Part shown: positions 1 through 64,000 of the stretch, in pieces
Position numbering within the stretch: the stretch's first letter is position 1
How the letters are laid out: each line of letters starts with the position of its first letter
Source of the DNA: Octopus vulgaris
Lineage: Eukaryota
Direction of reading: 5' to 3'
Length of the DNA stretch: 64,000 nt
Assembly: GCA_951406725.2 (NCBI GenBank)
Contig: OX597835.1
Coordinates: 45,074,001 to 45,138,000 of the forward strand
The notes under the pieces: model-generated
What the model was told of the DNA's origin: nothing
Database searches by the model: none
What the model saw: only the letters and a program-made list of their open reading frames with translations
Made by a program: the position numbers and the translations under genes

Positions 1-263
1 TTGGTAGACGGAAAGCGAAAGAAGCCTATCGTATATAGGTATATATATATGTGTGTGTGTGTGCGTATATGTGTGTATATATTTGCGTGCCTGTGTTTGT
101 CCCCCACCAACATCACTTGACAACCGATTCTGGTGTGTTTACGTCCCCGTAACCTAGCGGCTCGGCAAAAATACTGATAGAATAATCACTAGGCTTATAA
201 AGAATAAGTCCCGGAGTCGATTTGCTCGACTAAAGGCAGTGCTCCAACACGGCCACAGTCAAA
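1..263 (+). mobile_element. tRNA-derived SINE family A, 3' part (5' end cut by window edge)
   Basis: Matches the body of other copies (ggtagacggaaa..gaagcc-(TA)(TG)-cttgacaaccgat..gatagaataa..gctcgactaaaggc..gcc(a/g)cagtcaaat) at 8503, 29934 and 55325. Confidence 0.9.
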
Positions 264-264
264 T

Positions 265-362
265 TATTGATTACTAGTTAATTAATGTTGTCCTTTGTTA
301 TTATATATATATATATATATATATAATAACAAAGGATAAAATTAATTAACTAGTGATCAATA
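265..362. repeat. Short inverted repeat (about 38-bp arms) around a (TA)n tract
   Basis: tattgattactagttaattaatgttgtcctttgttatta ...(TA)n... taataacaaaggataaaattaattaactagtgatcaata. Confidence 0.85.
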
Positions 363-370
363 TATATATA

Positions 371-675
371 TGAGGCGCAATGGCCTAGTGGTTAGGGCAG
401 CGAACTCGCGGTCGAAGGATCGCGGTTTCGATTCCCAGACCGGGCGTTGTGTGTGTTTATTGAGCGAAAACACCTTAAAGTTCCACGAGGCTCCGGCAGG
501 GGATGGTGATCCCTGCTGTACTCTTTCACCACTCTTTCTCTCACTCTTTCTTCTGTTGGCCTGCTCGCTTAGCCAGCGGGGTGGCGTCATTCGAAGGCTA
601 AAACAATGCGAACGCATTGTGACCATCGATGTGTAACAACATCTGATGGTCTGGTCGGTCACATGATCACGTGAT
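371..675 (+). mobile_element. tRNA-derived SINE family B
   Basis: A box tggcctagtgg, B box ggtttcgattcc; close copies at 32470, 45748(-) and 54888(-). Confidence 0.9.
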
Positions 676-1232
676 ATATATATATATATATATATACGCA
701 CACTCTCACATACAGGTATTTCTATATCAAGCTAAGCTTTTCAATATATTCTTGGAGTTTTTCTAACATGATCGTCTTTTCTCCTCATATTCTTCCTATA
801 TTTCTTTCTCCCATCGACATTTTGCCTTTATTACTCTCTTTCTTTCTGCTACCTTCCTACACAGGTGTTTATTTCCGTTGCTTCACACTACGCAATAGCA
901 ATTCGTGATGTATGGCTCTTTGCGTTCCTTCCGCTGTATATAAAATTAATATTTTTCTATATTCGTATCTATAATCTCCGCTTCTGTGCATCATATACTC
1001 GTAGCTGCATGAATAAACATTTTGTGTGCTTGTGTGCGCGATATAACTGTTTTGATATTTACCAATAAACTTTACATGCATAATGGCGATATATTTATTT
1101 TTTAGTACACGTTTGTAAACTAGTGTTCACACGCAAGCACATAATGCATATCGTATATCTAAAAAGTATATGTTATATATTTTTTAGTTATATTTCAAAT
1201 ATATATTTCGTGTTTGCAAGCACCTGTATATA

Positions 1233-1284
<52 letters not shown>

Positions 1285-1286
1285 TA

Positions 1287-1350
<64 letters not shown>

Positions 1351-1436
1351 AAGGGTGAAAAGGAACACACGAGTTGATATATATGAAAAAACAAGTCAAA
1401 ATAGAAAATGCTAAAATAATTTTATAAAGAACATAT

Positions 1437-1474
1437 CAGTACCGGTTTCGGTCATTTTGAGACCTTTTCAACTG
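1437..1474 (-). ncRNA. Minimal type I hammerhead ribozyme motif, U3-A8 core variant
   Basis: Minus strand: cag-TTGAAAA-ggtc(tcaaaat)gacc-GAAA-ccgg-TA-ctg; lies in an insertion bounded by (TA)n. Confidence 0.7.
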
Positions 1475-2315
1475 TAACGATTAAATAATTAAATTTAGAA
1501 AATATATATATATATATATATTTATGTATGCATGTATTTGTGTATGAATACATATCCCTGTGAGTGTGTGTGTGGGGGGTGGGTGAGCGTTTGAGGGTGC
1601 GTTGCGTAACCAGTAATCTATCGTACGTCATTTTATGGTATATTTTACGCAAACAACTGATTAAAAAAAATTTTTGCTAGTATTATTGTAATAATATTTT
1701 GCCATTTTTGCGTGACTAAACAAAAAATTAGGAAATGAAAAACGTCGGCCACTTATATCATCGTGACCCCCACATTTTTATAAATGTGTTTTCTTTAACA
1801 TTAAGTCAAAGAATGCCAAAGAATGCCAAAGAATTTGAAATGGGTGTAATATTCCGTGATTTTTCTATGCCTAATCAAATCAATGCGACACTTACAAAAC
1901 GTCCAAATATTGGAATATTGAAAATATGACTAAAACTCAGCGAAATGCGAAATACCATGCTTTCGGTACATACCTATATACACGCAAGTATACACAGACA
2001 CAAACACACAGACAGACAGATAGACAGGCAGGTACACACACACTGGTGCACATACACACAGGCACACACATACAAACACATTCACAAGCACACACACACA
2101 CACATCCAACAGTGTCAGCATAAAGCAGTGTTTAGACATAAGCGAAGTTTAGGTTAGTTAAAATATGTTTGCGTCGTATTTTCAGCTTCTGAAGGCGGAA
2201 TTCCCTGCATTTACCGTGGAGAATGAATTCTCCCTTAGGTTGAAAAGGGTGTAATTGCAGCGTATATGTTCAGTTATACCCCTTGTCGGATTCCCATATA
2301 TATATATATATGTAT

Positions 2316-2356
<41 letters not shown>

Positions 2357-2453
2357 AATTGAAAGACAGAAGATGGAATATATAAGATTTTATTGTTAAT
2401 CACAACAATTATTTTGACACATCTACCATCGATTCATCTTGGATGTGTATGTG

Positions 2454-2497
<44 letters not shown>

Positions 2498-2535
2498 CAG
2501 ACATATATATATATATACATATACGCATACGTGTA

Positions 2536-2594
<59 letters not shown>

Positions 2595-2612
2595 GTATAC
2601 GTGTGTGCGCGC

Positions 2613-2659
<47 letters not shown>

Positions 2660-3900
2660 CATACATACATACATACATACATACACTCACACACACCACC
2701 CACACGTATATTCATATATACATATGCATATGCATGTATATATACGTATACATATATATTCCTATATATTCTTTTGTTCCTCGTTACACGACGATTTTCG
2801 CAATGGCGCTCAAACCAATTGATAAAGCAAATCAGTTCCAAAGCGAAGACATAATGATATATAATACAAAACAAATTACACAAAGAGACACAAAGAGTAA
2901 TGTAATCAAGCACCACATTCATCTAAATGCCTAATATATTCTGTATCATCAGCTTCCATAAATTTATGGCGGTGTGAGAAATCGGCGCTCCGTCGGTTGC
3001 GACGACGAAGATTCCAGTTGATTCGATCAACGGAACAGCCAGCTCTTGAAATTAACGTGCAAGTGGACGAGCTCTCCGCAGACACCTGTACACTCATAGA
3101 AAAAGGGCAGGTGATAATGAAAGCCACCCCACCCCCAGCTCCACCCACACCCTCTTCGTCCCACCCTTGCCGTAAACAAAAACAGACACGCAGAACAACT
3201 TACAAAATTCACCCATCCCCTTTTAGGTTTATTAGACAAGGAAAACGAAAACCTGCTGGAAATATTGGAGGACTAGGGTGAAGTTGAATTGCCGGATTTG
3301 TTGGGATCAAGAGGAGGATGAGTGTATGGAGGTGCTTTTAAATGGAAAACAAGCGAAAGGACTTGAAAATGAACTGAGCAATGTTTTTTGTTTGTAAGAA
3401 AGGAAATAGACCCGGACAGGAAAAAAAGCCCTGGAAAAACAGTACGGGGTGAAAATAAGGGACTATGTATTTTTCGAAAGGATATAAGAAGAGGACATAA
3501 GAAAAGGGGACAGGTATGTGTTGTTATCCGATGGGGCGGTTGACATGACCTTCATCTTTCATTTTCACTCTCTCATTTTCATCATGCGTTGTATTTTTTT
3601 GGGCGTTTTATATCCCCAATGTGGTGTTTGTTTCTCATCTTTGTTAGCCAGTCCTGGGTAATAAAGGAATTACGTGTACACTCAACGTAGTTCCCAGGCA
3701 GAGATTCAGAGTAACACACGTGAGCGTATAATACAGAGTGAGAATTTACAAAAAAAAACAAAACAAAAGACGGGTGTGTAAACAACAAACACACGTATTA
3801 GTTTAACGCTCGGGAAGTGAGAATGTCTCTCTCTTTCTCTCTCTCTCGCGCTCTCTCTATCTACCTATCTAAATTTTCTTATTATCATATTTCTTTTTAT

Positions 3901-4122
3901 TCTTTTATTCTTTTATTTGTTTCAGTCATTTTGGCTGCGTCCATGCTGGGGCACCGCCTTCAGTTAAGCAAATCGAGCCCGGGGCTTATTCTTTGTCAGC
4001 CTAGTACTTATTCTATCGGTCTCTTTTGCCGAACTGCTAAGTTACGTGGACGTAGACACACCAGCATCGATTGTCAAGTGATGTTAGGGAGACAAACACA
4101 GACACACAAACATATACAAACA

Positions 4123-4172
<50 letters not shown>

Positions 4173-4333
4173 AAGTGATGGGCTTCTTTCAGTTTCCGTC
4201 TCCCAAATACACCCACAAGGCTTTGGTCGGCCCGAGGCTATAGTATAAGGCTCAAGGTGCCATGCTGTGGAACTGAACCCGGAACCATGTGGTTGGTAAG
4301 CAAGCTACTTTCCACATAGCCACTCCTGCGCCT
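3901..4333 (-). mobile_element. tRNA-derived SINE family A, full length
   Basis: Minus-strand head aggcgcaggagtggct...gggttcagttcc; tail gactgaaacaaataaaagaataaaaga. Confidence 0.9.
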
Positions 4334-4399
4334 AATTTCTTATTTTCCAGATGGCTGGTCACTTGTCTAATCAGAATCGAGCTAAGAGAGCAGCACGCT

Positions 4400-4960
4400 A
4401 TGAAGTGTGGAATTCCATTGTTTTGGTTCAGTGATAGTGGCGTGCATGGAAAGAAAAGCCTTCAATACTACGTCCGGAGACAATAAAAATTTGTCAAACC
4501 TGATGACCGATGACCATAGGCTTTGTGAACGATGCAAGAAGAAGTCGTTCAATCACATCCCGATCGTTGCAACAGTGCGGGAAATGTTTATTCGCATCCC
4601 GCAAAAATCAACAGAGGAAGCAGCTCGTGGAAGCAGACTAACGAGACACGCAATACGCACGGTGTTGCATAAATAATCGAATTTTCGTCCGTGGAAACCC
4701 CATCACGTGCAGGAGCTAAAAGCTGAAGACTGTGACCGCAGAAGTCCCGAACACTCCAAAAAATTTAGATCTCATTCTATAGGATTTTTACCAGTGGGGT
4801 TACACAAAACGGATGTGTCCAAGACAAATCTTCGCACACTGGAGGACTTGGAAACACAGATTCAAGAGGTTTCCAAAGATATCCCAGATCACATCCCCGG
4901 CCTCTTCATTCCATCCATGGCCGTTTAACGAAATTCGCTGTCGCCACCAGTGCTTGCGTT
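4400..4960 (+). pseudogene. Internally deleted Tc1/mariner-superfamily transposase remnant
   Basis: Frameshifted peptides ..IRTVLHK..FRPWKPHHVQELKAEDCDRR and ..TNLRTLEDLETQIQEV resemble the HTH-linker and C-terminal parts of Tc1-like transposases. Confidence 0.5.
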
Positions 4961-5027
4961 CAGATAAGAAGAATTACTCTCATTTTTCCATGTGATGAAG
5001 GCCATGTATCAGTTCTACATATATATA

Positions 5028-5086
<59 letters not shown>

Positions 5087-5170
5087 CATAATAATAAATA
5101 AAACATGCATATATACATACATATATGTACGTACCTACCTCTACATGTATATATATACATGCATATATGG

Positions 5171-5335
5171 GTACAGGACACCAAAAAACGTCGAATACAA
5201 TGAGAAACGAAAACATAAACACAAAACCAAGGAAATGGACATTTTTTCTTAAACAACGAAAAAAAAGAGTACAGGACATACAGCACAGGGAACATTCCCC
5301 TTCTTCAGCCGCCTCTGTTTCATCTACTCTGCATA
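5171..5335 (-). mobile_element. 3'-terminal fragment of a (TA)n-inserted repeat (probable PLE-type tail) retaining CTGAAGA
   Basis: Homologous to 32891-33080 and 57793-57970 (gtacaggacacc...gagaaacgaaa..cata..acaaaaccaagg...ccccttcttcagccgcc). Confidence 0.7.
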
Positions 5336-5432
5336 TATATAAGAGATGGAGGTGGAAATTGCCCAGAAGCCTAAGACATCTCAATTACTGAGGGAATTTA
5401 ATAAAAGTGATTTTAAAAATTCTATAAAGAAA

Positions 5433-5470
5433 ATTTTACCGGTTTCGATGTATTTCATCTTATCGAATAT
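5433..5470 (-). ncRNA. Degenerate minimal hammerhead motif (U3-A8 type)
   Basis: Minus strand: atat-TCGATAA-gatg(aaata)catc-GAAA-ccgg-TA-aaat; one core mismatch and a weak stem I. Confidence 0.45.
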
Positions 5471-5682
5471 CAGTAAAAAATTTTTGAAATATTTAAGTTG
5501 AAGTAGTTTATCTTCTGTGGAACTGCAATGACCTCCTCTCCTAAAAGAAACTCAAAACTCTTCGCATGCACCTCATATATACACAATCAGAGGCGCATGC
5601 AGACACATGTATGTATGTATGTATGTATGTATGTATGTATGTATGTATGTATGTATGTATGTATGTATCCATGCATGTATGT

Positions 5683-5940
5683 TGAGACTCACAGTGCCAA
5701 TCATATCTGTCCGGCATGTGGAAGAGAGTGTAATTTGGCAGGAGGACTTAAACGACATGCGAAGGTACATGAAGCCCAGTTACAACTACAGCCGGCTATT
5801 ACCAGTAAAGGTCTTAGTTGCCAATTTTGTACAAGACCTTGTAGATCTTTAGCTGGGCTAAAAAGTCACATTCGATCACAGCACCAGTAACAGTTAAGCT
5901 TCGTGGAACGGCCATACTCGATAACGAGGGGGCAGCCATA
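5683..5940 (+). mobile_element. 5'-truncated RTE-clade LINE 3' end inserted in (TATG)n
   Basis: Two C2H2-like motifs (CPACGRECNLAGGLKRHAKVH; CQFCTRPCRSLAGLKSHIRSQH*) typical of RTE ORF C-termini, then a short 3' UTR with a ctcg-ataa-cgag hairpin; (TATG)n on both sides. Confidence 0.65.
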
Positions 5941-6742
5941 ATGTATGTATGTATGTATGTATGTATGTATGTATGTATGTATGTATGTATGTATGTATGT
6001 ATGTATGTATGTATGTATGTATGTATGTATGTATGTATGGATGGATGGATGGATGGATGTCATTATTCAGTTTATTTGAAGATTTTTGCCAATAGAGAAC
6101 GAACCGGTTTCTAACCTACAACCAAGGTGCCTTCATTGGAATTTGAACATCAACAACAGCGTACTTTAGTTTGTGTGTATGTATATATGTATGTATGCAT
6201 GTATGTATGGGCATGTGTGTGTGTCTCTCCATCTTATATATACACACAGACACATATATATATCAATATATGTCTTTGGTTACTATTTTTTCTCATTTTT
6301 TCATCTCTAAATATATATATTATATATATATATTTTTTGCAATAATGTAATAAGTCTGATATATCTGATATAGTTATGAGTGTATAAGTCAATGTTTTAT
6401 CAATTGCAGTACCATCAGTTTCTCATTATTTTAATTGGTAGACTCTTTATCACTGATAAACTATTCCCTTGGTCAATTATACAATTCTCCGACTATATTG
6501 AATGCATTAACGTCGCCCACATTGCTATCAGTCTATTCAACCAATCAAATCCTAAATTTTCGCCACGTATGAATCAGTCATTCTGGTTGTGTCTAATTGT
6601 TCTTTTTTCTTGTTTTTTCTTTTATTATATGTCATGTTGAAGCATTTTAAAATTCATTCATTGTTTAAAAATTTTCTTTTCTACTTTTTATTACTCATTT
6701 TCTATTCCTCTTTCTCACGGTATCATCTCTAAAGTACTTTAG

Positions 6743-6779
<37 letters not shown>

Positions 6780-7073
6780 TCTCTTTCTCTCACTCTCTCT
6801 CCTTCTCTTTCTCTCACTCTCTCCCTAATATATGTACTTATATATATAAGTACGCAGGCTGAGACAAGTGTGTATGTGTATATATTTACGTACATACATT
6901 ATAGGCGCACGACACACGCACATATATGTATGTATGCATGTGTGTTTATGTGTGTATATAAGTGTGCAAGTATGTATGTATATGCATGCTTTTATATATA
7001 TGTGTTTACCTATATTAATGAGATATATATATACAGATATATATATATATATATGTATATGTATACGTATGTT

Positions 7074-7104
<31 letters not shown>

Positions 7105-7121
7105 GTTTGTATGTATTTTTG

Positions 7122-7160
<39 letters not shown>

Positions 7161-7173
7161 ATGTGTATGTATG

Positions 7174-7216
<43 letters not shown>

Positions 7217-7550
7217 CACACTCAGTCAGACGCACACATGTATGTATGTGCGCACATGTATGTATATTCCGATTTCGATTCGATTTGATAAGGTCACATC
7301 TAGGTGACCTCGCTAAATTTCATTAATCTTTCGTTATATTTTTCTATATTTATTTATTTTTCTTTTAAAGATTTCCATTGATTCTTGTTTACTTCTACGA
7401 TTTTATTCAATCTTTATATGTCGAATCTTCCTATTGTTATTTTTTTCATTATTCCTAATTTCATTTCAATCATTATTGTTATTACTCTTATTAACATTAC
7501 TTACATTGTTATTTTTACTATAATCATTACGTGGACTATATATATATGTG

Positions 7551-7634
<84 letters not shown>

Positions 7635-7974
7635 TTTTTAGATGATATAAATAAATATGTATGATATATACATACACGTATATGTATATATGTATATGTA
7701 CATACAAATATAATTAATTATTTACATAAATGTACATATATATATATAAGTACATACATATATATATCCATATATATATACATAGATGTATATATATATA
7801 TATATACATAGACTTATAAATATGTGTATGTATATCTTTAATGCACGTATAAATATATACACATGTCTATATATACGTAGACACATACATAATTACATAT
7901 ATATATATACTTACACAGACACATAATTACTTATACGTTATGCTATTATATATGAAGTAGATATGTGTTTGTGA

Positions 7975-8029
<55 letters not shown>

Positions 8030-8502
8030 GCAATTTTTGTTTGTCTCATGTTAATCTTTTGTTTGTTTACAGCATTGCATCTTTGTTTCTTTCTTTCTTT
8101 TTATCTTCTTTGCTTGTCACGAAACACAGAACTCGGCTAATTAAGTCCCATAACCTAACATTGCTTTTGTAAATTATCTATTATCTATTTGTGTATTTGT
8201 TTGTTTCAATAGAAATTCTCTGCTGCTTTATGTCTCTTACCTCCTTCTCAACACTCCTCCTCTCACTCTCTGTCGACATCCACCTCCTCATCCTCCTCCT
8301 TCTCCTCATCCTCCACCCCCTTACACATTGTCTGTTTATCTTTCACTCTTATGTTTTATTTCGCCATTTTTTCTTTCATTTCAATCAAATGATAATGTGG
8401 GGAGCTGGAAAGGAAGCACAGGAAAACCGACAGAGTTATGGACAGCCGAAGAGGGAAAAATATAGAATGAAGGAACGCATTCGATTATAATATCTACATG
8501 TT

Positions 8503-8916
8503 GCAGGAGTGGCTGTGTGGTAAGTAGTTTGCCTACCAACGACATGGTTCTGGGTTCAGTCCCACTGCGTGGCATCTTGGGCTAGTGTCTTCTGCTATAG
8601 CCTCGGGCCGACCAATGCCTTGTGAGTGGATTTGGTAGACGGAAACTGAAAGAAGCCCGTCGTATATATGTATATATATATATATATATATATGTGTATG
8701 TATGTGTATGTGTGTGTGTGTTTGTCCCTCTAGCATTGCTTGACAACCGATGCTGGTGTGTTTACGTCCCCGTTACTTAGCGGTTCGGCAAAAGAGACCG
8801 ATAGAATAAGTACTGGGCTTACAAAGAATAAGTCCCGGAGTCGATTTGCTCGATTAAAGGCGGTGCTCCAGCATGGCCGCAGTCAAATGACTGAAACAAG
8901 TAAAAGAGTAAAAGAG
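8503..8916 (+). mobile_element. tRNA-derived SINE family A, near full length
   Basis: A box tggctgtgtgg, B box gggttcagtcc, (GTAAAAGA)n tail. Confidence 0.92.
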
Positions 8917-9420
8917 ACAAACACTTTCCTCTCTGGTTAATCTCTCATCAACTTCTTCAAGTACCACTTGAAAAGGAAAGTGAGAGTAGAGAGGCAAGTT
9001 TTGTCTAGCGAATGTTTTAAAAAAAGATGGGTGAATGTAGCAAGGATGGCACGTATGAATGACGAAGCCACCTTGAGCATAATCCTATGAACCCAGAAAT
9101 TGAAAACAGAGGGTTACCCACTTGCAAACAAATGTGGTAACATATAACAATATTGACCAAGGTTACCGTGGTCTTTTTCGTAGGCTTTTCTTCCCAGGGA
9201 TAAACCTTACTTGCTTTCCCCTTTACACCATATATCATAACACTGTGATACACGATCCCTATTGATCGTTTTTTTTCCTCTTCCCCTTTTTTCCCCTTTT
9301 TTCTTCTTTTTTCATTTCTCTTTTCTTTTGTTCCTTTTCCTTTTCTTCTTTTTTATTTTTATTTATGGAAACGCTAGAAGAAAAAAGAACTCATGCACGC
9401 AAAGTGCAAACCTAAATGAC

Positions 9421-11520
9421 ATGGCAGTGAACGCTGCAACCACTTGCGATAACAGCACTGTCACCACCACCACCACTAACAACAACAACAACAAGACTAC
9501 TACTGCTACCACCACCGCCTCCACCACCACCACCACCACCACCGCCACATCATCCACTACCTCAACTACCAACAACAACAACAATAATAATGACAACAAG
9601 AATAATAACATTTGCGCCACCATTTCGACATCTGCTGCCACGGCTGTCTCTTCTGCCACTGACACCACCTCCATCAACAAAAACAACAATAACAACAACA
9701 ACAATCCCGTTCAGACCTTGTCTCCTCCAACAACAAGAACTGAAGGGAATAAACAAAAGACTGTGACCACCAAACAAATTGACAAAAGCTGCTTGAATAC
9801 AGGGATAGACTATGCAAGTAATTTTCCACCTTTTCCTACTTGCACAATCAAACCAAATACACCGATTTTACCAACTTCAGCCAACAACAACATCACCACC
9901 AGCAACAACAATAACAAAACAACAACAAATTTCGCCGAGGCGATAAAAGAAAAAAAGACAACAGTATATTTTACTGCACAACAAATAAAAGACACGAACA
10001 TTTTAATAACGGAAGTAAATGGTATAGTAAAAATAAACATACCACAAGAAATATTAGAAGATGAAAAAAAAGAACAATTATATATAAAATAATTAATAAG
10101 AAAACAAAAAGTCCAGAGAAGGCTAACACAAGCAAAATAGAAAAATGCTTGAAACCCATCTGGAACTACAAAGAGTATGTGACCTGGTGGAACAAGTTCG
10201 CACACATACAAGTGGTCTTCCACACTGAAGAGTTAGCAAGACGTTTCTCAACGCTAACTCTTCATTCAGATGAACTTCAACTAACACCAAGCTATCGTGG
10301 ACAGAAAGTGACTAAGATCACTTTAAACAATGTCCCAAAAATAGCTAACAATCTATGGCTAGTAAAGGCCTTATGTGTGAAAATGGAAGATTTCACAATT
10401 TTAGAAACTACGGTCACGGAGCACAAAAACTGGGTGAGAAAAAAAGTAGAATTTCTACTACATATAAACCAAGAGGACATAAAGAAAATACCCACCCAGA
10501 TATGTGTATCAGAAGACCACAAGTTGTATGTGGTCGTCGATGGCAGAAGATCACGTTGCTACATATGCGGCAGTGAGCAACACCTAAAAAGATTGCAAAT
10601 CTGCCGCAAGAAAACAACAGCAACAACAACAGCAGCCGGAAAAAAACAAATAAACCAGCTTTACTACCCACACCACGTTTTGCACGAACAGGACTAATCA
10701 CAGAAAATCAACAAAAAATAAACCTCACCAACCAAACAACCACACCAACTGCACCAAGAACAGAAGCAACACCACCACCAACAACAACCAAGAATAAACC
10801 AACTCCCAAACCAAGGACATCTGCCAAAAAGACACTCATCGAAAATGAAGAAACAATTACTACTCCAAATCCCCACAAAATTGACACCCCAAACAAAACA
10901 ACAATACCTACAATCACTCAAACAAAAAATACCCACACCCCATCTCCAAAACCGCATACACCACAACCTAACGCTCACCAACCAACACCAACAACAAAAT
11001 CAACACAGTCTACGATAGACCCCAATATTTTCCCTCTTCCAAGCTCTGATTCTTCTGATTTGTCATTAGACGAAGAAGACACAGAAGATTGGCAAATAGC
11101 CACAGGGGGGAGAAGAAAAAGGGGAAAAAAGAAAAGAAAAGATAACAAACAAAGCAGGAAGATTCACCACTCCCGAAACAAAAGCATCCACAGAAAACAA
11201 ACACATCAACACAAACACACCATCATCAAACCCCCCAAAAATGTCGACAGCCATAAACACAAACAACCACGATCTAATGGAACACATTAGGTCAAACACC
11301 AACATAACTGAAAACGACATAAAAAAAGTAACCACCCACGCACAACACCACCACAACACATTAAAATAATACATGTAACACAGAACACATACAGCACCCT
11401 GAAATCTCTTTACCTGATGCAGTAGGGAGATTTCAAAAGTATTCATCAAAGAAACTATACAAAAACATCATGGAAGAAGACTGTGAGGTAAAAAACAAAG
11501 GACTTTCGAACAACAAGTAA
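9421..11520 (+). pseudogene. Tx1-type ORF1 (gag-like), frameshifted
   Basis: ATG at 9421; Thr/Asn low-complexity N-terminus; VVVDGRRSRCYICGSEQHLKR..C zinc knuckle at about 10530-10605; basic WQIATGGRRKRGKKKRK motif; several frameshifts and stops; 3' end approximate. Confidence 0.7.
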
Positions 11521-11587
11521 CCTTTTCTCTCTCTCTTTCCTTTTTTGCACTTTCTTTTCGTGTGTAAAACACAATTTTTATCGGAAC

Positions 11588-14500
11588 ATGCTCAGAATAG
11601 GCAGTATAAATGTACGTGGCTTGGGGTCGCCTTGGAAACAAGGCTACCTGTTAAATGACATCAAGTCACTAAATCTGAATATCATAGCCATCAGTGAGAC
11701 CAGACTCCACAGCTTGCGGGCACCCCAGCACAGTTTCGGTACACATTTCAACATTTATTTTTCTCCGTGTCTACCGAGAATGGGCGGAGGTGGCACCACG
11801 GTGCTTCTCCGGAAGAGTCTGGATCTCAAAGTAAGAGCAATTTTCCTAGACCCGGAGGGTAGGCTGGTCGTTTTGGATGTCGATGGCAGCAATGAGTGTG
11901 CTTTTCGACTGATAGCAGTTTATGCTCCGTCCTTAACAGACCGACCAGATTTCTTTCGACGTCTAGATTCTTTCATGGGAACGTCTCGTCCTTTACTTTT
12001 AGTGGGGGATTGGAATGCCACCCTGGACACGCATCTAGACTACGTGGGCAGAGATAGCAATAGAAGGGGATGCAAATGCCTCAAAGACCTGCTCAGACGT
12101 TTCCAACTGTCTGACAAGTACCGACTGGACCACCCGAATGTGCTAATGTGGACATGGAGTAACCGCATCGGGTCGTCCAGATCATACTTAGATAGAGTAT
12201 TCTGTAGGACAATAGATAAAAATAGTGTTGGTTGTCCACAATTTCATATAGTCAGTTACACAGATCACAAGTTTGGGACTTGTACACTTGACTTAGATAA
12301 GACACACAGGCAGGGTCCTGGTTACTGGAAACTGAACGCGTCTTTTACAGCACGACAGGTTTACAGGGACCGGATCAGCACATTAGTTAAGAGAGCTTTG
12401 ACGGGTACTATCATCAACAACAGATGGTGGTATGCCCTAAAAAAAGCAATTAAAGCAGAATCAGTCAGATACAGTAAAGCCCTAGCATTAGACCGAAATA
12501 GAATAGAGGGAGAATTAGTTAAAGTTTTAGAAGAGGCACTTAGAACTGGCATCGCGTCCAACGTGCTGGCGGCGAGATTGGCCCTCGACCAACACCTCAA
12601 CGCCAAACACGAGGGATGCGTTGTCAGAGCTAGGATGCGTGCTCTGAGGAACGAAGGAGTTGGAGCCGCCCAAGAGGCCCGAGTGGTGGAGACGCAACGA
12701 GGCAACAGAGCCACCATCAAGTCTCTTATAGATGAACAGGGGCGCGAATTGCTCGACATTAAAGGATGTGTGGGGCTTTTCAACAACACTTCATCCAACT
12801 GTTTGGGACAAGTGGTGGGTCAGAACGCAGCAAAACAACTGGCAGCAAAACAGGAGTATTCCTGCTTTTGTAAAGCGAGGAGCAGTGGCACTGCTTAAGA
12901 AAGACCCAAACAAGGGGGACGTCATAGATAATTTCAGGCCCATCACTCTGCTCAACGCAGATTTGAAAATTTTGGCCAAGGTGTTAGCCGAGAGGTTGGC
13001 GCTTGTCATCAAGAAACTAATCGACAAGGCGCAAACATGCGCCATGCCGGGTAGAAGTATTCATGACAACCTCCATCTGATGCGCTACATCATAGACAGG
13101 GTAGTTAAGAATCCTGGCATGGGTGGGGCGCTGATCAATTTGGATCAATCAAAAGCTTTCGATAGGGTAGACCATCACTACTTGGAGGCTGTCCTTAAAG
13201 CGGCTGGTTTCGGTCCAGTTTTCCGCGGTTGGATCGCTGCCTTATACAGCGGCATCCGCTCAGTAGTTCGCATAAATGGTCATCTATCCAGACCTTTTAA
13301 CATCATGCGTTCGGTTCGTCAGGGATGCCCCCTCTCATTGCTTCTGTATGTATTGACTCTTAAGCCACTATTGTGGAAACTGGCGACGCCGAGGGGCATC
13401 CCACGATAGCTGGGATGCGGCAGGAGCGTGTCTGCATAAGCGGACGACGTCACCGTCATAGTGTCGAGCCACCAGCACATCGAGCTGGTCGGCGAGACAC
13501 TAAAAGAATACGAAGCGGTAACGGGAGCAAAAATTAACCGGGAAAAGTCAGTGGGCTTGCGGCTCGGCACCTGGAGAAGCAGGCCCATGCCATCCAACAG
13601 CGTCTCCATTGTGGGACGCTGGACGGACGGACCGGTTAATTTGCTCGGGGTCTGGTTCGGTCCGGACCTCCAAATGGAGAAGAACTGGGGCGAGATAACG
13701 ACTAGGGTGGCTACTCTCACCCAGAAATGGGCTGAGAGAAAGCTATCCCTAAAAGGTCGGGCGGAGGTGGCGAACGCGTACATCGCATCCGTCATCGAGT
13801 ATCGTCTGACCGTCGTGCCTTGTCCCGACCCTACCATCACCAAACTGGAACGAATACTCTTCCGCTTCTTGTGGAAGGGAAACGTTCCGATGGTTAGGCG
13901 ATCCATTTGCTGTCAACACCCGCTAAATGGAGGGCTGAGCATGCCGTGGTTGATGATGCGCAGACATGCGCTGAGACTGCGGCATCTCCGGCGCTTCATA
14001 GACAACGGCGAACAGGTGTGGTCGCCTTTTGTGCGGCGCGCTTTCCCGCAGCTCGTCTCCTTGGACGAACTACAGTCATGGATCAAGCAGAGACCGAGGC
14101 TAGGCGAATGGCACCGCGAGTGTCGCGTTGCTCTCAAGCAACTCTGCCGTCCGGGATCGAACTTGTGCGACTCCATCACAACAAAGGCATTCTATAGAGG
14201 ATTAGTGGAGGGGAGGTGCGACGACGAACTCGGGCAGAGTCTGGGCGTCGACGAGGAACACCTGACCCGCCTGTTCAGGACAACTTTCGGGCCGGGACCT
14301 ATGAACAATCACCAAAGATCCCTGGCCTGGTAGTGCTATCGAGAAGCATTACCTGTTCGGGATAAGCTCTACAGACACGGTTCCAGACACACTGGACCGA
14401 CTTGCCCGAGATGCGGTCAGAGCGACGAAACCGTTCTGCAGGCACTCGTGCAATGTCCAACCATTTCAGACCTGTGGGCTTATGCCGAACGGCTGCTGTC

Positions 14501-14822
14501 ACGTGTGGGACGAATCCGCCTATCGGCCGAGTCTACCGTCAGTATTGCTCCGCCCCCTTCCCTCAACCGGGAAGGCAAGGCAGTTTTCATCGTACTGGTG
14601 GCCATGGTGAAAGAATGTGTGTGGTGGACCCCAGCGAAAGGATTAGAGACAAACACTTACCTCTCTGGCCAATCGCTCATCAACTTTTTCAAGTACCACT
14701 TGAAAAGGAAGGTGAGAATGGAGAGGGAAGTTTTGTCTCGCGAAAGATTAAAAAAAAGATGGGTGAATGTTGCAAAGATGGTGCGTGCGAGTGACGAAAC
14801 CATTTTGAGCATGATCCTGTAG
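11588..14822 (+). pseudogene. Tx1/L1 ORF2: apurinic-like endonuclease, reverse transcriptase and C-terminal zinc finger; disrupted
   Basis: APE motifs SINVRGL, ISET, GDWN, YLDRV, YTDH; GPGYWKLN; RT motifs NFRPITLLN, LDQSKAFDRVDH, VRQGCPLS; YADD reads SA*ADD (stop near 13437); CPRCGQSDETVLQALVQC; apparent internal deletion and frameshift near 12760-12880. Confidence 0.93.
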
Positions 14823-15113
14823 ATCGTAAAAAAGAAAGAAAGAGAGCATTTTGATCTCATGTGGTTATTTCCTCCCTGACTGAGGTTCCCGTGGTCTTTT
14901 CTGTAGGCTTTTCTTCCCATGGATGAACCCAATCTTGTTTTATCAATGTTTTTATCATTATTTCTGTGATACACGATTTCTTTTCTTTTTTTTCCTCCTC
15001 TCGATCCCTTTTGATCGCAATTTATTTTCTTTATTTTCCACCCTCGAAAATAAAAGGTCTGCATTTGTATTTGTCCCCTCTGTATTCAGCCCTGTGTGGC
15101 TAATAAAAGAAAG

Positions 15114-15147
15114 ATATCTATCTATCTTTCTACATCTATCTATCTAC

Positions 15148-15206
<59 letters not shown>

Positions 15207-15242
15207 CCTATCTACCTATCTATCTATGTATCTTTCTATATC

Positions 15243-15309
<67 letters not shown>

Positions 15310-15328
15310 TTATCTATCTATCTTTTTA

Positions 15329-15359
<31 letters not shown>

Positions 15360-15390
15360 TTATCTATTTATCTATCTATCTATCTTTTTA

Positions 15391-15432
<42 letters not shown>

Positions 15433-15450
15433 ACTATCTATCTATCTATC
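15114..15450. repeat. (TATC)n microsatellite
   Basis: Direct reading; abuts the Tx1 3' end. Confidence 0.95.
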
Positions 15451-15541
15451 GTTCTGGTTTCTGTCTGACTCTTCTTTCATGTCGCCCTTCCTTTCCTGCG
15501 CTCTCTCTTTCTCTTTCTTACTCTCTCTCACTCTTTCTTGA

Positions 15542-15572
<31 letters not shown>

Positions 15573-16333
15573 ATATGCATATATGCAATTACATCTATAC
15601 GCATATATACGTGTTTGCATGCGCGCATATGTATACTCCCACACACAAGCAGAATCACTCATATACATGTATAATATATATATATGTGTGTGTGTGCGTG
15701 CGCGTGTGTGTGTGTTTGTGTGTGCGTGTGTCGGTATTGCGCTGTCCTGTTTTTAAAACACCGTTCGATAATGGAATAAAGGAAAGGTCTGTCTGCAATG
15801 TCACAATCCGCTGTTAATCTTTAGTCGCTTTAGTCTTTTTACATTCTCTATGTATATCGCACCTGCCTTGAATCAGGCACAAACTCTGCCCGTTATCGCA
15901 GAATCTAAATGCTGAACTCAAATTAAAGCCGACACTAAAACATATATACAGTGTGAACATAGTATGATGTTTATTAGAACTGCCATTCCTCGCCAACACC
16001 TCCTGCATATCTATGACGTAGGTAGATACATTATATCTACATTTTATCAGTAAATATGGAATGGATTTCTATACATCAGTCGATCGTTGTGGAGTTTAAT
16101 CTCTAGAAAAGTCGATTTATAAAACGTGTTTATGGACATTTACGTTTCAGTTAAATAACAAATGTTCTTGATAAACGTATAGACATTACATTACATAATC
16201 TCATATCCCGCCTACTGTGGATGTGAGATGCTTCTCACTGTGTAAGAAATAATTATTTTTCTACCTTCAATAGCTAATAAAGCACATTTTATGTGCCCCA
16301 TGATACCTCATCTTTTCTAGCGTGAAGCACATA

Positions 16334-16384
<51 letters not shown>

Positions 16385-17604
16385 GTGTGTGTATAATTAT
16401 ATATATGTGTGTGTGTGTGTGTGTGTTTGTGTACATATACGTACATATACATACACATATATATATGTGTATATCTGTGCGTATGGATATAGACATGTAT
16501 GCTTGTGTGTGCATCTCAACACATACATACGTGTATATATAAGCATGGACGTGTTAGACCTTAATGTTGGGTTACACCATGTAGATATTACAAGGGCCAC
16601 ATATGGATGAGTTGCTTTCTTTGTTCAATAGCTAAAATATTGTACTGAATTGCAGAGATAAAATCGTACTTTGATTATCCACAGACGAACGCTAGTGATA
16701 TTCAAAACGCACGATGTTAATACTCTGTGTAAAAGAAACGATAACGCAAAATCCTCCCATTGCAGATTTTATAAAATGTACCTTTGTGCTTAGTGGAAAA
16801 AACAAGCCAGGTTTGTGAAAGCGTTATGGTATACTTAACGTCTATAATGCAGCAAATGATTAAAGTTTAAATTGCAACAGTGAATCGGTACAGAGCATAA
16901 TCCAGTATTTCAAAATGCACGCCATTGATTTAATTATATGGTTCTGTAAGGGAGTTGACTTCTGATATGTAATGTATTGATTATTGCCTTATTAATGAGA
17001 CATACACCTTAGCAATCTTGCCAAATTACTGGGATAAACCTACCAAGGAAATGCAAGAGGATATAAATTGCTAGTTGTAGGAAACTAGAATAGTTTGCGA
17101 ATAAATAATCCTGACAATCATCTGTATATCGCTGTGCGATTCTATCAACTTTTCTATTTATCAAAATGCGCGCGCACAGATACTAATGTATACACACACT
17201 TTAAGAGTAATTAAGTTGGTGTCAATATACCATGATCAAAATTATAAACCTAAAGAGATTCATCAATCCACAATGAAAAGAAAAACGATATTTTAGCTTA
17301 TTTGTAAGAAAAAGATATTTGTTTCGGTCTCATTCGAAAGTATAACGACCGAGGGCAGTGGATTAGCACAATCGCCAGTCGCGATATATTTTACCGCCTC
17401 TTTACGTTCTACATTAAAACAATACCAGGGCAAACTTAACCTTCCCTGATTTCAGGGTATGTAAAAATAATGCACCAATCAAGTAATAATAACTCTCTTA
17501 TCTCGAAATCACTGGCCTTATACCCAGATAATGACAATTATATAGTGGTAAGTGAAACATATATTACATACAGGCGCAGGAATGGATGTGAGGATTGTTT
17601 GTAC

Positions 17605-18930
17605 CACTCATTGAAGTCGTCACGCTGGCTTACAGCGGACTAAAAGTGATTGTAAAAGAAGCTCTACTGTAAGGTAAGACTTTTGTTTTTGGGTCCAGTG
17701 GGAGTTTGTTGTTTGCGGTAATTATTTTTGTACAAGCAAGAAGTCCTCACTGGATTCTAAAATCTGGTCTGCCTCCAGTTGAGCAGTGGTTCACGTTAAG
17801 TGAATATTATTTCTCACTTAATTGTGAAAATTGTTCCTTGGGGGCGTATCGTGCCTCCTAAAAATATGTTCACTTTTTGTGAATTTAAAAAATAATTATG
17901 AGAATTGCTGTTTTGGGGAAGTGTCTTTGCCTCTGAAGATCGAACGACTTGTATACCAGTTTTTGTGGAAGTTGTGTTCCAGTTGTGGTGCTCCGGGTTC
18001 GTCCTTGGTCGGGAGTACCTAGTGGCCGGAAGTTTTTTTTGCTTTGTTTTTTAACTATTGACTTTCTTTCTTCTAAACTTTATTTGACTTTCTGTTTTCG
18101 TGAATTGCTTTCTTTTTCTTTCTTTCATTTTATGTGACTCTTTTCATTTCTTTCTTCTTATTCTTTCTTTTTAAGTTTTATTTTGAACTATTTTCGAACT
18201 TTTATTACAAAAGAAAAAACAACATGGCAATGAAAAAAAGACAATGTCTTGGAGTGGAAATTATACCATCCAAACGGTGGTTGAAAGACCGTGAAGAGAC
18301 AACGGTGGTGTTGAGGACTTACTCCAAGCCGCTTGACACCGTCGCCCTATTTGACAAGACTGTAATTGAAAAGGAATTGGCAGAGTATCTCCCAACTATT
18401 AAATTCACTTCCAAGGGGGTCAAATACGCCACGGTGTGGTTGCTATTTGACACCCCTGAAGAAGCTCGCAAATTTGAGAGCAAATAAATTAGAGAGCAAA
18501 TAAATTTTCTTTCTTCCATCGTATTGTGGGAAGAGGTTGACGAGAGCTTGGATCAGCGGGTTTCCACCCGGGATAAAACCCGAATGGATAGAGGAGACTA
18601 TCCGCTAGGGTCTGGGTGGCAGCTGAGCCAAGTTTCTTAATGTAAAAGTTTATTCTGCAATTCATTGGGTCAAAAGCTGTTTTGACCCGGTAGACCCAAT
18701 CAGCCAATCTGTTTTTTCCAGATGTTTTTAAAATGGCCGGGTGCAGGTACCCGCTGATTCTTGAGGGTGGCTCCCCGCCATGTGTCATCGCTGTCTGAAG
18801 CCTGGCCATATAAAGAAAAAATGTCTCCAGTAAGATCCTGGAGCAGTGGATTGAGACATCTGTAGAAGAGGGAACGAAGGCGGCGGAGGCGGCGGAGGAC
18901 TCCTCAAGAAGGGCCGCAAGGGGAAGAAGC
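17605..18930 (+). mobile_element. ORF1-only Tx1-like element, degenerate and 3'-deleted, inside a family A SINE
   Basis: Homologous to 52031-54230; ATG at 18224 (..EIIPSKRWLKDREETTVVLRTYSK..); CHRCLKPGHIKKKC knuckle near 18783; SINE head at 17571-17603 and SINE 3' half at about 18925-19180. Confidence 0.8.
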
Positions 18931-19774
18931 CGGTAGTGTATAATATATATATATATTTATATATATACATACATGTGTGTGTATGTTTGTGTGTCTATGT
19001 TTGTCCTCCCCACCATCGCTTCAGAACCGTTGTTGGTGTGTTTACGTCTACGTAAACAAGTAGTTCAGCAAAAGCGGCCAATAGAATAAGTACTTGGTTT
19101 ACAAATATTAAGTCCTGGTGTCGATTTGTTGGAGTAAAGGAGGTGCTCCAGCATGGCCGCAGTCAAATTACTGAACATAACAAATAAAAGCAACTTACTG
19201 TAGCTTTGTTGAAAGAATCAATAACTAAATGTGAAGTATTTCCGAGTCCCTCGCCTGTGTTCAACTTCTTTTCTTCCTCACCCCCCCCCCATAGGCCGGA
19301 CCATATACATCTTGTAAATAAACATTTGAAAATATGTAAATGGTAAATGTATACCGCTTACGAAAGAAATTCGGAATTGATTGGGGCATCAATAACGTAG
19401 GAACGGCAACTACTTCAGTTACCATAATCAATGTTATTATCAACATATTCAATGAAAAGATATATTTAAAATAGCGCGTTAAAAATATATTACTTATGAT
19501 TACAAACACCTGTTGAAACGTGTAACTAATTCTGTACGTATATCAAATATTGAATGAACGCTTTCAATTTTTGAAATACCATGAAATACCTTGACAAAAA
19601 TTTAAGCGGATTAAGTAAATATTTTGACTCTCATTCAATATTTGATGATATTTTCAGTCACAGATTTACTACTATAGCGTGCGGAGGAAACATTAATATA
19701 GTACGACAATAATGTTTGATACTAGCAACAATAAAATCTACAATAACAATTCAGTTCTATATTTAAGAGATGTG

Positions 19775-20505
<731 letters not shown>

Positions 20506-21049
20506 ATTCATTCAATTGAATCTCGAATGATTATCATCTCGGTACATCCATAGCAGTGATTTGAAATAGCAGAACACGAATATGAAAATAATCGAATATC
20601 TATAATATTTTCTCCTATTTGATACGTTGTTGTATCACCTACAAACACACTTGAAGCTATATACGCTTGTTATGTTACTCAACCTTTTCTGTTACTACTT
20701 TAGATTGTGTCGTCTGCAACTATTCATAATGTTCCGTCAGACTTGTCTTTTCCATCTTCCAGATTGTGCTTCCTACAATTCATGGTTTCCTCGTTTACTG
20801 ATCTCGTGTCTTCATCTTGTTTACTATCTGCTTAGGACTCAGTCTCATCCAAGACACCATCTACTCTTTATATTCGGTCAGGTATGCCTAAGATTTCTTC
20901 TTGTAGGTCTTTGGACCATCTACTTTATTAGATCGCCTATTGCTCGCTCTTCAGGCTGGGACCAGGAATGAAATTTCAGCCACCAACATCTACTTCTGAC
21001 ATTTTCTTTTGTTTATGATATTTTCGTAATGAAAATAGAACGTAAAGTA

Positions 21050-21560
21050 ATCTAGATGTTCACATTCACATTTGGAATCCCTTTGATTACATGGTGGCGA
21101 AGAAAAAACGATAACCGTGGGCTTCAAAGTAAATATCAGCCACAAATTGTGCTAATATCGGGATTATTTTAATCGTTTTCTTGATGTGGGTTGCTATGAT
21201 TCTCTGATAATCATCTTTGAGCCTAAACAAATAAAACAGAATAGTCATTACAAGAAAAATATAAATTAGCAACTCATACTCCGGCTACTAGAAGAACCCT
21301 ATTCTAAAACAGCTTACAGATGGACAGCAGTTGAAGGAAAGGGAGATCGAAAGTCTGAAAACTACATGGCGTATAACATTCATAACCAACTTGAGAGAGG
21401 CGAATATCACAACGTCCGAATGCAGAGAAAATCGTAGTCATCACAAAACAGTGACGTCAGCTAACTACGCAACGTGCTGGAGGGCACAGAAACTGAACAG
21501 AAAAACAATGGATGTAAGGATTGTGCCAATACAAGTCACAACAGAATGAGTGAGGGCCGC
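21050..21560 (+). pseudogene. Possible highly decayed Ty3/Gypsy pol remnant
   Basis: Only weak resemblance (..MVAKK..; HKTVTSANYATCWRAQKLNR versus integrase H..T..Y.PQ.NG.AER.NR). Confidence 0.25.
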
Positions 21561-23147
21561 TTCGGTGAGGTCTCTCTCTTATCTCATTTCGAGAAGCACT
21601 TCTTGTTTTCAATCTTTTTCCTGTTAATTTTGAAGTAAATTGCTAAGCACAGCTGGTTTCTTAAAATATGATATACTTATGAGGTTTCACGTTTCAAGTT
21701 TGCTTTTTTCTTTTTTTTAGCATCCTTTGTCAACATTGATTACATTGAAAATTAGTTATTCCTCTCTGATTTTGCCGGAACCTGTTCTATACTAATCGTA
21801 TGACTACGATCAATCGAATTAACTTCCATCTTTAGACGCCATTTCTTTAACTCTGTGCGGTTATCTCCTCTTCAAATACCACAATGTCTAGGTCACTGCA
21901 ACTGCAACACCATTTACTAAAATTGCTTATCTTTCTGGCGCTATCACTAATCTAATGAAGATTGCAAATTTAGTAAATGTCTGCATTTCGTTTCATCTAT
22001 TTATTTATTTTTCATTCAAATGACTTCATATTCTTGTTATCGTTGTTGCTCTTATAACTTGTGCTGCGCAGTGTTTCATTCGTGCTTCTGTAACGGTTAA
22101 TTAATTTGTTGCTTCTTTTTTTTCTTTTACTTATTTAAAGAATTTTACTGAACAAAGCCAGAATTTTGTCATCAGTTAATGTAGTCTTTGATTTAAAGAA
22201 TTAGTTTAGCATAATGTATTATATAAATAAAGTTTTCGTAGTAGTTGAGGTTGTTCAACCGCGATTGACGAAACGTATAATGGTTTCTAATATCGGCGCA
22301 AGTTTTGAAATGTGTGGAAGGAAGCTATTCGATTACATGGTTCCCAGTGCATGACTGGTACTTTATTTTACCGCTCACGATAAAATTTGAACGGAAACCA
22401 TAATGAGCCGAAAGATACGCCGCTAGACAATTTGTTTGACGCGTCAGGAATTTAGTAATTGTTAAACGGTCTAATCGAAATTTGACCCTAGAAGAATCCA
22501 AAGGGTTTTTAACGAAATATGCTGGGAAAAGATTTCAGGGGTATTTAACTACAGTTTCTAATAACCGAGTGCTTCAACATATGGAGTGTTAGGTACCTAG
22601 TCATTTTACATATGTAGCAATAAAAAGATGTAGATAGGCGTGCGTATTTTCACTGTCTCTGTTTCACTCTGCTTCCTATCATATATGCATGAGTGAAGGC
22701 CTATGAGGTGGCTCTAATGGGAAAGCAGGAGTTTGCGTTAACGTCGATTTCAGCGTGGAAACCTATCTGTTTCTCTCTCTGTCTCTGTCTGTCTATCTGT
22801 CTATCTGTCTGCTTGTCTGTCTGTATGTCTGTCTCTCTGTATCTCTATCTCTCCCTGTCTCTCGGTCTCTCTCTCTAATTCTGAACCTATATCACAGATG
22901 CACAATTACATAAATTGATAGATATTATTGCGCACATATGTTTCCTAAAATTTGCCACAGTCAAAATGACTGAAACACGTAAGAGAATAAAATAGTATAT
23001 ATATATACATATATATATATATAATAAGAGTAAACAATAGCTTTAATGGTTTTTAAAAAAACCCAACAATTATTTACTGGTAGATTTCGGTATCTAAATA
23101 TTACAATTAACGGTAGGAACTTCAACAGAAGTTCAATATATATATTG

Positions 23148-23434
23148 TATATAAATAAAAATGGCAGGCAACAGGCAATTTAGCCACATAACGAAAAAAT
23201 TAGAAATAGCAGTCAAAGACTGTTTATTTCTATTTTCTACAAAGACTCCACATACGACATACCCGTGTAATTCACATATATATAAAACATATGTTTTGTA
23301 TATGTGAATTACACAGATATGTTGTATGTGGAGTCTTATTTGTAGAAAATAGAAATAAACCGTCTTTGACTGCTATTTCTAATTTTTTCGGTATGTGGCT
23401 AAGCAACCTGTTGCCTGCCTTTTTTTATTTATAT
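23148..23434. repeat. Fold-back inverted duplication (about 140-bp arms, centre 23290/23291) within (TA)n
   Basis: ggcaggcaacagg..ttagaaatagcagtcaaagac..aaaacat | atgtttt..gtctttgactgctatttctaa..cctgttgcctgcc. Confidence 0.9.
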
Positions 23435-23435
23435 A

Positions 23436-23472
<37 letters not shown>

Positions 23473-24276
23473 CGTATGCGTGTGCATGTGTTTGTGTGTA
23501 TCCGTATCTATATACACTTATGTAAATAGACGCGTATATATAACTTTTAATCTACGTGTTACATCGTCTGATGTGACTATTTCTTTCTACTAACATTTTC
23601 CCTCTTACTCTTTCTGGTGCTCTATTCTATCACCAACAGACTCTCTCTCTGTCTCTTCTTATCTCCAATTTTATTCTTTCTATCACATTCTATCTCAGTT
23701 TTCACCACTTTCAATCTCTCTTCACAGGCTTTCACTATCGTCATAAACGCCATTATACAATAATAGCATTGTTAGATCAACTGTGATATTGCACAGACAT
23801 TTTTCCGATAGAAATGCAATCAAAAATCTCAAATATAATACGCTCAGCATCATAAGTGGTTATAAAGATATCCATAATTTCTTTAGGAATTATATAGCGT
23901 TTCCAGGGACTAAGAAATTATATAGATATCTTGGTGTTAGCTATAAATTTCGCAATATAACATTAAAATATAAACATTAAATATATGACGTTAAATAAGT
24001 TTACAGTTTCATGAATCGCAGCTTCTTTACTTCTGATTCAATCAACGTGGAATGAAGTGTTCCAAATATCTTTTTGTTAAGTTGTTAATGAATGCAACAG
24101 ACGTCTTGAAAGACAGAACTAGCGAAAACAATTATGATATATTTGTCTGTCAGCTTACGTATGGATTGACAGCTCAAGGCCCTGGTTTGTATATATTATA
24201 TGTATATGTGAGTGTGAGGTAGTGTATGTAAATATAGACACACGCACACACACACTCGCGAGCATATACATGTATG

Positions 24277-24397
<121 letters not shown>

Positions 24398-24480
24398 AAT
24401 ATTAGGGAATAAATCCAACTTTACAGGGAAAAAAATCAGATTTACGATTAAATCCAATTTTATAGTAAAATATTATAAAA

Positions 24481-24633
24481 TATTATTAGAGACAAAACCA
24501 CTATTTTGCAAAACAAACAAGGAAAGACTTAATCAATACGTAAAATTTTAATAAATAGTCAAAATATTTATAAAATTTTATGTATTGATTAAGTCTTTCC
24601 TTGTTTATTTTGCAAAATAGTGGTTTTGTCTCT

Positions 24634-24640
<7 letters not shown>
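24481..24640. repeat. Fold-back inverted duplication (70-bp arms, 20-nt spacer) with a one-sided extension 24395-24480
   Basis: tattattagagacaaaaccactattttgcaaaa... / ...ttttgcaaaatagtggttttgtctctaataata; flanked by (TA)n. Confidence 0.92.
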
Positions 24641-24690
<50 letters not shown>

Positions 24691-24882
24691 CACACATATA
24701 TATATATATGTTTCTCCCGCCGTTCACTATTTTCCTCTCGTTCAGTTCTAACGACCCTCCATGGTTTGTTTTCGTTCTGTTTCCTTGCATGTCTCCACCG
24801 TCATTTTTTGTTCCCAGCTTTCACTCTACATAAATCCGAAATTTTATTTTAGAATTTATGAGAACAACTGTCTTTGAAGTCG

Positions 24883-24947
24883 CATATTGTCGTTGAATGT
24901 TTGAAATGATGAATAGATAGACAGCCGACAACTGATGAAGGTTGATT
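24883..24947 (+). ncRNA. Candidate permuted hammerhead-like motif (UH-GAAA-CUGAUGA order)
   Basis: ca-TA-ttgtcg...GAAA-tg...cgacaa-CTGATGA; stem I ttgtcg/cgacaa, stem III ca/tg, stem II decayed. Confidence 0.5.
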
Positions 24948-25209
24948 TCTCAGTGTGAACTTGTCCTGCTTAGCCATAAACATATATATATATATTCCAC
25001 ACGCGCCAGCTTAAATCAATCCGTCTTTTGTCGAAATATGCCTGTTGATATGTCCTCTTATAATTCTTATTGTATTTTATTTATTGTATTTATATTTGTA
25101 TAACATTGCCCGTTTTTTCCGTCCTTGTTTTTGTATACATTCGCTGCTTTCTTTCAAGGAATGTAATGCTCTTAGCTTAGTTTTTCTTTGGGGCTGGCCA
25201 GATTGGTGG

Positions 25210-25279
25210 AATATGAAGAATAATCAGCCGAAATTGAGAAGATAATCTGGTTATTGACTGAAGAAAGAATGCTTCGATT
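25210..25279 (+). ncRNA. Candidate permuted hammerhead-like motif, degenerate
   Basis: aa-TA-tgaagaat-aatcagcc-GAAA-tt...gttattga-CTGAAGA; same spacing as 24883 and 33014; related to the 28698/44959 repeat. Confidence 0.4.
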
Positions 25280-26079
25280 GACCCGTCCTTGTTTTCTTTG
25301 TATCGTCTATCTGGATGTTTTGTTTTCCCTTTTGGTATCACCTACTTGTCCAGATGTTTTGCGTTCTTGTCCCATTTTGTATTATATACATATGTATATT
25401 ACATATACACACAGAAACGCAAACAGTTCGGGCCCACTAGCAGTTCGGCAAGTGGACTCGATACCATAAGTACCAGGGTTTAAAAAAAGTACGTCCGTTC
25501 TCTCATTCGATTGAAAATTCTTAAAGGTTTTGACCTACCATGGTCGTAGTCTAATGACTGAAACAAGCACATGATAAAAGATACATACACATACGCACAC
25601 ACGCGCACACACGCATACACACACAAGCCCATACTTAGATTCACCATCGCATAAGCAGCTACTGCAGAAAACAGAAACTGGCGCCACACCAGCTTTCATT
25701 CGACAAGGTGTATCATGTTCCAAACTATACAATATTACCTCGACAACCATGTCTATAGTTGCGATACTATATTATGTGCTGAGGGTATTTTATGGTAGAA
25801 ATGCCACCAATAATAAAATTACAAAATGTTTTGTTCAAAAATTGAAATGTTTACGGCTAAGCAATTTCTCTGCGGTTATATATGTGTACAGAATCCCACA
25901 CATAACCATATCACACACATACACACACACGTACAAATTCACTTATGCAAGTCTATACATATATATGTATATAATTGTGTATATATTGTGATGTATTTAT
26001 ATATATATATATATAAATGTATATATAAATCAATATGCATATACATATGTGTATGTGTGTATGTAAATATATATGTATG

Positions 26080-26251
<172 letters not shown>

Positions 26252-26305
26252 CAATATGCAAATATTACGTATATATACATATATAGAAGTATATATATAT
26301 ATATG

Positions 26306-26346
<41 letters not shown>

Positions 26347-26850
26347 ATATGAATGTATGTGTATGTGTGTACGTGCATCTTTGAATTGATATGTGTTTTT
26401 CAGTGCAAAATATCATACTTATATGTGTGTGTGTTTTTGTGTGTGTGTGTTCCTTTCTATAAATGTATACATTTTATACACTCGCATACACTTACATTAT
26501 ATTACTTATGGAAATAACGAGGTATATGTGTGCACATAGGTTATCATACGTTTATTCACACACGTCTACACGTGTCCTTTTCTCTGCGTATGCAGATATG
26601 TGGCCCCGTATGTGTGAGTTTAGGTTTGTGTGTGTGTATAAATATATAGAGATGTAGAGATAGATATGTATATAGATAGAAAAATGTTGAGAGGGATAAA
26701 CAGAAACGTATACATAATTACACATGCGCATTGTTGAAAGTTGATTCTAGAAGAACGGAATATGCAATATCGTTTCTCTTACTTTTAATTTCACCTCCGT
26801 CGACCCCTCCCCTCTAAAACATATATATACATACATGCATACATACATAC

Positions 26851-26997
<147 letters not shown>

Positions 26998-27136
26998 CAT
27001 ATCACTGCAAGAAAGGGATAATGCATTTCCGATCTAAATAACAGGAAGAAATATTCAAATGGATATGCAATACATTTTATTTAGTTGTGTTTGTGTGTGT
27101 TTACGTGTGTATGTGTGTATGTTTGTGTGCATACGT

Positions 27137-27167
<31 letters not shown>

Positions 27168-27491
27168 CGTATGTACGTACGTACGTACGTATGTATGTAT
27201 GTACATACGCACACATCCTCATATAGTATATATTTTTTATTCCGATTGCAATGTGTGATTGTAGGATTGTAAGGAGAAAGCGCGTAGTAAAGCATATCGA
27301 ATCCCATCACTCGGAGTAGGTAACTCCTCCGTTTGGTGATAAAATAATATAAGAAAACACGCAGAATAGAAAAAGGAAAGGAAGAAAAAGATCCAAAATG
27401 AATGAAACAGTTGTCATAATAAATAATACGAAGAGGACATGACTCGATTTAGGGGAACATGTAAGAGAAATAAAAGCGAGAATGGAAGAAT

Positions 27492-27614
<123 letters not shown>

Positions 27615-27664
27615 GTTACATAGTTATATATATATATATGTACATACATGTATATATATATATT

Positions 27665-27715
<51 letters not shown>

Positions 27716-28459
27716 TATATATATACATATATATATATATAGTTATATATATATAGTTATATACATATATATATAGTTATATATATACATATATATATAT
27801 AGTTATATATATACATATATATATATAGTTATATATATATAGTTATATATATATATAGTTATATAGTTATCTATATATACGATTGCATGTGTGTGTATGT
27901 GGGGTGTTTGTATAGAAATGATTATTTATTGAGATGTATATCCGGAAGAACATTTTCTGAAAGAAACAACAACAACAACAACAATGGGAAACAGTGTGAA
28001 TAAAAGCAACGGCAACAACAACACGAAAATTATGAACAGCAATGGCGGCAACAGCGTCAACGAATGAAAAACAAGGACAACTGAAACGCCGACGGCAACA
28101 GCACCAGCAGCAGCAGCAGCAGAAAGATGTGAAAGCCGCGTTGACGACATCATCAGCGCCGTCCATATTTATAACAACAACACCACCACCACCAACAACA
28201 ACAACAACAACAACAGCAACGAAAGCACCAATGCCAAATACAACTGCAACAGCAACTGCATGAACAAGCATAACAATGATGATATCTCCTGCATCTTACG
28301 GAGAATTGAAGATATGGATCGATGTGTTAAGGTGGATTATATCACCACCCTTGACGAAAAACCTATCTGGGTCCTGCCTTGCATTGAAAACCACGATAGT
28401 CTATATATTGTTGTGTATGACATGCATTAGTAGTTATATATCGTTGTACACATACATAC

Positions 28460-28605
<146 letters not shown>

Positions 28606-28607
28606 CA

Positions 28608-28697
<90 letters not shown>

Positions 28698-28698
<1 letters not shown>

Positions 28699-28834
28699 TA
28701 AGGTATGTAGAAAAATACAACATGGACAAGAACGTATAACTCTTAGAAGACGATACAATAAACACGGACAGGACATTCGAAACCCTCAGTCTTCAGTCAA
28801 GAACCGGATCATCGTAGTAATTTCGGCTGATTAA
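28698..28834 (-). mobile_element. 137-bp (TA)n-bounded insertion (probable PLE-type 3' end) with GAAA...CTGAAGA
   Basis: Exact reverse complement of 44959-45095 by eye. Confidence 0.85.
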
Positions 28835-28886
28835 TATATATATATATATATATATATGTGTATATATATATATGTGTGTGTATATA

Positions 28887-28930
<44 letters not shown>

Positions 28931-28936
28931 TATATA

Positions 28937-29447
28937 CTCTCTTTTACTCTTTTAATTGTTTCAGTCATTTGACTGCGGCCATGCTGGAGTACCGCCTTTA
29001 GTCGATCAAATCCACCCCAGGACTTATTCTTTGTAAGCCTAGGACTTATTCTATCGCTCACTTTTACCGAACCGCTAAATTACGGGGACGTAAACACACT
29101 AGCGTCGGTTGTCAAGCGGTGTTGGTCAGACAAACACAGACACACAAACATTCATACACATATACATACACACATATATATACATATATTCGACGGACTT
29201 CTTTAAGTTTCCGTCTACCAAATGTATATATATATGTGTGTGCGTGTATGTCTGTGTGTCTGTGTTTGTCCTCCTAGCTTTGCTTGACAACCGATGCGGG
29301 TGTGTTTATGTCCCCGTCACCTAGCGGTTCGGCAAAAGAGACCGATAAAATAAGTACTGGGCTTACGAGTTGCTCGACTAAAGGCTGTGCTCCAGCATGA
29401 CCGCACTCAAATGACTGAAACAAGTAAAAGAGTAAAAGAGTAAAGAG
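28937..29447. mobile_element. Two family A SINE 3' halves in inverted orientation
   Basis: 28937-29222 on the minus strand and 29235-29447 on the plus strand, both ending in (GTAAAAGA)n tails. Confidence 0.88.
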
Positions 29448-29933
29448 TCATTATTCTTGAGCTGTGTAGATAGCTGTTTTTTTTTATTGCTTAATTATTT
29501 CAGGACTGAGAAGACTAATTTGTACTGAATGCGTCATACAGTGTTTTGATATCATACCTCATAGATAATATCGCGATCACAATGTTTAAATAAATGCTAG
29601 TACGTGGGAGACCTTCGTTGCTGCTCCCACAGGACATGATTCAATTGTCCTACGTATGTGGTTTACTTGCATTGATATGTTTCAACGTTAAGTGTTACGC
29701 TGCCCGCTCTTGCTGTCTCACAGAAGAGATATTCCCTTCTCAATAGGATCTAATTGCTCAGCTGAGCGTAATAATGAGATGCCTGAAGTTTTCTGGCGTC
29801 AATGCATCTCTGGTGATACGTATTCAGAATTTCATATGTTAAAATGCAGTAACAACGTCGTGCTTTTTCTCTGCGTATAAATATCAGACACTATCTATCA
29901 AAGTTCTTAGACGGTGCATATTTATCAAGGCTC

Positions 29934-30099
29934 ATAGGCGCAGGAGTGGCTGTGTGGTAAGTAGCTTGCTTACCAACCACATGGTTCCGGGTTCAGTCCC
30001 ACTGCGTGGCATCTTGGGCAAGTGTCTTCGGCTATAGCCCCGGGCCGACCAATGCCTTGTGAATGAATTTGGTAGACGGAAACTGAAAGAAGCCTGTCG

Positions 30100-30140
<41 letters not shown>

Positions 30141-30358
30141 TTGTGTGTCTGTGTTTGTCCCCCTAGCATTGCTTGACAACCGATGCTGGTGTGTTTACGT
30201 CCCCGTCACTTAGCGGTTCGGCAAAAGAGAGCGATAGAATAAGTACTGAGCTTACAAAGAATAAGTCCCGGAGTCGATTTGCTCGACTAAAGGCGGTGCT
30301 CCAGCATGGCCACAGTCAAATGACTGAAACAAGTAAAAGAGTAAAAGAGTAAAAAGAG
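29934..30358 (+). mobile_element. tRNA-derived SINE family A, full length
   Basis: aggcgcaggagtggctgtgtggtaag head through the (GTAAAAGA)n tail. Confidence 0.95.
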
Positions 30359-30765
30359 TATATTTTGGTTAGTGAAACCCATATATTCCAATAATGAAGA
30401 AAAGCCTAATTTTGATTTCAAAACGATTAATTTTTTGTTTGTTTTAGATTTAATTAAGCTTGGAAACATCTTGTAAAAACTTTTTTTCGATTTGTACCAA
30501 CTTTGTATTAAAAAATCGTCTACGCTTATATTTTTTCTTTTCTTTTTGATAACACCAATATTGAATATATAGTCTTTATATAATCTCTGCTTGGATTGAA
30601 CCGGCGAACGTTGATGCTTAACATCCCCTTGAAAGCTTTTGGTCCTTATTTAATATATATATATATATATATATAGATAGATAGATAGATCGCCATGTTG
30701 ATTCGCTAACTTCTGCATGCATTTTTTTTCTCTCCTTGTTTCTTTCCGTGTTTCTTTTCTGTGTA

Positions 30766-30803
30766 TCTTCCTGTTGACGAGCGTAGGCTCGAAACGTAAA
30801 AGA
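30766..30803 (+). ncRNA. Minimal type I hammerhead-like motif with CTGTTGA core
   Basis: tcttc-CTGTTGA-c-gagc(gtag)gctc-GAAA-cg-TA-aaaga inside a microsatellite-bounded insertion 30690-30900; downstream tail resembles 3745-3820(-). Confidence 0.55.
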
Positions 30804-30900
30804 CTTGTTTTATTTATATTCCTGAGCGCCATACTGATACATTTGTTTTTTTGTATTCCACCTGCCTTCGTCTTTTGATTATTTTCATAAAGCTTCCCGT

Positions 30901-30962
<62 letters not shown>

Positions 30963-31028
30963 GGTCCCGGGTTGATTCGGGGTTAACCACAGTAAATAAG
31001 GTACTCAATACATAGCAGAGTAAAATTA

Positions 31029-31154
31029 ATTTATTATATAGAAGGAGCTTCTACAGGACTAGAACTGTTTCATTCAAGAGAAATCTTCAGGAAGCTTCCT
31101 GAAGATTTCTCTTGAATGAAACAGTTCTAGTCCTGTAGAAGCTCCTTCTATATA

Positions 31155-31160
<6 letters not shown>
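31029..31160. repeat. Perfect 132-bp palindrome carrying a hammerhead on both strands; one-sided extension 30961-31028
   Basis: Centre AAG|CTT at 31094/31095; arms are exactly complementary by eye. Confidence 0.95.
31093..31143 (+). ncRNA. Type I hammerhead ribozyme motif (mirror copy at 31046-31096, minus strand)
   Basis: agcttc-CTGAAGA-t-ttc(tctt)gaa-t-GAAA-cag(ttctagtc)ctg-TA-gaagct; GUA cleavage triplet. Confidence 0.8.
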
Positions 31161-31185
<25 letters not shown>

Positions 31186-31207
31186 CACTCGTCTATCTAT
31201 CTATCCC

Positions 31208-31585
31208 AGTGGGTTCAGTCCCACTGCGTGGCATCTTGGGCAAGTGTCTTCTGCTATAACCCCGGGCCGACCAATGCCTTGTGAGGGGATTTGGTAGACG
31301 GAAACTGAAAGAGGCCTGTCGTATATATGTATATATATATATGTGTGTGTTTGTTTGTGTGTCTGTGTTTGTGTGTCTGTGTTTGTCCTCGTAGCATTGC
31401 TTGACAACCGATGCTGGTGTGTTTATGTCGCCGTTATTTAGTGGTTCGGCAAAAGAGACCGATAGAATAAGTACTGGGCTTACAATAAGAATAAGTCCCG
31501 GGGTCGAGTTGCTCGATTAAAGGTGGTGCTCCAGCATGACCGCAGTCAAATGACTGAAACAAGTAAAAGAGTAAAAGAATAAAAG
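31208..31585 (+). mobile_element. SINE family A, 5'-truncated
   Basis: Starts at the B box gggttcagtcc; tail present. Confidence 0.9.
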
Positions 31586-32324
31586 TTAATTGTTTGCAGT
31601 CATTTACTTAACATACAAGAATTGAACACCCATTTTGTATATCTATAGCTACCTCCGAAGAGATTCGACTTACAAATAAGGTGTAAAGGATGTTTGTCAA
31701 TATTTTAATTAATAAATAATAATTTATTAATTACCTCTCTATTTTCTCATCTTAGAATAATAATAAAAATATATATATAAACCACGGTTTATATAGTTAA
31801 CTTGCAATTAAATAGTAGATACAATGTTCAATATTCTTTGTATAGGTAACAAACCAGTATTTCATGGCGTTTGGCTATACCTGAATGAGCTTTGTAACCT
31901 TTAATTGTGCTTCTGTTATATATTTGTATGTATATATATATATATGTGTGTGTGTGTGTATGTGTGTGCGTGTGTGTGTGTGTATGTGTGCGTGTGTGTA
32001 TACAGCGAGAGGAGGAAGTGAGAAGAGACAGTCACATAGTGTGAGAGACATTGGCGGGACAGTTCCGATCTCAGAATGTTGTTCTAAGCCATAAATAAGA
32101 ATGATGAGCTCCGTGTTTAAAACACTGAATAATTAGAATCATTCATATTCATACAATATGTCTACGACCGTCCAGCACAGCATATATCCGCTGATCTCCA
32201 TCAGAGGATGCTTACCGGATATACGCTCTGCTCGCAAATCACAGCCATAATGTAACAATACGAGGAATTCTAATTCGAGAGGAACAGACAGACACACACA
32301 CACGTACGCACACACATATGTAGG

Positions 32325-32363
<39 letters not shown>

Positions 32364-32409
32364 TCCTAGATATGTGTGTGCGTATATACATACATATATA
32401 TATACATAC

Positions 32410-32468
<59 letters not shown>

Positions 32469-32469
32469 G

Positions 32470-32740
32470 TGGAGGCGCAATGGCCTAGTGGACAGCGGAC
32501 TCGCGGTCACAGGATCGCGGTTTCGATTCCCAGACTGGGCGTTGTGAGTGTTTATTGAGCGAAAACACCTAAAAGCTCCACGAGGCTCCGGCAGGGGGTG
32601 GTGATCCCTGCTGTTCTCTTTTACCACTCTTTCTCTCACTCTTTCTTCTGTTGGCCTGCTCGCTTAGCCAGCGGGGTGGCGTCATTTGAAGCGATGTGTA
32701 ACAACATCTGATGGTCTGGTCGGTCACGTGATCACGTGAT
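32470..32740 (+). mobile_element. SINE family B
   Basis: Homologous to 371-675 with small deletions. Confidence 0.9.
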
Positions 32741-32765
32741 ATATATATATATAAGGGCATATATG

Positions 32766-32796
<31 letters not shown>

Positions 32797-33013
32797 GTAT
32801 AAAGACATATATATATATATGCATATATACATACATATATGTACATACCTACATCTATATGTATATATACATGCATATATATATATATAAGAGTACAGGA
32901 CACCACAAATAAACGTAGAACACAACGAGAAACGAAAACATAAAAACAAACAAGGAAACGGACTTTTTTTAACAATGAAAAACAGAGTATAAGACAAACA
33001 ATACAAGGAATAT

Positions 33014-33076
33014 TCCCCTTCATCAGCTGCCCCTGGTTCGACTCAATGCGTGTTTCGAAGATAAGGGCAGAACACG
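33014..33076 (-). ncRNA. Best-preserved permuted (pseudoknotted) hammerhead-like motif, within the (TA)n-bounded repeat 32891-33260
   Basis: Minus strand: cgtg-TT-ctgccctt-a-tcttc-GAAA-cacg-(14 nt)-aggggcag-CTGATGA-a-gggga; all three stems can pair. Confidence 0.6.
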
Positions 33077-33434
33077 ACCCGGACAAAGCAGTCCTTCCTG
33101 CAAAATGAATTTTAAAAAATTCTTTTGCAGAGGGGTAAAAAAAGTGACAAGAAGAGGACGTAAAAGCAATGCAAATAAATAAAAATACAGTACATATCGC
33201 GAATAAAACAGGACAGGGAAACAAACATTAAGTGCTTTTTGAAGCCTAGACGGTGGAATACATGTATATATGTATGTAAATATGTATATATATATATATA
33301 CACACACACAGATATATATATATGCGTACATATATACATTCTATATGTATGTGTATATATATACATATACACATATATACATATATATGTATATATATAT
33401 GTATATATATATGTATGGATATATGTATGTATAC

Positions 33435-33468
<34 letters not shown>

Positions 33469-34035
33469 TTATCTCTCTACCAATATATACACACACATAT
33501 ACGTACAAGTATCCAGATAGAGAAGGCAAGAGTAAGAGAGAGAGAGAGAGAGGAAGAGAGATAGAGAGAAATAGAGAGATAGGAAGGAAGAGAGAAGGGG
33601 AGAGAGTTGGGTGAGGGAAGTGGAAGATAAAGGCAGAGGGACAGAAAAAGATAGTGAGAATCGTTGGTATACTTATATTTTATACATACGTAAATCTATT
33701 TACTGGTCTTAACTCTACAAATCTGTTCATGTATACACACACACACACACACACACACATGCAGAAAAAGAAACGCAGTAATCAGAGAGTAACAATCGTA
33801 ATACGTCTAATGGTTATTGATTGACATTTATTATATTAAATATTTGATATATGTCATGGAAAGTTTTAACAATAATTCGGAATTATTTAATCTTTAGAAA
33901 ATCTCAATATAGATTAATTAGTTTACTATCATTGGCATACTACTAATATTAAAGAAGATTATTTGGAAAATCCTTCCTATATATCTGATATTGTATATTT
34001 GTGCGCTGTCATATACGTACATATATGCGTACATA

Positions 34036-35275
34036 CAAAGTAGTGTCAAGAAGTTTCAGGACTAGTACTGTGGCGCGCCGGCGGATGGCAGCACCCGGTT
34101 GTGTGTGCAGAGAGACTCAGCAGTGATCTTCACTTCGCAAGTTGAGAAATTTGTGTTTTTGTGATCACGTGTAAACTGTAGTTTGCCATTTTTGTCATGG
34201 AGAGGAAATTGGGAGGAAAGAAGCAACGTGAAATTTTGCGTTAAACTTGGGATATCTGCTACATCTGCTTTGCCAGGATTACGGTGCCAAGCCAATGGGT
34301 CGTACACACTGTTTCGAGTGGCGTGGGCGTTTCAAAAGTAGAAGAACATATCTGAAAGACGATGTGGGATCTGGAAGGCCTGCCTCGCGCACCACCTTGA
34401 AATGTGGAGAGCATTTATCAGCTTGTCCTCGTCGTCGGAGGACAATCAATGACATTGTTGTTTGTGGGTCGCACGGGTCTGTGAAGAGAAGTGTAACGTC
34501 TGAATTAAACATGTGGCGCGTCTCTGTCAAGTTTGTCCCCCGCACGATGACCAGCCGAAAGACAATCGCATGGAGGATTGTCTCCTCCAGCGTGCCGCTG
34601 ATGACCCGATCTTCAGGTCGATGATCATTGCCGGTTATGAGGGTTGGGTTTACGGGAACGATCCAGAGACGAGGCAGCAGTCGTCACAATGGAAGAGTGC
34701 TTCATCTGCACGAACAAAGAAGTAACGATATAGCCACAGGTCGATCAAGACCTTGTCCATCGATCTTTTTCTGCCATCTGCAATATTGTGCTTCGAGAAT
34801 TCGTCCCCCAGGGCCAAACTGTCATTTGCGAGTTCTACTGCAGCGTTTTGAAGTGTTGAAGAGAGGACATTTGGCAAAAGCGACCAGAACTGTGGTAGGC
34901 GAAGAATTGAATTTTTCAAGACAACAATGCACCCTGTCTCCGAGCTCTCTACATTTGTGAGTTTCTTGCAAAACACAACAAAGCATCGCTTTCGCACCCG
35001 CCCCTATTTGCCAAAGTTAGCACCTACAGACTTCCATTTCTTCCCTGAGATGCAGCACAAAAGGCACTCCTTTAACACCGTCGTCGAGACCCAGAGTGAA
35101 TTGCAGAATGTCAACGATTTGCCTGAAGGAAGCGACTTCCGGGCCGGATTCCGAAAGTGACAGGAAGGGACGGCCCTGTGTATTGCTGCGCAAGTTGGCT
35201 ATTTCGAAGGTGATGGAGCAAAAACTTAAGTAAATGAGTTATTTGGTAGTCTGGGAACATTTTAATACCACCTCG
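34036..35275 (+). mobile_element. Full-length degenerate mariner transposon
   Basis: Decayed TIRs (caaagtagtgtcaagaagtttcaggacta / tagtctgggaacattttaataccacctcg); transposase remnants at about 34197-35229: FVPR, AGYEGWVYGNDPETRQQSSQWK, QDNNAP, PYLPKLAPTDFHFFP. Confidence 0.88.
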
Positions 35276-35337
35276 ATTGTATGAGGGTGTGAAAGCGCTT
35301 GTATCTCTGAGTGTGTGTGACAACACTCACACATGTG

Positions 35338-35387
<50 letters not shown>

Positions 35388-35388
<1 letters not shown>

Positions 35389-35782
35389 TAGCAGTATCGC
35401 CCGGCGTTGCTCGGGTTTGTAAGGGAAATAATTATATAAGCATTTTTAGAGATGTAAAGTATAATAGCCATCTCAATATGGCTAACCACAAAGGGGGAGG
35501 GGTGTTACTGTAGCTTTTTACGTTCTGAGATTTAATAATAAATTTTAGAGAGTTACTTCCCTTATATATGTCAAAAATGGATTAAAAATGGGAAAAATTG
35601 ATGGTAATTTTTTTTTTAAATCGTAGACTCATCGTAGACGCGCGCTAATACCCAGACGGTCTCGATATGAATCACGACTATAAGATACCCGGTTTTGGTT
35701 AAACTGCACGGCAAAATGTGGGAGTAGTTTGGAGTCTAAATCGTAGGAGACAGACACACAACCTCACTTTTATATATAAAGA
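35388..35782 (-). mobile_element. Non-autonomous Helitron
   Basis: Minus strand 5' TCtttatatataa...; 3' hairpin cccgagcaacgccggg then CTAG; inserted between A and T. Confidence 0.8.
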
Positions 35783-35845
35783 TTTCCTCTATTTACATAA
35801 TATTGAGGTCTCATTCTTTCTTTTGTTATCTTACTGTTTTTACCA

Positions 35846-35882
<37 letters not shown>

Positions 35883-35892
35883 TATATATAGT

Positions 35893-36213
35893 TACAGAGA
35901 TGTACTTGCATAGCAAGTGACTTGATCTGAGATCGTGTGCTGGAACGAAAACAGTTGCAGCGTTGAAGGTGTTTATAAGCCATTTAAGAAACACACAAAA
36001 ACCGTTAGATTCACTTCAACATTTAAATTTAATTTGTGAAAATATTTTCGACGCTTTGAGACCGCGACCTGTTAGCACGATATTTTTGTCAGTGAACAGG
36101 TCGCGGTCTGAAAGCGACGAAAATATTTTGGCAAATTAAATTTAAATGTTGAAGTGAATGTAACGGTTTTTGTGTGTTTCTTAAATGGCTTACAAACACC
36201 TTCCACGCTGCAA
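35893..36213. mobile_element. Inverted PLE-type terminal repeat pair with a G3-C8 hammerhead (36085-36135, plus strand)
   Basis: Arms 35955-36073 and 36095-36213; extra tail on the left; tttgtca-GTGAACA-g-gtcgc..gcgac-GAAA-atat-TT-tggcaaa. Confidence 0.8.
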
Positions 36214-36578
36214 TATATATATACACACATATATATATATGTATGTATGTATGTATGTGTGTATATGTGTATGCATGTATGTGTGTGTGTGTGCGTGTCT
36301 GTGCTTGTGATTGTCCTCCACCACTGCTTGACAACGAATGTTGGTTTGTTTACATCCCTGTCACCTAGTGGTTTGACAAAGGAAACAGATAGAATAAGTA
36401 CAATGCTTACAAAAATAAAACTGGAGTTGATTCATTAAACTACAATTCTTCAAGGCATTGCCCCAGCATGGCCACAGACCAATGGCTGGAAAAAGCAGAA
36501 GAATAAAAGAATACATTCTCTGCTTTGGTCATATGTTGAAGGCATGAGAAAGCTTGAGTTTACATGAGAAGGCCTAAC

Positions 36579-37058
36579 AGACCTGGTAGAAACAGCAGCC
36601 AAATCTCCCTCAAATCACACCTTACTGTCTTATGTATGTATATATATATGAGCCAATGAGGGGGACCTCTACATGGTAGCTAGACCTGGTAGAAATAGCA
36701 GCCAAATTTCCCCCAAATCACACCTTACTGTCTTATCTATGTATATATGTATGTATGAGCCTATGAGGGAGACCCCTACATGGCAGCTAGACCTGGTAGA
36801 AATAGCAGCCAAATTTCCCCCAAATCACACCTTACTGTCTTATCTATGTATATATGTATGTATGAGCCTATGAGGGAGACCCCTACATGGCAGCTAGACC
36901 TGGTAGAAATAGCAGCCAAATTTCCCCCAAATCACACCTTACTGTCTTATCTATGTATATATGTATGTATGAGCCTATGAGGGAGACCCCTACATGGCAG
37001 CTAGACATGGTAGAAATAGCAGCCAAATCTCCCTCAAATCACACCTTACTGTCTTATC
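36579..37058. repeat. 107-bp minisatellite, about 4.5 units
   Basis: Unit agacctggtagaaatagcagccaaatttccccc...cctacatggcagct starting at about 36579, 36682, 36789, 36896 and 37003. Confidence 0.95.
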
Positions 37059-37561
37059 TTTCTGCTACTTGGATATAGGTGTTATATTCGTCGTAAAAAA
37101 ACTTTCCTGTCACACACTCACGCACACGCACACACACACACGCACCCTCACACACACACACACGCGCACACCCACACACACCCACTCACACACACGCACG
37201 TTAGCTTACAATTTTATTTATATATTTGCGTGTCTGTGTGGAAAGAGGAAGTGGGAGGCAGAGTGAAAGAATCACTCACTACAGTAAGTCAATTACTTTC
37301 ATTTTATTCGTTGCCCACTGTGTGTGTGCGTTTGCGTGTGCTGTAAACCAGACTAGAAAAGCATTTGACACACACACCAGAATGTGAGTTTTCTGTAAAT
37401 TTTGCTTAACTGGAGTTTAAATTTTAAAAACTGGACCTGGCATGACGCGATGCATTGTACTCTTAAAAATGCAAGGTAAATTGTAATTGAAGAAATCCTA
37501 TATTGTAGATTTGTATAACTCCCAAAGGGAGGCAGATAAAATCTGCCTTTTATAATAAGAG

Positions 37562-38127
<566 letters not shown>

Positions 38128-38599
38128 CTGGTCATTTGATACTAACAGAAAAAGGAAATTGTCCAAGGCTGTAGAGATTAATATATTTGATTTGGTCGAG
38201 GCAGTCTCGTCTTTTCTGAATTTTTCCTGCAAGTTTGAAATTCTTGAAGCACGTTACAACTGGAAATTGATGTGTTTCGCACGTTTATGTATAATGTTGT
38301 TGTCACGTACGGGATGATCTAAAGAAAGTATGACAAAAGGGCAGAATGAGAAATAAATGGACGAAAGAAAGAGGCAGTAGAAATATATTTATTCCCCTAT
38401 TTTTCGTTTTCCCACTTTCATAGAGCTATTTCATCTATGTGATGTACTGGTCACATGGTCGAGTGCCTATCACCTTATAGATTCATCGGAGCTTCGAACA
38501 TAAAATGTCAATGTATGTATATATGTGTGTATATGATTGAAGAAGACGGAACATTTTGAAACACCTATGCATACACAAACTAGCCGAACTAAGAACACT

Positions 38600-39145
38600 A
38601 CAGCCCCGTTGCCTGTTCACTATGAAAAAGGCAATCAGCTAGCATTCTTGAACGTATTAATAATAGGCACCACGTATGGAGTCAGGACATCCGTATACCG
38701 CAAGCCGACCTTCACTGGACAATACCAGAACTTTAACTCTCACCAGCCATACAGTGTAAAGAGGGGGATTGCTCAGTGCCTAAAACATCGAGTAATGAAT
38801 ATTATTACCGATCGTGATAAACATCACGAAGAACTGATCAAGCTCAGTAACAATCTATTAAGCAACAACTACCACAAAAGCATACTCTCCACTCCAATTA
38901 TGAAGAAAAGAGAGGATGAAGCCGATAAAGTTTCCACAGTCTGTCTACCCTATGTGAAAGGTCTCTCCGAAAAGATACAAAAGATATGACATCAGGACAG
39001 TATTCAAGAGTAATACAACACTTCATAAATAACTCCTTCGTGTAAAAACACCAATAGAAGAGAATATGACCAAAGACTGCGTGTACACCATCCCATGCAG
39101 CTCTGGGAGGTCAAACAAAGGCGAAACATGACGCCCTCTGAAAAT
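38600..39145 (+). pseudogene. Penelope-like element remnant: RT C-terminus/thumb and GIY-YIG start
   Basis: EKGNQLAFLNV..TSVYRKPTFTGQYQNFNSHQP..VCLPYVKGLSEKI, then ..CVYTIPCS..GET..RPLK; stops and frameshifts. Confidence 0.88.
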
Positions 39146-39989
39146 CTTTGCTATTCTGGAGTGATTTCGATGTCACATTCGTTGAAAGCATGCGGAATAT
39201 CTTGAATAAGGAAAAAAAAACATGAAACAAAACTCCGTTGCCGGGAAACTCAGAATCTCCCGTTGACCCAACGGGTCACGAGTAGTCTATGCATAAATGG
39301 GTACAGGACGTCAAAAACCGTAAACAACATGAAATACGAAAACTAATATGTTGAATAGGCAAACGAGAGAAACAAATGGAAAACAGGACAAGTAACATAA
39401 AGAACGACCCTTCATCTGTTGTCGGCTCTCCATCCATGATCGTGTATGTCCATCCATGTCGGCTGTTCATCCATGATCGTGTATTAATGCCATTGTGAAA
39501 TTGTTCACCTTTTTCATAACTGCCACGAGAGACTCATTCAAAACAAACCTGTGGTCGATTGCATTACACTTGACATCGTGGAGATCAATGAGAACCAAAT
39601 ATGAGTGTGCTGCAGAGAGAGCGTGACTTATGGTTGCCAGAAACTCATACGGCAGAGAACCACAGCTTGGTCGTCGGAAAGGAGATTTTTTTTGCTGTAA
39701 GTGTAAGTGTGGTTAATAAACATTAAGTCCAATGTGTTTTTGTAAAATCTCGCTGGTACGAGCATCACGTGTTTCTTCTGGGGTTGAAATGCACACACCT
39801 GTTTTCAAGAATAATTAAAATCACAAAGTTTTGGCCGGTCCGACGCTATAGCAGAAGACACTTTTACAATGTGCTACGTGGTGTAATAGAACCTAGATCC
39901 ATATGGTTTGGAAACAAACTTCTTACCACACACCTATATGTTTGACGCTTCAAATATCGCAGCAACTCTTAACAAAACTACAAATATTT

Positions 39990-40370
39990 CAGCGGCAGTC
40001 CTGATGCAGTGCCGCTATCAACTAGATTTTCCTTTTGCCTATTCTCTGGAGAAAGTCACTGGTTGCCGCATATATTCTCAAAAATTTCCTATCCCAGTCG
40101 ATTGCTCCAGTTTTCAAAAGAGACAACAAATCTCTGACGATGAATAACCGAGCGACTTTAAAAGTCCCACAGTTAAAAGTTTTATTAGTGGTGAAATCTC
40201 GTGTAACTCATTTCATGGGAAGTAACAGCTTACTCATTCCCAACCAGGGTGGTGTCTATAATGGCAGGAACTGCCTAACACTGCTCCTGCATTACATGCA
40301 CATACCCATACACACGTAGACTTGCGAAGAAATGTCTTAAATAGGATTAAAAAAGCAAACTGTATATGCT
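39990..40370 (+). pseudogene. CR1/L2-like LINE RT N-terminal remnant
   Basis: IAPVFKRDNKS..NNR..KV..FMGSNSLLIPNQGGVYNGRNCLTLL resembles P.FK.G....NYRP...Q.GF..GRSC.T.L. Confidence 0.6.
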
Positions 40371-40392
40371 TGCCCCATCAAACATATATATT

Positions 40393-40620
40393 TCTTTACT
40401 ACCCACATGGGGCTAAACATAGAGGGGACAAACAAGGACAAACAAAGGGATTAAGTCGATTACATCGACCCCAGTGCGTAACTGGTACTTAATTTATCGA
40501 CCCCGAAAGGATGAAAGGCAAAGTCGACCTCGGCGGAATTTGAACCCAGAACACTTAACGGCAGACGAAATACGGCTACGCATTTCGCCCGACGTGCTAA
40601 CGTTTCTGCCAGCTCGCCCC
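40393..40620 (-). mobile_element. tRNA-derived SINE family C (central gcctttcatcctttcggggtcgataaa domain)
   Basis: Minus-strand head ggcgagctggcagaaacgttagc..gggttcaaattcc; decayed relatives at about 46370-46470(-), 47776-47900(+) and 50225-50420(+). Confidence 0.85.
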
Positions 40621-41358
40621 ATCAAACATATAGATATATGCCTACCTACCTTAAGTAACAGGGGCTAGGAATCTGATATCGAGAGGATACGTCGTGCTCA
40701 AAATACCCGAAACAAAAACATTCCAATCACAAAACTGACTTTATTATACTGTAACATGGATAGGTATATATTTGTTATCATAAAATTATGTGAGTGTGGA
40801 ATCAGTAACTTTGAGTTAACTGTAGTTTGATTAAATAGGGAGAAATAATAAACGGTTGTAATTGAATGAGCGCCTGCTAACACCAAGAACACACCACTCG
40901 CAAGGCTTGACCCAATTCCTCTCGCCTCAAATGCCTCATTTTCAACCTGCAACGACCATGTAAAGCAATATTATATGTGTACATACTTAATAATTCCAAA
41001 ACTACACGCCGTTATTAGTCTAAATCACAGTCTGGCCAAGACGTTGGCAAATCTCTTTTGTTCAGGGAAGACATTATGCAGATTTTAAACCTGATTTGTC
41101 AGGTTTAATTATATATTTCAAAGACGCCGTTTCAATATATTTCTGTAGTTATTTTATATAACCATTATTCTATTTTCTTATTTATATTTCAATATGGATT
41201 TCTGTCTTGGCCTATAATTTTTTTAATCAGTCTGCAATGGTTGAACCAATACATACATATATACAAACATAACATACATACATCTACACATGCAAACACA
41301 CATACACACACGCGCACATGCACACACATATTCATATACATATATGTTCATGTATGTG

Positions 41359-41401
<43 letters not shown>

Positions 41402-41408
41402 CACATAT

Positions 41409-41451
<43 letters not shown>

Positions 41452-41464
41452 TATATATAGATAT

Positions 41465-41515
<51 letters not shown>

Positions 41516-41730
41516 CGCATACACATATATACGCACATGTATGTATGCATTTATTATGCACACACAAAATTTCATTATACTAGTTAGAACGAACATATTT
41601 TCTGAACAGTTTTCGTAATGCATTTTTAAAATATCCAATCAGATACCGGACGATATTAGCCTAGCAAACTAACTTATGTTAGGAAACTATTAATAACGAT
41701 GTATTGGTCTATACATTAAATTTGAAATAG

Positions 41731-41812
<82 letters not shown>

Positions 41813-42021
41813 CATACATATATATATATATGCGTGTGTGCATGTGAGCGTGAGTGAATGTGTCTTTGTGTGTGTGTGAGAGAGAGTTTGTGTGTGAATG
41901 TGAATAACTTTTAAAAGAATAAATGAGAAGATTGATAGAGACAGACAAAAATATATCAAGGTGTTGCATTCCTGTACAAAGACATGTAGAGTAAGAGATT
42001 TAGAGACAGATATATATATAT

Positions 42022-42086
<65 letters not shown>

Positions 42087-42711
42087 TAGATAGATAGATA
42101 GAGAGAGATACTGAGGGAGAGATAGTGTGAGACAGAGAGACAAACAGACAGAGAGAGTGTGAAAGGGAGAGAGATAAGTAGTGCTAGTACTGGCTGTTAG
42201 GGAGCCACCACGGGTAACGTGAGTGGAATAAATTAACGTTGATATATTCTTCAAAAACATGAAACTCATACAATCACAGAAACACACAGACGGAAGTACA
42301 CAAACAAACGCTTAAATACACTCAGATTAATATTTTTGGATTTTGTTACTTCAAAGTTTAGAAAGATTAATGTGCGAGATATGGCGACGAAAGAAGTTAA
42401 AAAATATTATTGGATTCTAGATGAGATCATAAGAAACTTGGGAATATATACAAATTCAAGGCTGTCAGATATAATGATGCATAAAATATGTCTCTCATTC
42501 TCTCTTTCTTTCCATATATTTCTCGATTTACGCCTACATGCGTATACACATGTAACTGTGTGTTTGCCTATGTATGTGTATTTATCACTCTTGTATAGAT
42601 ACATATAGGCATGTGTGTAATATGAATATATATACACTTATATACGTGCGATTATGGGTTCATATATAAATACATATATACATATACATATATATATATA
42701 TACACATGCAT

Positions 42712-42784
<73 letters not shown>

Positions 42785-42785
42785 G

Positions 42786-42822
<37 letters not shown>

Positions 42823-42857
42823 GTATATATATATATATATATATATACATATATACA

Positions 42858-42960
<103 letters not shown>

Positions 42961-43483
42961 CATGCACATGTGTGTGCGTGGTGATGTGTGTCTGTACAGA
43001 GAGATTATTGTTTGATACTTTTAATTATTTCAGTCACTTCTCTGCTACTTGGCCTAATCTCTCACTTCAAAGATTGTTTTGTTTTTTATTTGTCTCAGTT
43101 TGTTATTTAGTTCACCCACACTAACAGAGCAAAGATTAAATCCGTCGGACAGGAATCCGATACAGAGCCATTTTGTGAACATACGGCTGCAACTAGTTTA
43201 ATGTGAATCTTTTAGTCCGAACACACGTTTCTTATGCAAATGTACTTCACTTGAAGCTTAGTGTTTCATATGAAGTTGTTTTACCATCAAGATTACGATT
43301 GGTATTAATTTTAGGATCATGATTTGATATTCTTTGAAAATTATTCATACATTGATGCTCAGGGGTAGCTATGTGTTAAGAAGCTTGTTACAGGTTCTGG
43401 TCATTTTGGTTCTTCGTGCACCGTTGAATAATTGTCGGACCCCGCTTCATTTTTCTCCACAAGGTATCTATACACACACACAC

Positions 43484-43536
<53 letters not shown>

Positions 43537-43725
43537 TGTACATAAAAATGTAGGTGTGTATGTCTGTATGGGAGGTGGGCTGGAAACGAAAATTGGGTTT
43601 GAGATCTAAATAAATTTACAGCTACAGATTTCTTTATAAAAAAGGGAAAAACTTATGAAATCACATTTATTATAAACCAAACAGGAATACACATATATAC
43701 ACATACACACACACACACACACACA

Positions 43726-43771
<46 letters not shown>

Positions 43772-43879
43772 GTATGCATGTATGTATGTATGTATGTATG
43801 TATGTATGTATGTATGTATGTATGTATGTATGTATGTATGTATGTATGTATGTATGAGTGTGCGTATGTCTTTGCTGGT

Positions 43880-43914
<35 letters not shown>

Positions 43915-44360
43915 ATCTTTTTGTGGTTGTGCGTGTATGAATGTGAGCAGGAATTGAAAATTGAAGCAATGCAAAATAATGCCTGGCATTCACAACTCAT
44001 TTCCGAATAGGAAATCTATACTTATTTTGATAAAACAAAATTTATTTCGGATGTAATGTTTCTTTCAATCATATGACACAAGTTAGGGATTATCCAAGGA
44101 CAAACTACATACTATATATTTGATTTGGCGAAGACAATATGGATTTCCTGCGAAGGATAATTTACTCAAGTATATTTATTTGTTGTATAGTAAAATTATT
44201 ATCTCCAGATCTACGTTTTCGAATTTCGATCTCAAGCCATTTTACGTACGGCTTCTAAATATACTATCATGACACGAGATCGGACAAAGCTCCATTTAAA
44301 ACAATCAAGATTGAAATAGTGCTTAAACCTATGTATGCATGCATGCATATGTGTGTGTGT

Positions 44361-44395
<35 letters not shown>

Positions 44396-44398
<3 letters not shown>

Positions 44399-44946
44399 CG
44401 GAGATGTACTCGCATAGCAAGTAATTTGATCTGAGATCGTGTGCTGAAACGAAAACAATTGCAGCGTGGAAGGTATTTATAAGCCATTTAAGAAACACAC
44501 AAAAGCCGTTCAATTCACTTCAACATTTAAGTTTAATTTGTCAAAATATTTTCGTCGCTAAAATCCGCGACCTGTTCACTGACAAAGTCCGTGCTGCATC
44601 TAAGAAAGTAACAGTTAGTTCGTCATATATATGCACGTATGTATGTGTGTATGTATGCATACATGCGTACATACATACACATATGTATGCATACATATGT
44701 ATGCATACATGTATGCATGCGTACATACATACACATATGTATGCATACATACACACATACATACGTACATATATATGACGAACTAACTGTTACTTTCTTA
44801 GATGCAGCACGGACTTTGTCAGTGAACAGGTCGCGGATTTTAGCGACGAAAATATTTTGACAAATTAAACTTAAATGTTGAAGTGAATCGAACGGCTTTT
44901 GTGTGTTTCTTAAATGGCTTATAAACACCTTCCACGCTGCAATTGT
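44396..44946. mobile_element. Inverted PLE-type terminal repeat pair (210-bp arms) with two intact G3-C8 hammerhead motifs
   Basis: Arms 44455-44664 and 44737-44946; HHR at 44815-44864(+) and 44537-44586(-); same family as 35893-36213. Confidence 0.88.
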
Positions 44947-44958
44947 GTTATATATATA

Positions 44959-45091
44959 TTAATCAGCCGAAATTACTACGATGATCCGGTTCTTGACTGA
45001 AGACTGAGGGTTTCGAATGTCCTGTCCGTGTTTATTGTATCGTCTTCTAAGAGTTATACGTTCTTGTCCATGTTGTATTTTTCTACATACC

Positions 45092-45095
<4 letters not shown>
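44959..45095 (+). mobile_element. 137-bp (TA)n-bounded insertion identical to 28698-28834 (inverted)
   Basis: ttaatcagccGAAAttactacgatgatccggttcttgaCTGAAGA...ctacataccttaa. Confidence 0.85.
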
Positions 45096-45148
<53 letters not shown>

Positions 45149-45153
<5 letters not shown>

Positions 45154-45425
45154 TTAGTGAATTGAAGAAATGGAGTTGAACGAAGATTGAACAGAATTCC
45201 TTTTATTGCATTCTACACATGTTTCAAAAGCCACAATTTTCCAAATTTTGATTAAATAAGGATACCATATTGTGGCTTTCTCTTCAGGAAAGAGAAAGCC
45301 ACAATATGGTATCCTTATTTAATCAAAATTTGGAAAATTGTGGCTTTTGAAACATGTGTAGAATGCAATAAAAGGAATTCTGTTCAATCTTCGTTCAACT
45401 CCATTTCTTCAATTCACTAATAATA
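45149..45425. repeat. Near-perfect fold-back (136-bp arms, 5-nt loop) with a hammerhead at 45211-45290(-); right-side extension to about 45580
   Basis: Minus strand: ttc-CTGAAGA-gaaagccacaa(...)ttgtggctttt-GAAA-catgtg-TA-gaa. Confidence 0.9.
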
Positions 45426-45575
45426 CTAAAATTCAATTATCCGCACCAACGCACGGTTGCAACACCAAATGGTTTTATCTCCAACCGTGCTTTCTTCTGC
45501 TGTGATTTTTGCTACCAAGGTATCGGTTAAAATTTTGATTAATCTGCAACAAGATTATTCATCTTTCTATTTTAC

Positions 45576-45660
<85 letters not shown>

Positions 45661-45676
45661 TTATAGACAGACAGAC

Positions 45677-45737
<61 letters not shown>

Positions 45738-45747
45738 TCAATGTATG

Positions 45748-46132
45748 TATCGTGGATCTCCGTCGGTTACGACGAGGTGGGTTCCAGCTGATCCGATAAA
45801 CGAAACAGCCTGCTCGTGAAATTAACGTGCAAGTGGCTGAGCACTCCATAGACACGTGTACCCATAGCGTAGGTCTCGAGGAAATTGAGCGTGACACAGA
45901 GTGTGACAAGATTGGACCTTTGAAATACAGATACAACATAAACAGGAAGAAAGATTGAAAGAAAGTTTTGGTGAAAGAGTACAACAGGGTTCGCCACCAC
46001 CCCCTGCCGGAGCCTTGTGGGGCTTTAGGTGTTTTCACTCAATAAGATCTCACAACTCCCAGTCTGGGAATCGAAACCGCGATCCTACGACTGCGAGTCT
46101 GCTGCCCTAGCGACTGGGCTTTTGCACCTCCA
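45748..46132 (-). mobile_element. SINE family B, long-tail variant
   Basis: Family B head on the minus strand; tail shared with the fragment at about 2975-3095. Confidence 0.85.
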
Positions 46133-47189
46133 CGATATATATACACACACAAGTATAACCAAAGAAACCCGTTAGAAAATGTCTCGGAGATGAAAGTAGT
46201 AAATATACAGAGAAGTAATGTTTGTCCCTTCAACACGTCTGTTCCGCACGATATGACGTTACTACCATTTTTAACCCTTACGGAAACCTCCTCTAGCTGG
46301 TTACCGATACACTCTGCACCCGACATATATTGTAAACATTGGAGCGAACCCCTGTCATTGCCCTAGCAAAATAAAAGGCAAATTCCGTCTCTGCGGAATT
46401 TGAACTCAGAACATAAAGACGGACGTAATGCTATCCGGTGTGCTAACGTTTCTGTCCGTCCACCACCTTAGTATTCGTTAGTATTTGGGGCTCTGCAATA
46501 TTTCTCCTGACAAATATGTGAAACTAAATATTTATGCCATAGTTATACTAGGAAGCTGTTGTTCCTTTCAAGGTGAATAATTTCAGGTGTGAAAACAGTG
46601 TAACACATCGAATAAACATAAAGAAAGTATATAAAACGAACTTTATACAGATTTAGATTAAGTTCTATGAAATAACAGGGACCTCGTCAGGGGAGAGTCA
46701 TATAAACAGCATAACCTGTGAACTGATATTTTATGTACCACTGATTAGTTGGAGGTGTGACCGACCTCTGTGGTACGACTGGTACACTTGTCATACGGAT
46801 TATGATAGATTCTTGACTCCTAAGTAATGAGAGGTTTTGTGTACAATTTTTGTTCGTCGAATCATTCCTTACGTAATTTATTTCTTATTTAGCTTCTCAC
46901 AACTTAATTTACCTTAAAATTTGAAAATGTTTACAATCTTTCATTTTAATTAAAAATATCTTGGTGTTCTAATAAGAGTCTAACAAGACACCATATCTTG
47001 TAAATGCTATTGACTTTAAGTAAATACTTTTATAATTATTTTAGTAGGAGTTTAGAATAATCAGATCAATAATATTTTAAGAATCTTAATAAAATAAACG
47101 TAGTGAAATCCTCTGGGCTTATTGATGTTTAGAAAAGTTTATCGAAAGAAAATTTATTGTAATTATATAAAATTTATTAAACCAAAACA

Positions 47190-47220
<31 letters not shown>

Positions 47221-47233
47221 TATTTAGATATTT

Positions 47234-47274
<41 letters not shown>

Positions 47275-48019
47275 ATTTAATATGTTTCCCTATGGTAAAT
47301 TGAAAACATTTCCTCAGATATTTCATTGTACTTTACACATTTCTTTTCTTAAAATAGGAGTTATTGTCAACTTTCCTTCAAGATGAAACGTATGTAAAAT
47401 GTATTCTATGAAGTAATATATTAAGTTAGAATACTAGTAATTTGCTCTTATCTAATACTTTGTTTGGCTGTTGCTCCTTACAATAAAACGATGATCATTT
47501 CTCTATATTCTTTGGTCGATGTCGAAATAAATTAAGGTCATTTACAATCACAATTTCAAAGTTTAAGATGAGTTGATGTGCAGAATCGAATAAACTTCGA
47601 AAAAAACTTGCAGTGATACATCTCCTCCAAGTTAAACCCATGGCTAGGCCAACGTTTCGCAATTGCTTTGGGAGTCCTTAAATATAAAGTACAAGTTAAG
47701 TACTCTGATTTATGTTATCCCCTTTCTTACCTCTCTAATTCTTTGTAACTAAATTAGAAAATTTTATATTAACACCAAGGCGGTGAGTTGGTAGAATCAT
47801 TAGCACACCGTCAAAATGCTTAGTGACGTTTAGTTTAGCTCTACGTTCCGAGTTCAAGTGTCGCCTAGGTCGAGTTCACCTTTCGGGATCGATAAAAAAA
47901 TTCCACTTGAACACGTTCTTTATTTATTTTTGAATTCAATTTTGTTTCATCTTCTCCACCCCTGAGTATCAACAAGAGACCAGAGGCACGTATGAGATAG
48001 AAGGAGACAAAATTTCTGA

Positions 48020-49055
48020 GAAAATCAGTGGTTGATGTGAGCATAATATTTTGAGCTTTTTATATTATAGACGTTCCTAAGAATCTGGTCAATAGATTTT
48101 CCCGTACCTTTACCGGTCATTTCCAAAGAACATACAAGGTTGGTTTTGGTCTTCACCTGTCTTAGATACCTAAATCTCGTCGTTCTTGTATTTTAGTAGT
48201 TTTCCAATTTCTTTTGCTTCGATATTTCTATCAGTGGGAACCGTCATATAAAAAAAAAACAGACATATTTTTGTCTTAAGTCTTTGAGGGCGATATGTGG
48301 CCTGTATGTATATTTCCCATAATCCCATGGGATACTAATCTTCTATTCCTCAGTTACTGGCTGAGTATACCAGTTCTTCGGGTGCGGGATTTAATAGTGA
48401 CCCTATATGTTTCAGTGCAATTATTGGTCAAGGAAATCATGCCAGGTTTTATATTCTGCAGGAACAAAGACTGAGCAACCGGCATCAATATGGTCAATGC
48501 TGTGAAGTTTACCATTTGAGAGTCCACACTTTGTGTCTGCCTCATTGTGCATGATATTAAAATGTTAGTTATGGCTGAGGAGATTTTGATCTTGTGCCAC
48601 TACGTTAAATCCGTTTTCGGCTTTCAAACCAGTGCTGTGCAGCCACTGAAAGGTTCTTCTCATACCTACTTCAGCTTCCCCAGTTCCTTTGGAGTACTAT
48701 CAATGCAATGGTTTTTCTTGGCACAATGTCGAAATCTCCTATTTTTACCTGTTTTGGGGTTGGTGTATCTTCATTATCGCCATGATAATCAGAGATGTTA
48801 AGATCTCGTCTGTATCTATAAGCCTCTTTTGAGATTGACTGCAGTTTCTTAACCCGTTCAGTTTGTCTTACCAGTTGTATAATCCACTCGGTGTTACACC
48901 GAATGCACATTTTAACTGCTGTCGAGATCATTTCATAGACGGCTTCAAGATGAATTAGGACTCTAACGCCTTCCTTTAGTGGGAGATAAAGCCTATCGGT
49001 TTTGGGTAAAATTATGTATAAATGGACACTGTATTTATATAAATAATATATAGTC
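48020..49055 (-). pseudogene. R4/Dong-clade LINE remnant (RT C-terminus and REL endonuclease), highly decayed
   Basis: PKTDRLYLPLKEGVRVLIHLE (RLYLP..EGGRGL type) and PTDRNIEAKEIGKLLKY (REL KE.EK..KY motif) near 48240-48190. Confidence 0.65.
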
Positions 49056-49497
49056 AATTGACAAAATTTTTACACGCTAGGCCACTGCTAATGGAAATTT
49101 CTAATATTTCTGATTACCCTTTGATATTATGAATTATTGATAATTTTTTTCTGGATAATTTTCGAATTGAAAAGCCGGCATGTTTTATTTACTGCCGACA
49201 AGAAGGTGCATTTGCGCGGTAGATATAAAAAATTAGAATGTATAAGCACGGGGCATATACTGGGTTACCTCGTGTATATATAGTTAATCTAAGGTGCACC
49301 TGCTGAAGAAAACTTCGCCTAGCAAATTATTCTATTTGCTAAAAAAATTTGTAACCATTGGCCTATGAGTTAGATGGTAAATGTTTTTATTTTTCAATCC
49401 CTTCGAAATGTTAACTCTAATATTGGTTTGGAATTTAACTGTTCTCTCTAGCGTGAAAGGAGTCCTATGATGGATGCCTCTTATGTGCTTAAATATA

Positions 49498-49605
<108 letters not shown>

Positions 49606-52030
49606 GTATATATATAATATATAAAATTATGTGGTGTACAAAATATTTCAAGTAAAACTCCACAGAAATATTATTCAATTTTTATCGTCTTTCCTGTGAT
49701 ATTCAACCACTCGTTGTGCAAAGTTATTTCAACCTGTATCACATTAAGAAATTTTAATGCTTTTCATTACCATATTCAAATAACATTCATTAAAAAGTTT
49801 CACAGCTTGATTTTGGGCTCTTCAATTATGATTCCACCTCGCGCACACCCTGGAATAAATACTAGGTAGAAGGGCGAATCCCTTTATCGTGGTTCCCAGA
49901 TTTGCAGTCTGCAATTATAGAGAAATCAAGCGCCATCCATACTTGTATTTGATATTCTGCAAACCGTTCTTCTATGCGCACACAAAATTGATTTGTAAGT
50001 ATTAGCAACTAAATTTTATTACATGTTACTTGCTATCTTTCGAATTGCTGCATTAGCAAAACATAGTTGGCTTCACAAACTCGTGTCTCCCAGGGACTGG
50101 TTAATTTTAATTTGTGTAACATAAAGTGAATTAATTGGAGTCAAGAAATTTTCTTAACAGCAGCCACTCCTTCAAATGCATAACTTAAAAATATAAAGCA
50201 ACTTCATTTGTGATTCTCACCACGTGATGAGCTGGCGAATTCGTTCGCACATTAGACAAACTGTTTACTAACGCTTCTAGCATTGTGCTCGCTGCGCTCA
50301 CATTCCACTGATGTCAGCAATGCTTTTCGCGGTCGATAAAAAATGTACTTCATAAACACTGGGGATGATATAACCCACTCGCTCCTACCCCAGCAAAAGA
50401 AAAATAGGGATTTTGCTTGTAGTAGTGGTATGGAGGGGGGCGGGGGCTGATATGACACCTTTAAACCACTCAGGTGTTAACTTTCCAACCCATGGGTCTG
50501 TTCTTAGTAGTCGTTTCTGGTAGTGGTTTTACTAGTTCGGAATGCAAACCCTACATCAAACCTCTTTTCTTCACCTTTTACGAATGGCAGAGGAAACTGT
50601 GGATTTTTTTTTTACACAACGGCCCACATACACCTAAAAAATGAATAATTATTGTTAAGGCGACAATATGGTTGAATAGCTAACACGATGTGCAAAATAT
50701 TTAGCGATATTTCTTTCGGATTTAAGTTCTAAGTTTAAATTCCACCGAAATCGACAATTTCAATTCTTTACACAGCAATTTAAATTCAAGTCAAAAATTC
50801 TGATTATCAGAACCCTCTGCAACCCCCTATTTTAACTGAATTTCGGAAAATCGCAGTTTAAGTTCTCTTTACAAAGTCGCAGTACCTCTTATTTACTAGA
50901 TTTCTTTCCATGCCTCATAAATCCACACATCTTTACCTTGCGCAACACAATCTTCTTAAAGTAACCCTGAAGTGTACCGTAGTGTTTCGTTGCAGCTGTG
51001 AAGTTGAATCCATCCCACATTACTGACGATCCATGATATGCAATTTCCTTATGTAACTACTTAATGCTTTTTTCCCAGAACTTTCCTTTATACATAGTTC
51101 GATTTTTGGCTCTCAATTTAATCCGTAGAAATGATCGGATAGATATATCTTTGGGGTTCTTAATTCTTATGCGTTAATATCTGCTAAAGTAATATATTCA
51201 AACATGTATTTCCATTCATTGAATTTGATTGCATTGATGTATTTAATTATATCTTTGTTTTATTTCACCAGCTGTTTAATTAGATTTTGACTCATGTTTG
51301 ACACGTTGTTGAACAAAATGTAAAGAGGTTCCAATTTTATAATATATCAATGCACGAATGATAAGATCTCTCACTCAAATTGGACACTCACGTAAGACGG
51401 GAGAACTACTATAACGGTAGAAACGACGGGTGTGCTTGCCTCTCTTGGTATTCATTCTCTAAATGAACTTTTCTGTTCCCAGTACACTTCAGAATTAAAG
51501 TACACACTCTGCTGGTCACCCAACGCATTTCAGGTGGTAAAGGTTCCAGCATATTTAGTATCATGAGAGTACTAATAAATAACACAAATTTTCGCATCAG
51601 TTATATTTTTCATAGATTCAAACTTTTCTAATCGAGTTACTCTTTTACTCTTTTACTTGTTTCAGTCATTTGACTGCGGCCATGCTGGAGCACCGCCTTT
51701 AGTCGAGCAAATCGACCCCGGGACTTATTCTTTGTAAGCCCAGTACTTATTCTATCGGTCTCTTTTGACGAACCGCTAAGTGATGGGGACGTAAACACAG
51801 TAGCATCGGTTGTCAAGCAATGCTAGGGGCACAAACACAGACACAGAAACACCCAAACACACACATATATATATATATATGTACATATATACGACAGGCT
51901 TCTTTCAGTTTCCGTCTACCAAATCCACTCACAAGGCATTGGTCGGCCCGGGGCTATAGCAGAAGACACTTGCCCAAGATGCCACGCAGTGGGACTGAAC
52001 CCGGAACCATGTGATTGGTTAGCAAGCTAC

Positions 52031-54230
52031 TTTATTTCAAAACATTTGCCATAAAGGCAGTACACAGATTAAGTTAGCTTTGCGGGCTGGACGAGGACAT
52101 TAATGAAGTGAATGATAATGAAAGAAAGATGATAAGGATGGGAGAAGACAGAAAGCGCCCGCCGACTTTTGCTTCTCTAAAACATTGTTCTTTTTAAAAA
52201 GATAAACACAAAACGAGGTATAAAACCTCTTACAATTTTTCCCAATTTTTGGGCTTAGCAGTCCATTATTAATACAAAACGAGGTATTAATCCTCTTACA
52301 ATTTTTCAATTTTTGGACTTAAGTCCATTACTAATAATACATATCGTCCTCGAAATAGCTTGTGCCCGCGCCCTCCACCATCAACCACGCCTCCCTCAGA
52401 ACGTAGTCAAGTTCCGAGTTCGCGTCGCCCGGGACCAAGTTATAATCTTCGTTGAGCTCCTTTAGCCCTAGCGTCACGTCGAACGCCACGGCCTCCACAG
52501 CTACCTGCGGAGGCCATTCGGGGTCCTGTGTGAAGGCTAAAGGTGCTCCCTTGTAGTGCTCTTCCATCACTTTTTCAATTTCTCCTCCTCTATAGAAGAG
52601 GACCAACACATTTAGTTCTTTCGTTGGCGGCACAGTTTCCGCCAACGGTATTCCTTCTCTTGTCGGTGGCACAACCCCAACCGACGTAGTTCCGCGACAT
52701 TCCGGTGCTACACTGACAGCCGGTAATGTCCCGTTTTTCTTCCTCTTTTTCTTTTTTTTCCCTTTTCAACTGAGGGAGGGTGTGTCTCCTCCGTGGCTGG
52801 AAGATTCGCCTTCCTCTCCTCATCCCTATTATCCTTTGGTGAGCACCCATTGTTGCTCACCTTCCTCTTTCGGCCTCTGTTTGAGGAGTCCTCTGCTTTC
52901 TCGGCCGTTATCGTTCCCTCTTCTAGAGGGGTTTTACTTAACTGTTCCGGGATCCTATTTTGTTCCCGAGGACAGTTCTTCTTTATGTGGCCGGACTCCA
53001 AGCACCGATGACACTTAGGGGGGCGACCCTCAAGCATCACCGGGTACCTGCACCCGGCCATTTTCAAAAAATCTGGAAGAACCAGATTGGCTGATTGTGT
53101 CCACAGAGTCAAAATTGCTTTCGACCCAACCCAAGCAGCCGCAGGAAGAACTTTTACATTGAGGAGCTTAGTTTCGCTGTCACCCAGACCCCGGCGGATA
53201 GTCTCCTCTATCCACTCGGGTTCTATGTCGGGTGGCAGTCCGCAGATCCAAGCTTTCATCAATTTCTTTTTTTTGTACGTGGGCAGGAATAAGATTTCCT
53301 TACCCTCCAAGGGTTTGCTAGCAAATATGCAAGCCTCTTCAGGGGTGTCAAATAGCAACCACACCGTTGCATATTTGACAGCCCTGGAAATGAATTTAAT
53401 TGTTGGCAAATACTCTTCCAACTCCTCCTCAATTGCCGTCTTTTCGAATAGGGCGATGGTGTCAAGTGCCTTGGAGTAGGTTCTCAACACCACCGTCCTA
53501 TCTTCACGGTCTTTTAACCACTTTTTGGGTGGTATGATTTCCCACTCCAAAATTTTGTTATTTTTCATTGCCATGTTTTTTTAAAAATATATTCAAATTA
53601 AACTCAAAAGCAGGAAGAAAAAAGTTCAAAAGTCTAAATAAAATTTGATAGATTTTTGAAAAAACAAAAAGGAGAAAGTACAACAGAAGGGAAGAAATTA
53701 ACGGAAAGTCGCAATAAAGAAAAAAACAAAAGGGGGGGGGGTTAAATGAAGTTCAAAAGAAAGTTAATAAACAGAAAAAACACAGCAAAAATATTCTGGC
53801 CTTGCGGTACTCCCGGCCTGGGTTGAACCTGGAACGCCGCAACTGCAACACAACCTCCACAAAAGTGGGTCCGAAAGGTAATCCAATAGTGGCTTATTTT
53901 TATAATTTTCTTGCGAAGTAGTAAAACACAAGCAAACAAATTAATTTTTGCGGAGGGGCTACGCCTCCTCAAAAAGCACAATTCTCACTAAAGAGTGAGA
54001 CCTTAGACACGACAACAGGCAGAGAAATATATCTGAAGTAAAGTGAAGTCTATTACCCGCAAAAAAATATTAATGCTAGATAACGTTAACTGCTAAATAA
54101 CATTAAGCAAGCAATAAACTTCACTATGCTTCTAAAAATACAGAACGTCTTACCTGTCACCGAGTCAAAAGTTCAACATTTCACGTTCAAACACGTGACA
54201 TTTGCAGGAGCAAAAAACAACACGTCTGTC
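52031..54230 (-). mobile_element. Complete ORF1-only (half-LINE) Tx1-like non-autonomous retroelement with a 14-15 bp TSD
   Basis: TSD tggttagcaagctac (52016-52030) / tggtaagaagctac (54231-54244); about 650-bp 5' UTR, one gag-like ORF, 3' UTR with two ~65-bp tandem units, gaaataaa end; no EN or RT. Confidence 0.85.
52331..53574 (-). pseudogene. Tx1/L1-type ORF1 protein (RRM-like region plus CCHC knuckle); 288-aa open frame, then a probable frameshifted C-terminus
   Basis: MAMKNNKILEWEII..; YPVMLEGRPPKCHRCLESGHIKKNC; continuation in the ORF at 52672-52331. Confidence 0.75.
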
Positions 54231-54587
54231 TGGTAAGAAGCTACTTACCACACAGCCACTCCTGCGCCTATATCATAAGTTGTATCATAACTTATGGAAA
54301 TTACTTAATGTATCAAAAAGTCAAGCTATCCTTGCCTACATGAAAACATTCTGAAAGTGAAGCGATTTATGCAATCATAGAAATGCTACTTGTTTTAATA
54401 CAACTAGAAAAACTTCTGTTGATGCCTAACAATATTTTGGTGGTGCGGAAATGATACTCTCCTGCATCAACTTCGCCATGTGGGAATTTACTACACCGCC
54501 AGTCAGATCAATGTTTCTAACTCTCTTTACTAGACAGGAATTGTTGTGAGCCCACGCGAATGTGCACTCGCACACACACGCACACAA

Positions 54588-54687
<100 letters not shown>

Positions 54688-54887
54688 ACACACAAACCCA
54701 CACATGCTATAGGCCAGCGGGTTTAGGATCTGAAGAAACGGTATAAAGCTTAGCGCTTTATAGAAGCAAAACCCAGGGAGACCCCTAGACTGGGCATATA
54801 TATCTTTATATATTCTACTGTTCTATAACTTAGAGCGTACTTCTTTTTCAGATATATCATTCACTGACGATATATATATATATATAT

Positions 54888-55875
54888 AGGCCAACAGAAG
54901 AAAGAGTGAGAGAAAGTTGTGGCGAAAGAGTACAGCAGGGATCACCACCACCCCCTGCCGGAGCCCCGAGGAGCTTTGGGTGTTTTCGCTCAATAAACAC
55001 ACACAACGCCCGGTCTGGGAATCGAAACCGCGATCCTACGACCGCGAGTCCGCTGCCCTAATCACTAGGCCATATAGGTATATATATATATACTCTTTCT
55101 CACGTTTCAGTCAAATGCCTACACCCATCTTGGAGCACCACCTTAGTCGAAGGGATCGATCCGAGGACTTATTCTTTGTAAGCCTGGAACACATTCTATC
55201 GCTGCCTTCTGCCGAAGCGCTAAGTTTCGGTGACATAAACACACCCTCATTGGTTGTGAAGTGAGGATGGAGGGACAAACTCAAACACAATAACACACAC
55301 ACACGTAATTATATATACATATATGTGGCTGTGTGGTAAATAGCTTGCTAACCAACCACATGGTTCCGGGTTCAGTCCCACTGCGTGACATCTTGGGCAA
55401 GTGTCTTCTGCTATAGCCCCGGGCAGACCAATGCCTTGTGAGTGGATTTGGTAGACGGAAACTGAAAGAAGCCTGTTGTGTATATGTATATATATATGTA
55501 TATGTATGTGTGTGTTTGTGTGTCTGTGTTTGTCCCCCTAGCATTGCTTGACAACCGATACTGGTGTGTTTACGTCCCCGTCACCCAGCGGTTCCGCAAA
55601 AGAGACCGATAGAATAAGTACTGGGGTCGATTTGCTCGACTAAAGGCGGTGCTCCAGCATGGCCTCAGTCAAATGACTGAAACAAGTAAAAGAGTAAAAG
55701 AGTATATATGTATATAAACGACGGGATTTTTTCAGTTTCCATCTAACAAATCTACTCATAGTGATTTGCTTGGCCCGATGCTATAGTAGAAGAAATCTGC
55801 CCAAGGTGCCACGCAGTGTGACTGAACCCGGAATCATGTGGTTGGGAAGCAAGGTTCTAACAACACAGCCACGTC
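54888..55875. mobile_element. SINE cluster: family B head (-) 54888-55074, family A tail (-) about 55092-55290, family A (+) 55325-55703, family A head (-) about 55716-55875
   Basis: Homology to the copies above. Confidence 0.88.
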
Positions 55876-56574
55876 TGTGCGTATGTGTCACACATAGGTT
55901 TGAGTCTATCGCATACCTATTTGACGAAGCTGCCTTCTAACGTAATCGATCTTGAAACGGCATTATTTCACAGCAAACGTCTTAATCACATCTGTATACC
56001 TGCATGCCTATTGCGTTTTCAGCTCTGATAGTTATTTGCGATAAACAGGAAAAAGAGAATATAGTACAAAAGAAACAACGAATGGAAGAAGAGCAGAATA
56101 AAATAACTCCTTTTGAAACTCAAACAGGTGCAAATAAAAAGTACGCAAACAAGTAAAATACTATAATATTCTCCACAATTTCGAAAAGCTTTGTGTTGAA
56201 GGCAAAAAAAAAAGTAATATTTGAGAAGGAAATCTTAGTAAAGTGCTAATCATGTGTTTTAAAGGCATCGTAATTCTGGAGATAGGAAATGCAAAGATGT
56301 GTACTCAGAATAATCACTGAAATCAAATTAGTTTTGTAAATGAAAGCGAGTGAATAACGGTCGAGTATTATTAAGATACATACGGAAGCAATGCAAGAAA
56401 CTGAGAAAAAGAAGAATGAAATACGGGGGTACAATAGAGGCAAAAATATTTCCATCAAAGATATCACATGCTTAAATACATAATACAAAGTAAGTGTATA
56501 AACGAGGATGTATTTATAAGTGAGTGTGTGACTGTGCAGGTATGTATATATTTACGAATCTTGCATGTGTATAT

Positions 56575-57780
56575 ATATATGAAAGAAGGTTTCAAAATGC
56601 AATTTTAAAGATGTTTATTCACTTGACCGGTTTCAATTTTTTAGAAAAAGATTGTCAAAAGTAAAATGTACAGCTTTGTATAAGCTTTGTTGTTTGAAGT
56701 ACTGGTTGTCACAAAAGTATTAAAATACCTATATACATTCTTTGATAATAATAATAATAAGAAGAAGAAAATGTTAAAAACAGTTTACAAGGAAATATCT
56801 GACAAAATATTAGACAAAAAGTACAATAAAAATATTAGTTCATTAAAATTCATGTTTGTTGGGAAGTATCTTATACATACACAGAAAAGTATTAGGACTT
56901 AAAAAAAAGTCATATTTGGTAGTATATATATATATATACACAGAAGGAGATATATGTAGGAGTTTACAAAGAAGTTGCGATGAAACCACCTGTTTTAGCA
57001 TCTTTATTTTATGTGAAGCTAAGGGTTGTTTGCCATTTTAAGGGACAGTGTGGGAGGTTGGTTGGGGTGTGGAAGGAAGAGCAATGTGGAATTGAAAGGA
57101 TTGTTTTGTTTCACGGCTAGTCTTTCATAGTTCAGTGGTTTGGGGGACTGGTCTCAGAGGTCAGAATGGTGTGAGTGTGTGTGTCACAGTGTACGTCTCT
57201 ATGTGTGTGAGTGTGTATATATAAGTGTTTGTGTTTTGTGTGTAGGCCGTTTTTGTGGTGTATGTAAATATGTCTGTGTGTGTTTTATATTTGGTAGGAT
57301 GGTGTGTGTATATGTGTGCACGTTTGTATGTGTGTATGTGTGAGATTTATATTTGTTAGGTTGTTGTGTGTGCGCAAGTGTGTGTATGTGTTTGTTCGCG
57401 TGTATGTGTGCGCCGTGGGTACGTGTGTATGCTTATGTGTTTTTTGTATTGGTGGGGATATCATGGGGATATTATAATTGTCCTAACTAATATTTTTATA
57501 GAACTTTGTGTATAATATTTTCAGATACTTCCTTGTAAACTGTTTTTAACATTTTCTTATTATCATTATCAAAGAATGTATATATGCACTTTAATACTTT
57601 TGTGACAACCAGTGGTTAACACAACAAAGCTTATATGAAGATTTACATTTTACTTTTGACAATCTTTTTCTAAAAATGTGAAACCGGTCAAGTGAATAAA
57701 AATCTTTAAAATTGCATTCTCAGACCGTCTTTCATATATATTTCCACTCCTGCGGTACCTTACAAACTTCACTTTGTTAT
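56575..57780. mobile_element. Inverted PLE-type terminal repeats (about 265-bp diverged arms, about 650-bp spacer), each with a U3-A8 hammerhead
   Basis: Arms about 56575-56839 and 57487-57741; HHR actt-TTGACAA-...-GAAA-ccgg-TC-aagt at 57652-57693(+) and 56621-56662(-). Confidence 0.82.
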
Positions 57781-57792
57781 ATATATATATAA

Positions 57793-57970
57793 AAGGACAC
57801 GAAAAAAAAAAAACACATCGAAGACAATGAGAAACGAAACCATAAAAACAAAACCAAGGAAAAGGACATATTTTTTTAAACAACGAAAAAACAGAGTACA
57901 AGACATACAACACAAGGAAAATTCCCTTTCTTCAGCCGCCTCCGTTTTGTCTACTCCATGTTTCGAAGGT
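57793..57970 (-). mobile_element. PLE-type tail with truncated permuted motif (GAAA...CTGAAGA), abutting a family B-like SINE at 57968-58200(+)
   Basis: Minus strand: ccttc-GAAA-catggagtagacaaaacggaggcgg-CTGAAGA-aaggg. Confidence 0.7.
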
Positions 57971-58200
57971 GGGTTCAAATCTCAGATCGGGCGACGAGTG
58001 TGTGTTTATGAGCGAAAAATCTAAGCTCGACGCGGCTACAGTAGAAGGTAATGGCAAACTTCTGATGACTCTATCGCCACAACTTTCTCTCACTCTTTCC
58101 TCCTGCATCTTGCAGGTCACATGCGAGGTACCGGCGTCCCAGGATACCGGGAAACCGGCCTTATGAGCCAGGCGTGGCTCGAAAAGGAGCAGGCAAAATT

Positions 58201-58296
<96 letters not shown>

Positions 58297-58330
58297 TAGA
58301 TAGATAGATATATGTATATACATATACATA

Positions 58331-58364
<34 letters not shown>

Positions 58365-59146
58365 CATATACATGTATATACATATACATGTATATATATA
58401 TATATATATACATATATATACATATATACATATATGTATATATATATATATGTATATACACATATATACATATATACATATACATCCATATATATACATA
58501 CATATATGAATATATACATGTATATATATACATATATGTATATATATATATGTATATACACATATATACATATATATATATATATATATACATGTATATA
58601 TACATATATATACATATATACATATATATATATGTACATACATACATACATATATATATGTGTGTGTGTGTATATATACATATACATACCTATAAGGAAT
58701 GCCTATCGATGCGTGTAATTAATTTGGATATAAAATTATGCTCCACGATTGTTCAGTTCTTACACAATTTTCATATTAATCAGCGGATGTCATCGAGCTG
58801 CGACGCTGGGTTTAAGGAAAAAAAAATCTAATTGTAGCATCGATTTCTCTTCCAAATAATTTTAGTCCTAGGATTCTAATTATGATATAATCGATACGTT
58901 GCGCTGGTGGCGCATATTTTCACAGGAAGCCTTCATTTATAATATACGATGTGTATATATGTATGTATGTATGTATGTATATATGTATGTATGCAATGAT
59001 GCAAGCCAGAGAATTATTTTGTAACATTATCTAACGGCTTTTCACAGATTTTAGAAGGAATTGACAAAATAGGTGTCATCTTTCCATCAGATGCAGAAAG
59101 TTTGCTCATTCAGGCTCCACTAACAAATGCAAGGAAAGAATTATAG

Positions 59147-59225
<79 letters not shown>

Positions 59226-59639
59226 ATATATATATATATATATATATGTATGCATATATATATATGATGAAGCTAAAAATAAAGCGATATTCGACGCCAG
59301 CAAACTTGGTAAGAAAACTAACAATATGCTCAAATGAAGTGTCATTTCGTTTGCATTCTCCCTAATCTGCACAACCCTACGGAGCGGCCATGCTCCCTTA
59401 GCAATTAAGACCAATAGAAAAGGAAATATTCTGAAACGAGGAAAACATAATACACACTTGACACCTAGATGATATATTAGTAAAAACGGTTATTTTATAT
59501 AAAGGTGAGGAGCCAAAAAGAAACTTAGAAAGGAACTGTAGTAAAATTTATTATCAAAGTGATATAATGAAGAAGATGTTTCTAGATATACACTTCGATA
59601 TAAAAATATTCGTTCTGAACCACACTAGAGAAACGAAGA

Positions 59640-59957
59640 AACACATATATCTGTGCTATACACGAGACACTAAAGAAACGATCAGTATACACTAATAAAA
59701 TGATGAACCATGTATCTACACGGAGGCAATGAATGTTCACACTATCAAAGGTTGCCAATGATAAAAGTCACTCCACAGAAGAGCGTTTACAATCTCATCC
59801 TCGGAATTCAATTAATTAGCAACGGATGCTCTAATAGACACCTAGACCAAGCTATTAAGGAATTCAAGCGGAAGTACAATACTACAAATATATCAGATAA
59901 TACACTTAATAACCATACATAAGACCTATTATATGAACCAAATGTTACGATCGTGCA
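59640..59957 (+). pseudogene. Decayed Penelope-like RT thumb remnant
   Basis: ..GNECSHYQR..; LISNGCSNRHLDQAIKEF resembles the PLE L..NGY....I...I motif. Confidence 0.45.
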
Positions 59958-60559
59958 TCACGTATTAATTTATTTGTCGCGGTCAAATCTTGACCTTTAC
60001 AGTATGTTACAATGTTTATGTCAGTATTTTCTTGTCTCTCGTTCGGTGTGTATTGGCGCGTAAATTTTGGCATTGCATTGCGATATGCATATACACCCCA
60101 TTGTTATTTTCCTATGTTTGTGTAGAATCATATACATTATTTGAGTATTCTCCTCTGAATAAGTAATATGCAGTGCATATCATGTGTCTAATTAATTTAT
60201 ATAAATAGGTTCGTCTGATCGTTGGAGCACAAATGCTAATGAATTATCATGGTTCAACAATAAACAAAGGAGGTCATCGAGTACTAATATTAATTTTGAA
60301 CGGAGGAGAATTCTCTCTCTCTTTCTCTCTCCGTCTCCCTGGCTTTGCTTCTCCCTCTCGCCTTCATTACTGAGACTCCAGTAGTTTATGACAGTGGCGG
60401 GGATGTGAGGGTGTTATATTCACGGCAATTAAAACTACTTTTATCCCATATGGTTGTATAATCTGTCCCATTCACATTCTCTATGTTTACATTTGTCTTT
60501 TTATCTTTCTCCATCTCTGTTTCTCTCTCTCTCTCTTAAAGACATAGATGGATGTGTGT

Positions 60560-60846
60560 ATTTATTCTTTCTCCTTTAAATGGTTTCAGTCAGTTGACGG
60601 CGTCCACGCTGGAGCACCGCTCTTAGTAGAAGAAATCGACCTCAGGACTTATTCTTTCGAAGCTTAGTACTTATTTGATCGGTCTCTTTGGTGAACCGTT
60701 GGTTTACGGGGACGTAAATACACCAGCATCGGGTGTCAAGCGATTCTGGACACACATACACACACAGAAACAGACACAAGCACATACACATACAGAAACA
60801 GACATAGACACACACACCTGTTTCGGTGCGTGGCTCTTGGCCCACC

Positions 60847-60892
<46 letters not shown>

Positions 60893-61320
60893 GTGTGTGT
60901 CGTGCGGTCGTACAAGTGTGTATTGTAATACAATCAAATGAAAAAAAAGGAGTGATTATTGTACTCTAACGCAACGTAGTTCAATACTACAAATATATCA
61001 GATAATACACTTAATAACCATACATAATACCTATTATATGAACCAAATGTTAGGATCGTGCAAAAATATTAACATAAGATGAGAGAAAATACTTGTATTT
61101 CAGCGAAGCAAACAATTTACGAGAGATATAATGACAAAACACAGTTAGGAGAAACACGTAAAAAAGTGGCTGTGAGGTCAGAAGCTTGATTCCCAACCAC
61201 ATGTTTCCGGGTTCAGATCCAATGTGTGGCACATTGGACATGTGTCTTTCACTATATCCTCGGGCCGATCAAAGCCTTGTGAGTGGATTTGGTTGACGGA
61301 AACTGAAAGAATCCCGTCGT
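60560..61320. mobile_element. Family A SINE fragments: tail (-) about 60560-60800 and head (+) about 61165-61320
   Basis: Homology to family A. Confidence 0.8.
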
Positions 61321-61368
61321 TTATGATATACATACATACATACATACATACATACATACATACATACA

Positions 61369-61404
<36 letters not shown>

Positions 61405-61499
61405 TATGTATATATTGAAAACAACACAAATCATATTAAAATTCCTTTACAGATAAGGGAGGCTAGCCTTATTTAAGCCCATTTTTTTCATTCTAGAGG

Positions 61500-61800
61500 T
61501 ATTTCAAGGTTCTTTAAAGATAGTACCACATACAATTTGACTGTTACTAGGAAAACGGTTTGGTTTGTTATTCCGTATGGAAAACAAATTAAATCTAATC
61601 TTTCTTTGCAGTTCCATGAATTGGTTGGTAAGAACTTTCCAAAAAATTCTATATATTATTCAATTATTAATTCTCATATAGTTAGAGTTGCCTTCTCCAA
61701 CACAAAGAATCTTTCACAAATTATATCTTCTTATAATATCAGTCTGCTAAATAAAAGTTCATTTTCTGAGAGTTCCAACATTAATTTTGTTAATACCAGC
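61500..61800 (+). pseudogene. Penelope-like element ORF remnant (thumb-to-endonuclease linker)
   Basis: RKTVWFVIPYGKQIKSNLSLQFHELVGKNFP..IINSHIVRVAFSNTKNLSQIISSYN resembles PLE WF.PPY...F..L..K.FP....I.N...V.VSYS...N...II..HN. Confidence 0.6.
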
Positions 61801-61810
61801 CCTTCACATA

Positions 61811-62052
<242 letters not shown>

Positions 62053-62054
<2 letters not shown>

Positions 62055-62452
62055 CGTGAAAACCAAAGACATCCCCATTTGAAGAGGAATATTCCAGTGA
62101 GACACTATCTCTCCACTCCTTTTCTGCTTGGCACTGTCACCTCTATCTGATATGCTAAATAGAACTGGATGCGGATACAAATGTTACGGCAAAACAATCA
62201 ACCACCTTTTATATATGGATGACCTAAAACTATACGCTGCAAATGACAAACAGCTGGAAACACTATTAAAGACAGTTCACGGGTTTACCAAAGAAATAGA
62301 TATGAAATTTGGATTAGAAAAATGCGCCAAAGTAACCCTGAAAAGAGAAAAACTAGTTAAGAGTAGCAACATCACACCAGATAAAGCCAATGAAATAAGA
62401 GAATTAGACCAAAGCCAAACTTGCAAGTATTTAGGAATCCATGAACTAGATG
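62053..62452 (+). pseudogene. R4/Dong-clade reverse transcriptase fragment
   Basis: RGIFQ*DTISPLLFCLAL, HLLYMDDLKLYA, MKFGLEKCA, KYLG; abuts (TAA)n. Confidence 0.85.
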
Positions 62453-62468
62453 TGTGTGTGTGTGTGTA

Positions 62469-63749
62469 TTGGGTTGTCCGGAAAATTCGTGCCGATTTTT
62501 AAAGGAAAGAAAAAGGTCAATAAATACTTGCCATTACATTTTCAATCAACCAAATATGAACCATTTTGTTGCACAATGCGTCTCCATCTTTCCTTTAACT
62601 GGAAAATACCCCCTTCCCAGAATCGAGGTGGTTTCAAAGAATTCATCAAAGTATCCTTTTACGTCATCCAAGGAATTGAAATTTTTACCGTTAAGACTAT
62701 TTTGCAGAGAACCGAATAAGGGGAAATCCGAAAGAGCAATATCTGGTGAATATGGATGGTGGGGTAAGACATCCCAGCCAAGCTGCAGCAATTTGGTCCC
62801 AGTCTGGTTCCCAAAGAAACGTGCGGTCTTGCATTTTCATGTTGGAAAACAACACCCTTCTTGTTGGCCAATTCTGAACGTTTCTCTTGAATTGCTGCTT
62901 TTAACTTGTCCTGTTGTGTGCAGTATTTCTCAGAATGAATTGTCTGGTTACTTGGGAGAAGCTCTTAGTACAGAATTCCTTTCAAATCCCACCAGACACA
63001 AAGCAAGACTTTTTTAGGGTTAAGACCCGCTTTTGGGGTGGCTAAGGGTGGCTCATGTCACTTACTCCAGGATCGATTTCTCTGAACATTTCGGTAGATA
63101 ATCCATTTCTTATCACCTGTCAGAATTTGCTTTAAAACAAGGCGCCTTTTCATTTCGTTTATAAAGCGAATCACAGAGCGAAATGCGACCCAAAAGGTTC
63201 TTCTCACTTAACTCATGTGGTACCTAAACATCGTAGCGATTTGTGTAACCAAGCTTTACCAGTTGCTCATGGACGACGGATTTTGATAGGTTGAGGCTTT
63301 CTGCCAATTGTCGTGTTGTCCAATGTGGGTTATTCCCAATGACTTGATTTGGTCTTCATCTGTAGTGGATGCTCTGCTTTATCGCTCTTTAGCAATAAGG
63401 CTACAATCACCAGCTCGGAACCTTGCGAACCCCTTTCGTACAGTTCTTTCGATAAAAGAAACATCACCGTAAACTAGGCATATTTCTTTGCTTGCCTGTG
63501 AGGCATTTTCCCTTTACGGAAAAAGAAAAAGCATCAAGTGCCGAAAATGAACTTTCTTATCTTCCATTTTAAAGGGTTCAAGAATTAAAAGAGATTATAG
63601 GAACATAAACTTTCTTCCGCGAAAAGATAGCTTAAACTGTACTCTAAATAAATGTCTACTCAAATACTATTCTATGGATCTAACTATGTTCTAAAATAAG
63701 TCAAAAGGTAAGCTACTATAACTCGGCACGAACTTTCCGTACAACCCAA
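62469..63749 (-). mobile_element. Full-length (1281 bp) degenerate mariner transposon with TA TSD
   Basis: TIRs ttgggttgtccggaaaattcgtgccga / tcggcacgaactttccgtacaacccaa; transposase pseudogene 63567-62542 (MEDKKVHFRH.., FQHENARPH, HHPYSPDIALSDF). Confidence 0.93.
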
Positions 63750-63754
63750 TATAT

Positions 63755-63793
<39 letters not shown>

Positions 63794-63796
<3 letters not shown>

Positions 63797-64000
63797 TCTC
63801 TATATATAAACGGCAGTTTGTCTGTCTGTGTCTCTGTGTGTCTGTCAGGTTGTACCTTCACCCTAACCACGGCTTTCAACCGATTCTGATGAAACTTGAC
63901 ACACACATAGCCCAATGTCATAATTCAAAACTAACGCAGCGAAAATTTTGAAAAGTGTCCCCCTAGGTCTGAAAAAAAATCGATAAGTTCGACATGGGTC
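63794..64000 (+). mobile_element. 5' end of a probable non-autonomous Helitron (cut by window edge)
   Basis: TC start after A, tatatataaa, (TGTC)-like tract and ccgattctgatgaaactt; same layout as the 5' end of 35388-35782. Confidence 0.6.

Follow-up and report, generated by a model that had tools for sequence, protein, structure and literature searches.

A six-helix hammerhead fold in repeats of Octopus vulgaris and its likely origin in Naiad-type 3′ ends

Three repeat families in the window, a 64,000-nucleotide stretch of Octopus vulgaris contig OX597835.1, almost certainly carry one conserved six-helix fold with a complete hammerhead core in non-circular order. The fold is likely the 3′ end of a Naiad-type element and is predicted to cut RNA after the UH dinucleotide, a joint reading to which we give a probability of about three in four. 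On the modelled structure it would be a real new variant form of the hammerhead, within the non-circular class of Eckert et al. 2023, whose chain ends exit through two helices at the A9/G10.1 step.

Six helices surround a complete hammerhead core

From 5′ to 3′, the strands run P5, P6 hairpin, II, P4, III′, UH, I, II′, GAAA, III, P4′, I′, CUGANGA and P5′. The 5′ strand of stem II lies upstream of the cleavage site (24862-66, 25192-97 and 33097-93) and is followed directly by P4, whose partner stands just before the second strand of stem I. P6 is a hairpin abutting G10.1 on its 5′ side; P5 is formed by the strand that precedes P6 and the one that immediately follows A9. Three complete copies of the motif are found in the window (24822-24944+, 25146-25272+ and 33135-33015-); they have their helices in common and not their sequence, and families A, B and C show negligible local sequence similarity to one another.

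24822..24944, plus strand: complete six-helix motif of family B; P5 24822-27/24939-44; P6 hairpin 24829-60; II 24862-66/24898-902; P4 24868-73/24919-24; III 24881-84/24907-10; UA 24885-86, predicted cut 24886^24887; I 24887-92/24926-31; GAAA 24903-06; CUGAUGA 24932-38
25146..25272, plus strand: complete six-helix motif of family C; P5 25146-53/25265-72; P6 25154-91; II 25192-97/25224-29; P4 25198-204/25244-50; III 25207-11/25234-38; UH 25212-13, predicted cut 25213^25214; I 25214-19/25252-57; GAAA 25230-33; CUGAAGA 25258-64
33015..33135, minus strand: complete motif of family A, the best preserved; P5 33135-31/33019-15; P6 33130-098; II 33097-93/33061-57; P4 33091-84/33040-33; III 33076-73/33052-49; UU 33072-71, predicted cut 33071^33070; I 33070-65/33032-27; GAAA 33056-53; CUGAUGA 33026-20

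The core (C3-U4-G5-A6-N7-G8-A9, G12-A13-A14-A15.1 and U16.1-H17) is complete in 3/3 full copies, with its blocks in the order S-G-C, as in the core first read. Among the 40 of 68 difference rows listed for contigs of other genomes (see below), core changes are limited to N7 and H17. All of stems I, II and III adjoin the core, and the 10.1-11.1 pair is G-C except in copy B, which has G-U there against G-C in its family majority. The A9-G10.1 junction is neither direct nor of 1-2 bases, as P5′ comes after A9 and the P6 hairpin before G10.1. Stem I has 6/6 Watson-Crick pairs in family B (24887/24926) and family A (33070/33032) and just 3/6 in the window copy of family C (25214/25252). Stem II and P4 pair at 5/5 and 6/6 positions in B, 6/6 and 7/7 in C, and 5/5 and 7/8 in A; for P5 and P6 the pairs are 5/5 and 8/8 in A, 5/6 and 11/13 in B, and 7 and 8 in C. 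An initial annotation of this DNA had described stem II as decayed or as carrying an inserted segment. Stem II is intact once paired with its upstream strand, so decay falls away; the suggested insertion came near the mark, corresponding to the P5/P6 module at A9/G10.1. The helices beyond I-III, namely P4, P5 and P6, had been missed.

The letters and spacings of that annotation were all found in the sequence when letters and coordinates were rechecked: the distance from GAAA to the start of CUGA is 30 (33056-), 29 (24903+), 28 (25230+), 28 (44969+) and 29 nt (57964-), and the gap from H to GAAA in complete copies is 14, 16 and 16 nt. The cores of the five copies it had listed are real; only three copies are complete, those at 44969 and 57964 (and also 28824) being 5′-truncated, without the cleavage-site block. 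A sixth copy with the 28-nt spacing lies at 28838-28693(-). Two of the eight CUGANGA sites with GAAA 28-30 nt upstream (4723+ and 19871-) are strays that lie outside all of the families and do not pass the helix test, so spacing by itself is weak, non-specific evidence.

We then compared the window with shuffled sequence. A search in S-G-C order with stem I of at least 6 and stem III of at least 2 pairs gave 2 window matches versus 0.02 per dinucleotide shuffle, and 0/100 shuffles scored as high, the outcome that the earlier claim of a motif had called for. A four-helix descriptor, written after the window copies had been seen, matched these three copies and nothing else (mean 0.002 per shuffle, 0/1000 as high), which bears out a real RNA motif with a permuted hammerhead core. 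Because the descriptor postdates sight of the copies, the upstream flank alone was also shuffled with the core held fixed. The II+P4 score was equalled in 73, 25 and 67 of 2000 such shuffles for the three copies, and the observed P5+P6 score was reached in 4, 2 and 2 of 500; a loose P5+P6 test was passed in 326, 463 and 421 of 500. Strands pair at 87/96 positions within their own family versus 143/288 across families, in agreement with the proposal that structure rather than sequence is conserved in the three families.

Conventional searches gave no counterpart. Rfam returned no ribozyme family among the best 150 of 342 matches on the whole window (microsatellite matches), and no hammerhead model at E<=10 on 24700-25420. 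Descriptors for types I, II and III (orders CGS, GSC and SCG) with nested stems found no strict match in the window; a palindrome at 31029-31160 gives a false type I match on both strands. Type GCS, with the cleavage block downstream, produced 5 loose matches and was rejected because it needs bulges and a G-U-rich stem I, has no strict match, and because family majorities mend the upstream block. Two more distant candidates for P5, at 24750-58 for family B and 25179-85 for family C, were dropped for nearer strands abutting P6. The former belongs to a second copy of the family B P5 strand (24750-24762(+), 70 nt upstream of the first) that pairs 9/9 with the strand after the core of the 39426 copy and is possibly a nested fragment of a related element.

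Related copies preserve the predicted pairs

Contigs of four public DNA-type runs (three organisms) were aligned to 24760-25390 at 80% likeness. They were placed in numbers of 11,708, 10,676, 6,886 and 6,458 per run, and families B and C are thus highly repeated. Majority letters, known from 40 of 68 difference rows listed, mend stems I, II and III rather than lose them, so the pairings persist in the family majorities as they should on the initial reading. In family B, the majority restores C11.1 and brings stem II to 5/5 and stem III to 4/4 Watson-Crick pairs. In family C, stem I rises from 3/6 to 5/6 pairs and stem III from 3/5 to 4/5, H17 is C, and 25154 T>C and 25187 T>C both improve P6. 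The A>C change at 25253, in the majority of all 4 runs, repairs a mismatch that had been noted as mended in a relative. A second A>C change, at 25213 (majority in runs X2, X3 and X4), makes the cleavage dinucleotide of family C UC, correcting the UA given earlier for this family. Pair 24864:24900 is A-U in the window copy and G-C in the majority, and pair 25216:25255 is A-U in runs X2, X3 and X4 and G-C in X9.

More distant copies came from metagenome contigs. A core-spacing pattern, taken from published Naiad ends already parsed by eye, retrieved at least 120 loci (L165-L284; about 190 in all), 98 of which form two related families resembling the published Acropora Naiad end. The four-helix test was passed by 65 of the at least 120 loci, 14 of 120 having fewer than 55 nt upstream, and 57 of these 65 also possess P5 and P6. 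None of the control loci with similar core spacing passed it (0/120 viral and 0/44 GTDB), and the family A and family C patterns gave 0 and 0 matches in GTDB.

Alignment A2 comprises 42 of the 48 full-flank copies, 6 with indels having been left out, and has 95.3% of its cells paired versus 27-45% for slid partners. Both-side changes occur at one pair each in P5 (19 rows), P4 (20) and stem I (19), each a single event between the two families; the count of covarying pairs (4) does not beat a column shuffle (223 of 500), and stems II, III and P6 of A2 show no covariation. RNAalifold on A2 recovers P5, P4 and III unaided. It also places part of CUGAUGA, together with the stem I′ strand, in pairs with bases upstream, and the nested MFE fold of copy A buries the core, indicating that inactive folds compete. 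At their 3′ side the metagenome copies stop at a fixed point, in most of them 57-70 nt past CUGAUGA; their 5′ ends are ragged. No 5′-end pile-up at the predicted cut is seen in the 98 copies, a count that is no test because the pattern itself required bases upstream of the cut.

The fold points to Naiad 3′ ends

The families are represented in the window by the following copies:

24710..24980, plus strand: family B repeat copy, T-rich, between two (TA)n tracts
25068..25390, plus strand: family C repeat copy, ending at a (TA)-rich tract
32895..33260, minus strand: family A repeat copy, between (TA)-rich tracts
57809..57968, minus strand: family A copy, 5′-truncated about 10 nt after the predicted cut, keeping the GAAA and CUGAAGA blocks only
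5173..5321, minus strand: family A copy, 5′-truncated further, keeping the CUGAAGA block and tail
44955..45100, plus strand: family C relative, its 5′ end lost to about 7 nt past the predicted cut, 78% alike to the 25258 copy over 88 nt
28693..28838, minus strand: family C relative, truncated at the same point as 44955-45100 and identical to it over 146 nt
39300..39437, minus strand: family B copy, 5′-truncated at P4′, core mutated

Contig cover of the family B copy falls mostly on 24826-24957, and the bounds of the family C copy are marked by a rise in depth at 25068 and loose (TA)n ends behind 25388 (4 runs each). The family A copy ending at 57968 is 79.5% alike over 161 nt to the 33026 copy, and the strand following the core of the mutated copy at 39300..39437 pairs with P5 of the family majority at 6/6 positions. 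Recent duplication or co-mobilisation would account for the identical copies at 28693-28838 and 44955-45100. Insertion into (TA)n and 5′ truncation are both found in families A, B and C; the truncated window copies (n=5) begin 7-35 nt downstream of the predicted cut, and not one coincides with it. The window copies are dispersed singles, and the repeat copies of 270-370 nt are too short to reach an ORF. The family B copy at 24710..24980 is likely the 5′-truncated 3′ end of a Naiad-type element whose identity we infer from its relatives. Copies B and C are decayed and probably weak or dead; candidates for activity are copy A and the majority sequences of the families.

The initial annotation expected a Penelope-like reverse transcriptase (RT) as the autonomous parent, and a Naiad RT does lie upstream of the same fold in the metagenome: its C terminus precedes the motif by about 330 nt on the same strand in five loci (L227, L229, L172, L216 and L201). 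Full-length relatives of this RT (54 matches) have an N-terminal GIY-YIG, a CxC motif and DKA before the RT, which Craig et al. 2021 (PMC8557442) give as marks of Naiads. The same study reports that Naiads lack canonical hammerheads, prefer (TA)n targets and undergo 5′ truncation, and flags 8 Naiad records, Naiad_Ovul included, as HHR_half_core, with no structure given there for the half-cores.

The 3′ passages of about 26 of the 54 Naiad consensuses of that study were inspected by eye rather than by script, and 11 of them show the six-helix-type fold. Six are named by the next header (Amil, Aacu, Anas, Obim, Ovul and Esco) and five by file position (Beroe, Clytia, Morbakka, Pomphorhynchus and an ostracod); by eye, Beroe has a short stem I, and Aacu and Esco contain mismatches. 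In the passages of Naiad_Obim and Naiad_Ovul, the six stem I pairs are the same as in window copy A. Six nematode consensuses appear to end in an intact type CSG with P4, the stem I-II helix. By the same inspection, 3 mussel records have a twister-like motif and no hammerhead core, 1 Saccoglossus record does not fit the fold, and 5 chelicerate or ostracod passages contain CUGACGA in other arrangements. The fold is therefore not universal among Naiads, being absent from the mussel records and from L285-L290.

Neither tblastn nor the A1 profile found a Naiad protein match in the window, and it is the fold, the (TA)n targets and the stem I match that point to a Naiad parent for A, B and C. On these sequence features, the window families probably derive from Naiads. 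A competing view, that they are non-autonomous retrozyme-like elements or the ends of another Penelope clade that gained the fold independently, is unlikely. It would suit the lack of any ORF joined to families A-C in the window, the difference of their tails from the published Octopus Naiad tail, and the two Penelope-like fragments in the window (38537-38989 and 61477-61800), which do not match the Naiad profile. Against it, helix order and spacing are as in Naiad ends, copy A shares its stem I letters with Naiad_Obim/Ovul in the passages inspected, and the (TA)n targets and 5′ truncation are those described for Naiads in PMC8557442. It would moreover change the vehicle and not the ribozyme, and a non-autonomous derivative moved by Naiads is compatible with the Naiad-type origin that we prefer.

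Taken more widely, we lean towards the view that active non-circular hammerheads form the ends of Naiads in ctenophores, cnidarians, rotifer-line animals, nematodes, arthropods and cephalopods; these would be CSG in nematodes and a seventh topology elsewhere, with bivalves having swapped to twister. The two CSG metagenome sequences of Eckert et al. 2023 may themselves be Naiad fragments. Naiad proteins were found in 0/9 viral contig candidates, and the only Naiads observed in head-to-tail tandem were those of L286-L289, whose motif is a different one.

Loci L285-L289 are full-length Naiads present as eukaryotic contamination in GTDB contigs, and have a twister-like motif in P5-type order rather than a hammerhead:

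L285:3401-3467: twister-like motif
L286:2372-2449: twister-like motif
L287/L288:2372-2449 and 6210-6287: twister-like motifs
L289:594-671 and 4325-4402: twister-like motifs

A simple twister descriptor matches after each ORF (0.04 matches per shuffle), with one stray minus-strand match in L285 and none in L290 or L293; Rfam did not report the motif at E<=0.5. SECIS elements (RF00031) are located in Naiad 3′ UTRs at L286:2058-2120 and 5843-5905, L288:2058-2120 and 5896-5958, and L290:1271-1334, in agreement with the selenoprotein Naiads described by Craig et al. 2021 (PMC8557442).

Predicted cleavage and its possible role

Judged by the modelled fold, intact members are likely to cleave. Stems I, II and III would dock into the standard hammerhead core, and P4 would take the role of the stem I-II helix that is required in type SGC (PMC10085705), replacing the contact between loops I and II. 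PMC3088659 describes pseudoknots that replace this contact in many natural hammerheads. P5 and P6 would bulge out at A9/G10.1, with P5 carrying the chain ends. One extra base appears to be tolerated at this step, both in the SGC and CSG descriptors (PMC10085705) and in minimal Penelope hammerheads (PMC4209133). The literature searched held no precedent for a helix inserted there, so the core might not tolerate the insertion. Trimming after a CSG unit had been duplicated in tandem would give this form, which amounts to the CSG/SGC circle opened at a new place.

The cut would fall about 125 nt before the 3′ end of the element. In a read-through or tandem (pLTR) transcript, cleavage in the upstream copy would place the 5′ end of element RNA of unit length within the terminal repeat, about 125 nt in. 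P5, II, P4 and III (about 20-30 bp) would hold both products together, and we propose that re-ligation or circles would thereby be favoured. The predicted site is intact on both sides in genomic copies, and in PMC11167929 cleavage by the Anolis PAc hammerhead needed protein and was dispensable for insertion in vitro; both speak against a necessary role in insertion.

The same data raise the quite improbable alternative of a hammerhead-derived fold that serves as a protein-binding or 3′-end signal for the Naiad RT and cuts poorly or only with protein. Competing nested folds that bury the core would fit such a signal, as would the intact site of inserted copies, the behaviour of Anolis PAc, and the poor in vitro cleavage of minimal Penelope hammerheads reported in PMC4209133. 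However, the families differ in all helix letters and yet retain CUGANGA, GAAA and UH, and by eye the same core is kept across the ctenophore, cnidarian, mollusc and arthropod records inspected. In addition, the corresponding position in other Naiads is occupied by the twister-like motif, a sign that cleavage is what selection has maintained.

Should the six-helix ribozyme be active as predicted, non-circular ribozymes would be most numerous in animal genomes, at thousands of copies in each, rather than in viroid-like RNAs, and circles of element RNA may form from the clamped products. Such activity would remove the anomaly of Naiads 'lacking' canonical hammerheads while having 8 unexplained half-cores, and would allow tests, in the most abundant clade, of what ribozymes do in Penelope-like transposition. 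Non-circular permutations, so far known from the RNAs of uncultured metatranscriptomes, would then be a high-copy feature of animal chromosomes. Since Rfam and published descriptors miss the form, invertebrate hammerheads would be undercounted. The A9/G10.1 step would be a place where whole helices plug into the core, useful for ribozyme switches.

Comparison with known hammerheads

Eckert et al. 2023 (PMC10085705) split the hammerhead into blocks S, G and C and counted six permutations, because the blocks were assumed to be uninterruptible. They validated SGC, from metatranscriptomes only, and CSG, from two metagenome sequences, with none in genomes of known organisms; these non-circular hammerheads cleave in vitro (PMC10085705). 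The strand order in the window is one that this scheme assumed impossible, and it breaks the assumption that CUGANGA is inseparable from its stem II strand.

Type SGC (HRIMA-1 and variants, PMC10085705) is alike in the order cleavage site, GAAA, CUGANGA with similar spacing, in a short linker between stems I and II, and in an extra helix joining the far ends of these stems, here P4, which has a compensatory change in A2. The second stem II strand of SGC comes directly after CUGAUGA(U); that of the window form precedes the cleavage site, and the A9/G10.1 step holds two additional helices. SGC is known only from metatranscriptomes; the window form sits in an animal genome. The published SGC descriptors (PMC10085705) require the downstream strand and CUGAUGAG/CUGAUGAUG, and so cannot match the window form. 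Type CSG has the same circular strand order, and II-P4-III′-UH-I-II′-GAAA-III is contiguous in both; the chain ends of CSG lie between III and P4′, with A9/G10.1 closed, while the window form joins III to P4′ and opens inside the helix inserted at A9/G10.1. An intact block C, with the stem II strand directly after CUGANGA, was found by the same criteria in 0/3 window copies and 0/284 loci (metagenome, viral and GTDB). Although it should act in the manner of types SGC and CSG, the fold stands outside both, because block C is split.

These counts make it very doubtful that the motif is a plain type SGC, with its stem II strand just after CUGANGA and stem II decayed. The bases after CUGAUGA-A in copy A can indeed form 5 bp, two of them G-U, with the strand before GAAA. 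Yet at four or more Watson-Crick pairs, pairing is downstream in none of the window copies or loci versus upstream in 3 and 65, and the downstream strand pairs as P5 instead, with compensatory change. Chance pairing of T-rich and purine-rich strands around decayed type I hammerheads is barely credible: loose descriptors do give chance matches in the window (34598+ and those in GCS order) and the low-stringency P5+P6 test passes in 65-93% of flank shuffles, but the observed scores are rare in the same shuffles, 0/164 control loci pass, majority letters from other genomes mend exactly the predicted pairs, and no GAAA follows CUGANGA in any of families A, B and C.

The six-helix fold also shares features with other elements. 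The pLTR hammerheads of Penelope/Poseidon, Neptune and Hydra (PMC4209133, PMC8557442) are alike in a core near the 3′ end of a Penelope-like element, and the minimal hammerheads of Penelope have a conserved extra base between positions 9 and 10.1, where the window form has its insertion. They are circular permutations with nested stems that often need dimers, whereas the window form, doubly pseudoknotted and with a long stem III, should fold as a monomer. Naiads (Craig et al. 2021, PMC8557442) are alike in (TA)n targets, 5′ truncation and a fixed 3′ end, and differ from the window families, which have no ORF attached. Non-LTR retrozymes (10.64898/2026.07.22.740005) are likewise short, non-coding, hammerhead-bearing repeats derived from Penelope-like termini; they are tandem units, each with a type I hammerhead, the type treated in that preprint, whereas the window copies are dispersed singles. 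No description of the fold was found in literature searches that excluded subscription journals and bioRxiv supplements.

Other features of the window

The AT-rich DNA of the window abounds in (TA)n tracts, short repeats resembling tRNAs and broken retroelements. The two broken Penelope-like protein fragments (38537-38989(+) and 61477-61800(+)) match neither Pfam nor the Naiad profile; by eye, the second resembles the Hydra-clade alignment of Craig et al. 2021 (PMC8557442). An L1/Tx1-type LINE at 10065-14822(+) is near-complete and frameshifted, with an endonuclease (PF03372), and zinc-knuckle ORF1-like sequence is present in two copies (52708-53580(-) and 18216-18926). Two tRNA-like short repeat families are abundant, and we take them to resemble octopus SINEs. 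The first lies at 372-673, 32472-32738, 45941-46133, 54888-55073 and 57971-58102, and a fragment of it is fused to the family A copy ending at 57968; the second is seen at 8722-8916 and in many other copies. Long inverted repeats occur at 31029-31160, 45180-45340, 24470-24653, 23136-23447, 35955-36213 and 56567-57747, and a further one (44452-44949) adjoins the family C relative at 44955.
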